This document shows, piece after piece, positions 1 to 64,000 of a stretch of DNA of 64,000 nt (positions are counted from its first letter, which is position 1; each line of letters starts with the position of its first letter). The stretch is taken from positions 1 through 64,000 of the IMG/VR virus record IMGVR_UViG_3300032236_001859; one strand, given 5' to 3'. The notes under the pieces are model-generated. The model saw only the letters and a list, made by a program, of their open reading frames with translations, made no database searches and was not told where the DNA came from. The position numbers and the translations under genes are program-made.

Positions 1-180
1 CAGTCTGGTGGTCTTGCTGCCCATGGCTTTGACTGCAGCGGGGACATCAATGATGGCCTTGACGGCGTTACCAACGGCACGTGAGCTGCGCTCAGAGTTG
101 CGGTCGTAGTGACGCACGATCTCGGGGAGGCGTGCGAGGATGATCTCCTCGACGATTTCGGTGTGATTGCTAATTGGCAT
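1..180 (-). CDS. hypothetical protein, runs off the window edge (MPISNHTEIVEEIILARLPEIVRHYD...)
   Basis: Hand-translated, not in ORF track; ATG at 180 preceded by AAAGGA; no stop before position 1. Confidence 0.6.
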   Translation of the reverse strand, partial: MPISNHTEIVEEIILARLPEIVRHYDRNSERSSRAVGNAVKAIIDVPAAVKAMGSKTTRL

Positions 181-219
181 GTTGAATCCTTTCGATTCAA
201 TGGGGTGGGTTTTGCGGGG

Positions 220-762
220 TCAGAACATCTTGGCGATGTCGAGCTTGGTGAGGGTGACCCACTTGTTTCCGTCGAGCTGGCTGAGGTCGACCTCGGGGAA
301 CTGCTTGAGGTTGTACTTCGTCTTGATGGTGTTGCAGCGATCCGCGGCATTACGCGCACGTCGGGCAGATGCCTTCCAGGCCTGACGAGGGGGCTTCGTG
401 GAATAGCGACCCCGGTAGGCCAGGATGAGCTCGGGATGGGCTTCGTAGAGCGCAGTGGAGTTGTGGCAGACATGGCGACGTGCAGCACCGATGACATTGA
501 AAGACAGGATGTATGGGGTGGCCTCGACCAGGACTTCGCGTGGTCGCGTGAGGCCATGGTAGACATTGGCATCCATGCCTTCTGCGAAGGCGATCTCGGC
601 GACCAGGACTCCCACCGTGGAGTTGATGTGGTGCGGATTCGCGATCAGGAAGCGTTCAACGGCGATACAGGCCGCGGAGAAGTCGAGAGCGGGTTTCGGA
701 AGCACATCTGTGCTCGCGAACAAAGGAGGCAGAGTGGCGGAAGTGGACTTTTGCTTGGACAT
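220..762 (-). CDS. hypothetical protein (180 aa)
   Basis: Protein-like ORF fitting minus-strand gene tiling; no motif recognised. Confidence 0.7.
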   Translation of the reverse strand: MSKQKSTSATLPPLFASTDVLPKPALDFSAACIAVERFLIANPHHINSTVGVLVAEIAFAEGMDANVYHGLTRPREVLVEATPYILSFNVIGAARRHVCHNSTALYEAHPELILAYRGRYSTKPPRQAWKASARRARNAADRCNTIKTKYNLKQFPEVDLSQLDGNKWVTLTKLDIAKMF

Positions 763-846
763 GATTCCCCCGATTCGGCTAGATGAGCCGAGTGGTTATG
801 GGGTTTCCTCAACACGGTGCGGCCCCTCTCGGGGCGATTTTGGATT

Positions 847-1530
847 TTATGCTGCGACGATCTCGGCCTCGAGCCGAGTAATCAGGGGCAGAAGGCGCCT
901 GGTGATGTGGTCGACCACGGTGAAGTAATCAGGGGTATCCACGGGGAACTCTTTGGCGGCTTGTTGCTCGCATTGGGCGCGCATGAGTTTCAACCTGGGC
1001 AGGATAGCTTCGTCGATTTTGGCCAGGGAATCCTGTATTTTAGGTGAACTATGCGAGATGCCTGGTATGCAACCTCGCGACTTAGGTTGTTCCTGCAGTG
1101 CGTTATCACTCTTAACATGGGTCTCCCTGGACTCATATACGGAATGAAGAGATGCCTGAATTAACTTAGCAGCTGCCATAAGCGCTGTGGATGACGTGTG
1201 CTTGCACAACCCGTTGTCAATACAGAATTTCAGCGTCCCTTCTGCGCTTTTGAATATACTCGAGTCTACGCTTCTGAGAACGTCTACCAGACCGGGGATG
1301 CCAAGTGGGCAGAACGAACCACCCTTCCCTGTAAGTCTGTCCCAGATGACACTTGCCTTGTGCGACTCTATCATTTTCACCAAATCCTCCGCCCATCCAT
1401 TATCAATCGCCAGCTGTCTAACAGTTATTATTCTGGGTGCGCTCGAACATGCGATCTTGTCAGCGTTTTCAGCCATTAGCCATCTCAAGTCGTCTGTGGA
1501 AAATGTAGTCGGCATAACATCCCTTCCCAA
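847..1530 (-). CDS. hypothetical protein (~222-227 aa), lower GC
   Basis: ORF track; start may be ATG at 1515 after GGAAGGG. Confidence 0.7.
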   Translation of the reverse strand: MGRDVMPTTFSTDDLRWLMAENADKIACSSAPRIITVRQLAIDNGWAEDLVKMIESHKASVIWDRLTGKGGSFCPLGIPGLVDVLRSVDSSIFKSAEGTLKFCIDNGLCKHTSSTALMAAAKLIQASLHSVYESRETHVKSDNALQEQPKSRGCIPGISHSSPKIQDSLAKIDEAILPRLKLMRAQCEQQAAKEFPVDTPDYFTVVDHITRRLLPLITRLEAEIVAA

Positions 1531-1535
1531 AGAAT

Positions 1536-1573
1536 GAACCCCTGCGGGATCACCGCAGGGGTTCTGGTTTTTC
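1536..1573. terminator. intrinsic terminator-like hairpin, possibly bidirectional
   Basis: Perfect 12-bp stem GAACCCCTGCGG/CCGCAGGGGTTC, 5-nt loop; T-rich run on plus side, ATTCTTT on minus side. Confidence 0.7.
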
Positions 1574-1727
1574 TTTATCTATGGGTCCACGTGGGCTTGT
1601 GCCCACAGCCCTCTATTTACGCTTGGCATCCCACGGGGGTCCCATGCGTAAGATCGAACAGAGTGAGAAGTCCAGAGCGCTATTCTTAGTGCTCATCATC
1701 GTTGTCATCGCTGGGCTCGCCGCGTTA

Positions 1728-2228
1728 TCACACTTCCTGTAGGGTGTGACCATCCCTGGCGTACAGGAACTCGCGAAGGCTGACCACGCGCTCCCCTGAT
1801 GCCAGCAGTTTGTTGGCCAAGCGAACCGGGGTGTACTGGTGTGCCTTGATGCCACGCACAGGGGGATAATCGCCTTCTTGGAGCCCAGCAATGGTGAGCT
1901 CGGAGCAGAACCACTTATCAGCGGTCTGCCGCCCCCAGGGCAACACGATGGCAAAGGCGACGCCCAGCCAGTCGTATTCGGCGCCCACCTGGGTGTCACA
2001 GAACGCGCGCACCTTGGCTTCGTCACCACCACGGACCCCAATGCAGTCCCACTCATTGGGATTCCAGCCCTGGGGATCCAAGAGGTATCTGGCTCGATAA
2101 GCCGAGGAGACCCCGAATCGGTTGCCGTCTGAGAACAAGAGCTCGCAGTGGCTATAGGGGCCACGGCTGAAACAGCGGATGAGGCGATCCTCTATGGAGT
2201 GGCCTCCCTTGTAGAATAACGCGTACAT
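1728..2228 (-). CDS. permuted papain-like (NlpC/P60, YiiX-type) amidase
   Basis: N-terminal YSHCEL (His), YDWLG, C-terminal KWFCSEL (Cys), closing YTP: circularly permuted catalytic order. Confidence 0.85.
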   Translation of the reverse strand: MYALFYKGGHSIEDRLIRCFSRGPYSHCELLFSDGNRFGVSSAYRARYLLDPQGWNPNEWDCIGVRGGDEAKVRAFCDTQVGAEYDWLGVAFAIVLPWGRQTADKWFCSELTIAGLQEGDYPPVRGIKAHQYTPVRLANKLLASGERVVSLREFLYARDGHTLQEV

Positions 2229-2238
2229 GACATCCCTT

Positions 2239-2727
2239 TCAAGGCCCGCGAGGTGCCTTCACTGCGCGCACCACCACGGCCTCACGCGGGGCGGGATGGA
2301 TGCGCTGGGCCCATGTCTTGACGTCGTCGAGATAATCGTGGCCCCTGCCGAGAAGTGCACCGCGGACCCCCACATTGTAGGCGCGGACACAGGCATCCCA
2401 AGAGCCCAGGCGGACGTAGAGATCCTGCATGCGCCGGATGAAGATGCCCTCGGCGAAGGCGGTATCCTTGGCGAGGTCAGCGAAGACATCGCCGGCTCCC
2501 GCGGTTTCCTGGAAGACCGCGGGGGTCATCTGGAATGGGCCACGTTCCCCGGCACGCCCTCGCTTGCGATTGATGTAGACGATTTCACCGGTGGGGGCAT
2601 AGAAAGAGGAGGTCTCGACACCGAGGACCCCGTGGAGAACCCACTGGGGGACCTCGGGTAGTGTCGCGGAGACCGCGGAGAACACGGGTGACAGTGCCAA
2701 TAACGCAATCAAGACTACGAGTCTCAT
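2239..2727 (-). CDS. lytic transglycosylase (SLT/lysozyme-like), probable endolysin with N-terminal signal peptide
   Basis: Catalytic GVETS, GPFQM and AYNVG motifs; hydrophobic leader MRLVVLIALLALSPVFSAVSA. Confidence 0.88.
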   Translation of the reverse strand: MRLVVLIALLALSPVFSAVSATLPEVPQWVLHGVLGVETSSFYAPTGEIVYINRKRGRAGERGPFQMTPAVFQETAGAGDVFADLAKDTAFAEGIFIRRMQDLYVRLGSWDACVRAYNVGVRGALLGRGHDYLDDVKTWAQRIHPAPREAVVVRAVKAPRGP

Positions 2728-3068
2728 GGGGGCTCCTGGGGTAGTCGTGGTTGTGGGAACTCGATCTCGACTTCAAGATCAGAGTGGTCAACTGGGCAAT
2801 CGGGGTCCTCGGAGACCGCGATGCGGGCATCCAAGGATGCCGGGTATGCCTTGTGAAGGAAGCGAATGGCCAGTGCGGCGTTCTCAGCGGTGAAGCCAAG
2901 GAACTCGGCTTCGTAACCAAAGTCAGTGATCTCGGATTCCAGTAGAGCTCTCTGAATCCCGGCATCGGGGATACCGGTGATCCAATGCACCCTACGGAGG
3001 TGAACGAGTGCCAGGGCCTCGAGACGGCTCGGCAACACGGACATTATGGTGTGGAGGGGTCGGAGCAT
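2724..3068 (-). CDS. hypothetical protein (114 aa)
   Basis: ORF track; stop overlaps the transglycosylase ATG (ATGA). Confidence 0.7.
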   Translation of the reverse strand: MLRPLHTIMSVLPSRLEALALVHLRRVHWITGIPDAGIQRALLESEITDFGYEAEFLGFTAENAALAIRFLHKAYPASLDARIAVSEDPDCPVDHSDLEVEIEFPQPRLPQEPP

Positions 3069-3082
3069 GGTTGCCCCAGGGA

Positions 3083-3472
3083 TCAGATCTTGACCTGACG
3101 ACCCACGGTTTCCAGGCGCTCACGAAGAGCGTTGATGGTCCGCGCTCTCTCAGAGATGTCACGCTTGGCCTGATGAGACAGCTTCCCTGACTTCTTGGAT
3201 TTCGCAGAGATGCCATCTAAGATGACAACGATGCCATCGGCGGCTTCACGTAAGGCATCGATGAAGGAACCCGCGTCGACCTGGATCGCGGGGTTGCCCC
3301 CTACGGTCGGCAGTTTGAGGACGAGCTCCTTTCGCCATGGGCGTGCTGGGATCTTGTAGATCCCCTTGCGGATCACCTTGCAACCATGGGCACCCTTGCG
3401 GGCACCTGGCTTCAGTCCAACTAATGGCTCGACAGATGACGCTTCGACTTTAACGGGCTTGCGGGCTGACAT
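3083..3472 (-). CDS. hypothetical basic protein (129 aa)
   Basis: GAGGAG RBS before ATG; first gene downstream of the conserved motif at 3506. Confidence 0.75.
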   Translation of the reverse strand: MSARKPVKVEASSVEPLVGLKPGARKGAHGCKVIRKGIYKIPARPWRKELVLKLPTVGGNPAIQVDAGSFIDALREAADGIVVILDGISAKSKKSGKLSHQAKRDISERARTINALRERLETVGRQVKI

Positions 3473-3505
3473 GTGATCTCCTCGTCGGCGAGATGATCGC
3501 TACCC

Positions 3506-3521
3506 TTTACTCGTAGTCAAG
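3506..3521 (-). promoter_or_regulatory. conserved promoter/operator motif, copy 1
   Basis: Plus strand TTTACTC-GT-AGTCAAG; minus strand contains TTGACT (-35-like). Confidence 0.7.
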
Positions 3522-4149
3522 GCCGTAGGGGTGTCGTCGCTGTTTTAGCCGCTGCCATGGCATCGCGGAGTTCGGCTTGGCTCCACATCGCTGCTTTACT
3601 CTCACCCTTGTATGCCAATGCCATCTTGGACTTCAAGAGTAGATCGTTTAGCGATTCTCCATCTTTGTCATAGAAGACAACCAGAGCACGACCATACTTA
3701 TCCAGTGACTTCGACTCGCAGATCACGGCGCGTTTCAACCAGGCCTCGACGACATCCCTTACCGCGAGACCAACTGCCTTCTGGGGTCCGGTGACCTCAG
3801 GGGTGTCGAGGCCATCGAGGCGGTAACACACCTTACGTGAGATCTGGAATCCGAGGTCGAGATTAACCCAACCCGAATCACCGTCATGGACGTCGATTAT
3901 GGAAAGCACGGGATATACGAAGGGTTTCATACCTTGAGAGTATCGCGGTTTCTGGGCGGCGTCCACATACAGGGGGCACTGGGGTACCGTGGGTTCTTCA
4001 GCTGCAATTCTCTCACGTGCAGGCCAGCTCCGCTGATAGGGGTCGAGGCAGAAGACGAGGAACAAGATGAACACGATTCCGAGCAAGAAAACCAAAGCGA
4101 AGATCCGCAGGATGCCTCCTGAGAAGAGACCAGCGAAATAGTGCATCAT
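3517..4149 (-). CDS. thermonuclease (SNase family) with N-terminal transmembrane segment
   Basis: VHDGDS, RLDGLDTPE, DKYGRAL, LNDLLLKSKMALAY motifs; hydrophobic ILRIFALVFLLGIVFILFLVF. Confidence 0.88.
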   Translation of the reverse strand: MMHYFAGLFSGGILRIFALVFLLGIVFILFLVFCLDPYQRSWPARERIAAEEPTVPQCPLYVDAAQKPRYSQGMKPFVYPVLSIIDVHDGDSGWVNLDLGFQISRKVCYRLDGLDTPEVTGPQKAVGLAVRDVVEAWLKRAVICESKSLDKYGRALVVFYDKDGESLNDLLLKSKMALAYKGESKAAMWSQAELRDAMAAAKTATTPLRP

Positions 4150-4721
4150 CGTTGGACTCCCCTGGCGACCTGGTATTGATAGGTGTGCCTGGGCAGTAGT
4201 TCGGAACCCGCCTTAACCGAGGCTGCAATGATTTCATCCTGAGTAGCCCGTGTGGACAACGCGAGATCTCGGAATGCCATGAGGGTGGCTCCCTTACGCA
4301 GCGTGTCATCCCCGAGCATGCCGACGTAGTCACCGAAGACTGCGGCCAACGCATTGATGACCCCCTGACGTGGTGCCGCCCACTCGAACGTAGGGAATGC
4401 AGCTGCGATGGGGCCGTCTGAATCAAACCTGACATACGTGAAGCCCATGTACCATGCTTTATGGAGAATAAAATCGAATGCCGTACTAAAGCCGAAGCCA
4501 CGGATATTTGGGATCTCGTTCTCGGGTCCAAACGCGCAGTAGATCCAGTATCCCCCATTGGTGTCCTCCAACATGAGGATGGGATCATCGGGATCCCTGA
4601 GCCCATCATGAATGGATTCCAGGATGTCATGATCGAGGTGGGTGAGGTGTGCTGTTGAAAGCACGGCGACCTTCATGGTCTCCGGGAATAGTGAAGGTGT
4701 TATCGATCCTACAGCGTCCAT
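4146..4721 (-). CDS. hypothetical protein with DUF5983-like domain
   Basis: LSTAHL and VRFDSDGP...FPTFEW motifs; GGAG RBS before ATG 4721. Confidence 0.65.
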   Translation of the reverse strand: MDAVGSITPSLFPETMKVAVLSTAHLTHLDHDILESIHDGLRDPDDPILMLEDTNGGYWIYCAFGPENEIPNIRGFGFSTAFDFILHKAWYMGFTYVRFDSDGPIAAAFPTFEWAAPRQGVINALAAVFGDYVGMLGDDTLRKGATLMAFRDLALSTRATQDEIIAASVKAGSELLPRHTYQYQVARGVQR

Positions 4722-4732
4722 AGTGATTCTCC

Positions 4733-4769
4733 AAAAAGAACGAGGCCACGACATCGCTGCCGTGGCCTC
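4733..4769 (-). terminator. intrinsic terminator
   Basis: Minus strand GAGGCCACGGCA-GCGA-TGTCGTGGCCTC (12 bp, one G-U, GNRA loop) followed by GTTCTTTTT. Confidence 0.8.
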
Positions 4770-4791
4770 TTGGGTTCATAAAATCAGTGGT

Positions 4792-5646
4792 CTACTTGCG
4801 ACCGTGGCCTTTGCCATGCTTGGGTGCTGGCTTCTCGACCTCAACAGCCTTGGGGGCTTCCACTACGGGGGTGTCATCGTGGACCACGATGACGGGATCC
4901 GCTTTGTCTCCAGCGTCGAGACTGTCGGGTTCCTCAGTGCTCGCCGCAGTGGTCACAGGAGTCTCATCCGCAGGGGCAGCGACATGTGCGGAATCCAGGG
5001 TGTTACCGAGGACATCATTGAAACCACCTTGGCGCGCCAAGACAATCTCCGGGGCCGCTGAGGCAACCGCACCGGCTTGATCCAGGATCGCACGCTCAGC
5101 GGTGAGATCACGGGTGATCGCGGCCTCAGCGGTGAACACGGGTTTGTCACCCATGGTCTTCGCATAACGCCGGGCCAGCTTGTCACGGTTGCTTTGCCAC
5201 CGCTTGACCTGGTCGCCATTGATACGGGAATCCAAGAGAGCCTGGTACCAATCGACGTCACCGGATTCCTCGAGGAGGTTGATGTCATCCATGGGTTTTC
5301 CATCGTACATCGCCTTGAGAAGGGCCTGCACGAGTTCGCCGGCTTCAGTGGCGATGCCAACAATGGCGTGGAAGACTTGGGGATCCACGGGGAATGGCTT
5401 GGGAGCCGGGAAAGCCCCGGCGACCATGGTAACCGGGAACGGCTTACCATATACCGCAGTTTTCTTGACGTGGTCGAGGACCTGGGATGCCCGAAGGAAA
5501 TCCTCAAGAGATTTCTTGAGAACCCCGCGATGCAGGCGATCCTCGATGTCGATTGCGGAGTCAGGGCATGCCGTTGACAACGCGGCTTCAGAATAGGCCT
5601 CAGGAGTCGTGATGACGACTTGGCCGTTGAGTGGATGCTTGGTCAT
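4792..5646 (-). CDS. mazG: MazG-like nucleotide pyrophosphohydrolase with long charged C-terminal tail
   Basis: GIATEAGEL...LLEESGDVDWY...NRDKLARRY (ExxE...ExxD metal-binding pattern). Confidence 0.85.
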   Translation of the reverse strand: MTKHPLNGQVVITTPEAYSEAALSTACPDSAIDIEDRLHRGVLKKSLEDFLRASQVLDHVKKTAVYGKPFPVTMVAGAFPAPKPFPVDPQVFHAIVGIATEAGELVQALLKAMYDGKPMDDINLLEESGDVDWYQALLDSRINGDQVKRWQSNRDKLARRYAKTMGDKPVFTAEAAITRDLTAERAILDQAGAVASAAPEIVLARQGGFNDVLGNTLDSAHVAAPADETPVTTAASTEEPDSLDAGDKADPVIVVHDDTPVVEAPKAVEVEKPAPKHGKGHGRK

Positions 5647-5987
5647 GCTACGACCTCCAACTTGGGTTTACCGGGGTTGGTTTCGGGGCCACAGCACTCA
5701 CATGGACCCTTGCAGCCCTGAGAGCACTTCGCGGTGTGGTAGTCAGCGTTGAGACGCGCAATGGCGATCTTGCTCCAGGTGTTCGTGATCAGGTAAGTGA
5801 TGAGCACTGAACCCGAGGTAACCACCAGGATGGGGTCAGTGAGGACCCCCTTGGCGAACCAGACCACGGCGAGGAAGCCGAGGACGAGTAAGAACCGTGA
5901 GGACGTCATCAACGTGGAGTCCTTCACAATTGGTTTCGTGGCATCGACGACTTGAGATCGCGAGATCTCGAATCCGAGGATATTCAT
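5643..5987 (-). CDS. putative holin (2 transmembrane helices, Cys-rich C-tail)
   Basis: SSRFLLVLGFLAVVWFA and ILVVTSGSVLITYLI; adjacent to spanin-like locus; holin role is inferred. Confidence 0.6.
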   Translation of the reverse strand: MNILGFEISRSQVVDATKPIVKDSTLMTSSRFLLVLGFLAVVWFAKGVLTDPILVVTSGSVLITYLITNTWSKIAIARLNADYHTAKCSQGCKGPCECCGPETNPGKPKLEVVA

Positions 5988-6448
5988 AGCGGCCCTTTCT
6001 TAGAACCTGGCTTGAACGGAGAGCCCAGCAACGATACCAGGCTGACGAGAACTATCACCGCCGTAAGGAAGAGTGTACCAGCAGCCCAAGCCGAAGCAGT
6101 CCAGGGGTTCCGGAAAGTAATCCCGGGGCGCATACACGCTGGCGCCGACGCCGAAGCGGTCATTGGTGAGCACGAGGTCTGGAGATAGTGTGCCGAAGAA
6201 GAAGCGGACAGGGCTGGCGCGGAGGCCGACTTCGAGCTTTTGATCGGCAAGGGACATTCCAGCGATAGCACCGAAGTCCCAGGCGTATTCGCCGAGGTAA
6301 GTGTCGGGCCGGTAGCTGACCTTGAAGGGGAAGTTGGGATCGTTGGCTTGTTTGGGGTCCTCGTAGAGCACGCCACGGTTATCAGTGACAAACATACCAA
6401 GGACATCACCAGTAGACTTTTCACGGAGGAAAAGAGTTCCCGTACCAT
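5984..6448 (-). CDS. overprinted lipoprotein with C-terminal transmembrane helix (unimolecular/o-spanin-like, 154 aa)
   Basis: +1 frame within 6000..6599; leader MVRELFSSVKSLLVMSLVCLSLITVA|C; C-terminal TLFLTAVIVLVSLVSLLG then KPGSKK; stop in ATGA overlap with holin start; host-frame T3 spikes under both hydrophobic segments. Confidence 0.6.
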   Translation of the reverse strand: MVRELFSSVKSLLVMSLVCLSLITVACSTRTPNKPTIPTSPSRSATGPTLTSANTPGTSVLSLECPLPIKSSKSASAPALSASSSAHYLQTSCSPMTASASAPACMRPGITFRNPWTASAWAAGTLFLTAVIVLVSLVSLLGSPFKPGSKKGPL

Positions 6449-6599
6449 CGGTGTCTTTCTTCCAGTTCCAGTGCATTGATGTCGCATCATACTTGATTAC
6501 ATCCTTCCCTGCTATCGAGCTCCCGGGTTGCGTGGTCAGCGATGAATAAATCACCCAGCCCACGAATGCAATGATCGCAAAACCGAAGATCTGGTTCAT
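6000..6599 (-). CDS. N-terminally membrane-anchored protein with beta-strand C-terminal half ending in Phe (i-spanin-like or OMP-like, 199 aa)
   Basis: GAGGG RBS; IFGFAIIAFVGWVIY anchor; alternating strands; C-terminus AGLSVQARF resembles a beta-barrel signal. Confidence 0.75.
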   Translation of the reverse strand: MNQIFGFAIIAFVGWVIYSSLTTQPGSSIAGKDVIKYDATSMHWNWKKDTDGTGTLFLREKSTGDVLGMFVTDNRGVLYEDPKQANDPNFPFKVSYRPDTYLGEYAWDFGAIAGMSLADQKLEVGLRASPVRFFFGTLSPDLVLTNDRFGVGASVYAPRDYFPEPLDCFGLGCWYTLPYGGDSSRQPGIVAGLSVQARF

Positions 6600-6704
6600 A
6601 GTGTTCACCCTCTTCCGGTCGCGCGTATCCAAGGCTTGGCTAACCCAGAAGTCACGCTATGGTGAGCGCGAATGCTATGAGGTCTGCCTCAAAAGGAAAG
6701 CCGC

Positions 6705-7184
6705 ATGGAAACCACGACGACGCGACAACGCTCCGTGCTGATGCTTGATTATGATGTCAATGGAGTCGGCGCATTGAGCCGGTCTTCGCAGACCCCGTGC
6801 AGCACTCCGGCTTCAGATCCATTCAGCCTCCTCGATCGCGTGAAATCTGCAAAACAAGATGAAGACATCGTTATACACGTCCATGGGTTCACGGGTTCAA
6901 TCGCTGTTGCACATCTCATGACATTGTGGCGTGAATGCTCGAATCGCGGTGCCCATCTCAGAGTTGTCTTACTAAACCACCAATCACTCCAGATCCTCAA
7001 AGTCCTCGGCCTCGGAGAAATCCTTGATGCCAGGTTGTGCCCAAAGAATGCCAGCAATAGGGTGTCCTGGGATCCCCCCAGTGAGCGCACCCTCAGACGG
7101 AACGCATTGGATACCCGCAACTGTGAATCCTGCTCGAATGCCAGACCATCGAAACCATTAGAGATGCTCTGCGGCGTCGAATAG
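6705..7184 (+). CDS. STAS-domain protein (anti-sigma-factor antagonist-like)
   Basis: IVIHVHGFTGSIAVAHLMTLWRECSNRGAHLRVVLLNHQSLQILKVLGLGEIL matches STAS core; AAGGA RBS; stop abuts convergent gene. Confidence 0.7.
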   Translation: METTTTRQRSVLMLDYDVNGVGALSRSSQTPCSTPASDPFSLLDRVKSAKQDEDIVIHVHGFTGSIAVAHLMTLWRECSNRGAHLRVVLLNHQSLQILKVLGLGEILDARLCPKNASNRVSWDPPSERTLRRNALDTRNCESCSNARPSKPLEMLCGVE

Positions 7185-7679
7185 TTATTTCGGGTTTGAA
7201 TCCCGACCAGCTTGTTCCCAACCCCGATCCCAGCCTTCGTGAAGCAGAGTACCCGTGGGATGCGGGTTCCCTGATCGCGGTCTCCCGGCTTCACGAGCCT
7301 TGGCTCCCCTGACCCCTGAATCCCTGATGACCTCCCAGGATATCCTGGAAGGCTTGCCAACATCCAGCCTGGGGTTCAGTGCCATCTCGATTGCAGCCTT
7401 GGCGTCATCTACGAGATCCCCAGTGGCCCCATTGCGGTCCATCCAGGCCACGAGGGCCTGAAGGGCGCGAAGCATGACGGCCTCGGAGCCATCACGGATG
7501 CAAATAGCATCGGGCTCAAAGGTGTCCATCCAGCTCTCCGGGGTCGTATAGGCCTCGACGAGGTGGAGGGCGTGATCGAAGTCTTCCTGGGGATCCACGA
7601 CGACACCGTAGTATCGACCATCGATTCCCCTGGCGACGACACGCCAAGCATTGGTTACGGGGTACTTTGGGGTCTCCAT
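7185..7679 (-). CDS. hypothetical protein with C-terminal Rmf/CrpP-like motif
   Basis: GAKAREAGRPRSGNPHPTGTLLHEGWDRGWEQA. Confidence 0.6.
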   Translation of the reverse strand: METPKYPVTNAWRVVARGIDGRYYGVVVDPQEDFDHALHLVEAYTTPESWMDTFEPDAICIRDGSEAVMLRALQALVAWMDRNGATGDLVDDAKAAIEMALNPRLDVGKPSRISWEVIRDSGVRGAKAREAGRPRSGNPHPTGTLLHEGWDRGWEQAGRDSNPK

Positions 7680-7682
7680 GTC

Positions 7683-9158
7683 TCAGGCCTGCGCCGGAGG
7701 TGTCACTGGGGCCTCAGCGGCGGCCTCTGGGGCCGCCACGGGCTCCTCGGCCTTCTTGGGTGCATTAGCGGCCTCAATGGTCACCAGGAACTCTCGTGTC
7801 TTCTCCAGGGCCTCATCGAGGAGGATATCGCCGACAAGGGGCTCCAATAGGGCTTGAAGCTGGGGTAGCGAGTTCTGGGCCTGACTGATCACGATGTTGC
7901 CCCAGTAGATGAGTTCGTGTTGCTCGGTGAGAGCAGCGGCCCCACCTGCGGCCTTGATGTCGGCGAGGACTTCGTCGATGACGGGGATGATTTCCCCAGC
8001 CATCTCGGATTCTGCGACAGGGATGGCCTCAGTCGTAATGGTGTGAACAACCTTCAGGGAGTTCACGGCACGGCGAGCCTCGTCTTCATCGAGTTGCATG
8101 TGGATCCAGGCGACAAGTTCAGCCATAGCGTTCTGCAGGCTTCCCTTGCGGTCCAGCATAGCCTTGAACTCAGGACTGGCCTCAGCGGCCTTGTTGACCT
8201 TGGCGTCGAGACGAGGTGATTTCAGGCAGGCGAGTTGGAGGGTGTTGTGGAGTCTCTCATTGTACTCGGCATGTGCAGCGGCCTCACGGATCTCGTCTTC
8301 CGATGGCAACTTGACCTCGGCGTAGAGCTTCGTGGCCAGTGCTGCGGCGATATCGAAAGTGATCCCACTCTTGATGCGGTCGAGAAGCCAGGCATCGAAT
8401 GATGGCTTGGGTTCCTCGACCTCCGACATCGCCAGGGCGTAGTCGGTCTGGAAGTTGGCTTTGTCCAGCGAGGCACACCGCTTCTTGGCTTCCGCCTCGA
8501 TTTCGGCTTCCTTCTTCTGCATGGCCTCATGCACCATGGATTTCACGGTATCGGCGTCATAGGCCCGTGTGGGGTCCAAGGTGAATGAGGGATCCCGCTT
8601 CCAGTTTGGACCCGGCTTCCAGGTGAGGTCTTCGATGAAGGCCTCCCGGATCCCGGCGAGCATCTTGCGCTCCTTGTCAGTCAACGAGACCTTGTCGTTT
8701 TCACCGACCTCGTCCACAGGGGAATCATGGACTTCAATCTTGAAGGGTGACTCGACTGCGATGGCACCCCCACCAGTTGAAGCCGCCACGGGAACGAACA
8801 AGAAGACATGCTTCCAGATCAGCTTGGCTGTTGGCAGCATGTAGAACTCGGTTCCAGTATCCCACCCAATGGGCTGATACGGGGAGTCCCCGTACTTCAC
8901 GAAGACAACCTTGTTCTGGATGATCGCCCCGGTCTGGCACCAGAACGTGCCGGCGCGGAGACGGGAGATCAAGATGCGCCCCTGCATACCGTGGCGAATG
9001 ATGCGAGTCAGGAACCGATAGAGATGAACCCGATTCAACTTGCCCTCAGCGATTTCCTCGGGCGTCTTGGTATCTGGCTTCAGGGCGTCGAAGACTTGCT
9101 TGCGCAGGGCTTCCTCGCGTGCCATGGATTCATCTTGGTTGACCTGGATCTCGCCCAT
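7683..9158 (-). CDS. hypothetical protein (491 aa), helical and acidic
   Basis: Long ORF, GAGGAG RBS, GC3-rich codons. Confidence 0.8.
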   Translation of the reverse strand: MGEIQVNQDESMAREEALRKQVFDALKPDTKTPEEIAEGKLNRVHLYRFLTRIIRHGMQGRILISRLRAGTFWCQTGAIIQNKVVFVKYGDSPYQPIGWDTGTEFYMLPTAKLIWKHVFLFVPVAASTGGGAIAVESPFKIEVHDSPVDEVGENDKVSLTDKERKMLAGIREAFIEDLTWKPGPNWKRDPSFTLDPTRAYDADTVKSMVHEAMQKKEAEIEAEAKKRCASLDKANFQTDYALAMSEVEEPKPSFDAWLLDRIKSGITFDIAAALATKLYAEVKLPSEDEIREAAAHAEYNERLHNTLQLACLKSPRLDAKVNKAAEASPEFKAMLDRKGSLQNAMAELVAWIHMQLDEDEARRAVNSLKVVHTITTEAIPVAESEMAGEIIPVIDEVLADIKAAGGAAALTEQHELIYWGNIVISQAQNSLPQLQALLEPLVGDILLDEALEKTREFLVTIEAANAPKKAEEPVAAPEAAAEAPVTPPAQA

Positions 9159-9198
9159 ATCTCGCTCCTCTGGTGGTGAGCGCCCAGTTTGATTCTGG

Positions 9199-9213
9199 TT
9201 TTCCCTGAGTCAA
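9199..9213 (-). promoter_or_regulatory. variant of the conserved motif
   Basis: TTTTCCC-T-GAGTCAA in intergenic gap; minus strand TTGACT-N16-CAAACT. Confidence 0.45.
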
Positions 9214-9220
9214 CCCCGCC

Positions 9221-9865
9221 CTAATCCAGGCGATGTAGCAGCCATGTCTTCAGCATCGCCCACTTCATCTTGAGGCGAGACTTCAACCCTGGCTTGGCTG
9301 GGTTCTCATTTGGTGCGAGCTGGACAACTGCACCGGCAGCCTTGCTGGGCACCGATTTGGCAGCGGAGGCCTGGAGATGCTTATCCGTGATGGGCATCCT
9401 GGCGAGATCTCGCTTGGCCTGCGCGTTCCACATCTCGGACTGAATCGCGTTACGGAAATCATCACTGGTCTGCTCGGCTTCGAGGTGGATACCTTGCTTG
9501 GCGAACTGCTCGATGGCACGTGCCTTGGCGACATCGTCGAGTTCCTGCAAGGTGTCCTGGGCCTCTTCTGCATACTCCTCAAATGGTACCATGGGGCCGT
9601 TCTGCCCAAAGCACCGAGAGTATATCGCGATCATGCGATCCTCTCCACTGAGCACGTCTTCACTGGGAAGATTTAGATCTTCCTGGGTCCACATCTGTCG
9701 GGGTGGCGGCGCCCATATCTTGAACCCCCAGTGGCACAGGAGCTCACCGGTTTCCTGGCGCACCACGGCTTCGGCTTGGTCGCGTGCAGCGCCTTGATCC
9801 ACGGAATCCGTGTACACTGGGATGTAGATGACAACTTCGGTCAGAAACCTCTTGCGCGAGGTCAT
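9221..9865 (-). CDS. hypothetical protein
   Basis: ORF track 9221..9889; start moved to ATG 9865 (ATGA overlap). Confidence 0.75.
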   Translation of the reverse strand: MTSRKRFLTEVVIYIPVYTDSVDQGAARDQAEAVVRQETGELLCHWGFKIWAPPPRQMWTQEDLNLPSEDVLSGEDRMIAIYSRCFGQNGPMVPFEEYAEEAQDTLQELDDVAKARAIEQFAKQGIHLEAEQTSDDFRNAIQSEMWNAQAKRDLARMPITDKHLQASAAKSVPSKAAGAVVQLAPNENPAKPGLKSRLKMKWAMLKTWLLHRLD

Positions 9866-10605
9866 CGGTTCTTTTTGTGTGGCCACCATCTTACCTCCAG
9901 ATCTTTATCATAGGTTGATTTTCTTACGATTCTTCCATCCCCGGGAGCATCGGGAGAAATATCCTTAGGGAACCGAGATCGCAGCGTGGGCTGCGCCTCA
10001 AACGACATATTGAGGTCTGAACAGTAGCCGCACAACACGGCGCCATTACTACTCCGTGACCCAATACCCGACGTAATCGTCTTTCCGCAACACGCACACT
10101 CCCCAGTTACGAAGAGCTGCCCGCATGGATCTCGCTGCAGCTGTATCTCCTCTAGGAGCTTCTTTTCACGAAGGATTTCGGCCATTGCAGACTTGACCAT
10201 AGAGAACTCTGCGGCTGTCATCTTGGCAGAACCAAGGAACCACCTGCCTCGAGGGGACTCCTCTGCCTCTTTTTTGAGGACCTCCGCTAGTTGTTTAGCG
10301 TTGGCCTCTTCCAGTCGTTTGAAGTAGTGATCCTCCTCTTCCCTTTGTTTATCGCGGTGAGCCTTCTCTATCCGCTTAGCGCGGTTGGCTTCCTCTACTG
10401 CACGCCCAACCTGTTTTGGGGGTTCCATCGCTGGAGCATACTCAGGGTACCCATTCGAGATTCGATGCAGCCAGGCATCGATACTGACAGCCTCGGAGCC
10501 ATCAACACGTCGAACCGACTCTATGTTTACAGTCGGTTTATTGGCTGCCTTGATGTCAGTGAATGCACGCTCGACGAAGTCATCCTCAAATCTTTTTTCG
10601 GTCAT
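9862..10605 (-). CDS. hypothetical protein with C-terminal Zn-finger-like motif
   Basis: CACCG...LCGYC; coiled-coil-like middle. Confidence 0.7.
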   Translation of the reverse strand: MTEKRFEDDFVERAFTDIKAANKPTVNIESVRRVDGSEAVSIDAWLHRISNGYPEYAPAMEPPKQVGRAVEEANRAKRIEKAHRDKQREEEDHYFKRLEEANAKQLAEVLKKEAEESPRGRWFLGSAKMTAAEFSMVKSAMAEILREKKLLEEIQLQRDPCGQLFVTGECACCGKTITSGIGSRSSNGAVLCGYCSDLNMSFEAQPTLRSRFPKDISPDAPGDGRIVRKSTYDKDLEVRWWPHKKNR

Positions 10606-10840
10606 TGGGGACCTCCACTCGCGTTATCGTGATCCCCCACTTGGCCTGAAACGCGGCCTCGTCGCGGACCTGTTGATCCAGGTTCGCCAGGGTCTTCTTT
10701 TCGGCATCAATCCTGGCGAGCACTCTTGCACGCCGAATCGTGACGTCGTTGTCTGATAACCCCAGGTAGGTCCTGGGGCTTAGATTGCAGTTGTTTGCCC
10801 AGATAGTCGACATAGGCACTACACATATTTTTGCAGACAT
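10586..10840 (-). CDS. hypothetical protein (84 aa)
   Basis: GGAG upstream of ATG; overlaps the upstream ORF by 134 bp. Confidence 0.6.
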   Translation of the reverse strand: MSAKICVVPMSTIWANNCNLSPRTYLGLSDNDVTIRRARVLARIDAEKKTLANLDQQVRDEAAFQAKWGITITRVEVPNDRKKI

Positions 10841-11309
10841 CTCTGATCTCCTTTAGATCGAGGCGTTCCTCCCATGTGGCATGCCTGACCCAGGAACGCC
10901 ACGTCGACCACGGTGTGGTGTGGATGGGTGCCGCGAAGGCCGGATTGCCTCTGATGTTCTTGTGGAACTTGATGACAACGTGGCGCCCCGTGGTGACGAC
11001 CTCGAGGACAAAGCGTCGACTCGGCCCCTTGGTGAAGATATCCCCGGGTTGAGGGAACACATTGGGATCCCTGATCGCGGGATCCTGGGCACCAGGCTTG
11101 AACAAGGGGTACTGGGGATCGCTGACCAGAGTCCAGTTCTGGACTTCATCCCAGAGCCGATGCCGGACCTTGAGATCCCTGTTATCCCTGACCTGGGCCT
11201 TCTTACCCGTGATGGACACCACGGTGTACTCTGTACCCCTCGAGGACTTCCAGACCTGACCGTGATGAAAACTACTGACGCGCTCGTCAGGTATCCCCGT
11301 GATCAGCAT
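10707..11309 (-). CDS. hypothetical protein
   Basis: Start moved to ATG 11309, overlapping the upstream stop. Confidence 0.65.
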   Translation of the reverse strand: MLITGIPDERVSSFHHGQVWKSSRGTEYTVVSITGKKAQVRDNRDLKVRHRLWDEVQNWTLVSDPQYPLFKPGAQDPAIRDPNVFPQPGDIFTKGPSRRFVLEVVTTGRHVVIKFHKNIRGNPAFAAPIHTTPWSTWRSWVRHATWEERLDLKEIRDVCKNMCSAYVDYLGKQLQSKPQDLPGVIRQRRHDSACKSARQD

Positions 11310-11593
11310 GGCTTTCTCCCAGGACCCACGAAGAAATGATGGATACTCGACCACTTCATGACCACGCAGGGGTTCCCACGGTAGACCCCCTTGTAGTAAC
11401 TCACTGCCCAATCATCGCTCAGGCAGAGCCCGTATTTGCGGCCATACTTGTTGGCCTCCATCCACGCCTTGAGATCCTCTTTGTCCGCGTACTTCACGAA
11501 GGTGCGGTAGGTGATCTCCCTGGAGCCGTCATCGAAGGCGGCGACGTGGCGACCACAGGCCCCCACGCAGGTTCCGACTAAGCGGTATCTCAT
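11303..11593 (-). CDS. hypothetical phage protein
   Basis: ATGA overlap with tmk stop; DWAVSYYKG...WSSIHHFF. Confidence 0.7.
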   Translation of the reverse strand: MRYRLVGTCVGACGRHVAAFDDGSREITYRTFVKYADKEDLKAWMEANKYGRKYGLCLSDDWAVSYYKGVYRGNPCVVMKWSSIHHFFVGPGRKPC

Positions 11594-12297
11594 CGGGTTT
11601 CCTCGATTTCTTCCAACCATGGGAGTTCAGCGAAGATGGCTTCGACGACCTGCCGAGGGCTCATGTCCCCGACATCCAGGGATGATTTCTTAAACGGGTG
11701 ATCACTGATATGGGGGACTAAGGCTTCGGCGTGTTCATACCCGGTATCGACCCGAGAACGAAATCCGTCATCAGCGGATTCAAACCGATCCTTTCCACGA
11801 TCACCGACTAGGCGGGCACGGCGGATCTCAGGGGATGCCTTCAAGAACACATAGTGGATCACCTGGTCAACTGGGATGTACTTCTCAAGCAACCACTCCG
11901 TGGTTGATCTCACGAGTTCCAGGGGAACCCCGTTGCCATAACACTGATAGGCCACCGTGCTTGGCCACAGGCGATCCACGATGACGGTGTAACCGAGATC
12001 GAGAAACTTTCGGATCTCAGCCATGAGTTCTGAACGCGCGGCTAGGAACCCGAAGAACAGGGTGGCGACCTCTGCCTTCTGTTTAGAATCCAGCAACAGC
12101 TTTCGGAGTTCCTCACCAAGTGGGGTGGATCCAGGATCCCGGAGAACCTTGACCTTATCCATCACAGTGACCTGCCAGGGCGTAACGGATTGTTCGAGGA
12201 CACACTTCGGGGTCACCAAGTATTCAGCCAGGTTCTTACAGGCCAGGCTTTTCCCCACGCCGTCTGGGCCACATATCACTATTAGTTTTGAAGTCAT
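11590..12297 (-). CDS. tmk: thymidylate (dTMP) kinase
   Basis: P-loop GPDGVGKS, RDPGST, FLAARSEL, VIVDRLWPSTVAYQ. Confidence 0.93.
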   Translation of the reverse strand: MTSKLIVICGPDGVGKSLACKNLAEYLVTPKCVLEQSVTPWQVTVMDKVKVLRDPGSTPLGEELRKLLLDSKQKAEVATLFFGFLAARSELMAEIRKFLDLGYTVIVDRLWPSTVAYQCYGNGVPLELVRSTTEWLLEKYIPVDQVIHYVFLKASPEIRRARLVGDRGKDRFESADDGFRSRVDTGYEHAEALVPHISDHPFKKSSLDVGDMSPRQVVEAIFAELPWLEEIEETR

Positions 12298-12989
12298 ATC
12301 TTCTTCTTTCTGGTTGATATTACTGGGTAAAACAGTTCGGGTGGTCTTACACCCTTACTGTATCGTTTCTGTAGCGCTTGCCTCGATACACCGAGGTACA
12401 ATGCAACTTGCCAAAGGAAAGTTTCCCTTCCTTCATAGATAACTCTAATGCAGTTAGTGCGGTTCCTGGCCTGGTCTCGCAAGGGTATCCAACAACAGTT
12501 TTCAGGGGAATACCCCTTCAGATTATCTATTCTTTCCAGCGACAACCCTGGCTTCCACGTAGGCCCCATGTCAGCCTCAAACATTGCGAAGTCGTCCCAA
12601 CGTGGGCATATCGTAATACCCCTACTAAGGTAGTCCTTGTCCATGGCACAACGATGCCGCATCGCTCTCCATTTCTTGTAGAGTGGAGTCCCGTGCCGCC
12701 CGTGAGATAGCTTAAAGTTCCTGGCCCTTTCTATGGATTTTTCTCTACCCACACACCCGCACGAAACATAGTAGCCTTGGCGCAAGTCCTTGCCACGCGC
12801 AGAGAACTCCTTCCCGCATGCGCCACACTTGCAATGCCAGCGGCGATCCCCTCCCTTACAAAGCTCCCCCTTGGAGATCACTGTTACGTGTGCGATGGTC
12901 TTTCCGACCATATCGATGGATTTACGGTTGCTCATGCTTAGATGGTGCTGATGGGTACAAATAAGCAACTGTCTGAAGAGTGCGGCCAT
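12294..12989 (-). CDS. free-standing HNH homing endonuclease (start uncertain, possibly 12935)
   Basis: WHCKCGACG, VSCGC, WRAMRHRC, RGITICPRW, SLERIDNLKGYSPENCCW, QARNR; lower GC than neighbours. Confidence 0.88.
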   Translation of the reverse strand: MAALFRQLLICTHQHHLSMSNRKSIDMVGKTIAHVTVISKGELCKGGDRRWHCKCGACGKEFSARGKDLRQGYYVSCGCVGREKSIERARNFKLSHGRHGTPLYKKWRAMRHRCAMDKDYLSRGITICPRWDDFAMFEADMGPTWKPGLSLERIDNLKGYSPENCCWIPLRDQARNRTNCIRVIYEGRETFLWQVALYLGVSRQALQKRYSKGVRPPELFYPVISTRKKKI

Positions 12990-12998
12990 CTGCTACGA

Positions 12999-13382
12999 TC
13001 ATTGAATAAAACCTCCATGAATGAGGGGTTTGGAATACGGGCGAATCGCGAGCACTGGGGTCTTCACTCCCACGATGTGCATGCGTAGAGCGAGGTGCCG
13101 CGCACTAAACGTGACAACACCTCCGTTGTGCCGATAGCACGTCGGGCGCTTGTATCGCGTGAAACTGATGAAGACACCACCCTCGGTACGCTCGATGGCG
13201 TAATGGGTGAGGTGGTGGTCATGCCGGGGGCCCAGGGCACGCTGGATGCGTTCCGTGGTCGGGGAGATCTCGGCACCCTCGATCCAGGCCTTGGCGGCCT
13301 CATGGATCAAGTAATCGTTGATGTCACCTGTGGCCACACAGCACGCCCCGGTGTCTTCAGCGCGGATAACAACTGAGTTCAT
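12999..13382 (-). CDS. hypothetical protein
   Basis: GGAGG RBS before ATG 13382. Confidence 0.7.
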   Translation of the reverse strand: MNSVVIRAEDTGACCVATGDINDYLIHEAAKAWIEGAEISPTTERIQRALGPRHDHHLTHYAIERTEGGVFISFTRYKRPTCYRHNGGVVTFSARHLALRMHIVGVKTPVLAIRPYSKPLIHGGFIQ

Positions 13383-13458
13383 ATTTCCTCCATGAACAAA
13401 AAGAAACGTCGGCGTGCAGAGCACACCGACGTCATGGGACACCTAATGAAAGATGGCC

Positions 13459-13800
13459 TCAAAACTTTGTGGTCGCCGGAGCACCGACCTGAGGGGGTTC
13501 CTCCTCGACTTTGTCCTTGACATCGGAATCCGAACCTGCCTCAGGCACCTTAATGCCGGCGGCAGCAAAGGAAGTCGACAGGGCATCCACCAGGGGTTCT
13601 TCCTTGGTGAACGTGGCGCCATGCTTGATGTGGAGAACAACTTGCTTGCCACCATCGAGGGTGAGCAGCAGGGTGTTGGCGTTGATGAACGAGAAGCGAC
13701 CCTGCAACAATGCGGTGCGCGCGGATTCCGTGCAGACCTCGATGTTGTTGGGGGTGCGGCCACCGGGGTTCAGTGTACCGGTACGCAAGAAGTTTACCAT
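13459..13800 (-). CDS. hypothetical protein
   Basis: GGAG RBS before ATG 13800; downstream of motif copy 2. Confidence 0.7.
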   Translation of the reverse strand: MVNFLRTGTLNPGGRTPNNIEVCTESARTALLQGRFSFINANTLLLTLDGGKQVVLHIKHGATFTKEEPLVDALSTSFAAAGIKVPEAGSDSDVKDKVEEEPPQVGAPATTKF

Positions 13801-13857
13801 GTGGACTCCAGAGTGTTGTGCTGACTTGCAGCGGGTGATGACAGGATTCTGTAGCGG

Positions 13858-13873
13858 TTTACTCTCAGTCAAG
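13858..13873 (-). promoter_or_regulatory. conserved promoter/operator motif, copy 2
   Basis: TTTACTC-TC-AGTCAAG. Confidence 0.7.
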
Positions 13874-13889
13874 TCCCCACGTGGGGACT
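13872..13889. repeat. perfect 18-bp palindrome AGTCCCCACGTGGGGACT
   Basis: Self-complementary; directly abuts motif copy 2 and the ruvA stop. Confidence 0.8.
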
Positions 13890-14461
13890 CACTTCCTCGC
13901 CTTGCCGATTAAGTTCTGTGCGATGACTTGAGCAGTGAGATCTGGAGCCGCGGTGACCGCATCCCGGATCTCAGCGATGTCGAAACGTGCGCCGAGACCA
14001 AGGTTTGATATAACCGCGAATACCGCGGATACCTTGGTGTCGTACCCAAGGGTGTCCTTGGATTGGAACCGAGACTGTAGGGTGTCCACGAGTTTCTTGG
14101 CACCCGTGGGGCCGAATCCCTTGGCCAGCTTCGATAGCTTGGCGACATCCCCCTTGGCCACGGCATCAATGATCACCGCGGGGTCCACCGCAGTGGCCAA
14201 GCGATGCGCGGTGCGTGCACCGATGCCATCGACCTCCATGAGTTCAATGGCGAGTCGGCGGGACTCGGGTCGATTGAACCCGAAGAGAACCTGGCCCTGG
14301 TCAGTGATGTGATGGTAGACCCAATACTCGTAACTCTTGCCTTCGTTGGCAATGAAGTCCTGAATGGGGCGCACCACGGAGTACCCTACCCCACTGTCAG
14401 TGCGCAGGATGATTTCCGTGGCAGAGGCGATGAGGCAGAAGCCATTGATGTATGCGATCAT
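13889..14461 (-). CDS. ruvA: Holliday junction branch-migration protein RuvA
   Basis: MIAYING...GVGYSV (OB fold), LFGF, VDGIGARTA and KGFGPTGAKKL (two HhH motifs), domain III-like C-terminus. Confidence 0.92.
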   Translation of the reverse strand: MIAYINGFCLIASATEIILRTDSGVGYSVVRPIQDFIANEGKSYEYWVYHHITDQGQVLFGFNRPESRRLAIELMEVDGIGARTAHRLATAVDPAVIIDAVAKGDVAKLSKLAKGFGPTGAKKLVDTLQSRFQSKDTLGYDTKVSAVFAVISNLGLGARFDIAEIRDAVTAAPDLTAQVIAQNLIGKARK

Positions 14462-14465
14462 GTTT

Positions 14466-14999
14466 TCACCAGGGTTTGTTGAGATGGTTGGCGTTGGCGG
14501 GCCGGCTGACGAGCTCGCCCTTCAGGAAGTCGGATCCATTGGAACCCATATTGTTGCAGGGCACCTCGAGAAAGTCCTCGAGGTTCTTGTCGATGAGATT
14601 GAATGCTCTACGCGCATACCGGAGAGCACCGCGTGACGACACCGAGTTGCACTGGAATATCGGGCAGGTTACCCCCTCGCATCTCGCGGCCTGCATGAAC
14701 CCTGCATCTGAGTATGAACTGTAATCCGTGGTCTGATATTCACGCACACCTAAATAGATCGTGGCATTCCAGTGCTTCCCTCCGAAATCAGAAGGCTTCT
14801 CACCGGTGATTGCTGCGAGATCGCAGACCTCAATTGCGGCCAGGATTGCCTCGTGGTGGATACCACCTACCCTCCCGATGAAGTAGAACTCGGATCCCGA
14901 ATCAGATGACACCAATTCTACCTTGCATGGTTTCGTGGGCAGCGGGCCGAGTTCCTCGATGAGGTTGGTGTACCGGATATCAGGCAGAGTTGCTGGCAT
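14466..14999 (-). CDS. hypothetical protein (177 aa)
   Basis: ORF with GGGAG RBS; possible paralog of 15027..15737. Confidence 0.7.
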   Translation of the reverse strand: MPATLPDIRYTNLIEELGPLPTKPCKVELVSSDSGSEFYFIGRVGGIHHEAILAAIEVCDLAAITGEKPSDFGGKHWNATIYLGVREYQTTDYSSYSDAGFMQAARCEGVTCPIFQCNSVSSRGALRYARRAFNLIDKNLEDFLEVPCNNMGSNGSDFLKGELVSRPANANHLNKPW

Positions 15000-15026
15000 T
15001 GCAGGCTCCCTGTGTCGCTGTCTGTT

Positions 15027-15737
15027 TCATTTGGACCTCGCTATCTTGGTTTTTAACGCAGCCAGACTGATGTCTTCTTGCTGATGTTTCCACTTGGAAG
15101 GTTTTTTTAGAAAACTCCTAGCCTGCAGTAATGCCTTGTCGGAGTGCACGTAAGCAACACTGCGCATCATCTCCCAACCATCAACACCTCGGATGTCATT
15201 GACTGCCTGCATGAACTCGTCGGGGAGATCCTCGATAATCGGTAGGACCTTTAAGGCAGTGTGAAAGCCGCTGAAGTGTGAAGTCGAGAGAACCTGGAAT
15301 ACTGGACATGTCCTGCACTCGTCATCCCCCATCATGACATGTAGCCGCGATGCCCCATCGAGTTCATCCTGTTCATACCAGTGTTTCATTATGTCTGCAT
15401 CCTGGAACTTCTCAGCGATGAGGTGAATCGTTGTCAGATATGGGTAGTCGGAAAACATTGCATCGTAATCCACTTCCTTATCACTGTTGCGGAAACGTGT
15501 GCGCTCATCCTCTGGGATCACTTGTAGTTCTGTCTCAATGACAACGTGGATATCACTCAACGAGATGCAAAGCGGGGTCATGGTATTTTTACGCAAAAAA
15601 CCAGCGCCATGAAACCCTGGATAGATTGTTTCAACTTTACGCCACTCGCGTTTCTTCCGATCAACGCGATCATCTGGAAATGGATTGACTAGGTACTCAT
15701 AACGTGGGTGGTACCTCGGGGACTCATCGCAAATCAT
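15027..15737 (-). CDS. hypothetical protein (236 aa), lower GC
   Basis: ORF with AGGAG RBS. Confidence 0.75.
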   Translation of the reverse strand: MICDESPRYHPRYEYLVNPFPDDRVDRKKREWRKVETIYPGFHGAGFLRKNTMTPLCISLSDIHVVIETELQVIPEDERTRFRNSDKEVDYDAMFSDYPYLTTIHLIAEKFQDADIMKHWYEQDELDGASRLHVMMGDDECRTCPVFQVLSTSHFSGFHTALKVLPIIEDLPDEFMQAVNDIRGVDGWEMMRSVAYVHSDKALLQARSFLKKPSKWKHQQEDISLAALKTKIARSK

Positions 15738-15749
15738 ACCGGGCTCCTT

Positions 15750-16460
15750 TTACTCAGTGGGAGTCGGGCTCCCACCATTGGTTTCTTGGTTGGTGCACCC
15801 ACGGAGGAACTCCTCCGCGGTGTCCGGTGCTTTGAACACCTGAGATGACTTGATGTTCTGCAGGATGTCCAGGGAGTACCCGTTAATCGTGGCACTCACG
15901 GGCTGTCCGTCATCCCCGGGATCCAGCACCAATTGGAGGAGGTGTTGGATTGGGAATCTCACTCCGGGGTGCTGACGATACAGGAACTGAATCACGACAT
16001 TTCGCATGAGCCCCTGCAGTGTCGCAAGTGTACCCGCAGTGATCGCGTGCATGGCAACTGGACCCCCCTCATCTGCCACAGCCGCTGCTAACAGCATGGC
16101 TCCGAATCGGGGGTCTTCTTTGGAGTAATCCACGAAGATTTTCAACATGAACTGTTGGTCCTGTACCGAGGCGTGGTCAATCCCTGGCATCACGGAATCC
16201 GCGGCATCCATCATCTTGGCGAGTTCCTCGATCTGAGCCGCGTGGATATCACATTTTTTCACGTTATCGGTGTCCAGGAATCGCTGCACCACGCGTCTGT
16301 CCACTTCCTGATACGTGGTTTCATCGGTGCCATGCTTCTTCAGGGCTGTGAACATGTAACACACCGCTGAAATCGAGGCGAGCTCACGTCTGGCCTGGGC
16401 GTCGAGCTCAATTGGACCAACAGGGAACAAGCGTTGGAGATCACTGATGCTTGGTATCAT
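15750..16460 (-). CDS. hypothetical protein (236 aa)
   Basis: ATGA overlap with upstream gene. Confidence 0.75.
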   Translation of the reverse strand: MIPSISDLQRLFPVGPIELDAQARRELASISAVCYMFTALKKHGTDETTYQEVDRRVVQRFLDTDNVKKCDIHAAQIEELAKMMDAADSVMPGIDHASVQDQQFMLKIFVDYSKEDPRFGAMLLAAAVADEGGPVAMHAITAGTLATLQGLMRNVVIQFLYRQHPGVRFPIQHLLQLVLDPGDDGQPVSATINGYSLDILQNIKSSQVFKAPDTAEEFLRGCTNQETNGGSPTPTE

Positions 16461-17755
16461 AAAACCCCTTTCTTGGATTCCTGGTAGGCTTTTACCGCAC
16501 GAATGATCTCGTGGGCAGCACTGGTTGAGTCGGGTTCATGTGCCGACGCATTCATGATCACGGCGAGCAGGCTGAGCACGGGATCCTTGAGCATGGGGTG
16601 CTCCTTGATCCCCGGGGCTCCAGTCCCCATGGCCTGTGCGGCGTGGGTCTGGATGCGCGCGGCCATGTAATCCCGGAGACGGATGGGTTCCTGGGATCTC
16701 CCGTTATCCCTGAAGACCACGGGATCCCCTGATGTTGTCACAACGACGACATCCTTTTCACGCCGCAGGGCATCGGCGATGCGCTCCACGGTATCCGCAC
16801 GGAGTACCTTGAGGGCTTCAACCAGGGGTGGGATGAGTTCAGTGTTCTCGTTGGACTCCCCTGCGAACTCCGCGGCTTCCACCCATCTCCGCGAGGTCTT
16901 CGTGAACCAACCCCCCTTGGCGAGATGTGCGGCGTGTTGCTCAGGGGTCCACGATCTCGGCTGATCGGGTTCCTGAAGGATCTCCAGGCGCTCCCAGAGG
17001 AAGTAGAGGCCGAGGTCGTAGTAAATGTTATCAATGGCCTCCCCACCGAGGTGTTGTCCCAGGTTGTACCTCCAGGTCTCCAGAACACTGTCTGGATTGG
17101 CGCAGTGGGGCACCCACCACGTCCACATCGCGATCCCTAGGAGTTCGAGGTACTCCCCAACGAAGGCTGCCCAGGGAGTCGCGTAATCGTGCTCGCGCTG
17201 CCCGAGCTCACCGAATACCGAGTTGGCACTCGCTGAATCCGTGAGCACACTGGTCTCCCAGAATCCCGCTGACCAATCCGAGAGTAGCCACAACATGGAG
17301 TCATCCTGACTCGCGGATTCCCAATTGAGCTCCCAGTGGTCTCCCTTGGATCCCCCGCGCTTCGACGACCAGTGTCGGCTAAAGCGATCAAATCGCTTGT
17401 CATAGTTATCAAGGATGTCAGACTCCCCGAGGTCCTCGGTGATCCGCTCTCGGGCATCATTGAGGAGATCCCAGAAGGCTTCCTTGTACCTCCCCGCACA
17501 TGCCTTTTCGACATCTGGGTACTTCCGTGGGCTCAGGTGTGCCTTGATCCCGTAGACCCGGGTTCGGCGTGCGCTGACCTCGACGAGATCGCTGACACAG
17601 GCGTCCACGAACTGAGCGGTTTCCTTGGTGAGGTTGCCATCACCATCGTGGCCGAACCCCAAGGACTTCAAGAAGTCCTCAGTGATCAGTGCTTTGGGAT
17701 CCTGGGGAAGCCATGGCTTCAAGGAATCCCATTGTGAGATTTCCAGTGCATTCAT
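16457..17755 (-). CDS. hypothetical protein (432 aa)
   Basis: Long ORF, ATGA overlaps at both ends. Confidence 0.8.
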   Translation of the reverse strand: MNALEISQWDSLKPWLPQDPKALITEDFLKSLGFGHDGDGNLTKETAQFVDACVSDLVEVSARRTRVYGIKAHLSPRKYPDVEKACAGRYKEAFWDLLNDARERITEDLGESDILDNYDKRFDRFSRHWSSKRGGSKGDHWELNWESASQDDSMLWLLSDWSAGFWETSVLTDSASANSVFGELGQREHDYATPWAAFVGEYLELLGIAMWTWWVPHCANPDSVLETWRYNLGQHLGGEAIDNIYYDLGLYFLWERLEILQEPDQPRSWTPEQHAAHLAKGGWFTKTSRRWVEAAEFAGESNENTELIPPLVEALKVLRADTVERIADALRREKDVVVVTTSGDPVVFRDNGRSQEPIRLRDYMAARIQTHAAQAMGTGAPGIKEHPMLKDPVLSLLAVIMNASAHEPDSTSAAHEIIRAVKAYQESKKGVL

Positions 17756-18270
17756 CGCATTTCTCCTCTGAGGTTGTAGTCGGAACGACCAATGTAGGCG
17801 ACGCCACCGTCTGCGTTCTCGAAGACCCAGAAGAGATGGTTTAGCCCCATGACGATACCGAGCCGGGATTCATAGAAGACATCGGGGAGGCATCGGATAT
17901 TGCAGACCGCAATTCTGGTTTCGGGGAGACCGCCGGGGCCATGACGAAGACGGATGACCTTGGCATCCCCGGTCTCAAAGCCGACATACTCGATGCCAGC
18001 TTTGTTGGTCTCAATGAACTTATCAGCGCTGCGCATCTTCCGGCGAAGGTGCTTCAACGTGATGTCTGTCCAGATCACAGGGTTGTTTTGGCAGTCCAAG
18101 AGAGTGGCCCATAGGTGCCACAACCGGCATGGGATGTCTATAACAACCTCACGTACAGCCGGTCTTTGTAACAAGGTGACGACACCGTCACTGTTCCCGA
18201 ACATTGTGGGGAACCCGGGGATGTCGGGGAGATCTGTTTCAGTGTTGCGAATCCAATCGGGAAGACTCAT
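17752..18270 (-). CDS. hypothetical protein (172 aa)
   Basis: ATGA overlaps. Confidence 0.75.
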   Translation of the reverse strand: MSLPDWIRNTETDLPDIPGFPTMFGNSDGVVTLLQRPAVREVVIDIPCRLWHLWATLLDCQNNPVIWTDITLKHLRRKMRSADKFIETNKAGIEYVGFETGDAKVIRLRHGPGGLPETRIAVCNIRCLPDVFYESRLGIVMGLNHLFWVFENADGGVAYIGRSDYNLRGEMR

Positions 18271-18650
18271 CTTGCCCCCTTATAGGTGAAGTAGACTTTG
18301 TTTTTGTGAACACTGCGTTTGACATCGGGGTGGTCACGGAGGAACTTGTCGATGGCACCCCACCCACACTTGAGATGTAGGCTTTGCAGGTACCCCACGG
18401 ATACTGGGCGCTTGGCCAATTTGACCTCCTCGAATGCACGCTGGAGATCGAACAGGAAAACCTCGGCACGCCGGCGCCGGTACTCTTGTTCACGTGACTG
18501 GAATGAATCGAAGACTTGCATGGCGACTCTTGCTCCGCTTTCCGGGGTGTCATCTTTGATCCCCAAGTTCTGTTTGACCAAATCGATGGTTTCCTCGAGT
18601 TCACGTCGTGTGATCTCTGGGGCGCCGGAGGCTTGTTGTGGATCATCCAT
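18267..18650 (-). CDS. hypothetical protein (127 aa)
   Basis: Tiling and overlaps with neighbours. Confidence 0.7.
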   Translation of the reverse strand: MDDPQQASGAPEITRRELEETIDLVKQNLGIKDDTPESGARVAMQVFDSFQSREQEYRRRRAEVFLFDLQRAFEEVKLAKRPVSVGYLQSLHLKCGWGAIDKFLRDHPDVKRSVHKNKVYFTYKGAR

Positions 18651-19884
18651 TCTTGTACCCCAATGAGAGTAGGGATATCACGGTGTCCTGAACATGAAAT
18701 GGAACATGCTTCCAGCGCGCGTGCTCTTCGTGCGCAAAGCAATGCGATGCCATGTTTAGCGTGATCTCGACATCTGCTGCCTTGCCGTCATCGCGAATCA
18801 GGTATCCAACGAGTTCACCTGGATTCATGGGTTCCCCGAAGTCATACGACGCCGGGGTTCGTAGGAGGTAGACATTCCGATCGTAATCCGATACCAGGAG
18901 GGTGGCATTTACGGGTTCGAGATCCAGGATCAACGCCTTCTCGAGGTCCTCTCGCGAAGGCTGCCGTTGGGCGTCACCTTTGTCGTCGATCTCGATTTTG
19001 TCGTCGAGTTGCTCGGGGAGGTCATCAGAGAACCGTGTGGATCCAATGAGTAACCGCATGGGCTTCTCAGGGATCCCTGCCCACTCCGATAACGTGCTCA
19101 GGTGGTCCTCGACGAGTTCATCCCAGATCTTGTCCTTGGCCTTGGATTCGGCCTCAGAGAACGCGAGATCATCTAGGATGGGGTAGTTATCCAGGGCGTG
19201 AGATATCTTCAACAGGGTATTCGCACAGTTGAACACTCTGACCTCACCTCCATAAAGATTGGCGATGCAGACACAGACGCCATCATCGAGGTTAGTGAAG
19301 ATGTCGTTGCCTTGGGTACGGAGTTCTTCAAGCGTTTTCACCACGGCGTCGTAGTTGACGCGACCCCCAAGGGATCCCCGCTCCCGGACGAGATCGGGGC
19401 GAAACCGGATCCAGAACCCCGTGTTCTGGATATCCTCGAGTGTATGCCTGAACTCGTGATCCATATTGGTGGGGCCCTGGACCTCATCGCGGTGATCCAG
19501 CGCAACCCTCATCGCGGCGAGATCGCCAATCTTGGTGAGGAACCCGGGGTCGATCTCCGCGAATCCAGGTGGGCATTCGCGGGGGACATAAATAAACTTA
19601 CCCTTCTTGGTGTCGCCGTACTTGGGTGCTGTGGGATCCGGCCAGCCATCAAAGGGTTCGAGACCCTCGGAGATGGCTTCAAGGCTCTCTCGCCAAGCCA
19701 TATCCCGGGCGACCGAGGGTTTGAACTTACCTTCACAGCACGGGCACCCCATGCCCCGGATGAGTTGATCATAGGAATGCCAGGGGAGATCTGAATGTGA
19801 GAAGTGGAGACCCCCAGTGCTATCCCAGGGTTCCCCACACCGGCAGATAATGTCGGCCATATGTGATCCGATCTGTCTCGACAT
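18643..19884 (-). CDS. hypothetical protein with N-terminal Cys cluster (413 aa)
   Basis: CRCGEPWD...GCPCCEG. Confidence 0.8.
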   Translation of the reverse strand: MSRQIGSHMADIICRCGEPWDSTGGLHFSHSDLPWHSYDQLIRGMGCPCCEGKFKPSVARDMAWRESLEAISEGLEPFDGWPDPTAPKYGDTKKGKFIYVPRECPPGFAEIDPGFLTKIGDLAAMRVALDHRDEVQGPTNMDHEFRHTLEDIQNTGFWIRFRPDLVRERGSLGGRVNYDAVVKTLEELRTQGNDIFTNLDDGVCVCIANLYGGEVRVFNCANTLLKISHALDNYPILDDLAFSEAESKAKDKIWDELVEDHLSTLSEWAGIPEKPMRLLIGSTRFSDDLPEQLDDKIEIDDKGDAQRQPSREDLEKALILDLEPVNATLLVSDYDRNVYLLRTPASYDFGEPMNPGELVGYLIRDDGKAADVEITLNMASHCFAHEEHARWKHVPFHVQDTVISLLSLGYKNG

Positions 19885-19893
19885 GGAGACTAT

Positions 19894-20040
19894 TCATTTT
19901 TTGGATTGGAATGTCCTGATGGCATCCAGGGGCCACTTCAGGGCATGGACAACACGCTCCCCGGAGCCCATGGTGTCCGATGCTTTGGTGTAAGCGACGC
20001 CTACGCCGATGAGATAGACAACGATGAGAATATCAATCAT
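19894..20040 (-). CDS. small membrane protein (48 aa, MIDILIVVYLIGVGVAYTKASD...)
   Basis: Hand-translated, below ORF-track cutoff; fills the gap exactly; GAGGA upstream; hydrophobic N-terminus. Confidence 0.65.
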   Translation of the reverse strand: MIDILIVVYLIGVGVAYTKASDTMGSGERVVHALKWPLDAIRTFQSKK

Positions 20041-20695
20041 GCGTTTCCTCGTCACGTAAAACGGGTTCTAGGAGATCATGGATCAGGGCATCCAACTGGG
20101 AGCTCACGTAACCATGGATCACTTTGACGTAACCATGAACGATCTTCTTGGCCCCGAAGTGGTCGACACCGTAGAGATGGATGTCAAACTTACGTTCGGC
20201 ATGGAAGTTCTGGTCACGTAACCAGGACTCCAAGCTGTCGAGATCAATGGGCGGTATTTTGGAATTACGGAGAAACTCGAGGATCGGAATGTTATCCCGC
20301 GTTTCTCGTGAGGGGGGCCCAATGATAACCCCATACCGCTTATAGTGCTCCGCAATGTTCTCCAGTGTGATCTCGACGACATGCTCCCATCCCTTCTTGG
20401 GGTCTCGTGGGCGGTGGTCATCGTAGACCTGCCAGGCCTCGATGCGGACATCGGTATCCCCTATGTCAGGGGTTCTGGGAAGAGAGAACACACGAGTGGT
20501 TGTCTTCTTGCCCATTATTCTGGAAGTCACGATGTCATGCCTCAAAAATGCAGGTAAGTCATGCGCACACACGGGTGGGAGCAGTGCGGCTGCCCGGATA
20601 AGACGTTGGTCGAGTGACTTCGCTGGCAGCTTGTCAAATGAATCAATGACCACCGCGTACTGCGTCGGAGGTCCTTGTGGGTTGTCATCGCACAT
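20033..20695 (-). CDS. hypothetical protein (220 aa)
   Basis: GGAG RBS; tiling. Confidence 0.75.
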   Translation of the reverse strand: MCDDNPQGPPTQYAVVIDSFDKLPAKSLDQRLIRAAALLPPVCAHDLPAFLRHDIVTSRIMGKKTTTRVFSLPRTPDIGDTDVRIEAWQVYDDHRPRDPKKGWEHVVEITLENIAEHYKRYGVIIGPPSRETRDNIPILEFLRNSKIPPIDLDSLESWLRDQNFHAERKFDIHLYGVDHFGAKKIVHGYVKVIHGYVSSQLDALIHDLLEPVLRDEETHD

Positions 20696-20697
20696 GG

Positions 20698-21156
20698 TTA
20701 GGACTCCACTTCAGTGCAGGGTGAACACGAGGTGACCTCACCTTGGTCCACACAGATGTAATAGGTTCCATGTTTCTTGCTCTGTAGGTAGAACTCATTG
20801 CCTACCCCAGTTGTGGGGCCATCAACGGCTGACCACTTGGTTTTACTCGACGCCCCCGATGCCGCGCATGCCGCGGCAACCGCTTTGTCGAAGTCAGATA
20901 CCTCGCGGGGCTCACGGGTGACCTCATGCCACTCCTTGTTCACGAATGCGTAGCATACCGCGTACTCGGAGCTCGGGCACTTCGTATTGGCCTTGTGCCG
21001 GCCGTGCTTTCCAGCGGTACCCAGGGAACCCACTCCAATGGGGGCCATCCCCCAGACCGTGGATCCCTCTGGAATCTTTGTGGTGTGAATCCTCGGCAGC
21101 GTGCCGGGTTCGGCGCCCAGAGGTGGGCGCCTGGGATCAGTGTGTTTGTCAGTCAT
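20698..21156 (-). CDS. hypothetical protein
   Basis: Start moved to ATG 21156 with GGGAG RBS. Confidence 0.7.
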   Translation of the reverse strand: MTDKHTDPRRPPLGAEPGTLPRIHTTKIPEGSTVWGMAPIGVGSLGTAGKHGRHKANTKCPSSEYAVCYAFVNKEWHEVTREPREVSDFDKAVAAACAASGASSKTKWSAVDGPTTGVGNEFYLQSKKHGTYYICVDQGEVTSCSPCTEVES

Positions 21157-21490
21157 CTTGAACTCCCTGTTCTGCGATGGCTTTGTCGTCGAATACGTGA
21201 TCTGCCTCGGCTTCAGCCAGGATGTCATCCTGGCACCCCGAGCACAACGTCTGCCCCTTTTCATCTGGGATGAACTCGCACCCACAGGACTGGCATTCAG
21301 TTCTGACATCTCGCCATGCACAGGGGCAACCCCGCTCATGGCAACGCACGCCTTGGATGCTGACGAGTTGGCAGCTATCGCAGCTCAGGCTGGGATCCTC
21401 TTTGTCCTTCATGGCGATCTGGGCACCACGTATGGTGAGGAACTCCTGCCTGATCAGGTTGCCTCCCTCGATATATCTCGTGATAATCAT
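21149..21490 (-). CDS. Cys-rich putative Zn-binding protein
   Basis: CDSC...CHERGCP, CQSC...CSGC; GAGGA RBS before ATG 21490. Confidence 0.7.
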   Translation of the reverse strand: MIITRYIEGGNLIRQEFLTIRGAQIAMKDKEDPSLSCDSCQLVSIQGVRCHERGCPCAWRDVRTECQSCGCEFIPDEKGQTLCSGCQDDILAEAEADHVFDDKAIAEQGVQDD

Positions 21491-21497
21491 AGAATCC

Positions 21498-23204
21498 TCA
21501 CACAAATGGTTTGACTTCTGGTGCACAGAAAACGGCTTCTGGCACCCATGCAGACAACTTGAGACCCGCGAGGGTCCGAGTCCGCGATAACGCGACATAG
21601 GCGAGGCCATGCCGGGAATCCCCGGGCATATAGGTAATCGACTTCATGTCGACCCAGGCCTTGTCCACGGTGGCCCCCTGACACCGGTGGATCGTCATCG
21701 CCCAGCCCAGGGACAACGGGAACCCCCTGAGGTTGAATTTGGGTTGCCCCAGGGGATCCCTGACCTCCTGGGTCACCGCGGTGACCTCAACGGTTGCACC
21801 CGTGCGATCCATGGTGACCAGGATCGATACCGGGGACTGCGCAGGCTTCGAGCCGACCTCAAATGGGTTGTGCTCAGGGGTGTCATCGATTCGGGCTCCC
21901 CCGGCGACCTTGGCCTCCACGATGAGCCCGGCGTCGCCGTTGACCCAGCGTTGTTCGCCTTCCTCGGAGTAGTCATTCATGGTGAAGACTACCCGGGCGC
22001 CGACACGGAAGACATCGTTGTGCGCCAGACGACCACTCGAGATCTCCCGGGCGATGTCGGACTCCTTGATGGCGTACTTCTCCTTGATGTGGTCAGGGCG
22101 GGTATCCAGGTACTTGGTGTGCAACCTGAACAAGCGATGGCCATCGGGGTTATTGGAGACCCGCTGGAGATTGTAGTTGTCCGCGGTGGCATTGGTGGCG
22201 TAGAGCCGAATGAACTCGTCATCCTGTGGCGGTGTATCGACGACGCAGGACCTGAACACCTCGGCGACGCTTTCATCGACCTCACCCCTGCGCACCTTGT
22301 TGAGGGCTTCGAGGTACACGACTTCGTTCTGACGATGGCATTCCGTGAGTTTGATGACATCGGCCTGAGTGATCAACTTGGTGGACATCGCCCAGGTATC
22401 CTTCACCGGCGATGCCTGCCCCCAGTCGCCAACTAGGACAAGGGACTTCCCATACTTCTGGGCCACCGTGTAGAGATAATTGGCCATGCAGGCCCCGATC
22501 ATGGAGGCCTCATCAATGATGATTACCTTGGGGGTCCCCCGCATCAGCTTCTCGAGACGAATGGCATCCCTGGTCTTATTGAGTTCGCGGTCGTAGGAGA
22601 ACATGGCATCCACGGTACAGCCGCCCACATTGATGGCAGCCTTCCCCGTGGTCGCACAGATCGCGGATGGGGTCTTCTTGAGGACCTCGCGGATCACCGT
22701 TGATTTCCCGGTACCCGCGTATCCCGTGAGGATGGTGACCGTGGCTCGGGTCGATGTCAACTTGTTGAGGGCAGCCTTCTGATCCGGGCTCCAGGGAACC
22801 TCGGGCTCCTCGGGTTCGGCTTCCTCGTCCTCGAAGGCGTCACCTGCTCGGTTGTCACCCATTGAGGGTTCCGCTGGCTTCGGTGCGGGATCCCAGAACG
22901 GGGAGTCACCTGGTGGCAACACTGCCAATGTCTTCTTAAAGGCTTGCTCTGGGGCAGGCGCGGGGGGTGCCGGCCATGGGTTACTTGGTGGGAGATCCGC
23001 ATGACTACCCCCGAGTTCCACGACGACATCGGCCTCATCGACGGCTACTTCGACCTCATTCTTGATAATTGCGGTGATGGCCTCCTGGGACAGGAAGACC
23101 TGGTTGAACTGCCTGACCACCTTGAGGCGGCGGGCGTCATCATGGAGTCCGGGGAGGTCAAGTAGAACTCCTTTCCCGGGGACCCTTATGACTCGTGTGG
23201 GCAT
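21498..23204 (-). CDS. Pif1/RecD-like SF1B helicase
   Basis: GYAGTGKS, IIDEASMIG, VGDWGQ, RQ, FPLSLGWAMTIHRCQGATVD, YVALSR. Confidence 0.92.
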   Translation of the reverse strand: MPTRVIRVPGKGVLLDLPGLHDDARRLKVVRQFNQVFLSQEAITAIIKNEVEVAVDEADVVVELGGSHADLPPSNPWPAPPAPAPEQAFKKTLAVLPPGDSPFWDPAPKPAEPSMGDNRAGDAFEDEEAEPEEPEVPWSPDQKAALNKLTSTRATVTILTGYAGTGKSTVIREVLKKTPSAICATTGKAAINVGGCTVDAMFSYDRELNKTRDAIRLEKLMRGTPKVIIIDEASMIGACMANYLYTVAQKYGKSLVLVGDWGQASPVKDTWAMSTKLITQADVIKLTECHRQNEVVYLEALNKVRRGEVDESVAEVFRSCVVDTPPQDDEFIRLYATNATADNYNLQRVSNNPDGHRLFRLHTKYLDTRPDHIKEKYAIKESDIAREISSGRLAHNDVFRVGARVVFTMNDYSEEGEQRWVNGDAGLIVEAKVAGGARIDDTPEHNPFEVGSKPAQSPVSILVTMDRTGATVEVTAVTQEVRDPLGQPKFNLRGFPLSLGWAMTIHRCQGATVDKAWVDMKSITYMPGDSRHGLAYVALSRTRTLAGLKLSAWVPEAVFCAPEVKPFV

Positions 23205-23214
23205 GACTTCTCCT

Positions 23215-23249
23215 AAAAAGGAGCCCCCACGTGGTAACCACGTGGGGGC
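23215..23249 (-). terminator. intrinsic terminator
   Basis: Perfect 12-bp stem GCCCCCACGTGG/CCACGTGGGGGC, 3-nt loop, then TCCTTTTT on the minus strand. Confidence 0.8.
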
Positions 23250-23273
23250 CGGTTTCTCATGAGTAAACGTGGG

Positions 23274-23576
23274 TTACACCGACTGCACTTTTTGACTCTT
23301 CTTTTCCGTTTTGGCTTTCACCGGGATGGTTAGATCTGGTCGAGTGCATGGTGTGAGCCCAGCTGATAACAATTGCTTTTCCAGGCGAGATGCCTCAGCC
23401 TGGGTTGCGACTACGGCCCGTCGTGCGATTTGCTCGTTGCGTCCTGATGTCCGGACATCTTCTTGAGCTCTGTGCAGGGCCTCGCGTAATTTGCAGAGTT
23501 CGCGCTCTAACTTCTCGATCTCAGCTTTATGCTCGGCTTTGAGAAGCGCGATCTTACGGTCTTGTGCGGTTATCAT
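23274..23576 (-). CDS. coiled-coil hypothetical protein
   Basis: GGAG RBS before ATG 23576; heptad-like sequence. Confidence 0.7.
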   Translation of the reverse strand: MITAQDRKIALLKAEHKAEIEKLERELCKLREALHRAQEDVRTSGRNEQIARRAVVATQAEASRLEKQLLSAGLTPCTRPDLTIPVKAKTEKKSQKVQSV

Positions 23577-23607
23577 ACTGGCTCCAAGGGCGTAGCCTAT
23601 ACCCAAG

Positions 23608-23623
23608 TTTACTCAGCGTCAAG
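23608..23623 (-). promoter_or_regulatory. conserved promoter/operator motif, copy 3
   Basis: TTTACTC-AG-CGTCAAG; minus strand TTGACG-N17-TAGGCT is sigma70-like. Confidence 0.75.
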
Positions 23624-25699
23624 TCACCCGAGGTCCACGCTGAGCTCAGTGGTGAGCCTGGGGCCACTTGAATGCGTAATCGTTATCTTACGCGACTTGG
23701 AGTCAATGCACACCGAAGCAATGCTCTCGCGATCTCTCCGCGAACCCTCGAGTCCGCAGAGTCGCAGGATCTCATGGTATGGCCTCGAGATCTCGGCAAC
23801 ATTGGCAATGCTGGCACGGAACTTCGCAAAGTCCTCCTCAATGGCCTTGGCGGTTTCACCGTCGTCCTCCCCGGAACTCTGGACAATGTGAGTTAATGTG
23901 CATTCAACACTGGAAGTCAACGCGATGACATCATCGAGTTTCCCAAGCCACACGGTATCGCTCACACTCCGGTCATCCCCGTAGTACAAGCTGAACGCGG
24001 GAAGACTAAAGGTCTCCTGACGCACCGCCTTTGACCGGACCTCTGCGAAATCGCTGAAGAGCATCGGGGTGTTTCCGGCATCGCGTAGGGCCTCCAGGCC
24101 GTCATCAAAGTTTTCGTAGACATCAAAGAACAGGATTTCACCCTTGACGCCGTCATCGAGACGAATGAAGGTGTTGGCCCGCATGTGGGAGGTATGTGAA
24201 CCCCAGGGATGCGTGGCGATGTCGGATAGCTTGAGGGGGACATCAATTACCATCAAGGCTGCCTGGGCACGCACTGCATCTACACCATTGAGTGATTTTA
24301 CGGAAACACAGACCCCACTGGGAACCCATGACCCGCTAATCACATCACACCCCGTTGCCGCCCCTGATTCAGGTTTCCATGATGGTACCGACGCTGGGAA
24401 ATTAAATCTCGCCGAGGTGTCCGAGGTATCATCAAGACAGGAATCATCCATGCCAACGATGAGGACCTGGCTATCCAATGTCTTCAAGACAATCATGGAT
24501 GCCAGCTCGGCTACACGTGCGTTGCGGGGTAACAATGTTTTCGTGAGATAAGTGTTATCATAATCACTGGGTACCGGCCAGCTCACCTGTGGAGCCCCGA
24601 TGTAGTGCCGGTAAAAAGCGCGATACACGAGTTCTGGGAACTCCTGGTTCGCGTAGCAACCCGTGTAACAGACATCAGAGACTCGAAGTTTGCCATCCTG
24701 GTAGCACTTCGCTTTCTCCATAAATGACTTCTGCGTATTCCGGATACCAGCCTCGAATTGATTCTGGTATAGGCCCCAAATGAACTCTACTGTCTTTGGA
24801 TCCAGAATCAGTGAGTTGCGATCTGGTAGCTTGGGGGTCACTGGGGCGTTGCCGTGATCGATGGCAATACACCAGTGCATCGTGGAACGCATCTCTGGGG
24901 TAGCGTTAAATTCGATGTCGTCAAACTTGAAGTGCTTGCGAAACTCCTGTGATCGCACATCGACCTGGATACGCTGGCCATGCCAGATGACCCCAAGGAC
25001 ACCCTCTGCACCACTCCACCCTGGGTGGGTGTCCTCCCAGACCTCGTACCCCCGATGCTTGTAATGATTACCCTCGGCGTCGAGCACTCGGCGAAACCTA
25101 TCACGAAAACTGATAACCTTGGCGGGCTCCCCCTGCCCGGGCTGCTTCATGAAGACATCAAGGGAGGCATGATAGAATGCAGTTGCCTCGACAACACGGA
25201 TGACTTCGGATTCCGAGGGGATCCCAATCATCTGGATCTCGGTGCCCTCACACCCCCAATTTGGATCGATCTTTTCGAGGAGGGAATCTCGATACTCGGC
25301 ATCCTTGAAGAACTTCTTGCCCTCGATCTCGAGGATCCCGAATTGCGACGAAATGATGAGGCGATTCGAGAACGCAAGGGCGGCACAGAGCCCCATGCCC
25401 GCGGGATCCTGTTCGCGTTCCACACTGGAGTCCCACCCGGAAACCGCGATGCTCAGGGCGGCACCGACATCTGTGATCCCCTTGCCGTAGTCGCGCACCG
25501 TCAGAGTGGTGAGGCCCTCTCGTGTGGACTCCACGGTGACATCAACACGTGGGCGTACCCCAGTGGTCTCAATAGGCAAACTGGCGCGATAGGCGTTCTG
25601 GAGAACCTCGGTAACCGCGGAACCGAAGTTGCTGAAATATCGTGCAGCCTTGGAGAAAAAGTTCGAGGAGACATGAATCGGAGTCTGAGTCATTGTCAT
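23624..25699 (-). CDS. GHKL (HATPase_c) ATPase-domain protein, MORC/rIIA-like N-terminus
   Basis: EVLQNAYRA (N box), VRDYGKG (G1), DPAGMGLCA (G2). Confidence 0.8.
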   Translation of the reverse strand: MTMTQTPIHVSSNFFSKAARYFSNFGSAVTEVLQNAYRASLPIETTGVRPRVDVTVESTREGLTTLTVRDYGKGITDVGAALSIAVSGWDSSVEREQDPAGMGLCAALAFSNRLIISSQFGILEIEGKKFFKDAEYRDSLLEKIDPNWGCEGTEIQMIGIPSESEVIRVVEATAFYHASLDVFMKQPGQGEPAKVISFRDRFRRVLDAEGNHYKHRGYEVWEDTHPGWSGAEGVLGVIWHGQRIQVDVRSQEFRKHFKFDDIEFNATPEMRSTMHWCIAIDHGNAPVTPKLPDRNSLILDPKTVEFIWGLYQNQFEAGIRNTQKSFMEKAKCYQDGKLRVSDVCYTGCYANQEFPELVYRAFYRHYIGAPQVSWPVPSDYDNTYLTKTLLPRNARVAELASMIVLKTLDSQVLIVGMDDSCLDDTSDTSARFNFPASVPSWKPESGAATGCDVISGSWVPSGVCVSVKSLNGVDAVRAQAALMVIDVPLKLSDIATHPWGSHTSHMRANTFIRLDDGVKGEILFFDVYENFDDGLEALRDAGNTPMLFSDFAEVRSKAVRQETFSLPAFSLYYGDDRSVSDTVWLGKLDDVIALTSSVECTLTHIVQSSGEDDGETAKAIEEDFAKFRASIANVAEISRPYHEILRLCGLEGSRRDRESIASVCIDSKSRKITITHSSGPRLTTELSVDLG

Positions 25700-26304
25700 T
25701 TCATGAAATCCTTATGACTAAGGTTTTTGGGTACCGGGAGGTCGTAGACACGCGCTACAGCCTTCACGGCGACCACGGGATCATAGATGCCTTCACATGC
25801 GGCCTGGATGCCCACCAGGGCCTGGCAGCCTGAATCAATGAAGTTCAGCCACTTGGCATTACCACAGCCCAAGGCGTAATCGGCGACGTATCTCGCGGAT
25901 TCCGAGAGTGCGTCGAACTTGGGGTCGAGTTCGACTTCTGTACCCACCGCATTCTTTGGCTTAATCGCGGAGATCCGACGGAGCAGCGGTCTCATCTCGT
26001 ATTCCCCGATCTCAGTCCACTTCCCGATGTCCTTGAGACACCAGGTGACCTCCTCGGAGTCGATGAGGAATTGTTTCTCGGGGTCAAACCATTCAACCCA
26101 GTGGGGGGCATCCTCGTTACCCTGGGTGGCCTCTTCCAGGCAGGCCACAAAGGTACCGGGATCCGGTAGTTCCACCTTGGTGTCCACCAAGGCTTCGAGA
26201 CGGGCAATAAAACCTGAGACGTCGCTGATCTCACCTTGGATACCAACAAATTCGCGGAGATCACGGATAACCCCGCGCAGGGTTTCTTTTTCTTCGGGGG
26301 TCAT
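25696..26304 (-). CDS. hypothetical protein (202 aa)
   Basis: ATGA overlaps. Confidence 0.75.
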   Translation of the reverse strand: MTPEEKETLRGVIRDLREFVGIQGEISDVSGFIARLEALVDTKVELPDPGTFVACLEEATQGNEDAPHWVEWFDPEKQFLIDSEEVTWCLKDIGKWTEIGEYEMRPLLRRISAIKPKNAVGTEVELDPKFDALSESARYVADYALGCGNAKWLNFIDSGCQALVGIQAACEGIYDPVVAVKAVARVYDLPVPKNLSHKDFMK

Positions 26305-26489
26305 GGAGTCCTCTTCTCCACGGTACCATCGAGGTAGCCGTGGTGCCAGGTAATGAACTCGGACTCGAGGCCCTGACGCTCAATGAAGAGCGCCAGGGCC
26401 TCGATGAGCCCAGTTTTCGTGATGCCCTCCACGGTGTCCTCAACCGCGGAGAGGTGGTCTAGGATACCTGAGGTGGCGCCATCGCTCAC
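26301..26489 (-). CDS. hypothetical protein (62 aa)
   Basis: Overlaps both neighbours by 4 bp. Confidence 0.7.
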   Translation of the reverse strand: MSDGATSGILDHLSAVEDTVEGITKTGLIEALALFIERQGLESEFITWHHGYLDGTVEKRTP

Positions 26490-28486
26490 GACTCCCTCCA
26501 GGTCACCGCGGCGAAGTGGAGGGAGTCGACGTGATGGATCTCGTATTTGCCATCATACGAGTTCAGTTGACCGCCGGCGTCCTCATGGGCGACCTCAAAA
26601 CACCAGTCCAACCAATCCTGGTACTGGTTCTTCTTGAGATCCTCCTTGGGATTCCATTTCTTGGCATGGACTTCATCTTTATCGCCGAGTAAACCACGTG
26701 TCTTTAACCAGCAGGTTTTACCGTAATCAGAGTACCCATTGTTCACGGAATGGGCGGCGACCTCGGTTACCGCCTTGTCCGCTGGGCACTCCTGTGTCGA
26801 CGGCAAGGCAAGCATGGTGTACTTCTCGGGACCACAGCTGAAGGATACCGAGGGGAGAGGATTACCCTCAGTGCCGTCTTCTGACATCTGGCGATGGAAC
26901 CCATCGTTGTCGAGCTCGAAGCCATAACACTTCTTGATATCGAAGCGCATGGCAAGCGCGGGCTCAAAGGCTTGCTGTAACACTGGGTTACTGGCCTTGG
27001 GGAGTTCGTTGGCAATGAACTCCTTGAGCTCCGTGGTATCCCCAGAGAAGTCGTCGTATTCTTTACGCAGGACCTCACAGACCGTGGAGTATGGCAGGAA
27101 ATTGCCATCACGATCACAGAGCAAGTGCATGTGCTCAGGGGGGACGATGAATTGCGACTCCTTAACGGTATCGAGATCCCGGACACTGAACCCTAGCTCA
27201 CCAAATGAACCAATGGTGATATATGGTTTCGCATTGCGGTGGCTGTTGGTACTGCTGAGAATATGCGGCCACCCCACCTTAGACATCCGATAGTATTCCA
27301 TACGCTGGGCTTCACCACCGGAGACTAGGATGCTACCAGGACCCCAGATCTGAAGCAGTTCACGCACGAAATGCACCGCATTTTTATCGGGGTGCTTTCC
27401 AGTTACCAACCCCCACGCATTGGTTTCCAGGTATGTACGGAGGTCACCTGGGCGTGCCAGCTTTTCGTCAAACGTACCCCACCTGATCAGGAGATCAACG
27501 AATGGTGGACACGTGAACTCGTTATTACCCCAGTGGGCGAGCAAGGGGAACATGCTACCCTTGCATGTAACCCGAATCGGCAGCGTTTTCTGAATCGACT
27601 CGATCAGAGACAGAAATTTGGAGTCTTGGATCTCATACCCTTCGATTTCACGGAGCTCGCTGGATTTTCCAGCGTACTCAGACATGGTGCGGATAATCAA
27701 TTTCTTGATAGCCTCTATGGCTTCATCCCACTTCAGTCTTCCCGTGTCCTCCTTCTTGTACTGGAGGTTGGCAATGATGCCCTCTATCACCGCCTTCTTG
27801 GGTCTGCTGTAATCAACCTTGTCGGCGTACTTGATATAGTTCTCGATTTCAGAGTAGACGCGCCGAGTATCAACCCCGCCCATGCCCCCTGGGGGTACCA
27901 CGAAGAGATCGGCGTGGGCACAGAACAAATCGAAGGAGCCCAACATCGCCTTGGTCAAGAAAACGGCGAGATGGTCGGTATCCCCGATCTCCCACTTAAA
28001 GGCTTTGCGCTCGCAATACTGCTCCCAACGCGATCTCCCCAGCTGCCCCAGCTTATATGCCAAATAGGGGTTCATCGCGAAAGTAACCCATGGGGGTTGC
28101 CCCTGCATGGCCAGCATGGTAGACGTCGCCGAATGCGTGATGCCGCCTACACCTGCGGCTGCCTTGGAGAACTCGAGATCCGAGAACTTGTGAACCAAGG
28201 ATTGAGAGACCTCACGATAGAACAACCGATTACACCGGATCCCGGGGTTCTGTTTGGGAGTCGGCGAGATCTCCCCCTCAACCCATGCGGGGACCTCGAT
28301 GGGGAGCGCGTACAGGGATAACGGAATGTTGATGGTGCGGGGTTCTCCATCATCGCTGGGGAACCCTGCGGGGGCCGAGATGATCGCGAAATCATCCCAT
28401 GAAAAAGCCGCACGGTTTCGTGCGGCTTCGGCTTGGAGATTGGCGAAGCGGGTGCACCCGACTTCGAGGACATTGATAGGATCCAT
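26486..28486 (-). CDS. hypothetical protein (666 aa)
   Basis: Long ORF, AAAGGT RBS; no motif recognised. Confidence 0.85.
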   Translation of the reverse strand: MDPINVLEVGCTRFANLQAEAARNRAAFSWDDFAIISAPAGFPSDDGEPRTINIPLSLYALPIEVPAWVEGEISPTPKQNPGIRCNRLFYREVSQSLVHKFSDLEFSKAAAGVGGITHSATSTMLAMQGQPPWVTFAMNPYLAYKLGQLGRSRWEQYCERKAFKWEIGDTDHLAVFLTKAMLGSFDLFCAHADLFVVPPGGMGGVDTRRVYSEIENYIKYADKVDYSRPKKAVIEGIIANLQYKKEDTGRLKWDEAIEAIKKLIIRTMSEYAGKSSELREIEGYEIQDSKFLSLIESIQKTLPIRVTCKGSMFPLLAHWGNNEFTCPPFVDLLIRWGTFDEKLARPGDLRTYLETNAWGLVTGKHPDKNAVHFVRELLQIWGPGSILVSGGEAQRMEYYRMSKVGWPHILSSTNSHRNAKPYITIGSFGELGFSVRDLDTVKESQFIVPPEHMHLLCDRDGNFLPYSTVCEVLRKEYDDFSGDTTELKEFIANELPKASNPVLQQAFEPALAMRFDIKKCYGFELDNDGFHRQMSEDGTEGNPLPSVSFSCGPEKYTMLALPSTQECPADKAVTEVAAHSVNNGYSDYGKTCWLKTRGLLGDKDEVHAKKWNPKEDLKKNQYQDWLDWCFEVAHEDAGGQLNSYDGKYEIHHVDSLHFAAVTWRES

Positions 28487-28496
28487 GAATTACCTT

Positions 28497-29330
28497 TCAG
28501 AACGGAGGAGAGTTGTCGTCGATGCGGGACCAGAAATCATTGAACACTCGGGGTGCAGCGCCATCACGGTGCCGTGTCTTAATCACGGATTCCACAAATC
28601 TGCGGTAGACCTCGTCCGAGATCTGGATACCTTTGACCTGGGTGAGCACCCTGAACAAGAGACCAGTGGTGTTCAGACAATCACAGAGACAGTAATCGAT
28701 GACATCATCGGTGCGACCGGCCTTGATGAGGTCGGCGACCTGGGAGCCATCACAATCAAGTTTTCCTGGTAACCCGACGAGGCGAGACCAGAAGTTGAGG
28801 TCACCTCCAGAACGTGATTTCCCGGAAAGGAAGACACTGAGGTCCAAGTGATGCTCATTGGAGCTATACGAACTCCGGGGGTCATCCCAGGGCTTCAATG
28901 CAAGGCCACGAAACCACCAGGGCACCGGTATATTGTGCTTGAGGGCCTGGGCCTCCATCAAGGGGAGGTCGAAGTTGTGGCCACCAAAGGTGACCAGGGT
29001 ACGACATCCCAGGGAGTTCACGGCACCGACAACTGAAGCCCAGAAGGCCTCAGTAAAGGAGCGAGCGAAGACATTGGCAATGGTTTGAACCCCAAGCAAA
29101 CGGAGGTCCTCGGAGATCGCGAGCATGCAGGCGACCACTGGGGTCTGGAGTCTGGCGGGATAGAAACAGTTTTCGGTCTCCTTGCAGATCTTGTCTTCCA
29201 CCCTGGCCAAGCAGGCCTCGTAGTTCTCGGCTACCAGTCCACCGGTCTTGGCATCCCTGGTGTAGCCATGGTTGGTTTGGTAAACGATGTTGTCGTGTCT
29301 GACACTTTCGATATCAAGTACCAGGTACAT
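28497..29330 (-). CDS. PolB-type 3'-5' exonuclease-like protein
   Basis: ExoI LDIES, ExoII TFGGHNFDLP, ExoIII YCLCDC; GGAG RBS before ATG 29330. Confidence 0.88.
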   Translation of the reverse strand: MYLVLDIESVRHDNIVYQTNHGYTRDAKTGGLVAENYEACLARVEDKICKETENCFYPARLQTPVVACMLAISEDLRLLGVQTIANVFARSFTEAFWASVVGAVNSLGCRTLVTFGGHNFDLPLMEAQALKHNIPVPWWFRGLALKPWDDPRSSYSSNEHHLDLSVFLSGKSRSGGDLNFWSRLVGLPGKLDCDGSQVADLIKAGRTDDVIDYCLCDCLNTTGLLFRVLTQVKGIQISDEVYRRFVESVIKTRHRDGAAPRVFNDFWSRIDDNSPPF

Positions 29331-29949
29331 CGGTGGGCTCCGCGTAAACATTGTAGAGGTGGACAACGCCGCCGTCATGGACGACATGCGGGGACATCTG
29401 TAGGTTCGCCCAGCGCTCCGATTTCTCGGCCTCCTCCTTGTCCTTGTAGGGGCGAGAAGAGATCACACCGTCGACGCAGATGACCACTGCGGTGCGTGGC
29501 AATGGGGCATTGGGATCATAACCCGAGATGTCGGGGGTGGCATCGGAGCGCCCCGTGGGGGCGACGACATCGTCTTCCTGAGCGATACCCTCACGGAGCC
29601 GTCTGGACTCAATCTGAGCCAGCGCGGCTGTCTTGATCTCACCAAGAGTGATGTCACACCCCCGCTTGACGACCCCGAATCCTCCGAGATGGAGGAGCTT
29701 GGCGATCACTGGGGTCACCGCATCGGATACCGGATGTCCTCCATTGGGGTCTGCGGGGGCCACTGCGTAGATCATACCATCGAAGATCGGGACGGGGTCC
29801 ACGGAGGATGAGACCACAGTGGCGATCTGGTTGGTGCGCAGGCAGTGTGCCAGGAACTTCTCGGCACCCCCGGGGGAGATGACCACGTAGGCATTGGACA
29901 TCTCGATCCAGTTGAAGTAGAACTTCCTGAACTCGTCGAACACGCTCAT
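29314..29949 (-). CDS. hypothetical protein (211 aa)
   Basis: ATGA overlap with ruvB stop. Confidence 0.75.
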   Translation of the reverse strand: MSVFDEFRKFYFNWIEMSNAYVVISPGGAEKFLAHCLRTNQIATVVSSSVDPVPIFDGMIYAVAPADPNGGHPVSDAVTPVIAKLLHLGGFGVVKRGCDITLGEIKTAALAQIESRRLREGIAQEDDVVAPTGRSDATPDISGYDPNAPLPRTAVVICVDGVISSRPYKDKEEAEKSERWANLQMSPHVVHDGGVVHLYNVYAEPTDVPGT

Positions 29950-30914
29950 TGCTTTCCAATCTTGCCGAGGATCTCGGCACCTCCAGTGGTGAGCTTGCGG
30001 CCTTGGCGGCCGCGTTCAATGAAACCCTGCTGGAGTAACCAGGGCTCATAGGTGTCTTCAATGGTGCGCTCTTCTTCGTCGAGAGCCGCGGATAAGGTCT
30101 TCAACCCCGTGATCCCATTGGTGGCCAGGATCTCGAGGATCCTGACTTCCATCTTGCCGAGACCATGAGTGTAGCCGAGGCGATCCAGGGTGCGCTGTAC
30201 GGTACCCGTGGTGATCCCCCCGGTCTCCGAGATCGAGGATCCAAAGTAGGTATCGAAGACGGCCTCGATGAGGCGCCCCGCGAATCTACCGGTGCCATGA
30301 CATGGCTTCACGAGGAGCCCGATGGCAGCGGGATCCCAGGAGATCTCCTTGATGTCCTCGGACTCCCCATGATAGGCATCAACGGTCCACTTGAGGACCT
30401 CAAGCATGGAGACGTCATCGTAGAGCTCGAGACGGATGTGATGCTTGAAGCGATCACGCATGGGCTCCGGGATCAAGCCCTCACGAGTCGTCGCCCCTGC
30501 CACAGTATAATCGGCGACGTCGAGGGTGATCATGGGTTGGTTCTCACCCATGGATACTGTGACCTTCTGGTCTTCCATGACATGGTAGAGATACTCGGAG
30601 ACCTCGCCAGGCAGTGCATGGATTTCATCCAGGAACAGCAGACCCCCTGGGGGAATCGTGGTCAACGTGGGCAGTATATCCGTGGGCTTCTCGACTGCGG
30701 TGCAGTTGAGAACTGTAACACTCTCAGGCCTCAGCCCGAGTTCATGGGGGACCACGTGAGCCGCCAGGGTGGTCTTACCCACGCCCGGTGGGCCCACGAT
30801 GAGGAAATGTGCGAATCTCTTCGATCTGCGTTTCGCGGCGCGGACGGCAACAGCGAGTTGCTCGACGGCATCAGTTTGGCCGTGGAACGCTTGGAAACTG
30901 TTCGGACGGGGCAT
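29946..30914 (-). CDS. ruvB: Holliday junction branch-migration ATPase RuvB
   Basis: FHGQ, GPPGVGKTT, LFLDEIH, YHVMED, GATTREG, MRDRF, YEPWLLQQGFIERGRQGR (winged-helix domain). Confidence 0.95.
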   Translation of the reverse strand: MPRPNSFQAFHGQTDAVEQLAVAVRAAKRRSKRFAHFLIVGPPGVGKTTLAAHVVPHELGLRPESVTVLNCTAVEKPTDILPTLTTIPPGGLLFLDEIHALPGEVSEYLYHVMEDQKVTVSMGENQPMITLDVADYTVAGATTREGLIPEPMRDRFKHHIRLELYDDVSMLEVLKWTVDAYHGESEDIKEISWDPAAIGLLVKPCHGTGRFAGRLIEAVFDTYFGSSISETGGITTGTVQRTLDRLGYTHGLGKMEVRILEILATNGITGLKTLSAALDEEERTIEDTYEPWLLQQGFIERGRQGRKLTTGGAEILGKIGKQ

Positions 30915-31422
30915 AACGTGCCTCCAATAAGGTTAGTATAATTATTTCTTCATCCCCCCTTCTCTGCGAGTAATCGCACTTAAAACAGGATGGCTTGTCA
31001 TCCTGTATAACTGCCTGTCTCGTAAGAGCATCTGACATTGGCTTGAGGCCACCCACGTAATTCCCGTAATCCATCTCTCTGGAGTTACCGGTGTAGACGC
31101 GCTCAACGGACCAATGCGACCACGGCAGCATGAGGCCACGCAATGGTGCGATGAAGGGTACTATCCCGGAATACCACTTGTTGCGGTATGTAGAGTAGAT
31201 TCTCCAGTGTGCGTACTGTGACTTATTCTGGCTCTCGACACGGATCGGAACACGTATCACAAACGGGAGCACTGGCTCCACTATTTGCTGTGGGATCTGA
31301 TTGGGCGATTTGGTCGGGGCGACTGCGGACTTCTTCCGCGAGCACGACTTTACATGTGCCTTGATCGTGGTGAGATCACCGCTGATCGTTTCCCCGCACC
31401 CCGGGCATCTCGTGCTTGTCAT
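30871..31422 (-). CDS. RusA-like Holliday junction resolvase with N-terminal Zn-finger-like motif
   Basis: REMDYGNYVGGLKPMSDALTRQAVIQDD resembles RusA D-x-D-N...K...DAL...DD with the second Asp replaced by Gly; N-terminal CPGC...HVKSC. Confidence 0.65.
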   Translation of the reverse strand: MTSTRCPGCGETISGDLTTIKAHVKSCSRKKSAVAPTKSPNQIPQQIVEPVLPFVIRVPIRVESQNKSQYAHWRIYSTYRNKWYSGIVPFIAPLRGLMLPWSHWSVERVYTGNSREMDYGNYVGGLKPMSDALTRQAVIQDDKPSCFKCDYSQRRGDEEIIILTLLEARYAPSEQFPSVPRPN

Positions 31423-31870
31423 AAAACGACCTCACGGAGGCATGAAACCTGGCCAGGTTGAAAACCGTGAGCACGAAGGGCTGCCCGCCAGGATCCTTGA
31501 CTTCCTTCAAAGATGTTGTGTTGAGAAACCGTAATCCATGCGGGGTAGTCAACACCATGGTGACGCCGTCAAAAACAGAAACACTGTCTGCGGCGATGTT
31601 CTCAGCGGAGTGCTTGGCGACCTCGGAAATAAACGCCATTCTGGCGGCTTCGGGAATACCAGATCTCGACAAAAAAGCGGAGACTACCGAAATAGTCACC
31701 GCTTCGACTTGACCAAGACTGGGGTTCAGCATCCCGATCAGAGATAGCGTGGAACGTATGTAGCCAACACCGTGGGCGTCGATCCCAAAAGATGACGCCA
31801 CGGCTTCGATGACGTCAGACTCAGATCGAACGCGTGAGTTTGATATCTCTCTCGTAGGCGACGACGACAT
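31376..31870 (-). CDS. hypothetical protein, start uncertain
   Basis: Protein-like region 31376-31820; no clear RBS/start next to the upstream stop. Confidence 0.55.
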   Translation of the reverse strand: MSSSPTREISNSRVRSESDVIEAVASSFGIDAHGVGYIRSTLSLIGMLNPSLGQVEAVTISVVSAFLSRSGIPEAARMAFISEVAKHSAENIAADSVSVFDGVTMVLTTPHGLRFLNTTSLKEVKDPGGQPFVLTVFNLARFHASVRSFYDKHEMPGVRGNDQR

Positions 31871-32144
31871 CGACACCATCCTTGTCCTTGACCTTGATTG
31901 GGTAGGTATGACCGTTGTCCATCCCATAATTGGTGATGCCCAGTTCCGCCTTCTTCTCTTCGACATCATTGCGGAAGCCGGGGGAGGACAGATAGGTGAT
32001 CACCCCAGAGATTTCCTTGGGGTCGTTAATAGCCACCCGAGCGATGATGTGCGTTTTGTCCAAACCCTTGGTAGAGGTGAACTCGGCGCCATCACTGGTG
32101 TGAAATGTGACCGGGTACTTTTTGATTCCGAACGCTTGAATCAC
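31821..32144 (-). CDS. hypothetical protein (107 aa)
   Basis: GTG start with AAGGAG RBS. Confidence 0.75.
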   Translation of the reverse strand: MIQAFGIKKYPVTFHTSDGAEFTSTKGLDKTHIIARVAINDPKEISGVITYLSSPGFRNDVEEKKAELGITNYGMDNGHTYPIKVKDKDGVDVVVAYERDIKLTRSI

Positions 32145-32169
32145 GATAGGCTCCTTGCTGGGGTTGACC

Positions 32170-32199
32170 TATAGTGAATCCCGTCGGTGTGGAGTCAAG
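32170..32199 (-). promoter_or_regulatory. possible sigma70-like promoter
   Basis: TTGACT-N16-CACTAT in an intergenic gap; shares AGTCAAGTCCCC with the 13.87-kb site. Confidence 0.4.
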
Positions 32200-32210
32200 T
32201 CCCCGTGGGT

Positions 32211-32855
32211 TCAGGCGTCGTGCATGAACCCAGCGTTATCAAGGACCTCGGCAACGAATCGTGCGGCATAGCAGTCGTCCAAAGCGGTGTGTCGCGCCCA
32301 GGTTTCACCGGTGATGCCTTGGTAGTTGAGCTCCTCACAGGCCGCGCCCAACTTGGCCATACCCTTGCCGACCTGGGTGACCAACTTCACCTTCTTGAGC
32401 CATCGCGTGAATGCAACACAGGGATCCCGCCACTCGGGGAGACAGGCGTCGTGGATCTCAGGGATGAGATCTTTGCACCATGACTTGTCAAACCCCTTGT
32501 TATATGCGATACCCGTGAAGCCCTGTCGACCCGCAAGCCACGCCTTGATGTCAGCGCGGACTTCCTGAAGGCTCACCAGGGGTGACACCACGTTCTCGAT
32601 GTCGGCTGGGGTCGGGACTCGACCCCCGAAGTCACCCCAGAGTTCTGGGCGGTACCCATTGATTGCAGCGGCATCCGGCGAGATCTTCTTGCCGGGCTCG
32701 GGTAAGATGTAACTCTGAAAGGAGTCAGTGATCTTGTAATCGTGGTCGACGAGGAGCACCGCGATCTCGATGAGGGCATCATCGACCCGGCTGAAACCAC
32801 CGGTTTCTATATCCACGATGGCTGCCTTGGCGCCTGGTTGTAGTAAGCGAATCAT
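32211..32855 (-). CDS. DEDDh (DnaQ-like) 3'-5' exonuclease
   Basis: VDIETGG, AYNKGFD, RHTALDD. Confidence 0.9.
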   Translation of the reverse strand: MIRLLQPGAKAAIVDIETGGFSRVDDALIEIAVLLVDHDYKITDSFQSYILPEPGKKISPDAAAINGYRPELWGDFGGRVPTPADIENVVSPLVSLQEVRADIKAWLAGRQGFTGIAYNKGFDKSWCKDLIPEIHDACLPEWRDPCVAFTRWLKKVKLVTQVGKGMAKLGAACEELNYQGITGETWARHTALDDCYAARFVAEVLDNAGFMHDA

Positions 32856-33499
32856 ACGTCTTCCTCTCCTACGATGATGTGATCCTTGGGTTCATTGAGA
32901 TGCCAGCCCCCACAGTCTTCACCAGAGGGGCCGCGGCGATGTATCGTGCCCACGCTGTTGCCATCACTAAGTGAGATCTCGCGATCTACCATTGGCGACC
33001 GGATAACAGCGATGATGCTCTCAGCCTTGGCGGTGACACGCAACGCGGAATCCCGGAGGTGGTCATCCAGTAACTCGGCCGAGCACAGGTTGAACTCGAC
33101 TTCTGATTTGATGATCCTGTCTGCACCCACTTGGCGCATGACCACGAATACCTTACCAGAGGCTACCCGTAGGACTTCAGTGATCAGCGGGGTCTCGAAC
33201 TCAGCCGACCAGACGACATCGAGGTCTTTGGGATGCCAAGTCGTCTGATTACGCAGTGCTGAATAGTCAGACTGCATCTGAGTCCACCATGGCGTCAAAT
33301 TGTTGTCCATTGTCATCGCAAACTCAAGACTGAGCTGCGCAGGGCGAGACAAGCTGGGGAATACCTCGGGAAGAAAAAACGGAGAATCAACCGTACACTT
33401 GGCGAGTACCCTGGCGATGTCGTTGTGGTCACCCTCGATGTCGAGGGGGTCATTCCCCTTCCGACGAAGTTCGTTGTTCTGGAGGAATAGTTTGCCCAT
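32852..33499 (-). CDS. hypothetical protein (215 aa)
   Basis: GAGGA RBS; ATGA overlap. Confidence 0.75.
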   Translation of the reverse strand: MGKLFLQNNELRRKGNDPLDIEGDHNDIARVLAKCTVDSPFFLPEVFPSLSRPAQLSLEFAMTMDNNLTPWWTQMQSDYSALRNQTTWHPKDLDVVWSAEFETPLITEVLRVASGKVFVVMRQVGADRIIKSEVEFNLCSAELLDDHLRDSALRVTAKAESIIAVIRSPMVDREISLSDGNSVGTIHRRGPSGEDCGGWHLNEPKDHIIVGEEDV

Positions 33500-33857
33500 A
33501 AAGTGATAATCCTCTGGGGTCCTCGAGACTCGAGGACACCGGTAAAGTTTGAGAGTCCGCGGTGAGGGATCCCTTGGATCCGATTATCAGGAGGTCTTCG
33601 TGTTCAATGGGGACCAGGTGTCCTCTGACAACACGAACCACGTTTTCCCCTCTGAGGTGAGATGCCAGGGCACGATGACCATCGGGATCATCTGTGAAGT
33701 CATAGCACCGGGCACCCCGTGGGGAGGTCGTAAACGCGAATAGCCGGGGTGGGGTCTCCACCGGTGGTAACTCGACACGTGCCCCCCTGGAGCCGAACTC
33801 CATTGAGCGTGGGGCACGCTGAAGCCTGAGATGATCAAACCCGAACAACCTGGCCAT
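33450..33857 (-). CDS. hypothetical protein
   Basis: ORF track 33450..33866; AAGGA spacing favours ATG 33857. Confidence 0.55.
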   Translation of the reverse strand: MARLFGFDHLRLQRAPRSMEFGSRGARVELPPVETPPRLFAFTTSPRGARCYDFTDDPDGHRALASHLRGENVVRVVRGHLVPIEHEDLLIIGSKGSLTADSQTLPVSSSLEDPRGLSLYGQTIPPEQRTSSEGE

Positions 33858-33874
33858 CACGGACATCCTTGCGG

Positions 33875-34633
33875 TTACACCGCGTATTGCTTGGTCTCGG
33901 CATCACTGACATGGGTGGCCCCGAAAACGGGAGCGGAGAGCCCCAAGTTCGGAGGAGCCATCACAACGATTCCACGGGATGTCTTGAGATTGAGGGGTAA
34001 CGCGAAATGGACATCAACAGCGGTATTGGGCTGTATAAACGGATCCGCGATCTTGAGGGTAACCCAGTCAAGCCGCCACACGGTTTCACCGGGAACAAAG
34101 ATGTCATCCGATGCCCCGGGATCCGTCTTGAATCGATACGAAGCAACGAAGTCACGGAACTTCGAGGAATACGCATGAGGGATCCCCAGGATCTGGTGCG
34201 AGATCTCTGAGCGGGAAAATAGGGTGCCCCCGTGAATAACGGCAATGGGCTTCATGCCCCGATGTGACTTAATGGGAACCTCGAGTTTGCCTGCGGACAG
34301 GAAGACATCGAAGAGTCTCCGGGGGTTCCCGTTGTAGAGATTCCGGATGAACCCATAGGGGAGGCCAAGGAAGAACCAGGAGAACTCGGGGTCGAGGCCT
34401 GATGGTGTCGTGAACCCAGGATCCCCGCCTTGGATCTCCAGTGTGGTATGGTGCACGGGGACCCCCTCGGGGTCCTCGTGATGCTTGAGCAACTTGCCCA
34501 GGGACTCCGCGGACTCCTTGGGGTCGACATGGAATCCGATCGCACTGGGGTCAACCACAGTCGCCGGAATCCCCGCATCTTTCATCTTCTTCACGTAGCC
34601 GTCGAGTCGGCTACCTTCGTTGACGCCAGACAT
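33875..34633 (-). CDS. hypothetical protein (252 aa)
   Basis: GAGG RBS; tiling. Confidence 0.75.
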   Translation of the reverse strand: MSGVNEGSRLDGYVKKMKDAGIPATVVDPSAIGFHVDPKESAESLGKLLKHHEDPEGVPVHHTTLEIQGGDPGFTTPSGLDPEFSWFFLGLPYGFIRNLYNGNPRRLFDVFLSAGKLEVPIKSHRGMKPIAVIHGGTLFSRSEISHQILGIPHAYSSKFRDFVASYRFKTDPGASDDIFVPGETVWRLDWVTLKIADPFIQPNTAVDVHFALPLNLKTSRGIVVMAPPNLGLSAPVFGATHVSDAETKQYAV

Positions 34634-35367
34634 TCGTGCCTCGCTTTACTGCATGCGTTGCAATCCCAATCGAAGTCATGTTCGCAAATGGGATCAACTG
34701 GGGTTGGTGTAATCGTGAACCTGAGACGCCTACGCAGGATCTCTTTGTTTCTCTTTTGCATCCACGGCGGCACCCCCCACTCCACGAAATTGAGCATGGC
34801 GCCGTCGGCATCGGGGACAAGGTATCCCCATAGCCAGAGCCATGTGAGTACCCAGGGTTCATGGGGGTAGGCGAGACGCCTCGAGCACCCCATCTGGTAG
34901 GCCAAGAAAGCCAACCAGGACTCGGGTACCTTCTTGCTTAGGACGTGGCCGGCGGGGTGGCCGCCCATGGCGAGGAGATCAAGTTTGATCCCCCTCTCAT
35001 TGTTACGCCACGCACAAGAGGTCAGCCCCTGGATCTCCAGGGGCACCCACTCGGATCTCACAGGCTGCGTGTAAAGCAGCAGGGGACCCTTGTCGAGCTC
35101 ATCGCGCCTCGCCGCGATCTGCATGGCCAGGATGTCAGCGAATGCCAGGGTAACCTCGGTGCCCTCGTATTGCAGGAACGTGAATACGAGGGACTCAAAT
35201 GGCATGTCGCCATCGGTTACCGAGTTGAGCTCATGCGCAAACCTCTTGGCGAGGTCGGATGTTATGGTTTCCCCGACGTAGAGTCGGAGGACGCAGAGAA
35301 TCCAGTCCCGTGTCGAAAACACGGGGTCGAGTTTCCTCGATGGCGGTTTCCCTACACCATCGCTCAT
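34591..35367 (-). CDS. hypothetical protein (258 aa), C-terminal Cys cluster
   Basis: ATGA overlap; CEH...CNAC...HEC. Confidence 0.75.
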   Translation of the reverse strand: MSDGVGKPPSRKLDPVFSTRDWILCVLRLYVGETITSDLAKRFAHELNSVTDGDMPFESLVFTFLQYEGTEVTLAFADILAMQIAARRDELDKGPLLLYTQPVRSEWVPLEIQGLTSCAWRNNERGIKLDLLAMGGHPAGHVLSKKVPESWLAFLAYQMGCSRRLAYPHEPWVLTWLWLWGYLVPDADGAMLNFVEWGVPPWMQKRNKEILRRRLRFTITPTPVDPICEHDFDWDCNACSKARHECLASTKVADSTAT

Positions 35368-36371
35368 TTGAACTTACCGCGCTTCTTCTTGGCAGCCTTG
35401 GCAGCCGCGGTGGGTTCCGCGAACTCCTTGGCACCATCACTGAGCATGCAGGACTTCAACAATGGCTTGATCTGCTCGATATACTTCTCGGTGTCCTCGC
35501 AGCACGCCTTGAGTTCCTCACAAGCCGCCGCCCAGTTCTTGGCGGCCACCGGGGAATCGAAACCCACCTTGGGGACCTCCTTGAGGGCAACCGCGGCATC
35601 GGCGACAGCGGCGACCACGGAGGTCAGCGCCTTGGAGAGCCGTTTGACTCCTGGCAGCGGTGACTTCGAGTAATCGGGGGCCTTGGGGGCCGCACCGACT
35701 CCAGGCTTACCATCCCGTTTGGGGGCCTCGCCTGCCTTGGATTCCGGGATCTCAACGAAGTTGCCGTCACCATCAGTGTAGCCATTCGCCTTGGCGGCTT
35801 CAGCCTTGGACTGCGGGGCCAGGGCCTCATCGGCCTTGTTCTTGGCATCCTTACCCGTGAGTTCCTTGACCTTGGTGCCGAGATCCCGGGTGGTCATGAC
35901 ATCCTTGGTCGCGGGATCCACGAGATCCAGGAACACTTTCTCACGGATGTCAGGGCTCAGGGGCAACAGGAGGCGGGCGTGTTCAACACTGTAACCCCGT
36001 GCGGAGAGATCCTTGATCTGGGCCTCACTGAGTTCTTTGAAGACGTGACGGCAGTGGTACAGGCTGCTGCGGGCACTTAGCGAGCACCCCCGGGCCTTGA
36101 GCTGCTCACTGAGCTCATCAATGCTGTGGGTGCCATAGCGGCCAGAGTTCTTTTTCTCGGCCTCGATGAGGAAGTCGTCGACAAGACGCCCCATCGACCA
36201 CATGGCATGGATGGCCCCGGCTTGACCTTGCCGGAAGGTCTGGACGAGATCGGTGACAAGTTTGGTGAACGCGGAGTTCGCTGAACTCGCGGAGACCGCA
36301 GTAGGGGCACCTTTGATGGCTTCCTTGGCGCGGTCAATCATGGATTGCTTGGGTGGAACTTTACTGCTCAT
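35364..36371 (-). CDS. DUF1016_N (YhcG-N)/ParB-HTH-like DNA-binding protein with charged tail
   Basis: MWSMGRLV...YGTHSIDELSEQL...SLYHCRHVF and SVEHARLLL...MTTRDL patterns. Confidence 0.6.
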   Translation of the reverse strand: MSSKVPPKQSMIDRAKEAIKGAPTAVSASSANSAFTKLVTDLVQTFRQGQAGAIHAMWSMGRLVDDFLIEAEKKNSGRYGTHSIDELSEQLKARGCSLSARSSLYHCRHVFKELSEAQIKDLSARGYSVEHARLLLPLSPDIREKVFLDLVDPATKDVMTTRDLGTKVKELTGKDAKNKADEALAPQSKAEAAKANGYTDGDGNFVEIPESKAGEAPKRDGKPGVGAAPKAPDYSKSPLPGVKRLSKALTSVVAAVADAAVALKEVPKVGFDSPVAAKNWAAACEELKACCEDTEKYIEQIKPLLKSCMLSDGAKEFAEPTAAAKAAKKKRGKFK

Positions 36372-36843
36372 TGGGATCCCTCACTGTGGACAAGAAGTCC
36401 TTCATGGTTGCGATCGAGACGATCTGGTTGAACACGGAGACATGGATATGCGTAACCGCGGAGAGGTCTTTCGAGGTCGCCACAAACAAAGTGCTGGGCA
36501 TGCCATGTACCTTGAAGATCATGGCGAACTCATCCTCGGCTGGAAACAGATCGCGCTGCTCCCGGTAGGCGGCGAGCAGCGCGGATTTCGTGGGGGCATC
36601 GAATGCCATGGCGAGATCAAAGTTGAAGACCCGAGTAGCCGTCACCGAGAAGGGTAGGATGCCCTGCTGGTTAAACCAATCGAATCCCCAACCGGCTTCC
36701 CCGTAGTCACGTCTCGCCTGGATAACTGCTTCCTTGGTCCACCCCAGTCCCCTTAGGAACTTGTCGAGGGTGGACCGCTGGAAGTCAGCGATCTTTTCTT
36801 CATCGGACTTGGCACCGAAGGTGACCGGGAAGTCATCGCTCAT
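36361..36843 (-). CDS. hypothetical protein (160 aa) coupled to recA
   Basis: ATGA overlap with recA stop. Confidence 0.75.
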   Translation of the reverse strand: MSDDFPVTFGAKSDEEKIADFQRSTLDKFLRGLGWTKEAVIQARRDYGEAGWGFDWFNQQGILPFSVTATRVFNFDLAMAFDAPTKSALLAAYREQRDLFPAEDEFAMIFKVHGMPSTLFVATSKDLSAVTHIHVSVFNQIVSIATMKDFLSTVRDPNEQ

Positions 36844-38330
36844 TTCTTACCCTTGGGGGCTGGTTTCTCAGGAAGACTCCAGTCGATGTCGGCTTCCTGA
36901 ACCGTGGGGTACTTGTTGATGCACAGGTAGTTCTGGACAGCCTTCCGGTGCTTGGGTGAGGCTTCAATTCGTTTGCCGAAATCGTGGAGACTCATGACCC
37001 CACGTTTGTCCTTATCGGATTCCTCGAGTTCTTCCGCGGTGCAGAGCTCTTCACATTTCACATACCCAGCTCTGACCTGGGTGAAATACACGGCTTCATC
37101 GAGAACACCGACTTCGTACTTGGACCCCTTCTCGGTGTCGCGGCCATACTTGCAGGTCCACAACATTTCACCGAGAGCACCTTCCCAGTCATAGACCATG
37201 ACCTGTTTCGTACTCCCGTCGGGGAGTCTGGGGAACTGCCAGAGCACATCAACTTTAATCTTGAGCTTGTCGGGGCCCAGAGATGAACAGTTCGAGGTGA
37301 ACACCACAGTTGTTCGGGTAACCGGAGGCCCCTGGAACGGTGCCGCGGGATGAAACGCGAGTTCATCATGGGCATGCTTTTCGAGGCGGAGCCCAAGGGA
37401 GGCCGCGAACTTAGCGAAGTCACCACCGGCTTCCTTGTGTTTATCGGCAAACTTCGCAGAGAAGGAGCCGTCAGAGATTACTGTGCTGAGATGTTGCACG
37501 TAACCCGCGGACATACAGGTACCGCGCATCGAGATCCCACGGAGGAAGCCCCCGATCATATTGGCACGTGTGGCACCCCCATAACCACGCTCCTGGGCAT
37601 GCCCCTCTTTCTCGAGCTCCGCCATGCCGGCCTCGGAGTCCTTACCAGTCAGAGAGTCAACTGCACAGTAGATGGGTACCCGCTTACCCTTGTCCTTGAG
37701 CTCGGGATGGTCGATGACCATCTTTCGAGCCCACTCCAGGGTCTCCACCAAAGCGGTCTGCCAGCCCTCGATAGATGTCACCGGGGTATAGATCAAACGG
37801 CTTCGCCCTGTTTGAATCATGGGGTCAGGATTAACACGTAACAGGATCTCCCGGTCAGGGTGATCCATGTCATCAGGCATCCCGGTTTCGGGGTCACGTG
37901 GTATCGAACTGTTATAGCTGCAGAAGTTACCCTGACTATCCGTATAGGGGTCTTCAGGGCTCAAGAACCGCCACCACGTCATGGCCTCGAACATCGTGTA
38001 CGAAGACTTCTCTTCGGCATCGATGTAGCGTGCGCACCCATTGGCCATCGCATACCACACGCAAACCATGATCTGGAATGTCGACTTCATGGACTTCGGC
38101 ATTCCACTAACCGCGTACCACCTCTGCAGAGGTAACACGCTGGTGTTGCCAGCGAGGTACTGCATGGCCAGCGCAGGGATCTCGATTCCATAGGTGTGCT
38201 GGGCGTGGTCGCCGAGGAGATACCCCTTGTTTGAAGTAGCGCGATCCTTGGCGGAACCCAAAAGGCTCTGAACCAAAGAATGCACCACGGTTTCTTGATT
38301 GGAAACGACTTCTTCTTTTTTCTTTGCCAT
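36840..38330 (-). CDS. recA: RecA/UvsX-like recombinase
   Basis: Walker A GMPKSMKST, YIDAEE, Walker B AVDSL, GGDFAKFAASLGLRL; position between SSB-like gene and exonucleases. Confidence 0.8.
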   Translation of the reverse strand: MAKKKEEVVSNQETVVHSLVQSLLGSAKDRATSNKGYLLGDHAQHTYGIEIPALAMQYLAGNTSVLPLQRWYAVSGMPKSMKSTFQIMVCVWYAMANGCARYIDAEEKSSYTMFEAMTWWRFLSPEDPYTDSQGNFCSYNSSIPRDPETGMPDDMDHPDREILLRVNPDPMIQTGRSRLIYTPVTSIEGWQTALVETLEWARKMVIDHPELKDKGKRVPIYCAVDSLTGKDSEAGMAELEKEGHAQERGYGGATRANMIGGFLRGISMRGTCMSAGYVQHLSTVISDGSFSAKFADKHKEAGGDFAKFAASLGLRLEKHAHDELAFHPAAPFQGPPVTRTTVVFTSNCSSLGPDKLKIKVDVLWQFPRLPDGSTKQVMVYDWEGALGEMLWTCKYGRDTEKGSKYEVGVLDEAVYFTQVRAGYVKCEELCTAEELEESDKDKRGVMSLHDFGKRIEASPKHRKAVQNYLCINKYPTVQEADIDWSLPEKPAPKGKK

Positions 38331-38347
38331 CGATAGTCTCCAGGTTG

Positions 38348-38380
38348 GAGACAGGGAGGGGATGACCCCCTCCCTGTCTC
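38348..38380. other. perfect 14-bp hairpin without U-tract between the SSB-like gene and recA
   Basis: GAGACAGGGAGGGG-ATGAC-CCCCTCCCTGTCTC. Confidence 0.75.
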
Positions 38381-38401
38381 GGTTTCAGGTGGTTATGTGA
38401 T

Positions 38402-39928
38402 TCAGGCCTTCGGGGGCTGCTGCTGGAGTGTCGCGCTGAACTGGTTAGCCAGGGCGTTGGCACTCGGAGGAATCACACTGGCTGCTGGAACCGTGGGGGC
38501 CGGAGCCGCTGGGGCCGCTGGAGCCGGGGCTGCTGGGGCCTGAGGAGCCGGCCACGGGTTCGCAGGGGCTGCAGGAGACGCTGGAGCCTGGGGAGCTGGC
38601 CAGGGGTTCGCTGGAACCGCTGGGGCTGCAGGAGCCGCTGGGTTACCCCATGGCGCCTGAGGAGCCGGGGCCATGGGGGCCTGGGGCGCCGCTGGGGCTG
38701 GCCAGGGGTTCGCTGGAGCCGCGGGGGCTGCAGGAGCCGCTGAACCAGGCCAGGCGCCCGCAGGGGCTGCGGGAGCCGCTGGGGCCTGGTTGTGCCAGGG
38801 ACTCGCGGGTTGCGCCGGAGCTGGTGCTGCGGGAATCGCCTGATTACCCCAGGGTGAAGCCGGCGCAGGGGCCATGGGATACCCTGGAGGTGGTTGCTGT
38901 GCCGGTGGATACCCTGGGGCCTGTGGGTACCCCGCTGGGGCCTGGGGAGGATATCCCATTGGGGCCTGGGGTGCCATCTGCGGCATCGGGATGCCCAGAC
39001 GCGCCATGTCGTCTCCGAAGGCTTCGGCGACGAGCACGGGTCCAAACGCGGCGACCATCTTCTTGATGTGGTCATCACGGGTGAACCGCAGGAAGCAGTC
39101 TTCCCAGGGATGCCAGGCCTGGCGGCAGAAATCATCGGGGATCGGTGATGGCGTATAGTTGAGGAATGCAGGGGTGATGCCACCGGGGAAGAAGAGCTGT
39201 GGCATCCCAGGGAACTGCATGATGTTCCCGTTGAAGTCACAGAGCCCGCACTGCATCGAGGCCTGCTCCTGACCTGGCAAAGTCTTCGGAGGCAGACCCC
39301 AGAACTTGACATAGCAGCCACCAGAGGGGCTGAAGATGTCGATACCAGCCAGGTACGCTGCCTTCGCGATCTTATCGAAGGCGGTGAACGCGGATTGCTT
39401 GAGGATTACAGCCGTGTTGGCCTGCATCTGGGCAAGCGCGGCATTGTTGGCCATGATGACGACGCCCTGGGCGAAGTGCATGCTGCCCGGGTTATCCAGT
39501 GCACCGGGGCGATCCCCTTGCCGTTTGGCCAGCGCGGCCTGGAGAATAGGCACGAGCATTGGGTTCAGCTGGTTCTTCTTGAGACGACCTTTGAGCTGGA
39601 TGAAGAGACCGGACCAGGGCAGGTTGGGTTCATCGGTGATGAGATCGACACGCCCATCCATGCCCAGGGGGCGGACGAGGCCGGTGAACAGTGTTCCAGT
39701 ACCCGCGGCAACAGCAACACGTTCAAACCAGAAGTTCGAGTAATCGATGCCTTGGGCGTCGACGACCCGTGCCATGGGATACGGGGTGCCATCAGGGGCG
39801 ATCTCGGGCAGGAATCTCACGATGGAGACACCATTGGTCTTCGGTGTGAAGGCTTGAAGCGTGCCAGGCTTGAAGCAGTGTTGATAAAAGTCGCCTCTTT
39901 CAGACGAATTGTAGGACGGAGCGCGCAT
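38402..39928 (-). CDS. single-stranded DNA-binding-like protein with long Pro/Ala-rich tail
   Basis: N-terminal IVRFLPE motif as in gp32-type SSBs; lies between Pol and RecA; SSB role is inferred. Confidence 0.6.
   Translation of the reverse strand: MRAPSYNSSERGDFYQHCFKPGTLQAFTPKTNGVSIVRFLPEIAPDGTPYPMARVVDAQGIDYSNFWFERVAVAAGTGTLFTGLVRPLGMDGRVDLITDEPNLPWSGLFIQLKGRLKKNQLNPMLVPILQAALAKRQGDRPGALDNPGSMHFAQGVVIMANNAALAQMQANTAVILKQSAFTAFDKIAKAAYLAGIDIFSPSGGCYVKFWGLPPKTLPGQEQASMQCGLCDFNGNIMQFPGMPQLFFPGGITPAFLNYTPSPIPDDFCRQAWHPWEDCFLRFTRDDHIKKMVAAFGPVLVAEAFGDDMARLGIPMPQMAPQAPMGYPPQAPAGYPQAPGYPPAQQPPPGYPMAPAPASPWGNQAIPAAPAPAQPASPWHNQAPAAPAAPAGAWPGSAAPAAPAAPANPWPAPAAPQAPMAPAPQAPWGNPAAPAAPAVPANPWPAPQAPASPAAPANPWPAPQAPAAPAPAAPAAPAPTVPAASVIPPSANALANQFSATLQQQPPKA
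38420..38990 (-). repeat. coding low-complexity repeats: 7x PAxPW-like and 4x GYP
   Basis: PASPWGN, PASPWHN, PAGAWPG, PANPWPA (x3), PQAPWGN; repeated GGGGCTG/GGAGCC units in DNA. Confidence 0.85.
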
Positions 39929-39962
39929 GTTTTTCCTTTGTTGTCGGGGTTGATTTGACGCT

Positions 39963-39992
39963 TCCCCTGCCGAATTGCGCTACGGCAGGGGA
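39963..39992. other. 10-bp hairpin in the 5' leader of the SSB-like gene
   Basis: TCCCCTGCCG/CGGCAGGGGA, no U-tract; just downstream of motif copy 4. Confidence 0.65.
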
Positions 39993-40011
39993 CCTCCAGA
40001 ACGTAACTGGG

Positions 40012-40027
40012 TTTACTCACAGTCAAG
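40012..40027 (-). promoter_or_regulatory. conserved promoter/operator motif, copy 4
   Basis: TTTACTC-AC-AGTCAAG; minus strand TTGACT-N15-TACGTT. Confidence 0.7.
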
Positions 40028-43000
40028 CCGCACCGAGCAGCGAGACGACTTCAGCCTTGGGGAGTTTGACCCCCCAACGCGTGAAGATTTCAATGTCGAC
40101 TCCGAGGTTCTTATCTGTCCCCGGAATCTTACATGCAGTACCCATGCAGAACTTGATGACCTTCACCATCTGGGGTACTGATGGGATTGGAACCTGGAAC
40201 AAGAAGGCATCATGGATTGGCAAGATGATGCTGAACCCAAGGGCCTTCCCGATATCCGTTCTATACCGGAATCGGTATAGGTTGATTCCTGCCAGACTGA
40301 GGAGAAAGGCCACAGATCCCTGAATGGGACTATTCGAGGCCTGGCGACGCGCCGCGGCCTGCTGTGACTTCGAGAGCTGACGCACACCAGTGAAGTACCG
40401 GCGACGACGGGCGCAGTCTTCTACCCATCCGTTCTCGATCGCTGAATCCATGTTCGCCTGCATCCAGGCCCACGCCACGGAGAACCGTTTTGCGAACCCG
40501 TTGATAAGCCCCTGTGTTTCATCTTGTGTAATAGAAACACCTGCCTTACCGATCTCACGTGTTAAAGCACGTGCTCCTCTTCCGTATAAGATTCCAAAAT
40601 TCACTGTTTTGCTTGCATCTCGAAAATCCTTATAGGATTTCTTGAACTTGTCACACCACTTGTCATACGGGCACCCCTTGGTGACCACACCACCATCTAA
40701 TACAGTAATCGCAGCCTCCATCTCAGCGAGCAGGGGTAGCTTGAAAGCCACACATGCCATTTCTGAGTGGAGGTCACGCCCCTGCTGCACAATCGCGGTG
40801 AGCACGGGATCCCCGGAGGCATACGCTAACTGGGCGAGCTCCGCGGTCTGAAAGTCGGCCTCGATGAGGACATAACCTTCAGGGGCTATAAGACAGGACT
40901 TATAGCTCGGGATATTGAGACGCTTGTCAGGCGGGATCCAGGAACCATCAGTAGGCTTCTTGTCGTCATCCGTCCTACGTTTATATTCCTTGACATCGCA
41001 GCCAAAGAAGTAATCCACGAACACCGCGAAGGCTTCAGACTCCTGACGTTTCGGAGATGTCTGGAGGTTCGGCTTCGATGACCGGTATCGATGGGTTTCC
41101 GAGGTCTGCCAAAGATGGGTTCTTACACGCCCATCCCGGTAGATGTTGTTATGGATCCCTTTGCCATCACAGGGTACCCCGAACTCATTGAGCTCCACGG
41201 CGTGGAGATAGTCCCGCAAGAACTTCCCAAGGATGAGAACCTGCTGGAGATATTTAATCTCGTCGCAGGGGTACTTGAGAGCCAGGAGGTCCAGGGATTC
41301 CGACTTCGTTGATGGCGTATGCCTATCCGCGACGCCGGCGAGCATGATCTCTTCCCAATCCCGTGGATACTTATCTGTATTCGAGATCGGGGTCATCCCA
41401 TGGAGAACCCTGGCACCCGGGGGGACCACGTGTGGCTTCTTGTCCCTGAAAACGCAGTCGCTGAACAAGAGCATGAGGACCTGATCCTTAGACCCCGGAT
41501 TAAACGAGGGCCAGTTCAGGAGTTCTCGGAGCTTGGCAAGGATGGCATCATAGACGGGTTGGTAGATCCCTCTGAGCTCAGTGCGCTGGACCTCATCGAC
41601 AAGGATACCCTGTCGTTCGACATCGAGGAGATGAAGTGAGGTCGGCGCCGTAATGTTCTTGTAGATCTCGAACAAGTGAGCGTTCTCTGGTTTCGCGAAC
41701 AAGTCGAGGAGGCAGTGTAGGGCCTCCCAGGTCACCGCGACGTCATCCATGCTATATGGAATCAGGATTTCATCGGGGATGTTGCGGTAACCAAAGTCGA
41801 GGTTGGACTCCCTGCCATTCTCAGTCAACCAGTCCTCCAGTGGCTTCCAGTAGTTCCCGAACTGGGGGGCAAACTTGCGAGTCAGGACTTCCAGGCCTTG
41901 GTCATCATCCCCGAAGAGGAGATGGTGCATCAGCATGGTATCGTAACCTGTCTCGAGTTTGTCGTCGACGTTGATCTCCATCTCGGAGAGCCGCTGGATA
42001 TCAACGCGGAGGTGGTGACCAGCAAGACGCACCTTGGGGTGCTCGAACAGGGCACGCATGGAATCCACGGCCTTCGCGATCTCGGCATCTGTCATGAAGG
42101 CGTGGCCCTGGCAACCATAGAAGCCGAAGTAAGCGGCTTCACCTCGATTCCAGGCGATCTGGACACTGAGCGTGTAGACCTCCTCCTCCCGGGCTACATC
42201 GTTTCCGAACTCGGTATCGAAAACGACGACTTCGACTTCACCGGATTCCACCTTGGCGATGACCTCTTTGCAGGTCGCCTCGATTTCCCACGGTGATGTG
42301 CAGACCCTGTACTTGGAGCGATCGACCTGGACCTGACTGACCCCGTTAAAGATCAGGAAGTCACGCGCACGCTCCAGGTAACTCCGGAAGACATCCAGTG
42401 AGGCATGCCCATAGGCGAACTGGTTGTGGCTGGGAACCACGAGAACCGTGGTACCATGCCAGTCGTGGAACTGGCCCTCATAGTTGTCCATCTTGGCATT
42501 TCTACCAAACAACCCCTTGAGAGCCTCTGATCCACTCGCAATGATCAACCTGGGGTTGAGCCCCAGGATGTCAGCCCTGAACAAGGCCGCATTCGACTTC
42601 TTGTGGGCCTCGCGATACGAGGTCATGCCTTCGCCCAGTGGGAACCGAATCGATGCGGTCAGGAAGATGTCCTTGAGGTTGAGACCTGAACCCGCGATCT
42701 CGTTTCTCAACCAGAGCCCGACGTCATCGCTGAGGTGGCTCTGGATGCTGAGATCCTCCCGGGTCGCCGGAGGTGTGATGTAAACAATGGGGACCCCCTT
42801 TCGCCACTCGTAAACCGGGGGGTTGTCGAGGATGCACCCAGGGAGATGTACGGGTTGCCCTGGGAACTTTACCTCGGGCAGCGTGATGATGCTGTTGCAG
42901 ATGTACTGGGCGGCCTGCTCCTCGGAGAGCTCGGGGCGAATCGCCCGTACTGCGATGAGGTGCATGGGATCCAGATCGATGACATCGGCGACAGCGGAGC

Positions 43001-43100
43001 GTGCAGTGGCCGCTTTGTGCGTGGCCACGATCTCGGAGACCATCCCCTCTAACCGGAGCTGCATGCCTTCTTCTGAATACGTGTTATCCAAGGTGTGCAC
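40023..43100 (-). CDS. polA: family A DNA polymerase with N-terminal UDG-like and 3'-5' exonuclease domains
   Basis: Exo FDTEF; RYRSSKPNLQ; motif A EADFQTAE; motif B RDASKTVNFGILYG; NSPIQGS; motif C PIHDAF; UDG-like NPRLIIASGSEAL. Confidence 0.95.
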   Translation of the reverse strand: MHTLDNTYSEEGMQLRLEGMVSEIVATHKAATARSAVADVIDLDPMHLIAVRAIRPELSEEQAAQYICNSIITLPEVKFPGQPVHLPGCILDNPPVYEWRKGVPIVYITPPATREDLSIQSHLSDDVGLWLRNEIAGSGLNLKDIFLTASIRFPLGEGMTSYREAHKKSNAALFRADILGLNPRLIIASGSEALKGLFGRNAKMDNYEGQFHDWHGTTVLVVPSHNQFAYGHASLDVFRSYLERARDFLIFNGVSQVQVDRSKYRVCTSPWEIEATCKEVIAKVESGEVEVVVFDTEFGNDVAREEEVYTLSVQIAWNRGEAAYFGFYGCQGHAFMTDAEIAKAVDSMRALFEHPKVRLAGHHLRVDIQRLSEMEINVDDKLETGYDTMLMHHLLFGDDDQGLEVLTRKFAPQFGNYWKPLEDWLTENGRESNLDFGYRNIPDEILIPYSMDDVAVTWEALHCLLDLFAKPENAHLFEIYKNITAPTSLHLLDVERQGILVDEVQRTELRGIYQPVYDAILAKLRELLNWPSFNPGSKDQVLMLLFSDCVFRDKKPHVVPPGARVLHGMTPISNTDKYPRDWEEIMLAGVADRHTPSTKSESLDLLALKYPCDEIKYLQQVLILGKFLRDYLHAVELNEFGVPCDGKGIHNNIYRDGRVRTHLWQTSETHRYRSSKPNLQTSPKRQESEAFAVFVDYFFGCDVKEYKRRTDDDKKPTDGSWIPPDKRLNIPSYKSCLIAPEGYVLIEADFQTAELAQLAYASGDPVLTAIVQQGRDLHSEMACVAFKLPLLAEMEAAITVLDGGVVTKGCPYDKWCDKFKKSYKDFRDASKTVNFGILYGRGARALTREIGKAGVSITQDETQGLINGFAKRFSVAWAWMQANMDSAIENGWVEDCARRRRYFTGVRQLSKSQQAAARRQASNSPIQGSVAFLLSLAGINLYRFRYRTDIGKALGFSIILPIHDAFLFQVPIPSVPQMVKVIKFCMGTACKIPGTDKNLGVDIEIFTRWGVKLPKAEVVSLLGAA

Positions 43101-44295
43101 TCCTATGGGATGCCGGCAGGGCTTGCAGGAGACCCCGCATCACAGCCCAACCGAGGTCAGCGGGATCAGGAACCTTTAATCGCTTCGACTTCTCCATTTT
43201 GGGGATCAAACCATCTTGCTCAGCCTTGCGTTGCTTCATCGCCGCATTCGCAGCTGCCATGACATCAGGGGGATACCTGAGCAGCATGGCAGGGATTCGG
43301 AGCCCCGCGCGATCCAAGCGATCCTTGAGCTCCTGCGCAAAGATACGCCCGTTGTCATTGGGGTCATACCGAACTCCTATCTTCCGACGTGTCGTGGGAT
43401 CCGGGATCATGGTCTCGGGATCCAAGGCGATGACTGCTGTCTTGAAATCCCTGACGATGAGGCTTACCCGCCTGGGGTCGAGCTCCTTGCCAAAGATCGC
43501 GGTGGCCGAGGGGCCACTGGCAATCGAGGCCGGGATGCCTTCAGTGAGCACGACGACATCACCACATTGGCGTGGCAAGTTATCCCAGTTGTAGAACACC
43601 TTCTTGAACCCCGTGGGGAAGTACCACCGCTGAGTAGCCTGGGGATCCAGTGATCTCCCCTGCCAGGACACCCACTTCCCGTCTTGTTTGATGGGAAAGA
43701 TGATTCGGTTGTACGCCGCGGGGTACCTGGGATCCGGTGTAGCACAGTAGCCTACCTTGAAGTAGTCACTGATTACATCGGGATCGAAGCCATATTTTCT
43801 AACCACGAACTCACGTGCGGGGTGCCCACTGGGGAGATCCCGTAGGAACAGGACTCCAGTGGGAAGATCCTGGGTAGCCGAGACCTCTGGGCCCCCTGGC
43901 TTAGATGCCTGGGAACTCATTATGCGTGCCACCGAAAACCCGACGAGATCGGGATTCTTTTTCAGGTAGTCCTCTATGGCCGCAAAGGCGGGGTGCTTGT
44001 GAAACTTGCAGCCCTCGTTGTGACACTTGTAGAGATGCCTGAGAATCGTTGGAGCAATGTTGCGATCCAATGGGGTCAGGAGTCGATGCCCGATTTCGAG
44101 TCGGGATGTGGTGTCCCCGCATACCGGGCAACACACGTAATACTGCTCACCCCCATATTCAATTCTTGGGACCCGCGGTGTTTTCGTGGTATCCCATGAC
44201 CATCTCGCATTTTCACCCCGGGACGTCACCCTGACCCTCCCAAAGATGGAGGTCAGGGCATCGAAGAGCGCCGGGTTTAATACCGTACGTGCCAT
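43084..44295 (-). CDS. dnaG: DNA primase (Zn finger + TOPRIM)
   Basis: CCPVCGD...CHNEGC; RIIFPI...SWQGR; VVLTEG; IALDPE. Confidence 0.8.
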   Translation of the reverse strand: MARTVLNPALFDALTSIFGRVRVTSRGENARWSWDTTKTPRVPRIEYGGEQYYVCCPVCGDTTSRLEIGHRLLTPLDRNIAPTILRHLYKCHNEGCKFHKHPAFAAIEDYLKKNPDLVGFSVARIMSSQASKPGGPEVSATQDLPTGVLFLRDLPSGHPAREFVVRKYGFDPDVISDYFKVGYCATPDPRYPAAYNRIIFPIKQDGKWVSWQGRSLDPQATQRWYFPTGFKKVFYNWDNLPRQCGDVVVLTEGIPASIASGPSATAIFGKELDPRRVSLIVRDFKTAVIALDPETMIPDPTTRRKIGVRYDPNDNGRIFAQELKDRLDRAGLRIPAMLLRYPPDVMAAANAAMKQRKAEQDGLIPKMEKSKRLKVPDPADLGWAVMRGLLQALPASHRSAHLG

Positions 44296-44303
44296 ATCTC
44301 CTC

Positions 44304-45770
44304 CTATTCTTTGGGGACAGAGTGTTTATTGGTGCTCACCGTATTGCATGCAATTCTTCCATTGGAAACCGAGTAATCCTTGGCTTCCTCGAAAGAGGCG
44401 AACTCACCGGTGTGGCGTAAGACCACGCGGTCGTTACCACGAAGGGGTCTATCATTTCGCGCCTTGGGTACCCCCAGGATCTGGCGCCCCGTTCTGGAAT
44501 CACGGGGACCAATGGTGACAAAGTACCTGAGGGGAACCTGGAAATTGGTGCGTGAATCTGCACCACAATACTGATCGAAATCGAAGAACGCACCTTTCTT
44601 CGCGGCATCGCCAGACATCTGATGCGACAGCACAATGCAGATGTTATACTTTTGGGCGAGCTCGGCTGCCCAGGCGGCCACGAATGAAGTGGGTCCACGG
44701 AGATCGTCGGTCTCCCACTTGTTGCCTCTGAACTTCCGGGCCTTCGCCATTTCACCCATGGCGCCTGCCCAGTCAAAATATGCGATACGGAAACGACCAT
44801 CACCACTGGTCGCCGCGATCTCAATAGCGGTTTCAACACTGGTGAGATCGCCGTCATGCGCATTGACGAGATCCACGAACTTCACGTTGTCCTGCAGTTT
44901 CTGCAGGCGATCCATAGTGATGTCCCTATCAAGGTTCATCGCGATCGCCGCCTTGACGACGTCATCACCGTGGTCAAGCAAAGTATTCGTGGATAACCCG
45001 GTCGCACATGCCAACACGTTCCTGCGGTAATCGGCATCCATGCCTTGTTCCGCAATCGCCATAATAGCGGGTTTCCCCATCATGGCCTGGGCGATAACGA
45101 TCTGGTTACCCAGGGTGGTCTTGCCACCACCACCTGGGGCGACGAGCCCCATGGCAGCACTCTGGACCAGCCCACGCCCACCACCAACCCGGACGTCAAG
45201 GAAATCGACACCGGAGAGAACACGAGGAACCTGCTCAACTTTCTCAAATGGGTTGAACGCGGTGCTCGGGGCACTGAAGGCGCGTGAACGCTCCATGTCG
45301 AGGGCAGTGGACCTCTTCGAGAGTTCACTCAGGAAGTTGTCACTGTTCTGGTTTCGCTGGGCTTCCTCGATCAGCGCCTTGGCCTGGGCATCAAACCGAC
45401 ACGTTCTAATCATGTGGTCGTATAACGCCTTGGCCAACTTGGCGCTGCTATCTGTAACAGTAGGCATGAACACATGAACAAAGTTCTCGGTGTCGTTCTG
45501 GAAAGCCGCGGCCTCTGGCGAATATGGATTCAAGAATCGCTGCGCCAAAGCAAAGATTTCTGCCTTAAATGCGGGCTGATCCGGGGGTACCTTATATCGC
45601 TCGAAATAAGCCTGGATCGTGGAGAACGCCGCAGAACACCAGTACGAGCACCCAATGGGCTCCGATGTAAACCATTCGGATTGTAGGTTTGCCGAGGCAT
45701 CCTTACAAAACCTGGGGTTGTATAACATGTGCCCGATGACGATGTAGTAATGCTGAGGTGTGAAGTTCAT
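44304..45770 (-). CDS. dnaB: DnaB-like replicative helicase (SF4)
   Basis: APGGGGKTT, IAEQ, AYFDWA, VLSHQM, PKARND. Confidence 0.85.
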   Translation of the reverse strand: MNFTPQHYYIVIGHMLYNPRFCKDASANLQSEWFTSEPIGCSYWCSAAFSTIQAYFERYKVPPDQPAFKAEIFALAQRFLNPYSPEAAAFQNDTENFVHVFMPTVTDSSAKLAKALYDHMIRTCRFDAQAKALIEEAQRNQNSDNFLSELSKRSTALDMERSRAFSAPSTAFNPFEKVEQVPRVLSGVDFLDVRVGGGRGLVQSAAMGLVAPGGGGKTTLGNQIVIAQAMMGKPAIMAIAEQGMDADYRRNVLACATGLSTNTLLDHGDDVVKAAIAMNLDRDITMDRLQKLQDNVKFVDLVNAHDGDLTSVETAIEIAATSGDGRFRIAYFDWAGAMGEMAKARKFRGNKWETDDLRGPTSFVAAWAAELAQKYNICIVLSHQMSGDAAKKGAFFDFDQYCGADSRTNFQVPLRYFVTIGPRDSRTGRQILGVPKARNDRPLRGNDRVVLRHTGEFASFEEAKDYSVSNGRIACNTVSTNKHSVPKE

Positions 45771-46360
45771 TTGAACACCTCACCTAGCTCTACAAAGAGC
45801 TTCTGAGCGGTGGATGAGGCAAGGAACTCGCGTCGAGCCTCCTCACGGCACGCCTCGGCGATGCCTGGTAGGTGATAATGCGTGGACATGACAAACCTCA
45901 TCAGGGGTGTGAACTCAAACCAAACTGTCCGCAGGATACCCTCGGGGGAGCCAATGCTGACATACCTTTTCCAGCGGTCAAGCTGTAATTGGTAACGATG
46001 TAGGTCAATATCGGCTGTACTAATCAAGACATCCCGTGCCCCTGTGGTCACGGTTTCAGATGCCAAGCCCTGAGGGTATAATTGGGCACCTGTCTTGAGG
46101 AGATACCCGATCTGGGTGTTCACGAAGACCCCAGGGGATTCCCCGAGACGCCTCGCGATCTCCGCTGCCTTGATGAAATACCTGCGTTGCTGCTTCGAGC
46201 ACCCCGTGGATTCGGGGACCACTGCTCTCCTGGCTTCAACGAAGGCGCGCTCGATGGCAGTGGCACCCCGATCGATTTCAGGGCTTACCTGGGGTTCCGA
46301 GGCAGGCTCAAAACCAGTCTCGACGCTGGAGACTTTCTTTCTCTTGTAGCCAGTTTTCAT
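45767..46360 (-). CDS. hypothetical protein between the two helicases (197 aa)
   Basis: ATGA overlaps at both ends. Confidence 0.75.
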   Translation of the reverse strand: MKTGYKRKKVSSVETGFEPASEPQVSPEIDRGATAIERAFVEARRAVVPESTGCSKQQRRYFIKAAEIARRLGESPGVFVNTQIGYLLKTGAQLYPQGLASETVTTGARDVLISTADIDLHRYQLQLDRWKRYVSIGSPEGILRTVWFEFTPLMRFVMSTHYHLPGIAEACREEARREFLASSTAQKLFVELGEVFK

Positions 46361-47811
46361 GAGCCCACCTCGTAGATCCAGCCATTCCGCTTGTAGACCT
46401 TGAAGCGATTCGCTGACCGCGCCTTCATATCCGTGCTGAAGACATCGTTGAAATCGATGAGGAGTCCATACTCCTTTTTGCCATCGTGGCCCTTACGACT
46501 CAGACGCCCGGGGACCTGACCACTCGCGATCTCAGTTGAGGTGCCCTCGGCGCGGACGAGGACATCGAGGCCCAAGAAGTTGACCCCCTTGGACCACTTA
46601 TACGTCGCGATGACTTTGCGGAGGGTTCCCGCTGAGAACTCTTTCTTCATCCGAGCACAGTCGTCTTTGGATGGCGCCGACTGCGTGCTCTGCATGGACC
46701 CCACTCGACGCAGCTGAGCCTCCTTGTCGTCGTCGAGTTCACCGGTGACGACAACAAACTCTGGGAGGACCTGCTGAAGCAGGAAGGCGTGTTCAGTTTT
46801 CTCCACCATGATCAGGATCTGGGGATCCGGGGCTTCAGTGATCTCAGCACGCCTCACCGCATGCGCAATCAAATCATTGCGCGCCTTATTACGCCAGACC
46901 GCGACACGATCCTTGGCGACCTTGTTGGTCATCCCGGTGACATCGGGTCCAATCTTACTCTCGTAGACCCGATACCTGAGTTGGCAGATGTTCCCGGACT
47001 CCACGGCCTCCTGATAGGGGACATGGTGGATCACGGGTCCAAACAAGGCCTCCATGAACCCATCGGCACCATCACTGCGTCCCTTGGGGGTAGCCGTGAA
47101 TGCCTGGAACTTGGCGCGGGGGAACCGGTTGAACATGTCGATGAAGTTCGGGGTAAGCACGGCATGACATTCATCGGTCATCAGCAAGTTGATATTGGGG
47201 TCCAACTTTAACAACGAGTGTGTAACCGCTACGGTTACCCTGCGCTGCTTGTGCTTACCGCCACCCACGATGCCCACTGAATACCCGAGATCGGGTACCA
47301 AGGCCTCATATATTTCTTTGGCGACATCCGTACTCGGAACAGTGATCCCAATCAGGGAATTGGGATATGCCCGCACTATCATGCGCATGATAAAGCTCTT
47401 GCCCCATCCGGTTGGACAACTAATTACGCCACAACGATTTGCGAGGAGCTTGCAGACCACCTCGGCCTGGGATCCCCGCCAAGAGATCCCCTGAAGTCTG
47501 GTGAGTTCTGGATCCGGGAGCCCGCACGGGGTAAAATCCCTGACCTCGACTTCATGGCCCTGCTTGGTGAGTTCAGCATGGATCCGGTACCCGTAACCCG
47601 AGTAGGTCACGAATACCGGGGCTCCATCGGGTTGGGTGTCATACCAGAACAAGGTGTGGTTTTCAGATAGCCTGACTTGCTTCCACCCCGTTTCCGCAGT
47701 GGGCTGTAACTGAATCATTCGGGTGACAACACAAGCCTGCTCGAACTGTTTTCCAAGAGGCGCCGGGCTCAGGGAGACCATGCGCCCCAGATATGTCAGC
47801 ACTGCTTTCAT
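46357..47811 (-). CDS. SF2 DExH helicase (UvsW-like)
   Basis: CPTGWGKS, TDECH, FTATP, QVPGRLSR. Confidence 0.9.
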   Translation of the reverse strand: MKAVLTYLGRMVSLSPAPLGKQFEQACVVTRMIQLQPTAETGWKQVRLSENHTLFWYDTQPDGAPVFVTYSGYGYRIHAELTKQGHEVEVRDFTPCGLPDPELTRLQGISWRGSQAEVVCKLLANRCGVISCPTGWGKSFIMRMIVRAYPNSLIGITVPSTDVAKEIYEALVPDLGYSVGIVGGGKHKQRRVTVAVTHSLLKLDPNINLLMTDECHAVLTPNFIDMFNRFPRAKFQAFTATPKGRSDGADGFMEALFGPVIHHVPYQEAVESGNICQLRYRVYESKIGPDVTGMTNKVAKDRVAVWRNKARNDLIAHAVRRAEITEAPDPQILIMVEKTEHAFLLQQVLPEFVVVTGELDDDKEAQLRRVGSMQSTQSAPSKDDCARMKKEFSAGTLRKVIATYKWSKGVNFLGLDVLVRAEGTSTEIASGQVPGRLSRKGHDGKKEYGLLIDFNDVFSTDMKARSANRFKVYKRNGWIYEVGS

Positions 47812-47835
47812 CGCGACTCCTCGCCGCGATGGACC

Positions 47836-50244
47836 TCAGGAGGCCAACGCGGCATTGTTTCCAATGGTTACGGTTTGATCAAAGAATCCCATGAGAGAGG
47901 CCTCATGGGTGACCACGATGACCTGTCGATGACTCGCCGCTGAAACCTTCTTGAGCTCGAGCAGCACGGTTTGCAGATTGTGGATATTGGTTTTGTCGAG
48001 GTAGCTGCTGGGTTCGTCGAGAACGATGAGCCCCGCATTCCTGGCAAAGGTATCCGACATCGCAACCCGGAAGCTCGAGGATCCCACGATTTGTTCGCCA
48101 CCACTGAGACGGGCGGCGTCCATTTCGGCTTCGGCACCGTTTTCATCTGGCTTCAGAGCACGGAACTCCATGTTCTCATTGATCCAGAGGCGGAATGGGG
48201 CATTCCACTTATCGAGATACCACCCCAACTGGTTATTGATGATCGCGGCATACTCCCGCATGGCCACTGCTGGCAAATTGGTGGGATGCAGGATATCACG
48301 GACCTTGTTGACAGTTTCCACCCAGGCTTGATCCCGGGCTTCACGACGCGCGGTCTCCGCGAGACGGTTGGCCTCGCTTTGACGCATGGTCACCGAGGCA
48401 ACATTGGCGGCATGGGTGGCCTCGATCTGGGCCTGCGACTTCCGGAGCTCGGCGAGTCGTCTGGTATCCGCTACAGCGGCATCGACTTCCTGGGGGCTCG
48501 GGGCATCGAGCTGCCTTCCCAAGGCGATCACCGCGGATTCCGCGGAGGCCACCTCGTTATCAGCTGAAGTCAACTTGACCACGGCGGCATCCCGGGTGCG
48601 CTGGAGTCCCACATGGGCATCCAGGGCAGCCCTGATCTGGGCGAGTTCACGATCAATGGTTTCGATCTCACCTGGAGCCGGTGTGGCCACCCCACCCAGG
48701 GATTCCAGGAGTTGCTTACTGGACTGGAGTCCGGCGAGGGCCTGCTGGCGCTGGTATGCCGCATTCCGCTTCGCCGTGAGATCCGCAGATGCCGCATTTG
48801 CCTTCGCCGTCGCCGCCTTGAGATGGTTACTAAAGAACTCGGCGGCCTGGACTGCGATCGCATGAACTCTCGCAGCGGCGGTCTGCACGTCACCCATGCA
48901 CCGGTTGATCTCTTCTCCCTTGGCGAACTCGAGTTCGGATCGGCGCTTCTCCCGCTGTATGGTGAGTTCAGTGATCGAGGCACGAATCGCGGCGATGTGC
49001 GCGGGGCCCCCTTTGACCTCCTGTTTGCAGGTCGGACAGAACCCGGTCTCGAAACCCTGGATATCACCGGTGCGCCGGTTGATCTCCGCTGACCACGCGA
49101 CGAGATCGGCATCGGTGAGAACATTCCGGGCCTTGGCTTCGTCGAGGGCTCGTGTCGCGGCTTCCTGGGCTGCCTTGGCTTCGATCTCCGCTGGGATCAA
49201 GGCACGGTTGCCCCGTGCCGCGTTCTCCGCAGTGGCGAGTTCAGCGGCCGCCGTGGCCGCAGCGGCCTCCGCGGCCTGGCCTTCCTCTGCGGTGACCTCA
49301 GGGTTCATGAGCAGAGTGGCTTGATAAGACGCCACTGCAGCAGCCGCGTTCTGGCGTTGGTTGACCTGGGAAAGCGCGACTTCGATCTGAGCCCGACGAT
49401 TCCGCATCGAGTCCGCTTTTTCAGTGAGCCCCTGGACAACCCTGGCCTCCAGGGCTGCTGTCGCCGTGGCGAGCTCGGAACGCGCCGTGGCCTGGGCCTG
49501 GAGTGCGGTTTGATGCCGATCCGTGGCCTGCGCCAAAGCGGCGCCATGGCGTTGCGCGGCATCTGCACGTCTCAGGACATCCTCAGCTGGTAACAGGGCC
49601 TCAATGGCTGCCTTGCCGGCTGCACAGGCCTCCTGGGAGACCAAGACCTCCGCTCTTGCCGCGGTGAGCAACTGAGCGGAATCCTTGAGGGCCTGGGAGA
49701 GCCCTGGGGTCAACGTGTACTTCGCGGCTTCCTCGCCGAGATAGCGATGGGCATCGGCGACACCCTGGAGACCGAAGACGCGTTGGAACTCCTTGAGGCG
49801 ATCCCCGGGGCGCTGGAATAGCACGGCGTTGATGGCCCCCTGGGGGACCAAGACTGCATCGAGGAGAACCTTGGCAGTGGATCCCGTGAGTGCGTTGAGC
49901 GTGCTCTGGACCTCAGCAGCCTTGATGATCTTCTGCTCACCCCCCGTGTTGTCCTTCCAGGACATCTCGACCTTCGCCGAGGTAATCCACCGCTTCAGGT
50001 AGTAATCGGTATCCCCGAAACGGATGGTACCCTCAACCCAGCCGGTCTTTGCACCCCAGCGGAGATTGTCTTCCTTCTTGCCGGGGTTGTTGGATTCCCC
50101 GGTGAGCAGGAATCGGATGGCGTCAAGGAAGTTGGACTTCCCGCGACCATTGGATCCAATGATTCCATTGAGGCCGGCGCCGAGTTCAACGGTGACATCC
50201 TCGTGCTGGCAGTAATTTCGCAGTGTTACAGTTTTTATGAACAC
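47836..50244 (-). CDS. sbcC: SbcC/Rad50-like SMC ATPase
   Basis: GTG start with AAAGGAG; GSNGRGKS, Q-loop VPQG, Zn hook CPTCKQ, signature LSGGE, LDEPS, VVTH. Confidence 0.93.
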   Translation of the reverse strand: MFIKTVTLRNYCQHEDVTVELGAGLNGIIGSNGRGKSNFLDAIRFLLTGESNNPGKKEDNLRWGAKTGWVEGTIRFGDTDYYLKRWITSAKVEMSWKDNTGGEQKIIKAAEVQSTLNALTGSTAKVLLDAVLVPQGAINAVLFQRPGDRLKEFQRVFGLQGVADAHRYLGEEAAKYTLTPGLSQALKDSAQLLTAARAEVLVSQEACAAGKAAIEALLPAEDVLRRADAAQRHGAALAQATDRHQTALQAQATARSELATATAALEARVVQGLTEKADSMRNRRAQIEVALSQVNQRQNAAAAVASYQATLLMNPEVTAEEGQAAEAAAATAAAELATAENAARGNRALIPAEIEAKAAQEAATRALDEAKARNVLTDADLVAWSAEINRRTGDIQGFETGFCPTCKQEVKGGPAHIAAIRASITELTIQREKRRSELEFAKGEEINRCMGDVQTAAARVHAIAVQAAEFFSNHLKAATAKANAASADLTAKRNAAYQRQQALAGLQSSKQLLESLGGVATPAPGEIETIDRELAQIRAALDAHVGLQRTRDAAVVKLTSADNEVASAESAVIALGRQLDAPSPQEVDAAVADTRRLAELRKSQAQIEATHAANVASVTMRQSEANRLAETARREARDQAWVETVNKVRDILHPTNLPAVAMREYAAIINNQLGWYLDKWNAPFRLWINENMEFRALKPDENGAEAEMDAARLSGGEQIVGSSSFRVAMSDTFARNAGLIVLDEPSSYLDKTNIHNLQTVLLELKKVSAASHRQVIVVTHEASLMGFFDQTVTIGNNAALAS

Positions 50245-50269
50245 GTGGACTCCTTTGCTGTGATTGTGA

Positions 50270-50524
50270 TTACCATTCAATGGCAGCGCATAATGCGGCG
50301 AAGCCATGCTCGGGACGTACCCCCGAGAGCTCCTCGACATCTGCGAAGATCCGACGGGCGAGGTCTTTGTTGACCTGGCTGCCCTTGTCACCAGAGATCG
50401 CCCAGTGATCGTCGAGGCCGACAATGGCGACCTTCGGGATCGACTTGTCCTCATAGCCATTGATGAAGACGTAGATCTTCTGGGACTTCGGGGATCTCCA
50501 CTTATTCAGGCGTAGGCGTGACAT
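50270..50524 (-). CDS. hypothetical protein (84 aa)
   Basis: GGAGAG RBS; tiling. Confidence 0.7.
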   Translation of the reverse strand: MSRLRLNKWRSPKSQKIYVFINGYEDKSIPKVAIVGLDDHWAISGDKGSQVNKDLARRIFADVEELSGVRPEHGFAALCAAIEW

Positions 50525-51023
50525 CGCTGTCTCTCCGGAACTTTTCCTGGGCGAGGCCTAATCCGATGCGAGTCGTGTAATCCGGGGAATTGATATCCGT
50601 CCATACCAACATGCGGGCCACCCCGTTTTGTTGTTCAATGAATACTGGGGCTCCATTGTCGACTTCACGGGTCCCATACCCCTTGAACCCAACCTCGATG
50701 CCAAGTGGGGTGATTTCCACACGCCCCTGGAGGGTGGCCTGCTCACCCCCAGACGACCGCAGCGAGAATGGTATCGGGCATTGGTCCCCGGCGTGCTCCC
50801 GAAGCCGGTTGAATGCCCGCCGTACTGTCATCGTGACCACCAAGAGTTCCTCGAGCATGGTATCGAAGTGATCCAGGGCTTCCTCTGGGACCGTGCCGTG
50901 GTCGGTCTCCGAGTTCGAGATGTGATCCTCGAGGAGATCACTGACCAAGCGGGCCTCGGTGCCCTCGGGGCGTGCGAACTCCTGCCATAGGGCATCAAAG
51001 ATTTCCAGTGGTGTCTTTCCCAT
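50502..51023 (-). CDS. hypothetical protein
   Basis: AGGAG RBS before ATG 51023. Confidence 0.7.
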   Translation of the reverse strand: MGKTPLEIFDALWQEFARPEGTEARLVSDLLEDHISNSETDHGTVPEEALDHFDTMLEELLVVTMTVRRAFNRLREHAGDQCPIPFSLRSSGGEQATLQGRVEITPLGIEVGFKGYGTREVDNGAPVFIEQQNGVARMLVWTDINSPDYTTRIGLGLAQEKFRRDSDVTPTPE

Positions 51024-51555
51024 CTTCGTTCTCCTTTTTCCTGAGTTGTTTAATGTGCGGTGACCAGATGCCATCCGATGACGACATCGGGGGTGTGCCG
51101 TCGAGGCGGAGTTGCTCGGCGAGGCATGCGGCGTGTTCACGCGAACTCGCATTGACCACGTACGTCTGGGTATCCACCTTGTGGAATACAACCTCGAAAT
51201 CAGCGGTTTCTCCTGGCTTGAGTAGACGAGGTGGCAACATGGCCTCCCAGCCTATCGGCGTCACCTGCGTGGGCCGAGGTTTCGCCTTGGGATCAATGGG
51301 GCCGCCATAGCGCCATTCACCGTGATCAATCTCGATGTCCTGAGCCTTGGTCATCGCGGCGAGCTCTGAATCGGCTTCAACGAGCACGTTGGCGTGGGCT
51401 ACTGATGGCATCGTGAATCTTACACTATAGCCACGCAAAAAGCACGTGCGGATATATTGGGTACAAAGATCCTGCGCTGTCCTAATACTCTCAGGATTAT
51501 TGAGGATGTCGAGAAAGGCCTGGTTGTAGTTCTCTGGTGTCTTACCGTCGGGCAT
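50995..51555 (-). CDS. hypothetical protein with two V-x-A-x-S-x-x-x-A (DpnD/PcfM-like) modules
   Basis: NVLVEADSELAAMTKA and TYVVNASSREHAACLA; GGAGG RBS. Confidence 0.7.
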   Translation of the reverse strand: MPDGKTPENYNQAFLDILNNPESIRTAQDLCTQYIRTCFLRGYSVRFTMPSVAHANVLVEADSELAAMTKAQDIEIDHGEWRYGGPIDPKAKPRPTQVTPIGWEAMLPPRLLKPGETADFEVVFHKVDTQTYVVNASSREHAACLAEQLRLDGTPPMSSSDGIWSPHIKQLRKKENEDGKDTTGNL

Positions 51556-51910
51556 ATGGCCTCCGTACTGGGTTCACAGACCGCTTTCGCCACATGAGTC
51601 GACCCGGGGCCTCGTATTCAAACTTGGACTGGGCTTCGTGGCGTGATCCCGCCCTGGTGAACATCTGGAATGTGTTGTCCCCCTCGAAACCATTGGTGGC
51701 ACACCAGAGATCATTGGGGCCTCCCCAGTAGGCACCCCCGCGATCGTAGCCCTCACGAAGGGGTAACTTGAAGCAATACGCGGGCTCCTTGAAGCACTCG
51801 ACTTGGGTGATGTCGAGGCCCTCGCTGAATATCGATTTGCGTGGCCATGGTGCCCTGCCCATGGGGGCCCCGTTGGAACAATCAACCCTGGGCAATTTAG
51901 GTGCGGGCAT
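51542..51910 (-). CDS. hypothetical phage protein
   Basis: GAPMGR...GYDRGGAYWG; start moved to ATG 51910. Confidence 0.7.
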   Translation of the reverse strand: MPAPKLPRVDCSNGAPMGRAPWPRKSIFSEGLDITQVECFKEPAYCFKLPLREGYDRGGAYWGGPNDLWCATNGFEGDNTFQMFTRAGSRHEAQSKFEYEAPGRLMWRKRSVNPVRRPYARR

Positions 51911-52160
51911 TGATGTCTTCCTCTCTGATGGCACTCCACCACCCCGTGTAAGTACGACCCTGGGGAGACTCGTACACGAGCTCTCCGGCAACATACCCCT
52001 CACGCATGCACTGCTCGCCGCGGTCACGGGCGGCCTCATGCAGCGCGCTGCTGACCGCTGGGCTTTTTGTATTCGTGAACCACTCATATGAGAACCCGTG
52101 GACTCCCTTGCAGGTGCTGGGCTTCACGCGTGGTGGTAGCACTGGTTTCTTAGCTGGCAT
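51897..52160 (-). CDS. hypothetical protein (87 aa)
   Basis: GAGGAGG RBS. Confidence 0.7.
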   Translation of the reverse strand: MPAKKPVLPPRVKPSTCKGVHGFSYEWFTNTKSPAVSSALHEAARDRGEQCMREGYVAGELVYESPQGRTYTGWWSAIREEDINART

Positions 52161-52177
52161 AGCCGGCCTCCTCTTGG

Positions 52178-52387
52178 TTACATGATTTGTTCGGTTTCAG
52201 CGTCGACCCGCTTCATACCCTTGGTGCATGGGAAAGTGATATGAGCACGTTTCTGCCCACGTTTCTTGGGCCAGCGGACCCCGATGCAGCGACCACCGCA
52301 ACCATCGAGGCGGCAGAGGCGAGATGACCCCGTGGTTTCCCCACGTTCGGTGCCATCCCGGTTTAAGACGTATTTTGGGATACTCAT
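52178..52387 (-). CDS. small Cys-containing hypothetical protein
   Basis: CRLDGCGG...FPCTKGM; ATGA overlap. Confidence 0.65.
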   Translation of the reverse strand: MSIPKYVLNRDGTERGETTGSSRLCRLDGCGGRCIGVRWPKKRGQKRAHITFPCTKGMKRVDAETEQIM

Positions 52388-52575
52388 GGGGTTTCCCTTT
52401 GCTTGCATTCTTCGATGCGCGCGGCGTCGAAGCCTCGTGCTATGGCGACGCCCTCGGCGATACCACAGTCGACTTCGTGGTTGTTCTTATGCTCTGAATA
52501 AATGATGTTGGCGAGCTGGCGATCCGTGGCCTGTTCGCAGAACCGGCGGAAATCAGCGTTGTCGTACTGAGTCAT
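52384..52575 (-). CDS. hypothetical protein (63 aa)
   Basis: Tiling, ATGA overlap. Confidence 0.65.
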   Translation of the reverse strand: MTQYDNADFRRFCEQATDRQLANIIYSEHKNNHEVDCGIAEGVAIARGFDAARIEECKQRETP

Positions 52576-52578
52576 GTG

Positions 52579-52887
52579 CTACCCATCCTTGAGTCGACGA
52601 AGCAGGTCTGTCCACTTCTTGGCGGATCTCCGTCTGAGTTTCTTTCCATCCTTGAGACCAAGAAAACTGACGGCATCACAGGTACCGCATGCGGAGCCTC
52701 CCCGTTTAGCAACCCACATCGACACCATGAACCCGAGTTGCGCGGCCTGAGCCTCAGCCCAGTGTTGATTCACTTCATTCTTGGAATCCATGTCGTCGAT
52801 ATACCACCTGACAGCGTCAGAAACGATTACTCCCATGGCTGCTGGTGAGAGCAAGGTGTAGGGCCAATTGCTGTTCACGTTTTTCAT
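52579..52887 (-). CDS. hypothetical protein, paralog of 54053..54394
   Basis: IVSDAVRWY / WVAKR / RS..KW...LR. Confidence 0.75.
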   Translation of the reverse strand: MKNVNSNWPYTLLSPAAMGVIVSDAVRWYIDDMDSKNEVNQHWAEAQAAQLGFMVSMWVAKRGGSACGTCDAVSFLGLKDGKKLRRRSAKKWTDLLRRLKDG

Positions 52888-53303
52888 ACCACCAGCTTCC
52901 CTCCGAGGAACACCCCGGCAACGATGAGTTCGTTACCAGCACAGGCCACCTTGGCTTGCGCGAGTTCCACGGCCTCAGCCAAAGATCTCGCCTTGAAGTC
53001 ATCTGCGTATTGCTGGTTGTTGTCGGCATAGATGCCTACAACGGTGTAGACCTGCTTGGCCTTCTTGGCACGGGTCGACAGGATTTTCTCGAAGTCGACA
53101 AAGGATGACACGGCCTCGCAGACATCGGACCCCGAGGGGAACTCGCCGTCGAGATAGAGGAGATCGGCATCGACGGCATCAGCACCAAAATCGAGGTGGC
53201 CGTCTGAATACATGTAGATCACCAAGAACTCCACGAACTCCCGGAGTTTCTCCGGGGACATCGCGGCGAGGTTCCGGCGAAGATGAGCAACTGTTATAGG
53301 CAT
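52884..53303 (-). CDS. hypothetical protein
   Basis: AAGGGA RBS before ATG 53303. Confidence 0.7.
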   Translation of the reverse strand: MPITVAHLRRNLAAMSPEKLREFVEFLVIYMYSDGHLDFGADAVDADLLYLDGEFPSGSDVCEAVSSFVDFEKILSTRAKKAKQVYTVVGIYADNNQQYADDFKARSLAEAVELAQAKVACAGNELIVAGVFLGGKLVV

Positions 53304-53313
53304 GTTGTCCCTT

Positions 53314-53547
53314 TCAGAGACAGGCTCTCTTGGCGAGAGCGTGTGAGATATTACCATCCTTTTGCATGGCGTCGACGAAGAAGCACCAAGCCGAACGGAT
53401 CGTGGCGTTGTAGGCGTTCTGGCCTTGATTACCCTTGCGCTGGAACTCTGGGTTTGACTGCCAGAAGATACGGCGGAGCTCGGCCTGAGTCGTGATATTG
53501 TACTCGCGCTCAGACTTATGCAGGAACAGGTTCCGGTGCTTGGTCAT
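53314..53547 (-). CDS. hypothetical protein (77 aa)
   Basis: ATGA overlap. Confidence 0.7.
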   Translation of the reverse strand: MTKHRNLFLHKSEREYNITTQAELRRIFWQSNPEFQRKGNQGQNAYNATIRSAWCFFVDAMQKDGNISHALAKRACL

Positions 53548-54056
53548 GACTCCACCTCATCCCAGGCGGCATCCACGGCATCTTCAATACTGGTGTGAAC
53601 ACATTCGATGGTGCGGTCGCCGTCTTCACGATCATCGGGACCCGTGATATACCAGCGTGGGGTCCCCTGGCCGCCCTGCATAGGGCAGGGGTGCACCGAA
53701 TACCCCTGGGGTAAGGCGAGCCCGTGTTCAGGAGCGTTGACATACCATGTCGCCGTACCATCGGCGTGCATGACCGCCCTGGACTCAATCTTTCCGGGAC
53801 TCGAGTTGTCGGCGACGATTCGCCATCCGTTACACTTGTCATAGATCAACTCGATGATGGCACGAAACGAGACGTCATCAGTGCTGCGCTCATACGTGGG
53901 TGTATCGGGGTCCCACCGCGTGGTCAGGAACTTGGCGTGCTTGCGCAAAGGGGTGAACGCCCACATCGCCCCGGTCCTCGGGTTCGCCACGATGATGGAG
54001 GTTCGGTGGGTGTGTGTGGCATCGAGTGCCTTGAACAAATCGGGTTCATTACTCAT
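53544..54056 (-). CDS. hypothetical protein
   Basis: GAGGAG RBS, ATGA overlap. Confidence 0.7.
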   Translation of the reverse strand: MSNEPDLFKALDATHTHRTSIIVANPRTGAMWAFTPLRKHAKFLTTRWDPDTPTYERSTDDVSFRAIIELIYDKCNGWRIVADNSSPGKIESRAVMHADGTATWYVNAPEHGLALPQGYSVHPCPMQGGQGTPRWYITGPDDREDGDRTIECVHTSIEDAVDAAWDEVES

Positions 54057-54394
54057 TTGGGACTCCTCTTGTATTTGCTGATGAGGAAACGGAGATTGGA
54101 CTCCCATTGGGCAAAACTGCGCTGGGGGTATTGCTGATCCAAGACCAATACCTGATTGACATCGTCTGGATTAACCCCGGTGTGGCAGCGCTGGGCTACC
54201 CAGGCTGCGATGAGTTGTGAGGTCAAGCGAACCTGGGCTTGCGCCGCGGCGCGCTGAAAACTATCCCCACACAACTGGTGGGAATACCAGCCCACGCAGT
54301 CAGAGACTATCTTCGCCATCATGGGAACAGAAATCGATTTGTAGTGATGGCAGCCAAGACGCTCAAGCGATTCAGAGTTGGGTTTACGCGCCAT
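54053..54394 (-). CDS. hypothetical protein, paralog of 52579..52887
   Basis: IVSDCVGWY / WVAQR / RS..QW...LR; GAGG RBS. Confidence 0.75.
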   Translation of the reverse strand: MARKPNSESLERLGCHHYKSISVPMMAKIVSDCVGWYSHQLCGDSFQRAAAQAQVRLTSQLIAAWVAQRCHTGVNPDDVNQVLVLDQQYPQRSFAQWESNLRFLISKYKRSPK

Positions 54395-55517
54395 CAGCGC
54401 ACCCCTCAGACTCGTATTGGCTAAAGCGATCACCTTCGGGGAGGTAGAACTGCCCATCGGTGGCACGGACAGCCTTCGTGAGACGCTCGACGTGCTGGGT
54501 TTCGAGGAGAAGACCCAGCAGCTTGATGAGCGCCCTGTACTGGGGCTCCGAGATGCCGTTATCAGTGGTCAACAGAGAATTGGTCAGAGAGGCCGCGGCA
54601 TCCGCGGCACGATTGGCCACAGTGTTGAGATTGACTTCCATACATGACTTCTTTCTGAGGCATGCCTCTCCGGCTTCCTTGAGGGCGGCACGGTACCATG
54701 TCGTCGCGGCTTCCTGGATCTCCCGCATCTTCGTGATGACGTCATCGTCGTGCTGACGACCATGGTGGTCTGACTTCTCATTCATGCAGATGACCACCCG
54801 TATGGTATCATCGGTGTTGATGAAGAGCCCCATGCGGGAGTAACCACCATCGTTGAGGTAGATGAGATCCTGGGATCCCACGATGTCCTCGAATCGAAGC
54901 GGGTACTCTTTCCAACCCTGAACCTGTTTACCCGTAATCGAGATATCGAGCTCGGCGAACTTGGTGGCCAAGAGGACATCTCCGATGAAGTCAGGGGGTT
55001 CAGTGTTGTCGAAATCGGGGTGTTCCCTGATCTCGGCTTGCTGCTTGTAGAACTCATCACTGGCCATGTACCCCCGGTGGGCATTGTCATGTGCCTCCAG
55101 CCGGCGATCGAGTTCAGTACGGAGTTCCCACCACTTCAGGGCTCCTGGGGTCTCCGTCATCGCGATGAATCGCGTGATGACCCCCTTCATCTTCTCCGCA
55201 ATCAATGATTTCCAACAGGGGCCGTAGATTTCTCCGGCGTCCCCCACTGATGCCTGAATGCTCACGCACACCTCCTCGCGCCACATCGACGTGGGGTCGA
55301 CGTAGACGTCATCGACCCCCCTGAGCATGAGGTCCGCGGGGAGAGCCTTGCCGGCGATACCAAGCAACATCTCGGAGAGGAGATCAGAGACGACATCGAA
55401 GTCGATCCGGCGGGGTCGGCAGCCGACATCGTCTTTGTCGTATGACAGCGGTGCTGGGCCAAGCACGAAACTAGCGCTCAGCTTGATGCTAGTTTCTTCG
55501 ATTTTGATGGGTGACAT
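54384..55517 (-). CDS. hypothetical protein (377 aa)
   Basis: Long ORF with AGGA RBS. Confidence 0.8.
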   Translation of the reverse strand: MSPIKIEETSIKLSASFVLGPAPLSYDKDDVGCRPRRIDFDVVSDLLSEMLLGIAGKALPADLMLRGVDDVYVDPTSMWREEVCVSIQASVGDAGEIYGPCWKSLIAEKMKGVITRFIAMTETPGALKWWELRTELDRRLEAHDNAHRGYMASDEFYKQQAEIREHPDFDNTEPPDFIGDVLLATKFAELDISITGKQVQGWKEYPLRFEDIVGSQDLIYLNDGGYSRMGLFINTDDTIRVVICMNEKSDHHGRQHDDDVITKMREIQEAATTWYRAALKEAGEACLRKKSCMEVNLNTVANRAADAAASLTNSLLTTDNGISEPQYRALIKLLGLLLETQHVERLTKAVRATDGQFYLPEGDRFSQYESEGCADGA

Positions 55518-55857
55518 GTTCTTTCCTAACTGTGTTTATAGTTCGGTTTCCATGGTTCCAGTTCAACGTGGCGATGTCGAGGACCGCGGTGCTATTGGAA
55601 TCGCAGCGCTCATAGCACTGGGCCAGGAACCCTCCGAAAGTCCGGGCCAGGCGGCCTCCACGGACGCGCTGCCAGATCCCGGATTCAATGAGAGCTTCTT
55701 CCGTGAACCCTCGATTGAGGAGTTCGGAGACATCGGGACCACTGTGATCAAAGTCGACACCTGCGCGGACGAGACCCCAAATCGTGGGGCGTATGGGGAG
55801 GGGAACCCTATTGGGCTTCCCGGATACAACTGCAACAACAGGAGCTGAGACTTCCAT
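55489..55857 (-). CDS. hypothetical protein (122 aa)
   Basis: GAGGAG RBS. Confidence 0.7.
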   Translation of the reverse strand: MEVSAPVVAVVSGKPNRVPLPIRPTIWGLVRAGVDFDHSGPDVSELLNRGFTEEALIESGIWQRVRGGRLARTFGGFLAQCYERCDSNSTAVLDIATLNWNHGNRTINTVRKEHVTHQNRRN

Positions 55858-55866
55858 GTGATCTCC

Positions 55867-56337
55867 TCAATAGTAGGGACAGATGAACTCGATTTCTCGT
55901 GGGGTCACCAGATTGACATCTACGGCTAGGGGCCACTCCACCCAGGCCTTGATGAGCCAGGAGTTACATGTCAGGTAACCCCTCCAGTCAACTCGCTTCA
56001 ACTTGAGACGGTACTGGGAACGCCCAAACGGACCCGCCTGTGGGGTCTGAGTATATGTCGAGAGATATCGGGCGACCACCGCTGGTGTTGGTTTCACGAA
56101 GCGGGTCCACTCGAATCGCTCGGGGACCTCGACATCCCAGATAAACCCCGTGAGAGTGGCGACAACACGTGGGATATTGCCATCCCGACGTTCGACATAA
56201 TCGGGGTGGGCTTTCTTCCAGAGGGCGACATCCATCTGGGCTTTGGGGAGCGAGTGCCGCGGGGGTCTCATGCGAAGAACCCGCTGACCCTCGGTGATAA
56301 CACAGCAAAACGATGGCGCAGGTGTGCAGAGTTTCAT
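55867..56337 (-). CDS. hypothetical protein (156 aa)
   Basis: AGGAG RBS. Confidence 0.7.
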   Translation of the reverse strand: MKLCTPAPSFCCVITEGQRVLRMRPPRHSLPKAQMDVALWKKAHPDYVERRDGNIPRVVATLTGFIWDVEVPERFEWTRFVKPTPAVVARYLSTYTQTPQAGPFGRSQYRLKLKRVDWRGYLTCNSWLIKAWVEWPLAVDVNLVTPREIEFICPYY

Positions 56338-56636
56338 GGGATCTCCTGGGGCCTACTGTAGGGCTTCTTGACTTCATCTGGGCATTTCCCGCATTGCAGG
56401 CAACACCCCGTGGTGAGTGAGCGGAGATGACAGTGCGAACAGACCCCGTGATCACTGACACGTTTTAGGGCCTCCTTGGGCTTCACCCCGGGGCGAAGCT
56501 GGTAGACCCACTTGAGTGGGTCGAAGACAAAGAACTCGGCGAGAGCAGCGGCGCGTAGCTTCTTGAGAACCGCAGAAGACGGCTTCCCTGTACGCGAGTG
56601 CTTCAAGGCCTCGGCGTAGCAAAGCGGCAGTCTCAT
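56334..56636 (-). CDS. basic Zn-finger protein, tandem paralog A
   Basis: GKPS...LR...EFF...DHGVCSHC...CLQCG..PD.VK.PY. Confidence 0.8.
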   Translation of the reverse strand: MRLPLCYAEALKHSRTGKPSSAVLKKLRAAALAEFFVFDPLKWVYQLRPGVKPKEALKRVSDHGVCSHCHLRSLTTGCCLQCGKCPDEVKKPYSRPQEIP

Positions 56637-56980
56637 TTCTTCGCCTTCGCCTTTGGTTTGTATGGGGACTTAACCTTGTCGGGGTCGGCACCACACATAC
56701 AGCATGTCCCCGCTGTGATGGCCCGGTGCAGGCAGGCAGGGCAGACCCCGTGATCCGGCCAGTACCGCAGGGCTTCACTGGGGTCGACACCATCACGAAG
56801 TCGGAAAACCATGGCGCCAACGCTGTGGCCGAAAACAACAGATTCTTTGGCGTATTCAAAGAACTCGGAGAAGACCGCACGACGCAGTCTCCGGATCGCA
56901 TGACCCGAGGGTTTGCCACGCTTGGAGCGTCTCAGCGCGATGAGGTAACAAGGTGTACCATCGGGAAAACGTGTTTTCAT
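56633..56980 (-). CDS. basic Zn-finger protein, tandem paralog B
   Basis: GKPS...LR...EFF...DHGVCPAC...CCMCG..PD.VK.PY; AAGGAGG RBS before ATG 56980. Confidence 0.8.
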   Translation of the reverse strand: MKTRFPDGTPCYLIALRRSKRGKPSGHAIRRLRRAVFSEFFEYAKESVVFGHSVGAMVFRLRDGVDPSEALRYWPDHGVCPACLHRAITAGTCCMCGADPDKVKSPYKPKAKAKK

Positions 56981-56990
56981 AGAGCCTCCT

Positions 56991-57269
56991 TTAACGAAGG
57001 GATAATGATTGTGGCCCCGGGCGGACCCCCGCGGGTTTCCCGCGACTCCGGAGTTCCCGGACGCCCTCGGCGAACTCAGGGGTGTTCCGGGGATCCTTAC
57101 AGCCCCGGTAGAGTGCCGCGCGGCCCCCGGGTGGGTAGAATCCAACATCGGGGTACTGACGGGTATCCGGGGTGGCCCGAATGATCTTGTTGTTGTGGCG
57201 ATACACCCGGGTGCCATCGGGCTCAACCCCGACCAAGACCTTGGTGCTGTTGCGATGAAAGGGTCTCAT
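56991..57269 (-). CDS. hypothetical protein
   Basis: AAGGAG RBS and ATGA overlap at 57269. Confidence 0.65.
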   Translation of the reverse strand: MRPFHRNSTKVLVGVEPDGTRVYRHNNKIIRATPDTRQYPDVGFYPPGGRAALYRGCKDPRNTPEFAEGVRELRSRGKPAGVRPGPQSLSLR

Positions 57270-57601
57270 TTTGTTGCTCCTTTGAGCATGGCGTAGAACT
57301 GCCGAATCTTCAGGGCCCCCGTTGGCGACATGCGACCATCTGGTTTCACCTCGTAGAGGAGCCCGTAACCCTTGGAGTACCCCACTAGAACAGAATAAGG
57401 CTCTCCATCCCTGAAACCGGGGGACCTCACAGTGGCCGTTGGTTTTCGGTAGATGAAGAGGACGCCCTCGGGATCCCGCCACAGCGCGAAGGATCTCAGG
57501 GTATCGCCGGCATGCGCCATGTTCTGCCGACTGAAAAAGCGACCCCCAGCGGCGATGTTGGCGGCGCGGACCTCACTTACTGTTTTGAACACGGCCCCCA
57601 T
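57266..57601 (-). CDS. hypothetical phage protein (111 aa)
   Basis: VRAANIAAGGRFFSR; stop/start abut neighbours. Confidence 0.7.
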   Translation of the reverse strand: MGAVFKTVSEVRAANIAAGGRFFSRQNMAHAGDTLRSFALWRDPEGVLFIYRKPTATVRSPGFRDGEPYSVLVGYSKGYGLLYEVKPDGRMSPTGALKIRQFYAMLKGATK

Positions 57602-58071
57602 TACGCACCCCCTTTCGGTAAAGGTTTCTGGACAGCCCCCTCAGGCATGTAACCGTACCGCGCCGCCTTCTCCTGACCCCAGGGATCCAGGGAATCCCAG
57701 ACCTTGAGGCGTTTCTTCAGAGAGGTCCGCAGCACGGGGTGATCCGCCCAACGCTTGGTATCCGCAAGCCAGGAGATCATCTTCTGGCGATGACTCTCCG
57801 CTTTGGTGAACCGGGTGTGGCGCTCGATGTCCGCTGGGGTCAGGAGATCCAGGGCCTCCATGCACTTGAAAAGTTCGGGGATCCAGTCCTCGCAGCCATC
57901 ACAGTACACCCACACCGATAGTGCGCGGACGTTGGTGTAGACCCGGCCGGACTTCGAGAGCGCGACTACAACATCGCCGACACGGGCGATGCGGGCCTGG
58001 ATCGGGGTGCGCGGGAACCTGAAGAACTGAGTCTTCTTGATGGCTTCAACAGGTGAACTGATTTTTCCCAT
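57601..58071 (-). CDS. hypothetical protein (156 aa)
   Basis: AAGGA RBS; CxxC. Confidence 0.7.
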   Translation of the reverse strand: MGKISSPVEAIKKTQFFRFPRTPIQARIARVGDVVVALSKSGRVYTNVRALSVWVYCDGCEDWIPELFKCMEALDLLTPADIERHTRFTKAESHRQKMISWLADTKRWADHPVLRTSLKKRLKVWDSLDPWGQEKAARYGYMPEGAVQKPLPKGGA

Positions 58072-58118
58072 GACGTTAATCCTTCTGGGTTAAGTAGGTT
58101 TATTTGGACTATAAACTA

Positions 58119-58152
58119 GATGAGGTGAATACCACGCGGTATCCACCTCATC
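58119..58152 (-). terminator. terminator-like hairpin after the ankyrin gene
   Basis: 15-bp stem whose single mismatch is a G-U pair on the minus strand; AT-rich TAGTTTATAG follows. Confidence 0.65.
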
Positions 58153-58173
58153 GGAGCCCCTGAAAACGGGAAA

Positions 58174-58863
58174 TCACTTTTTCTGAGACGCCTTCTTGTA
58201 CTTCTCCGTGAAGGCCTCTGACTTCAACTCGGTGCCTGTCTTGGCGCCTTTGCTGCGCAGGAACTTGACGATGCCAGAGGGATCCGTGTCGTCTTCCTTG
58301 CAGCACTTATGGAAGTTACTCTCACCCCGCATCGCGAAGTCGAGTGCGGTGGCCCCTACGCGATCCACCTGATTGATGACTGCACCTTTCTCGACCATGT
58401 GCTTGATCATGTCGAGTTGGTAGGGGCGACCAGCGGCCTGCATGAAAGGGGTGACCCCAAATGAGTCCGCTGTCTTCCAGCCCACGGGGTCTATGGCCTC
58501 GCACGCCTTGAAGACGGACACGTGTGCGTACTGGGCTACATGCAGCCACCCATTACAAGCCCACTTCCCCGCATATCTGGGATCCGGAGTCGGCACGCTC
58601 TCCCGGACATCCAAAATGGGCACCGTCGCCGAGAGCGCCTTGGGGTCCGTGGCCAAGAGATCCAGTAAGGCTTGGGCGTCTCGGTTGTAGATACACAGCA
58701 TCGCTGGGGAAACATCCACCCAGGTTCGTGGGCGTTCCGCGAAATACTGCTCGCGAGTTTTTGATGGGCGATAGACATCCTGGGGCTTCCATTCATAGGA
58801 GTAGGTCGCCGCGTTGACCCCTAGCCCGAGGAGGGCGAGGAAAACAAGAATTGATTTAATCAT
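58174..58863 (-). CDS. secreted ankyrin-repeat protein
   Basis: Signal peptide MIKSILVFLALLGLGVNA; DSFGVTPFMQAA...MVEKGAVINQVDRVGATALDFA; IVKFLRSKGA. Confidence 0.85.
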   Translation of the reverse strand: MIKSILVFLALLGLGVNAATYSYEWKPQDVYRPSKTREQYFAERPRTWVDVSPAMLCIYNRDAQALLDLLATDPKALSATVPILDVRESVPTPDPRYAGKWACNGWLHVAQYAHVSVFKACEAIDPVGWKTADSFGVTPFMQAAGRPYQLDMIKHMVEKGAVINQVDRVGATALDFAMRGESNFHKCCKEDDTDPSGIVKFLRSKGAKTGTELKSEAFTEKYKKASQKK

Positions 58864-58891
58864 GGCTGATCCTTTCAGGATTCAGGGTTTA

Positions 58892-59767
58892 TTAGGACGG
58901 GGTTTCTTCATAAGGCAAGGCATCGGCGCCACCATGGCCATTCTTGCACGTGAAGCCCGAGGGAGTCCAGAACTGGGGTTCCCGACACTGGCAACACAGG
59001 GCAAGACGGATTTGAGAACGGTCACTTACTGGAATCGCGTATCCATAGTCATCGAGAACCTCTGCCTTCGCGGAAACACGAGAGCGTTCGTCTTGATCAC
59101 AATGAAAGAATCTCATCGCGGGGGCAGCACCATGTGCAACCGCATAACAAAGTCTTCCAAGCATGGGACTGGGTCTCACCGCGTAGACCCGGGACAACAA
59201 GGGCACCCCGTAGATCTCACCAACACTGGGGGGTGCCACGGGGGTGCAGACGCGTTGGGCACCCCTGGTGACGACGACACCCCATTCGATGTGGCTGGCA
59301 AGACTACGGAGCAGGGAGTTCACGGCTTCAGTAAGTGAGACAGCGGCGCCACCAAATAATGCGTGGCTCCGCGACATCGGATCGTTTACCTTGTTGTCCA
59401 CCGTGAGCTGCCATTGATTACCTCGGGTGTCATAGGTGATCTCGACACGGCAGTCACCTTCGATGCCTGAGACCGCCTCCATGATCCGGTCGATCTCGGA
59501 GTCACCATAGGGCACCCCCAAAACAGGGGCCTGGGACCTCGCCATTTTCGATTCTAGCTCGTTTGAGGCCTCGGAGAGGGAATCCCCCCACTTCAGGAAA
59601 TCGACGTCGGGGACGCCTAGGATCGCGGCGGCGAGGGCTTCGAGGGTGATCAGGGAGTCGACTTGCAGCCGCGCCGGAGCTGCGGCGAGATCGAGGACAC
59701 TCCGGGGGAGATGAAACGTGGTCCCATTGGGGAGTCTGAAGTAAGCGAAACGAGAGTCTTCGTTCAT
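58892..59767 (-). CDS. hypothetical protein with C-terminal Zn-ribbon-like motif
   Basis: CCQCREPQ...TCKNGH; ATGA overlap. Confidence 0.75.
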   Translation of the reverse strand: MNEDSRFAYFRLPNGTTFHLPRSVLDLAAAPARLQVDSLITLEALAAAILGVPDVDFLKWGDSLSEASNELESKMARSQAPVLGVPYGDSEIDRIMEAVSGIEGDCRVEITYDTRGNQWQLTVDNKVNDPMSRSHALFGGAAVSLTEAVNSLLRSLASHIEWGVVVTRGAQRVCTPVAPPSVGEIYGVPLLSRVYAVRPSPMLGRLCYAVAHGAAPAMRFFHCDQDERSRVSAKAEVLDDYGYAIPVSDRSQIRLALCCQCREPQFWTPSGFTCKNGHGGADALPYEETPS

Positions 59768-60084
59768 CGGGGGACCTCGGCTTCACAGCGTACGGGGGTG
59801 GATGCACTGGGGGAGACCTGAACAAACCCGTATTGGAAGGCTCGCAACCATTCCTGGCCGGTCTTGGTGTCCCGTAGGAGATACACTGGGTTGGGGTAAC
59901 TGAAGCCTGATGGGGTCACCTGTGTTTCTACGAAACGAGTGTACTCCACGGGAACCGGGGCCTCTTTAGATTTTGGTTTTGATGACGCTGCCCCGTGTAT
60001 CGCCGTGATAAGCAGCACACCAAGAACAGCGGCAATCGCAATTAAGATCAAGATCTCGATAAGGGTGAATGCGGATGATTTCAT
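59764..60084 (-). CDS. prepilin-type N-terminal cleavage/methylation domain protein
   Basis: MKSSA|FTLIEILILIAIAAVLGVLL with conserved F1 and E5; AGGAGG RBS; ATGA overlap with sbcD stop. Confidence 0.8.
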   Translation of the reverse strand: MKSSAFTLIEILILIAIAAVLGVLLITAIHGAASSKPKSKEAPVPVEYTRFVETQVTPSGFSYPNPVYLLRDTKTGQEWLRAFQYGFVQVSPSASTPVRCEAEVPR

Positions 60085-61211
60085 TGGACCTCCTGGAGGA
60101 AGCGTTGGCGTGCGGATTCAATCTTGGCGACGATGCCTTCCTTGCCTTGGGTGCCATCGAGGAGATCGAGGGCGAGACCATGGGCGCGGGGGTCATCTTC
60201 GGGCTTCAAGAATCCAGACACGAAGGTGGTGATCTCGGGGACGCCTTCGGCGGCCACACTGGGATCAAAGGTGATCGCGGCCTTCTGGGATCCCGTGAAC
60301 TTGGGGACCACGAAGACATCTGACTTCGCGGCCTTGATGGTGTCCGCGAGGATCTCCGGCGCCGAGACAATTGAGTTGTCATAGGTGACGTAGATGACAC
60401 CAGGCAGCTTGGTCTCTTCTTGGTTGGCATCGGCGTGGGCAATGAACTCCCGAATCGAGGTCATCAGACCTTCGATGTTATCTGCGGTCACCGCGAACTG
60501 GCAGATCGAACGGGAGCGAATCGGGGCGCGTTCAAAGACGCCACCGGGATGCCGGAGCAACACAGACTTGGGATGCCTGGCCTCATTGATAGACCTCGTG
60601 GTCATCGCACCGGTGTAACCAGCCCAGCGAGTCCCGGATCGTGGACCTCCCCAGGGCTCATGAATATCGGACATCACGATGTCGCCGGCTAACTCGGGTA
60701 CCCAGTCGAGATCCAGGCTCCAACAACCCTCGATATCCAGGTACTGCTTACACGCCTGGTGCATGACGATGACATCGCTGGGGACCCCATTGGAACCCAC
60801 CTCGGCGAGCTTGGCGGCGAGGTCATCTCGTGAGGTGTAATCGAAGGCGCGTACTGCGGTACCCGCGATCTCTCTGAGATGACCATCACCGATCCAGTGG
60901 GCATCACCGGAGACCGCTTGGCCCCAGGACAACACCCGCTTGTCATGATTACCCTGGATGAAGGAGACAGAGGTGCCCTGTTCACTGGCACGCTCCACGA
61001 AGTCTCTGAACTTGTAGACCAAGGCGGGATGAGGATCCGGAGAATCAAAGATATCACCGGGTAGTATGAGGTCCCGGATATCCCGAGACTTGCATACCTT
61101 TAGGATCTCGGAGAGTCCGAGATCACTGTCACCTGTGATCTCTCTTCGAGACTCCCAGATCGTGAACGAGAGGTGTAAATCGCCAATAAAAGCGATGGTA
61201 GAAGGCTTCAT
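60081..61211 (-). CDS. sbcD: SbcD/Mre11-like metallophosphoesterase nuclease
   Basis: GDLHL, PGDIFD, QGNHD, MHQ, SDIH, YTGA; AAGGAG RBS. Confidence 0.9.
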   Translation of the reverse strand: MKPSTIAFIGDLHLSFTIWESRREITGDSDLGLSEILKVCKSRDIRDLILPGDIFDSPDPHPALVYKFRDFVERASEQGTSVSFIQGNHDKRVLSWGQAVSGDAHWIGDGHLREIAGTAVRAFDYTSRDDLAAKLAEVGSNGVPSDVIVMHQACKQYLDIEGCWSLDLDWVPELAGDIVMSDIHEPWGGPRSGTRWAGYTGAMTTRSINEARHPKSVLLRHPGGVFERAPIRSRSICQFAVTADNIEGLMTSIREFIAHADANQEETKLPGVIYVTYDNSIVSAPEILADTIKAAKSDVFVVPKFTGSQKAAITFDPSVAAEGVPEITTFVSGFLKPEDDPRAHGLALDLLDGTQGKEGIVAKIESARQRFLQEVQ

Positions 61212-61243
61212 TATGGAACTCCTTGTCTAGTAGATGGTTAAAC

Positions 61244-61486
61244 TGAAAAGCATCACATATGGTCCTTTAATATATCTAACTTCCAACAGCCAACAGCCCA
61301 CCAACCGTGGCGCCGACACCACCGGAGGTGGCGATGGTGACGACCAAGATCAGTGAAATTCACACGTCGAGGATTTCGACATCACGGCCTCCACCGGTGG
61401 TGGCGCCACGCGCAGCGGGCGCGGATGTCTGGCTGTTGGCTATCTGGAGGTTAGATATATTAAAGGACCGTATGTGATGCTTTTCA
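61244..61486. repeat. 243-bp compound inverted repeat
   Basis: Outer arms ~55 bp (TGAAAAGCATCACATA[T/C]GGTCCTTTAATATATCTAAC...AGCCAACAGCC) with few differences; inner degenerate arms CGTGGCGCC..ACCACCGG; two small hairpins in the centre. Confidence 0.9.
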
Positions 61487-61510
61487 AGTCTTGAGAACAT
61501 TTTGTTCACC

Positions 61511-62422
61511 TTAGTGAACAACTGGGGCCTCAGGAGATTTGACCCCTCCGGTGTCTAAGATTTCAACACTTTGGGATTTCTTCTCCTTCATCGAGAGCGC
61601 GTAGAACTGCTTCCCTAGATGTACTTTTTTAGGGATTACTGGGAGAGCGGCGTGGTGCATGAAGTCACTGATTACCTTCACCGGGGACATCACATGCTCC
61701 CTCCACTCCGTTAGCATCTCGGCATCCTTACAGGGGGTATCGAAGATAAAGCCGTAGTTCCCGATTGGAGTCGGGACTACCCCGGACTCCGAACACATCA
61801 CTGGGATCGACTTGTATCTACCCCCTCCAGAATCAGAGAAGATACCACGGTACCTGAACCCAAGGTTGGTGAGTTCATCGTAGGTCACAGGAGCCGAGTA
61901 GCCCTCCTCCAATTGGGTGATCTCCAGTGACCACACCAAAGGGGTGAGGCTACGGACATAGCGCGCCCGGAATGCCTCCCAGGCCTTATCGGCATCCCTG
62001 GAGTCAAACTCGCGCAATGGAAACGTGCTGGACTCCCGGTAGATCCACCGCGGAGGCGCCGGGGTCTTGGTGAGGGTGTCACGGATGACGAGTTCCCTTT
62101 TGAGCCAGCACGACGGACACAGGGGGTGGCGACAGTACCCTTCGGTGTCGGCATCATGGATGATGTGGATACCTCTACAATGCTTTTTGGTGACGTCGCC
62201 GAAGGCACGGGCATTGAAGGCTTGCTGCATGGCGCAGAACCCGCGTAGGAACTCACGGGTGAGGTTTTCGTGGTGGTTACCAATCATGTCCACGGCGAGG
62301 TCATAATAAACCCCTAGAGGATCCTCTAGGGGTAGACAGTCATTCTCGGGGTTGTTCTTCTCGGAGCTCCGCTCACCCTTTTGGTGCTTGCGGGCCCCCC
62401 AGGTTGGTGGTGGCGGTTTCAT
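61511..62422 (-). CDS. Rep_1 (rolling-circle initiator)-like protein, apparently lacking HUH histidines; start uncertain (62422 or 62551)
   Basis: YCRHPLCPSCWLKR resembles the Rep_1 Zn motif; WEAF...SLEIT followed by GFRYRGIF where H-x-H is expected. Confidence 0.5.
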   Translation of the reverse strand: MKPPPPTWGARKHQKGERSSEKNNPENDCLPLEDPLGVYYDLAVDMIGNHHENLTREFLRGFCAMQQAFNARAFGDVTKKHCRGIHIIHDADTEGYCRHPLCPSCWLKRELVIRDTLTKTPAPPRWIYRESSTFPLREFDSRDADKAWEAFRARYVRSLTPLVWSLEITQLEEGYSAPVTYDELTNLGFRYRGIFSDSGGGRYKSIPVMCSESGVVPTPIGNYGFIFDTPCKDAEMLTEWREHVMSPVKVISDFMHHAALPVIPKKVHLGKQFYALSMKEKKSQSVEILDTGGVKSPEAPVVH

Positions 62423-62631
62423 CGAGCCGTCCTTTGGGGTCCAGGCGACAGACCATGTTTGGGGTCCGGATGCGATCCGTGGACGCCACAGTGGGATCTG
62501 AGAGCGGGGACCGATATCTCGGGGTGGGATAGGCGCGGTGGAGTACCGCACGAGGACTCTGTGATAAGTACATGGAAACAGTCTACAGCGTTGAGACTTT
62601 TGGGCCAGCTATGAAGTTTTCGTAGCACTGC

Positions 62632-63126
62632 CTATGCGGAGATGAAAAGGCCTGTGCGACGATGAAAAGTACCCCCTTTGGCTAGATGAGCCTTAATGCT
62701 GCGGCGAGTCATCGTCTCCTGTGCAAGAGACCACAGACCTCTATCTGGGTGGTAAACAAAGGCAACGCCTGCTTGGATATCCCTCCAGATCTCCTCGACA
62801 TCTGTGACGAGAATGTTGACCTCTGGTCTGGGGAGATCAGGGCGTGGAATCGCAGTGGGTTCGTTGATCCCATTTTTGCGATCGACAAGATGACCATTGG
62901 CATGCAGGCCTTCGGCGATTTCGCGTGCGCGCTCTTCGAGGACCTCGATGGCCACAGCGGTGAATGCAATTCGGAGCCCTGCGGCATTGGCGAGCTCCCC
63001 CAGCTTCTTGATGTAGGCCTCAAATGAGAAGCGTAATGCGTCGACGTCACAGCGGCGGTCGAGTTCGGCACGCAAGAGGTCCCCTGGGTACTTGGCGAGT
63101 TCATGCGGAATTGGTCTGTCAGACAT
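62632..63126 (-). CDS. hypothetical protein (164 aa)
   Basis: AAAGGAG RBS; AT-rich upstream. Confidence 0.75.
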   Translation of the reverse strand: MSDRPIPHELAKYPGDLLRAELDRRCDVDALRFSFEAYIKKLGELANAAGLRIAFTAVAIEVLEERAREIAEGLHANGHLVDRKNGINEPTAIPRPDLPRPEVNILVTDVEEIWRDIQAGVAFVYHPDRGLWSLAQETMTRRSIKAHLAKGGTFHRRTGLFISA

Positions 63127-63206
63127 GTGAGTCTCCTTTGAATAGAGTTTATAGAAAATCTGGGGTTGACTCGCCTAGTACGGCATAGGTGGGTCAACGG
63201 GGGCCA

Positions 63207-63341
63207 CTAACCCCTCCAGATGTGGCCACGGAAGCCAGTAAATGCCCAGCCGATGAATACCACGGCCAGGAAAATAAGGGCTAACTTGATTAGGATCTGT
63301 GCGAGTGCGACGAGCACGAGCACTTTGATGATAGTCGCCAT
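63207..63341 (-). CDS. small membrane protein (44 aa)
   Basis: MATIIKVLVLVALAQILIKLALIFLAVVFIGWAF; AAGGA upstream. Confidence 0.65.
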   Translation of the reverse strand: MATIIKVLVLVALAQILIKLALIFLAVVFIGWAFTGFRGHIWRG

Positions 63342-63403
63342 ACGAGGTCCTTGCGGTGCAGGGCACCCAGGAGGTGAGGGCTCTGGCATCACTGCCATGC
63401 CGG

Positions 63404-63418
63404 ATTACCATGAGTCAA
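63404..63418 (-). promoter_or_regulatory. variant of the conserved motif at the strand-divergence point
   Basis: ATTACCA-T-GAGTCAA; minus strand TTGACT points into the leftward gene block. Confidence 0.35.
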
Positions 63419-63420
63419 CC

Positions 63421-64000
63421 ATGGTAGAACTTGCATCCAAGGAAAACGTGAGTCTCGGGGGCGACGCCGCCCTACCGAGTTACAACGATGCCCTCGGACG
63501 TCTTAGCAAGGCAAGGCAAGCCAATCCTAATATGCCCTTGTCGGCTGCCTTGCCTCTGATTTTCAAATTGAAAGGGAAACCATACTCGATAGCGAATACC
63601 CATTTCCTGTTCGAGCACGAGTATGCCACCCACAACATCCCCCGCCGGCAAATCGATAAGGCGGGGCGTCAGCTCTCGAAGTCGACGAACAAGGCCGCTG
63701 GTGGGATCATCCGTGCGGCGAGTCACCCCTATTACAACATGCTCTCGGTGACCCCGCTGTTCGAGCAGATCCGAAAGTTCTCCAACAACTATGTCCGCCC
63801 ATTCCTCAAAGAGTCCATTGTACGTGCACGTCTAATGGATGAGAGCAGGGACCAACAGGTCCTGCAGCGCACTCTCGGTAACGGTAGCAATCTGTTCTAC
63901 AATTACGCAACAAACTCAGCGGATCGTATCCGGGGCACGTCCTGCGATGAGGTCGCTGTGGATGAGCTCCAGGACTTTGACATCGATGTTTTGCCAGTTA
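63421..64000 (+). CDS. terminase large subunit (GpA-like ATPase domain), partial
   Basis: Hand-translated, open to window end: KAGRQLSKST (Walker A region), VTPLFEQIRKFS, ADRIRGTSCDEVAVDELQD (Walker B). Confidence 0.85.
   Translation, partial: MVELASKENVSLGGDAALPSYNDALGRLSKARQANPNMPLSAALPLIFKLKGKPYSIANTHFLFEHEYATHNIPRRQIDKAGRQLSKSTNKAAGGIIRAASHPYYNMLSVTPLFEQIRKFSNNYVRPFLKESIVRARLMDESRDQQVLQRTLGNGSNLFYNYATNSADRIRGTSCDEVAVDELQDFDIDVLPV

What the first reader, a model, noticed from the sequence alone, without database searches (positions are those of the whole stretch)
59764..60084. Phage type IV pilin mimic translationally coupled to sbcD
Seen: class III leader A|FTLIE with hydrophobic helix and a short non-pilin C-terminal domain (VYLLRDTKTGQEWL); strong RBS and ATGA coupling. 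Established: prepilin peptidase processes such leaders, and many phages use pili as receptors. Inference: a decoy pilin that disrupts pilus or T2SS assembly for superinfection exclusion. The leader style recalls PVC-group (e.g. planctomycete) prepilin-like proteins, a weak host hint.
Basis: partly seen in the sequence, partly recalled or inferred. Interest (0 to 1): 0.6.

Follow-up and report, generated by a model that had tools for sequence, protein, structure and literature searches.

The report
Jumbo-phage prepilin-anchored small periplasmic protein
A 216-kb uncultivated phage encodes a real 106-residue membrane protein with a pilin-type signal-anchor, but its conserved working part is a small non-pilin beta domain that relatives carry on other anchors, so it is probably not a decoy pilin.

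Summary
Window 59764-60084 (-) is a real, purifying-selected gene for a 106-aa protein. It has a 5-residue leader (MKSSA), FTLIE, a hydrophobic helix of about 24 residues, a perfect AGGAGG ribosome-binding site and ATGA overlaps on both sides.

- The family is tiny: 11 sequences, from this jumbo-phage lineage and a few unclassified metagenome contigs.
- Its conserved core is the C-terminal domain of about 55 residues, RF..T...YLIRDTKTGQEWL..YGF.QVSP..RCEA. This is a four-strand beta-meander. It resembles a single propeller blade, not a pilin head.
- The N-terminal anchor is interchangeable. It is prepilin-type in 7 members, a plain hydrophobic anchor in 3 (one lineage had exactly the G-1...+11 block overwritten), and a lipoprotein signal in 1.
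- The link to sbcD is generic: about 30% of genes in this genome overlap by 4 bp, and relatives have other genes inserted there.
- The phage carries no pilus or T2SS machinery and no peptidase. The host is unknown.

Best reading: an exported, membrane-tethered effector aimed at the host envelope, possibly for superinfection exclusion, and optionally trimmed by the host prepilin peptidase. Phage pilin mimics are already published (P-FimU, 2026). This protein is a new variant of that kind, not a mimic of a pilin head.

The parts
59764..60084 (-). Gene for the 106-aa protein P0001 (stop codon included): prepilin-type signal-anchor, then linker, then a conserved beta domain.
60070..60084 (-). Leader MKSSA (residues 1-5), with Ala at -1 of the putative prepilin-peptidase site.
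   Evidence: A or G at -1 is accepted (PMC3244431). Homologues have G in 5 cases and A in 2.
59998..60069 (-). Residues 6-29, FTLIEILILIAIAAVLGVLLITAI: F+1, E+5 and the hydrophobic helix (alpha1-N-like membrane anchor).
   Evidence: N_methyl 16.0 bits, E 0.0088. AF2 predicts a helix at 5-32. Best 19-residue Kyte-Doolittle window 3.18.
59944..59997 (-). Residues 30-47, HGAASSKPKSKEAPVPVE: a Lys/Pro-rich variable linker, predicted disordered. It sits where a pilin would have alpha1-C.
   Evidence: pLDDT below 50 for residues 34-45. Indels and 35% mean identity. dN/dS 0.55-1.5 in four of five pairs.
59767..59943 (-). Residues 48-106: the conserved C-domain, a four-strand beta-meander (RF..T, VYLLRD, QEWLRA, YGFVQVS) with an invariant tail R-C-E-A-E-V-P-R and a lone Cys100.
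   Evidence: AF2 on the domain alone gives pLDDT 75.9. dN/dS 0.11-0.33 in five of six pairs.
60089..60094 (-). Shine-Dalgarno AGGAGG, 4 nt before the ATG. It lies inside the last codons of the upstream gene.
60081..61211 (-). Upstream gene, 376 aa: calcineurin-like metallophosphoesterase with weak SbcD/Mre11 likeness. Its TGA overlaps the target's ATG (ATGA at 60084-60081).
   Evidence: Pfam Metallophos 5.6e-8. TIGR00619 sbcd 26 bits, below the 77.65 cut-off. PHROG 1649 and 100.
58892..59767 (-). Downstream gene, 291 aa: no TM and no family match, with a conserved Cys/His-rich C-terminus. It is ATGA-coupled to the target (59767-59764). It is conserved downstream of the small gene in L001 and L004 (47-54% identity), directly in L001 and after an inserted 136-aa gene in L004.
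58174..58863 (-). Next gene, 229 aa: ankyrin-repeat protein with an N-terminal signal-peptide-like segment. It is probably in the same transcription unit. It is present in the window and L001 (a 233-aa ORF at the matching place in L004 was not compared) and absent in L003.
58119..58152 (-). Hairpin with a 15-bp stem after the ankyrin gene. It may mark the end of the unit. It has no U-tract.
61244..61486 (.). Conserved ~243-nt nested palindrome that fills the gap upstream of the SbcD-like gene. It is a candidate regulatory, origin or terminator element bounding the unit.

Best explanation
The gene encodes a small exported protein tethered to the membrane. Its working part is the conserved C-terminal beta domain of about 55 residues, held in the periplasm on a flexible linker of about 15 residues.

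In this phage the tether is a prepilin-type (class III) signal-anchor: leader MKSSA, then FTLIE and a hydrophobic helix. I infer that the protein inserts N-in/C-out through the Sec/SRP route. I also infer that the host prepilin peptidase may trim and N-methylate it. That could place it next to the host's type IV filament machinery (T4P or T2SS).

The function that selection maintains is binding by the C-domain to some host envelope component. This is the way small tethered phage proteins such as the T5 Llp lipoprotein and the Cor proteins, which act on a phage receptor, and T4 Imm, which blocks DNA entry, exclude superinfecting phage. It is not a structural copy of a host pilin, and its link to the SbcD-like gene is only tight gene packing.

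Shown: the gene is real, its architecture, the conservation pattern, the exchange of anchors among homologues, and the absence of pilus genes in the phage. Inferred: topology, processing, the binding target and the exclusion role.
For: Architecture. AF2 predicts a helix at 5-32, a disordered segment at 34-45 and four strands. The domain modelled alone gives pLDDT 75.9.

Conservation. The C-domain has 59% mean pairwise identity, against 29-35% for the rest of the TM segment and the linker. dN/dS is 0.11-0.33 for the C-domain in five of six pairs, against 0.55-1.5 for the linker in four of five pairs.

Anchor exchange.
- Seven members have a class III motif.
- In P0004 and P0005 exactly the G-1..A+11 block is replaced: 17 of ~31 nt differ there, against 0-4 differences per 30 nt in most other windows. 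The hydrophobic anchor is kept. The P0005 form occurs on at least four contigs from several samples.
- P0013 has a plain N-terminal hydrophobic segment and is a clear homologue (BLASTP 3e-17).
- P0017/P0018 carries a lipoprotein signal, MRTLLLMAITFCLVGC, in front of the same domain (hhalign 97%, E 1e-10). This variant also argues that the domain is exported.

Family range. The family is small, about 11 sequences. No relative was found in 185,579 species genomes or in GenBank phages. It is known only from virus records and large phage-like contigs with the same gene order (window, L001, L003, L004) and from short unclassified metagenome contigs. In L016 the domain sits among small genes that include an HTH_3 regulator.

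Dependence on the host. The genome has no peptidase A24, no T2SSE above cut-off, no T2SSF and no second N_methyl protein.

Precedent that phages place pilin-type proteins in host envelopes for exclusion: PMC12952977.
Against: - No experiment bears on this protein and the host is unknown.
- E+5 is retained in all 7 motif-bearing members. That is more than a mere anchor needs, and it suggests real engagement with filament assembly in those lineages.
- The charge bias does not favour N-in for the window protein: 1 Lys on the N-side against 3 Lys within 15 residues on the C-side. The topology is therefore not settled by sequence.
- The C-domain has no significant structural or family match: Z is 4.3 or lower, and DUF6440 and PQQ-blade likeness are weak. 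The binding role is an analogy, not a finding.
- The two most distant members (P0013, P0017) might have diverged in function.
Confidence: 0.5

Rival explanations
1. Decoy or modular mini-pilin. After cleavage by the host prepilin peptidase, the alpha1-N-like helix is taken up by the T4P or T2SS assembly platform. There the protein either poisons or caps filament growth, or rides on the filament with the phage beta domain displayed. Either way it blocks pilus-dependent superinfection.
For: - Class III motif with F+1 and E+5 in 7 of the 11 members. P0010 scores 37.8 bits on N_methyl.
- Ala or Gly at -1 is cleavable (PMC3244431).
- P-FimU, P-PilA and 60-residue truncated PilA proteins encoded by virulent phages are documented, and incorporation or assembly inhibition has been proposed for them (PMC12952977).
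- Atlas clusters of small viral N_methyl proteins and PHROG 13280 suggest a wider class.
Against: - Homologues without the motif, or with a lipoprotein signal, keep the C-domain.
- A Pro/Lys-rich disordered linker replaces alpha1-C.
- There is no pilin head and no D-region disulfide. No pilin appears among fold matches.
- The window protein is below the N_methyl cut-off.
- No similarity to any bacterial pilin was found beyond the first ~27 residues.
Confidence: 0.25
2. A genuine structural pilin subunit, major or minor, assembled into a phage-specified filament. This would parallel the SNJ2 provirus pilins or a FimU replacement.
For: - Helix followed by four beta strands is formally the secondary-structure order of pilins.
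- Viral pilins that hijack host machinery exist (PMC12426801, PMC12952977).
Against: - The mature protein is only about 101 residues, with a disordered linker after alpha1-N.
- No structural match to pilins.
- Single Cys.
- Motif-less and lipoprotein homologues exist.
- No accompanying pilin or assembly genes in the genome.
Confidence: 0.07
3. A lysis-related or other membrane protein unrelated to exclusion, such as a spanin-like, holin-regulating or envelope-remodelling factor. The prepilin-like anchor would be incidental.
For: - An N-terminal anchor plus a periplasmic domain is the i-spanin layout, and a lipoprotein-anchored homologue recalls o-spanins.
- Envelope-polysaccharide enzymes lie nearby in two relatives: PS_pyruv_trans in L001, and GT2 plus methyltransferases in L008.
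Against: - No coiled-coil periplasmic domain, no C-terminal TM, and no partner spanin, holin or endolysin adjacent.
- The gene sits among nucleic-acid-metabolism and small early-type genes.
Confidence: 0.13
4. Not a functional gene: a chance ORF with a chance motif.
For: The Pfam and TIGRFAM scores of the window protein are below their cut-offs.
Against: - Ten homologues, with dN/dS of 0.1-0.3 in the C-domain in most pairs.
- Perfect ribosome-binding site.
- Conserved position in four syntenic genomes or large contigs (window, L001, L003, L004).
Confidence: 0.01

Closest known systems
Phage-encoded type IV pilus components: P-FimU of F10-like Pseudomonas prophages, P-PilA of Xylella prophages, and 60-residue truncated PilA of virulent Pseudomonas phages (Sztanko et al., Cell Rep 2026, PMC12952977)
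   Same: All are encoded by phages and carry a prepilin-type N-terminus that depends on host machinery. All are candidates for exclusion of other phages. The truncated-PilA group is also very short and occurs in non-temperate phages.
   Different: Those proteins are recognisable homologues of host FimU or PilA, about 50% identical for P-PilA, with superimposable predicted folds. Here nothing beyond the ~25-residue anchor resembles any pilin. The conserved part is an unrelated beta domain, and homologues swap the anchor for a plain TM or a lipoprotein signal.
Type IV pilin / pseudopilin superfamily (Pfam N_methyl PF07963, TIGR02532; PilA, ComGC, GspG-K)
   Same: A short basic leader, A/G at -1, F+1, E+5 and a hydrophobic helix of about 20 residues. 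The best weak NCBIfam matches are ComGC and GspH, over the N-terminus only.
   Different: The protein scores below the family cut-offs. It lacks alpha1-C, a globular alpha-beta-roll head and a D-region disulfide. It does not sit in a pilus operon.
Small tethered phage exclusion proteins (T5 Llp lipoprotein, phi80/N15 Cor, T4 Imm and Sp). Named from general knowledge as a functional analogy only.
   Same: All are small phage proteins anchored at the envelope by a lipid or a single TM, with a compact exposed domain. Their genes lie outside the structural modules.
   Different: No sequence or fold similarity was tested or found. The analogy rests on layout and on the interchangeable TM and lipoprotein anchors within this family.
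Single blades of PQQ/BamB-type beta-propellers, and Pfam DUF6440 (PF20037, unknown function, partly viral)
   Same: The YLIRDTKTGQEWL hairpin aligns with the LALDTKTGKEKW hairpin of PQQ_2 blades: profile hits P0009 and P0011, and hhalign 80% over 22 columns. The best PDB neighbours of the domain model are single propeller blades, with rmsd 1.6-3 A over 36-47 residues. DUF6440 clusters are the top Atlas neighbours by features and by shape.
   Different: All of these signals are weak: Z below 4, DUF6440 E 0.13 for one member only, Atlas scores below 0.9. A lone blade is not a propeller, and a four-copy complex job gave no answer. Membership of either family is not established.

Membership tests
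Type IV pilin / prepilin-type proteins (class III signal peptide) | Short positively charged leader ending in Gly (Ala tolerated) at -1, within about 35 residues of the N-terminus. | tested here: met
   MKSS-A5 | F6. Homologues have G at -1 in 5 cases and A in 2. Cleavage at G or A is stated in PMC3244431.
Type IV pilin / prepilin-type proteins (class III signal peptide) | Hydrophobic +1 residue (F/M/L), Glu/Asp at +5, then about 20 uncharged residues and a single TM. | tested here: met
   F6, E10, and 14 of 14 following residues uncharged. Best 19-residue Kyte-Doolittle window 3.18.
Type IV pilin / prepilin-type proteins (class III signal peptide) | Score over the curated cut-off of PF07963 or TIGR02532. 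| tested here: not met
   PF07963 gives 16.0 bits against 21.2, and TIGR02532 gives 10.1 against 16.3. Homologues P0002, P0006 and P0010 pass PF07963.
Type IV pilin / prepilin-type proteins (class III signal peptide) | Motif conserved across the protein's own family. | tested here: not met
   The motif is present in 7 members. It is absent in P0004, P0005 and P0013 and replaced by a lipobox in P0017/P0018.
Type IV pilin / prepilin-type proteins (class III signal peptide) | Continuous alpha1 helix (N and C halves) packed on a globular head with a 4-5-strand antiparallel sheet; fold match to solved pilins. | tested here: not met
   The helix ends at residue ~32 and is followed by a disordered Pro/Lys linker. 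No pilin appears among the Foldseek or VIA matches. The PDB profile search matches pilins only over residues 1-45, at E 0.4 or weaker.
Type IV pilin / prepilin-type proteins (class III signal peptide) | C-terminal disulfide-bonded D-region (type IVa pilins). | tested here: not met
   Cys100 is the only Cys in the whole protein.
Type IV pilin / prepilin-type proteins (class III signal peptide) | Actual cleavage and N-methylation by a prepilin peptidase, and incorporation into a filament. | not testable with these tools
   The phage has no peptidase A24. The host is unknown.
Phage-encoded pilin mimics (P-FimU / P-PilA type) | Recognisable homology and fold identity with a host pilus subunit. | tested here: not met
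   No bacterial relative in 185,579 species genomes or among 1.84 billion cluster representatives. No pilin fold match.
SbcCD / Mre11-Rad50 module (functional linkage claimed through coupling) | Conserved adjacency or coupling of the small gene with the nuclease gene. | tested here: not met
   They are coupled in the window and in L003 only. L001 has 294-aa and 50-aa genes between them, L004 has a ~200-nt gap, and L011 has other neighbours. The 4-bp overlap is found in 62 of 204 crude genes.
Pfam DUF6440 (PF20037) | Score over the curated cut-off (26.5 bits). | tested here: not met
   Only P0013 matches, at 12.5 bits and E 0.13. The genome scan hits a different place. The Atlas feature and shape neighbours are suggestive only.
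PQQ/BamB-type beta-propeller repeat | Full-blade profile match, and several blades forming a propeller. | tested here: inconclusive
   Only the hairpin matches: 22 columns at 80% probability. There is one blade-sized unit per protein. The homo-oligomer job gave no answer.

The most novel reading that the evidence does not exclude
A phage-specific family of modular mini-pilins. A bare alpha1-N prepilin anchor lets the host's type IV filament machine (T4P or T2SS) extract a phage-made, single-blade-like beta domain from the inner membrane and display it on, or use it to plug, the filament. The lineage-specific overwriting of the motif (the P0005 clade) and the swaps to TM or lipoprotein anchors would then record host shifts between bacteria with and without a compatible prepilin pathway.
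Probability: 0.2. Interest if true: 0.65.

Novelty: new variant of a known kind. Interest (0 to 1): 0.4.

Why it matters
Phage proteins that enter the host's pilus pathway were shown only recently to mediate phage-versus-phage exclusion. All known cases are copies of host pilins.

This family would extend the idea to a minimal prepilin anchor that carries an unrelated small domain, in an uncultivated jumbo-phage lineage. It also offers a natural experiment. The same domain occurs behind a prepilin anchor, a plain TM and a lipoprotein anchor. That allows a direct test of what a class III signal adds beyond membrane tethering.

The practical value is modest until a host is known. The main value now is a corrected annotation: this is not a pilin and it is not linked to SbcD. 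The domain of about 55 residues is also a defined target for structure and binding studies.

Tried and rejected
- Fold searches. Foldseek of the full model against PDB gave no match with E of 0.001 or better. VIA-align wide searches of the full model and of the domain gave Z of 4.3 or lower, mostly single propeller blades, which is not significant.
- PDB sequence-profile search: only pilin N-termini, at E around 0.4.
- GenBank phages, tblastn with the small protein and with the SbcD-like protein: no match. The terminase is at most 25% identical to any cultured phage, so there is no host inference.
- Scan of 185,579 species genomes: no relative.
- Homo-oligomer prediction with four copies of residues 45-106: verdict 'no answer', score 0.04. 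This is not evidence either way.
No read-level or environment evidence was obtained, and read laying was not used.
- DUF6440 was chased in a Listeria phage record and in the window's own genome. Nothing relevant turned up.
- Rfam scan of 57000-64000: nothing.
- Sigma-70 promoter scan of 57400-63400: none found.
- A frameshift as the cause of the motif-less P0005 N-terminus was rejected. The DNA alignment shows a block of substitutions in the same frame.
- The downstream 291-aa protein as an obligate partner was rejected. It has no TM or signal. In L004, L011 and the P0008 contig a different 135-136-aa gene follows the small gene, and in L008 the following gene is a GT2 glycosyltransferase.
Full report
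**Setting.** The window is the first 64 kb of a 216,043-bp virus record with direct terminal repeats, estimated 100% complete. GC content is 57%. By a crude count, 185 of 204 genes lie on the minus strand. The large terminase starts at 63220 (+) and is at most ~25% identical to that of any cultured phage. This is therefore an uncultivated jumbo-phage lineage with no host assignment.

**The observation.**
- The ORF at 59764-60084 (-) encodes 106 residues: MKSSA | FTLIE ILILIAIAAVLGVLLITAI ..., and there is no alternative upstream start.
- The ATG overlaps the TGA of the upstream 376-aa gene (ATGA, 60084-60081).
- A perfect AGGAGG lies 4 nt upstream, at 60094-60089.
- The stop of the ORF overlaps the ATG of the downstream 291-aa gene in the same way (59767-59764).
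- The N-terminus meets the published PilFind-type rule: [GAS]-x4-[DE] near the N-terminus, followed by an uncharged stretch and a single TM. That source also states that PilD cleaves at Gly or Ala (PMC3244431; rule applied).
- On profiles the window protein is sub-threshold: PF07963 16.0 against 21.2 bits, and TIGR02532 10.1 against 16.3.
- It is the only such ORF in the 216-kb genome.

**The family.** The word search found six relatives at 52-85% identity. An exhaustive profile search with the C-terminal part against 1.84 billion cluster representatives added P0008, P0010 and P0013. A search from P0013 added P0017. Nothing was found in GenBank phages or in 185,579 species genomes. The family is small. 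It is known only from virus records or large phage-like contigs and from short unclassified metagenome contigs.

The alignment shows that the conserved part is the C-terminal region of about 55 residues: R50, F51, T54, then VYLLRD-TKTG-QEWL, YGF.QVSP, and a tail R-C-E-A-E-V-P/T-R. Conservation differs sharply along the protein.

| Region | Mean pairwise identity | dN/dS |
|---|---|---|
| C-domain | 59% | 0.11-0.33 in five of six pairs (0.79 in L004 vs L011) |
| TM segment beyond the motif | 29% | N-terminal 30 residues 0.19-0.78 in the four pairs with a value |
| Linker | 35%, with indels | 0.55-1.5 in four of five pairs (0.14 in L005 vs L001) |

**The anchor is interchangeable.**
- Seven members carry a class III motif: G or A at -1, F or L at +1, E at +5.
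- P0010 is a distant member with a canonical motif (N_methyl 37.8 bits). P0002 (22.0) and P0006 (21.5) also pass the cut-off.
- In the P0004/P0005 clade exactly the block from G-1 to A+11 is overwritten: GFTVIELVIAIC becomes ESVAFQCLVGIC.
  - In this block 17 of ~31 nt differ, against 0-4 differences per 30 nt in most other windows of the gene.
  - The frame is unchanged and the segment stays hydrophobic.
  - This form occurs on a 200-kb contig and at least three other contigs from different samples.
- P0013 has a plain N-terminal hydrophobic segment and is a clear homologue (BLASTP 3e-17).
- In L016 the same domain follows a textbook lipoprotein signal, MRTLLLMAITFCLVGC. hhalign to the domain profile gives 97%, E 1e-10.

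Whatever the family does, it therefore does not need prepilin processing or filament assembly. It needs an exported, tethered C-domain.

**Structure.**
- AF2 on the full protein gives mean pLDDT 62: a helix at 5-32, a disordered Lys/Pro linker at 34-45, and four strands.
- The domain alone, with 10 sequences, gives pLDDT 75.9 and the same four-strand meander.
- Foldseek and two exhaustive VIA-align searches find no pilin and nothing significant, with Z of 4.3 or lower. The top neighbours of the domain are single blades of Kelch, WD40, prolyl-oligopeptidase and RSL-lectin propellers, at rmsd 1.6-3 A over 36-47 residues.
- Consistently, the profile search pulled in multi-blade PQQ_2/BamB-type and Reg_prop proteins through their LALDTKTGKEKW hairpins. 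The profile-profile match covers only 22 columns at 80% probability.
- Pfam DUF6440, a partly viral family of unknown function, recurs as the nearest Atlas neighbour by features and by shape, and as a 12.5-bit hit of P0013. It never reaches its cut-off.
- The protein has no alpha1-C, no pilin head and only one Cys.

**Context.**
- The upstream gene is a calcineurin-like phosphoesterase with weak SbcD/Mre11 likeness.
- The 4-bp overlap with it is shared by the close relative L003. In L001 a polysaccharide-pyruvyl-transferase-like gene and a 50-aa gene lie between the two genes. In L004 there is a ~200-nt gap. L011 has other neighbours.
- In this genome 62 of 204 crude genes show the same overlap. 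Coupling to sbcD therefore reflects gene packing, not function.
- The downstream 291-aa protein is conserved in the close lineage (47-54% identity) but has no signal or TM. In three contexts (L004, L011 and the P0008 contig) a 135-136-aa gene follows the small gene instead.
- An ankyrin-repeat protein with a signal-peptide-like N-terminus follows in the window and in L001 (a 233-aa ORF sits at the matching place in L004). It is absent in L003.
- The phage encodes no peptidase A24, no T2SSF, no convincing T2SSE and no second N_methyl protein. Any processing or assembly would have to be done by the host.

**Interpretation.** My best reading, at confidence ~0.5, is an exported, membrane-tethered small effector. 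Its C-domain binds a host envelope component. In this phage it is anchored by a prepilin-type signal that the host peptidase may trim, and that may place it near the type IV filament machinery. A role in superinfection exclusion is plausible, by analogy with small tethered phage proteins. It is also plausible because phage proteins in the pilus pathway are now known to exclude other phages (PMC12952977; viral pilins that hijack host machinery also in PMC12426801). The exclusion role is still an inference.

The decoy or modular-pilin reading keeps ~0.25, because E+5 is retained wherever the motif exists. A true structural pilin is at ~0.07, a lysis-type or other membrane role at ~0.13, and a chance ORF at ~0.01.

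One caveat applies to all exported-domain models. The Lys/Arg distribution around the helix does not clearly favour N-in for the window protein: 1 on the N-side against 3 on the C-side. The lipoprotein homologue is the main argument that the domain is exported.

**What could not be done.**
There is therefore no read, expression or sample evidence, and read laying was not used.
- The four-copy complex job returned 'no answer'.
- The host, and with it the PVC hint, could not be tested.

**Novelty and score.** Phage-encoded pilin-type proteins are known. This one differs in being a bare prepilin anchor fused to an unrelated, family-specific beta domain, with natural anchor swaps. It is a new variant of a known kind, and its interest is moderate (0.4) until a host and a target are known.

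Noticed in passing
window 61244-61486 (also L003 4593-4835, L004 4399-4634, L001 3562-3804): A ~243-nt nested, near-perfect palindrome fills the gap between the 346-aa gene and the SbcD-like gene. Its outer arms are 42 nt and 95% complementary. It is unique in the 216-kb genome. Its place and its pairing are conserved in three relatives, with changes on both sides of the outer arms. As RNA it folds at -151 kcal/mol (z = -15). It has no Rfam match. A long palindrome directly beside a palindrome-nuclease-like gene is curious: it could be an origin or cruciform, an attenuator, or a structured RNA.
   Followed up: partly
L001 6001-6318 against L005 380-703: The prepilin motif block (codons 6-17) is the main hyper-diverged stretch between two otherwise close genes. 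There 17 of ~31 nt differ, against 0-4 differences per 30 nt in most other windows; one further window holds a 6-nt deletion. This looks like targeted replacement or patch recombination that erased G-1/F+1/E+5 while keeping a hydrophobic anchor.
   Followed up: yes
L016 3526-3750: A distant homologue of the C-domain sits behind a classical lipoprotein signal, MRTLLLMAITFCLVGC. The gene caller had started the protein at an internal Met. Its neighbours are small genes that include an HTH_3 regulator.
   Followed up: partly
window 58174-58863 (-): A 229-aa ankyrin-repeat protein has an N-terminal signal-peptide-like segment, MIKSILVFLALLGLGVNAAT, so it is probably exported. It is unusual cargo for a phage. 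It is present in the window and L001 (a 233-aa ORF lies at the matching place in L004) and missing in the close relative L003.
   Followed up: partly
window 58892-59767 (-): A 291-aa protein with no family match. Its Cys/His-rich C-terminus (LALCCQCREPQFWTPSGFTCKNGHGGADALPYEETPS) is almost invariant, even at 47% overall identity (L004). It could be a zinc-ribbon-like module.
   Followed up: partly
window 56334-56636 (-) and 56633-57226 (-): Two adjacent small ORFs look like paralogues. They share ...GKPS...LR...EFF...DHGVC..C......C..CG..PD.VK.PY, a possible zinc-binding tail. This was judged by eye from the ORF list only.
   Followed up: no
L001 4964-5848; L008 634-1275, 1505-2287 and 2502-3236: Envelope-polysaccharide-type enzymes sit next to the small gene in two unrelated contexts. 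L001 has a PS_pyruv_trans-like gene. L008 has a GT2 glycosyltransferase and two methyltransferases. This is a weak hint of a cell-surface theme.
   Followed up: no
L011 1208-1597 (P0007): This homologue has a duplicated N-terminus (GFTLRRTSGFTLIE and a repeated AILGVIG segment), which gives a 40-residue hydrophobic stretch. It could be an internal duplication or a mis-called start.
   Followed up: no
L001 10168-10581 (-): A Cas12f1-like_TNB (TnpB-type) gene fragment lies at the end of the 200-kb relative's contig.
   Followed up: no
window 58119-58152 (-): A hairpin with a 15-bp stem and no U-tract lies between the ankyrin gene and the next 156-aa gene. It may be a unit boundary.
   Followed up: no

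What the first reader, a model, noticed from the sequence alone, without database searches (positions are those of the whole stretch)
61244..62551. 243-bp compound inverted repeat beside a catalytically degenerate Rep_1-like gene near the genome divergence point
Seen: the largest non-coding gap is one long hairpin with near-identical ~55-bp outer arms, degenerate inner arms and two mini-hairpins in the centre (GTGAA-A-TTCAC; GTCGA-GGATT-TCGAC). Both clean substitutions in the outer arm form U-G pairs on the plus strand, antisense to the flanking genes; only two sites, so weak evidence. Each arm reads outward as ...TTAGATATATTAAAGGACC..., the left copy pointing into sbcD and the right copy towards the terminase 2 kb away. 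The neighbouring ORF has the Rep_1 CxxxLCPxC and LEIT motifs but no HUH histidines. Inference, alternatives: replication origin bound by a repurposed Rep; twin divergent promoters; packaging site for the GpA-type terminase; or a structured antisense RNA.
Basis: partly seen in the sequence, partly recalled or inferred. Interest (0 to 1): 0.72.

Follow-up and report, generated by a model that had tools for sequence, protein, structure and literature searches.

The report
Phage palindrome beside dead Rep-like gene
A 243-base hairpin-forming DNA palindrome sits just after a gene for a zinc-finger protein that looks like a rolling-circle replication initiator without its cutting residues; the pair recurs in related uncultivated giant phages and is most likely a protein-bound DNA site such as a replication origin.

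Summary
Window 61244-61486 is a 243-bp compound palindrome (DNA fold -89 kcal/mol, z = -15). It is the largest inverted repeat in a 216-kb circular, phage-like genome and fills the largest non-coding gap of the window. It occurs in five independent assemblies, so it is not an assembly artefact. In relatives whose outer arms have diverged by about 33%, complementarity is kept by two-sided compensatory changes. The two strands fold equally well, so the antisense-RNA clue does not hold.

Distant homologues of the upstream gene (28-37% identity) carry unrelated palindromes or iteron arrays at the same place, directly 3' of the gene, even where the downstream gene differs. The site is therefore tied to that gene.

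The protein fails every Rep_1 membership threshold and has no conserved HUH histidines or catalytic tyrosine. It does share the Cys knuckle, a colinear motif order (hhalign P = 0.022) and weak fold and embedding matches to Rep_1 and IS91.

Best reading (about 0.4): a hairpin- or cruciform-forming cis site bound by a repurposed, catalytically dead Rep-like protein, probably the replication origin at the head of the sbcD...sbcC-helicase-PolA module. Rivals are a terminator or processing hairpin, an SbcCD break site, a packaging site, or a relic. Function is inferred, not shown.

The parts
61244..61285 (.). Outer left arm of the palindrome (42 nt). It contains a 13/14 A+T stretch and the outward-reading 19-mer at 61261-61279.
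   Evidence: (I1), and (among the 11 most AT-rich 14-mers of the 216-kb genome).
61445..61486 (.). Outer right arm (42 nt), 95% complementary to the left arm, with the 19-mer at 61451-61469.
   Evidence: Compensatory changes in relatives are shown.
61286..61444 (.). G+C-rich centre. It holds CAACAGC repeats, degenerate inner arms with CCACCGG(A/T)GGTGG sub-palindromes, and an asymmetric core.
   Evidence: I2, I3, D2, D3. It is 86-89% identical in relatives whose adjacent ORF is 71-72% identical.
61366..61380 (.). Central mini-hairpin GTCGA-GGATT-TCGAC. The stem is invariant and the loop varies in relatives.
61353..61363 (.). Central mini-hairpin GTGAA-A-TTCAC. Only the GTG/CAC pairs are kept in relatives, so support is weak.
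61511..62422 (-). Zinc-knuckle, degenerate Rep_1-like protein (303 aa from Met44; the maximal ORF runs to 62551). The stop codon lies 25 nt before the palindrome.
60081..61211 (-). SbcD/Mre11-like metallophosphoesterase, the first gene after the palindrome.
   Evidence: Metallophos, 5.6e-8; SbcD-like PHROG.
47836..50460 (-). SbcC/Rad50-like ATPase, part of the downstream replication-recombination module. A helicase lies at 46357-47811 and a family A DNA polymerase at 40023-43100.
63220..64000 (+). GpA-type large terminase, which continues to 65265 of the genome. It is divergently transcribed and marks the strand-switch point.

Best explanation
The palindrome is a cis-acting DNA site that works together with the gene immediately upstream of it. 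That gene encodes a zinc-knuckle protein that probably descends from Rep_1/IS91-type HUH rolling-circle initiators. It has lost the metal-binding histidines and the catalytic tyrosine, so it can recognise DNA but not nick it. The proposed mechanism has three steps, all inferred. First, supercoiling or fork passage opens the unusually A+T-rich stretches in the outer arms, and the arms pair within each strand as a hairpin or cruciform. Second, the Rep-like protein binds the arms, as HUH-fold proteins typically bind hairpins and inverted repeats at their origins. Third, this marks the place where replication of the 216-kb genome starts, at the head of the sbcD...sbcC-helicase-PolA module, with strand opening or cutting supplied by other phage or host factors. 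What is shown: the structure, its conservation, its compensatory evolution, and its linkage to the gene. What is inferred: binding, hairpin formation in vivo, and origin function.
For: 1. The palindrome is real, extreme (z = -15) and unique in the genome.
2. It is present in five independent assemblies: the window, L001, L004, L005 and L013, plus the contigs of runs X3 and X4.
3. The outer arms of L005 differ from the window at 33% of sites. Of 39 pairs, 10 changed on both sides and 8 of those remain Watson-Crick; 4.3 double changes are expected under independence. Ten to eleven covarying pairs are seen on either strand. Neither strand is preferred, which fits a DNA-level element.
4. Distant homologues of the protein carry unrelated repeats directly 3' of the gene. 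L002 has a 117-nt palindrome. L007 has three direct copies and one inverted copy of a 15-22-bp iteron around an AT-rich spacer. L008 has 43-nt arms. L010 has 62-nt arms with 10-bp tandem TACCGG units.
5. In every locus with enough sequence except L010 (where it ranks second) and L009, this repeat is the top-scoring inverted repeat of the whole 10-13-kb locus.
6. Direct iterons and 10-bp phasing suggest protein binding rather than RNA structure.
7. The downstream gene varies: L002 has no sbcD there and L008 has an extra gene, while the upstream gene is constant.
8. The ORF and the outer arms are the fastest-evolving parts (65-72% identity), while the centre (86-89%) matches sbcD coding sequence (86%). 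This fits co-evolution of a protein with its site.
9. Rep-like signals for the protein are as follows. Relatives give weak Rep_1 hits on the Cys knuckle. All named ESM-feature neighbours are Rep_1, REP_ORF2-G2P or Zn_Tnp_IS91. The top two Atlas shape hits are Rep_1 and the IS91 Y2 transposase, with TM 0.41-0.46 over 180-189 residues. An AFDB 'Replication protein' hit has probability 0.96. Weak hits fall on microvirus initiators. hhalign against a Rep_1 plasmid alignment gives a colinear knuckle, motif I and LEIT alignment with P = 0.022.
10. The site lies at the head of the replication and recombination genes.
Against: There is no direct evidence of binding, hairpin extrusion or replication initiation. 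Cumulative GC skew shows no inflection near 61 kb, although this is uninformative here because almost all genes lie on one strand. Rep homology is sub-threshold everywhere. The window protein has no Pfam or PHROG hit. The PDB, VIA and Swiss-Prot fold searches give only a generic ferredoxin-like fold (bS6, ACT; Z no more than 6.7). The model has mean pLDDT 62.9. L009, a short contig, shows no repeat after the homologue. Concerted evolution of the arms, by template switching or gene conversion, could maintain complementarity without selection for function. Phage origins bound by a dead HUH protein have no precedent that I could find.
Confidence: 0.4

Rival explanations
1. The palindrome acts at the RNA level as transcriptional punctuation. 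It would be a long intercistronic hairpin in the minus-strand mRNA that terminates or attenuates the first, immediate-early genes after the strand-switch point, or that is cut by RNase III as in T7 intergenic sites. The sbcD operon would then restart from, or be processed at, its base.
For: It lies between two same-strand genes, 25 nt after a stop codon and 32 nt before a start codon. The base of the stem is an A-run, G/C-containing stem and T-run arrangement (GAAAAGC...GCTTTTC) that is kept, with covariation to GGGGCAC...GTGCCCCTTTTC, in L005. L002's palindrome is followed by T6. This genome does use long-stem hairpin terminators elsewhere, at 68421-68446 and 68761-68827. One metatranscriptome contig covering the 5' end of sbcD stops at 61232, 12 nt short of the palindrome.
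Against: Neither strand is preferred in fold energy or in wobble pairs. The terminator scan finds nothing here and Rfam has no match. The direct iterons of L007 and the 10-bp tandem units of L010 have no role in an RNA hairpin. In L008 the T-run and A-run are on the wrong sides for the gene strand. 243 nt with a sequence-conserved centre is far more than a terminator needs. The RNA evidence is one contig at depth 2.
Confidence: 0.2
2. The palindrome is a programmed substrate of the phage's own SbcCD nuclease. When it folds into a hairpin on the lagging strand, it is cut, and the resulting site-specific double-strand break launches recombination-dependent or rolling-circle replication, or provides an entry point for the terminase.
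For: sbcD follows the palindrome directly in the window, L001, L004, L007, L010 and L013, and after one gene in L008. sbcC lies in the same operon. E. coli SbcCD is known to cleave a 246-bp interrupted chromosomal palindrome (PMC3315005, listed), and this one is almost the same size. The selection for arm complementarity fits.
Against: The constant neighbour is the Rep-like gene, not sbcD. L002 has a different downstream gene. sbcD may simply be the first gene of the replication module. The arrangement in L007 is mostly direct repeats and would be a poor hairpin. No read-end data exist.
Confidence: 0.1
3. The palindrome is a packaging recognition site (cos/pac-type) for the nearby GpA-type terminase, and the upstream protein acts as the site-recognition (small-terminase-like) factor.
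For: The terminase gene is divergently adjacent in every long relative locus. Repeated binding sites in direct and inverted orientation around a bendable AT-rich segment resemble lambda cosB (established knowledge, recalled from memory).
Against: One or two genes and 1.7 kb separate the palindrome from the terminase gene. The protein has no small-terminase signal. No contig in any run ends preferentially at the site in a way that suggests termini; the X4 contigs break at 61264 and 61470, but at low depth. Known cos sites are not 243-bp hairpins.
Confidence: 0.08
4. The pair is a relic of an integrated rolling-circle or IS91-like element: a decayed Rep or transposase gene plus its origin or terminal hairpin, carried along with no present function for the phage.
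For: The protein resembles Rep_1 and IS91 proteins but lacks the catalytic residues. L002's palindrome contains CTTGATA, the motif found upstream of rep in the Rep_1 plasmids fetched here.
Against: The ORF is intact in all relatives down to 28% identity, with invariant Cys and His ligands. Synteny is conserved across deep divergence. The arms show compensatory evolution and the centre is as conserved as coding DNA. A neutral relic would have decayed.
Confidence: 0.08

Closest known systems
Rep_1 (pC194/pUB110-type) rolling-circle initiators with their double-strand origin
   Same: Both have the N-terminal C-x4-C-P-x-C zinc knuckle followed by a basic helix. The order of motif I and the '(L/T)E(I/V)T' strand is colinear. 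Both have a cognate inverted-repeat DNA site next to the gene.
   Different: The phage protein has no HUH histidines and no conserved tyrosine, and it scores below the Pfam threshold. The site lies 3' of the gene instead of upstream. The CTTGATA nick motif is absent from the window's palindrome. The replicon is a 216-kb dsDNA phage with its own family A polymerase, not a small rolling-circle plasmid.
IS91-family Y2 transposases (Zn_Tnp_IS91 + Y2_Tnp)
   Same: The predicted shape gives the second-best Atlas match (TM 0.41 over 189 residues). Both combine a zinc-binding N-terminus with an HUH-type core, and both act on hairpin-forming ends.
   Different: The catalytic tyrosines are missing. There are no transposon ends or target duplications. 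The position in the phage genome is fixed and syntenic.
Initiator-adjacent origins made of iterons around an AT-rich segment (SaPI rep-ori, lambda O/ori; recalled from memory)
   Same: The site lies directly beside, here 3' of, the gene of its presumed binding protein. It has repeated binding-site-like units and AT-rich stretches. Its sequence changes together with the protein between lineages.
   Different: The whole element is one 243-bp hairpin-capable palindrome whose complementarity is maintained. The presumed initiator is a dead HUH-type protein rather than a helicase or a lambda O-type protein.
AAV inverted terminal repeat with Rep78/68, and SIRV1 ORF119 Rep at hairpin termini
   Same: Both are compound hairpins with small internal palindromes inside a long stem, recognised by an HUH-fold protein in a DNA virus. 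SIRV1 ORF119 appears among the VIA matches (Z 4.5).
   Different: Those Rep proteins are active nickases and their hairpins are genome termini. This palindrome is internal to a circular map, the protein lacks the nickase residues, and one of the two central mini-hairpins is not conserved.
246-bp interrupted palindrome cleaved by E. coli SbcCD (PMC3315005)
   Same: The size and the interrupted-palindrome architecture are almost the same, and an SbcCD-type nuclease is encoded next to it.
   Different: That palindrome is an engineered insert used as a break site. Here the palindrome is natural, imperfect (73% over its full length) and conserved, and no cleavage has been shown.

Membership tests
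Rep_1 (PF01446) replication initiators | Score above the Pfam gathering cut-off (33.2 bits) | tested here: not met
   The window protein has no hit at E <= 0.1. Relatives P0003, P0005 and P0007 score 9.9-12.8 bits, on profile positions 5-33 only.
Rep_1 (PF01446) replication initiators | N-terminal Cys knuckle C-x4-C-P-x-C followed by W/R-rich helix | tested here: met
   C97-RHPL-C102-P-S-C105-W is invariant in alignment A2. It aligns to C-KNRF-C-P-V-C-AW of pC194 Rep.
Rep_1 (PF01446) replication initiators | Colinear motif I (FLTLT strand) and (L/T)E(I/V)T strand | tested here: inconclusive
   hhalign of A2 against nine Rep_1 plasmid proteins aligns 77 columns from the knuckle through WIYRE/WLFLTLT to LEIT/TEVT, with P = 0.022. 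The result is suggestive but not decisive.
Rep_1 (PF01446) replication initiators | HUH metal-binding motif (HPHFHVL in pC194) | tested here: not met
   H155 and H157 are invariant in the Rep_1 alignment. The phage family has no conserved His-x-His. By my inference from the model's strand order, the equivalent strand reads FRYRGIF in the window protein and varies among homologues.
Rep_1 (PF01446) replication initiators | Catalytic tyrosine (E..KY..K) | tested here: not met
   E210, K213, Y214 and K217 are invariant in the Rep_1 alignment. No tyrosine is conserved in the C-terminal half of A2.
HUH endonuclease fold | Ferredoxin-like antiparallel sheet with flanking helices, matching solved or predicted HUH proteins better than other folds | tested here: inconclusive
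   The top two Atlas shape hits are Rep_1 and IS91 (TM 0.41-0.46) and AFDB gives 'Replication protein' with probability 0.96. However, PDB Foldseek finds nothing, VIA gives generic bS6/ACT matches with Z 5-6.7 and SIRV1 Rep at only Z 4.5, and Swiss-Prot gives no Rep. The model has pLDDT 62.9.
Rep_1-type double-strand origin | CTTGATA nick motif in or beside an inverted repeat next to rep | tested here: not met
   CTTGATA lies upstream of rep in L015-L020. It is absent from the palindromes of the window, L001, L004, L005 and L013 and is present only in L002/L003.
Protelomerase target (telRL) of linear hairpin-ended phages | Exact dyad symmetry at the centre and an adjacent tyrosine-recombinase-type protelomerase | tested here: not met
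   The centre (about 61344-61385) is asymmetric. The neighbouring proteins give no recombinase hit.
Intrinsic (rho-independent) terminator | Short G+C-rich stem-loop immediately followed by a U-run | tested here: inconclusive
   The consensus scan reports none at the palindrome. However, the stem base plus TTTTC is terminator-like and co-varies.
cos/pac packaging site | Genome termini or packaging-series start map to the site | not testable with these tools
   All runs holding the sequence are stored as contigs only, and no molecule-end information was returned.
Known structured RNA families (Rfam 15) | Covariance-model match | tested here: not met
   There is no match at E <= 1 on either strand of 61100-61650.

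The most novel reading that the evidence does not exclude
A division of labour that has not been described before. A catalytically dead HUH-fold protein keeps only hairpin recognition at a cruciform-forming origin, and the strand break that an active Rep would make is supplied by the phage's own SbcCD (Mre11/Rad50-type) hairpin nuclease, encoded right after the site. Cutting the extruded or lagging-strand hairpin would give a programmed, site-specific break. That break would switch the circular 216-kb genome into recombination-dependent or rolling-circle replication and feed the terminase encoded on the other side.
Probability: 0.08. Interest if true: 0.85.

Novelty: new variant of a known kind. 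Interest (0 to 1): 0.55.

Why it matters
Replication origins and initiators of uncultivated jumbo phages are almost entirely unknown. This work gives a concrete, testable candidate: a defined 243-bp site with a cognate protein that recurs in freshwater, soil and wetland phage contigs.

If the reading is right, an HUH rolling-circle initiator has been turned into a pure DNA-recognition factor in a large dsDNA phage. That would add a new route by which Rep genes are domesticated.

A naturally maintained palindrome of about 240 bp is also noteworthy for another reason. Palindromes of this size are cut by SbcCD (PMC3315005), and palindromic phage DNA can trigger Lamassu/DdmABC defence (PMC11707656). 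The site could therefore be a point of vulnerability to host defence as well as a functional element.

Tried and rejected
**Readings tested and rejected**
- Assembly artefact: rejected, because the same structure is found in five independent assemblies.
- Small protein-coding gene inside the palindrome: rejected. The ORFs and their frames are not conserved among the five relatives.
- tRNA or known RNA: no Rfam match, and no tRNA in 60-76 kb.
- Recurrent phage promoter motif: the arm motif occurs only in the two arms in 216 kb, and there is no sigma-70-like site.
- Strand-specific RNA structure: neither strand is preferred.
- MITE or transposon insertion: there is no target duplication at the flanks, and the position is fixed in lineages that have unrelated repeat sequences.
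- Protelomerase site: the centre is asymmetric and there is no recombinase.

**Uninformative or circular tests**
- GC-skew origin signal: there is no inflection, but almost all genes lie on one strand, so the test is uninformative.
- A shared half-site (GRYCCTT.RATAT) between the window, L002 and L007 matches only the palindromes in 298 kb. I derived the pattern from those same sites, so the test is circular. An unbiased arm-versus-gap alignment gives only p of about 0.02 for L007 and L008 and nothing for L010.

**Searches that found nothing or could not be run**
- The profile search of the PDB found nothing.
- The profile search of the 5.8-billion-protein set added no new relatives.
- The phage DNA collection has no match.
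- The metagenome pattern scan found nothing.
- Read-end analysis was impossible because only contigs are stored.
- I did not send a complex-prediction job. A protein-DNA job gives no verdict, and my report does not claim a protein-protein contact.
Full report
**Context**

The window is the first 64 kb of a single 216,043-bp contig, classed as a virus record with direct terminal repeats and estimated to be complete. The first 123 bases recur at the end of the contig, so the map is circular. G+C content is 57%, and almost every long ORF lies on the minus strand. The exception is a short plus-strand block that begins with a GpA-type large terminase at 63220. Reading leftward from that strand switch, the genes are:
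- an accessory ORF (62632-63126);
- the ORF of the finding (61511-62551);
- the 299-bp gap that holds the palindrome;
- an SbcD/Mre11-like phosphoesterase (60081-61211);
- further on, SbcC/Rad50 (47836-50460), a helicase (46357-47811) and a family A DNA polymerase (40023-43100).

The repeat finder gives 42-nt outer arms at 95% complementarity (61244-61285 / 61445-61486). Second-tier arms lie around 61283-61307 / 61422-41, and 30-nt inner arms are 77% complementary. As single-stranded DNA the element folds at -89 kcal/mol, 15 standard deviations below shuffled controls. A self-comparison of the whole genome shows it is the largest inverted repeat present, and the gap it fills is the largest ORF-free stretch of the window. 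The outward-reading 19-mer occurs exactly twice, once per arm. The A+T-rich 14-mers inside the arms are among the 11 most A+T-rich 14-nt windows in the genome. The arm motif occurs nowhere else in the 216 kb, so it is not a general promoter motif.

**It is not an artefact, and it evolves under constraint**

The same element, in the same place, occurs in:
- an IMG/VR contig with a 95% identical protein (L001);
- Logan contigs with 79% and 66% identical proteins (L004, L005);
- a 171-kb IMG/VR contig found through a conserved central 22-mer (L013);
- contigs from a lake-water run and a soil run.

Regional identities against L005 and L013 are 71-72% for the ORF, 65-70% for the outer arms, 86-89% for the centre and 86% for sbcD. 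The non-coding centre is therefore as conserved as a conserved gene, while the arms change as fast as the fast-evolving ORF. Yet the arms stay complementary. In L005, 33% of arm positions differ from the window, 10 of 39 pairs changed on both sides, and 8 of those remain Watson-Crick, against 4.3 double changes expected under independence. RNAalifold counts 10 covarying pairs on the minus strand and 11 on the plus strand. Consensus energies for the two strands are practically equal (-130.5 and -131.7 kcal/mol). Wobble-type mismatches do not favour the plus strand: 13 columns are wobble on the minus strand and 5-6 on the plus strand, and even this count is biased by the structure I used. Rfam has no match, and the small ORFs inside the palindrome are not conserved.

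**The site belongs to the upstream gene**

An exhaustive HMMER search found only a handful of homologues. I fetched their contigs.
- L002 (37% identity) has an unrelated 117-nt palindrome starting 19 nt after the stop codon.
- L007 (28%) has three direct copies and one inverted copy of a 15-22-bp unit, with an AT-rich spacer before the inverted copy.
- L008 (28%) has 43-nt arms.
- L010 has 62-nt arms centred on 10-bp tandem TACCGG units.

A uniform scan shows these are the best-scoring inverted repeat of each whole 10-13-kb locus, or the second best in L010. Only the very short L009 contig shows none. Gene order is otherwise conserved: a divergent terminase, 0-2 small genes, this gene, the repeats, then sbcD and later sbcC. 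However, L002 has a different downstream gene and L008 has an extra one. The invariant partner of the repeats is therefore the upstream gene. Direct iterons and helical-turn phasing indicate protein binding sites rather than an RNA hairpin.

**The protein**

Public gene calls and the extent of homology favour a start at Met44 (303 aa). Neither Pfam nor PHROGs hits the protein. The family alignment has an invariant C...H...C-x4-C-P-x-C-W pattern. Three relatives give weak Rep_1 hits restricted to that knuckle. Several further lines of evidence point the same way:
- All named neighbours in the ESM feature search are Rep_1, REP_ORF2-G2P or Zn_Tnp_IS91 clusters.
- An AlphaFold model (pLDDT 62.9, with the core well modelled) finds a Rep_1 cluster and an IS91 Y2-transposase cluster as its two best Atlas shape matches (TM 0.41-0.46).
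- The same model finds a 'Replication protein' cluster in AFDB (probability 0.96, low TM) and weak microvirus initiators in BFVD.
- I built a Rep_1 alignment from pC194 and eight plasmid homologues. Profile-profile comparison aligns 77 columns in order, from the knuckle through motif I to the LEIT/TEVT strand, with P = 0.022, and it stops just before the HUH strand.

Against this, PDB Foldseek, the Foldseek-independent PDB search and Swiss-Prot give only a generic ferredoxin-like fold. I put remote Rep_1/IS91-type ancestry at roughly 0.6. What is clear is that the HUH histidines and the tyrosine, which are invariant in the plasmid alignment, have no conserved counterpart here. If this is a Rep, it cannot nick.

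**Mechanism**

HUH-fold proteins characteristically recognise hairpins and inverted repeats at their origins (established knowledge). A dead member placed directly beside a palindrome whose complementarity is maintained, at the head of the replication-recombination module, is most simply a site-recognition protein with its site. An origin of replication is the most likely role (confidence about 0.4).

The rivals are these:
- **RNA-level terminator or processing hairpin.** In its favour are the terminator-like stem base, the long-stem terminators elsewhere in the genome, and one metatranscriptome contig that ends 12 nt before the element. Against it are the lack of strand bias, the iterons in relatives and the size of the element.
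- **Programmed SbcCD break site.** It is attractive because E. coli SbcCD cuts a 246-bp interrupted palindrome (PMC3315005). It is weakened by the variable downstream gene.
- **Packaging site.** This is untestable without raw reads.
- **Neutral relic.** This is contradicted by the conservation.

**Novelty and score**

Origins that lie beside their initiator gene and are built from repeats are a known kind. The variant here is a long palindrome maintained by covariation, paired with a catalytically dead Rep-like zinc-knuckle protein, in a clade of uncultivated jumbo phages. I found no description of this arrangement. It is a solid and testable lead, but its function rests entirely on inference, so I score interest at 0.55.

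Noticed in passing
window 1-123 and genome 215921-216043: The first 123 bases repeat exactly at the contig end, so the 216-kb map is circular. Nearly all long ORFs lie on the minus strand, apart from a short terminase block starting at 63220.
   Followed up: partly
window 62632-63126: This 164-aa ORF between the Rep-like gene and the terminase is missing from the 94%-identical relative L001. In the lake-water contig of run X3 it is replaced by 239 other bases, so it is an accessory indel at the strand-switch point.
   Followed up: partly
L012 8421-8446, 8761-8827 and 9808-9843 (genome 68421-69843): A cluster of further palindromes lies here. The 67-nt one is a 25-bp-stem hairpin flanked by A7/T7, which looks like a strong intrinsic terminator. 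The region 65-71 kb has few long ORFs.
   Followed up: partly
L002 843-849 (and L003 918-924): The palindrome after the 37%-identical homologue contains CTTGATA. The same heptamer lies upstream of rep in the Rep_1 plasmids fetched here (L015-L020). It is absent from the window-type palindromes.
   Followed up: partly
window 60988-61232: A metatranscriptome contig (run X16, depth about 2, 97% identical) covers the 5' end of sbcD and stops 12 nt before the palindrome. This could be a transcript start, a processing site or simply low coverage.
   Followed up: no
window 59764-60084 and 58174-58863: A 106-aa protein has a prepilin-type N-terminal methylation motif, and a 229-aa protein has weak ankyrin repeats. 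Both lie just downstream of sbcD and may hint at the host group.
   Followed up: no
L007 2545-5667: In this distant relative, the gene divergent from the Rep-like gene, in the position where the terminase sits in the other long loci, is 1040 aa and carries intein-splicing and LAGLIDADG domains. No terminase domain is on record for it.
   Followed up: no
L002 1443-1652: A PHD/RING-like zinc-finger ORF (PF00628, E = 3e-6) lies two genes after the homologue in a phage-like contig.
   Followed up: no
window 38484-38878; genome 116059-116507 and 144372-144964: Self-BLAST shows direct, partly tandem repeats of about 100-250 bp at 67-81% identity inside long ORFs. These may be repetitive protein domains.
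   Followed up: no
window 61500-61515: A small hairpin (GTTCAC-CTTA-GTGAAC) spans the stop codon of the Rep-like ORF, just outside the big palindrome. It is partly kept in L004.
   Followed up: no
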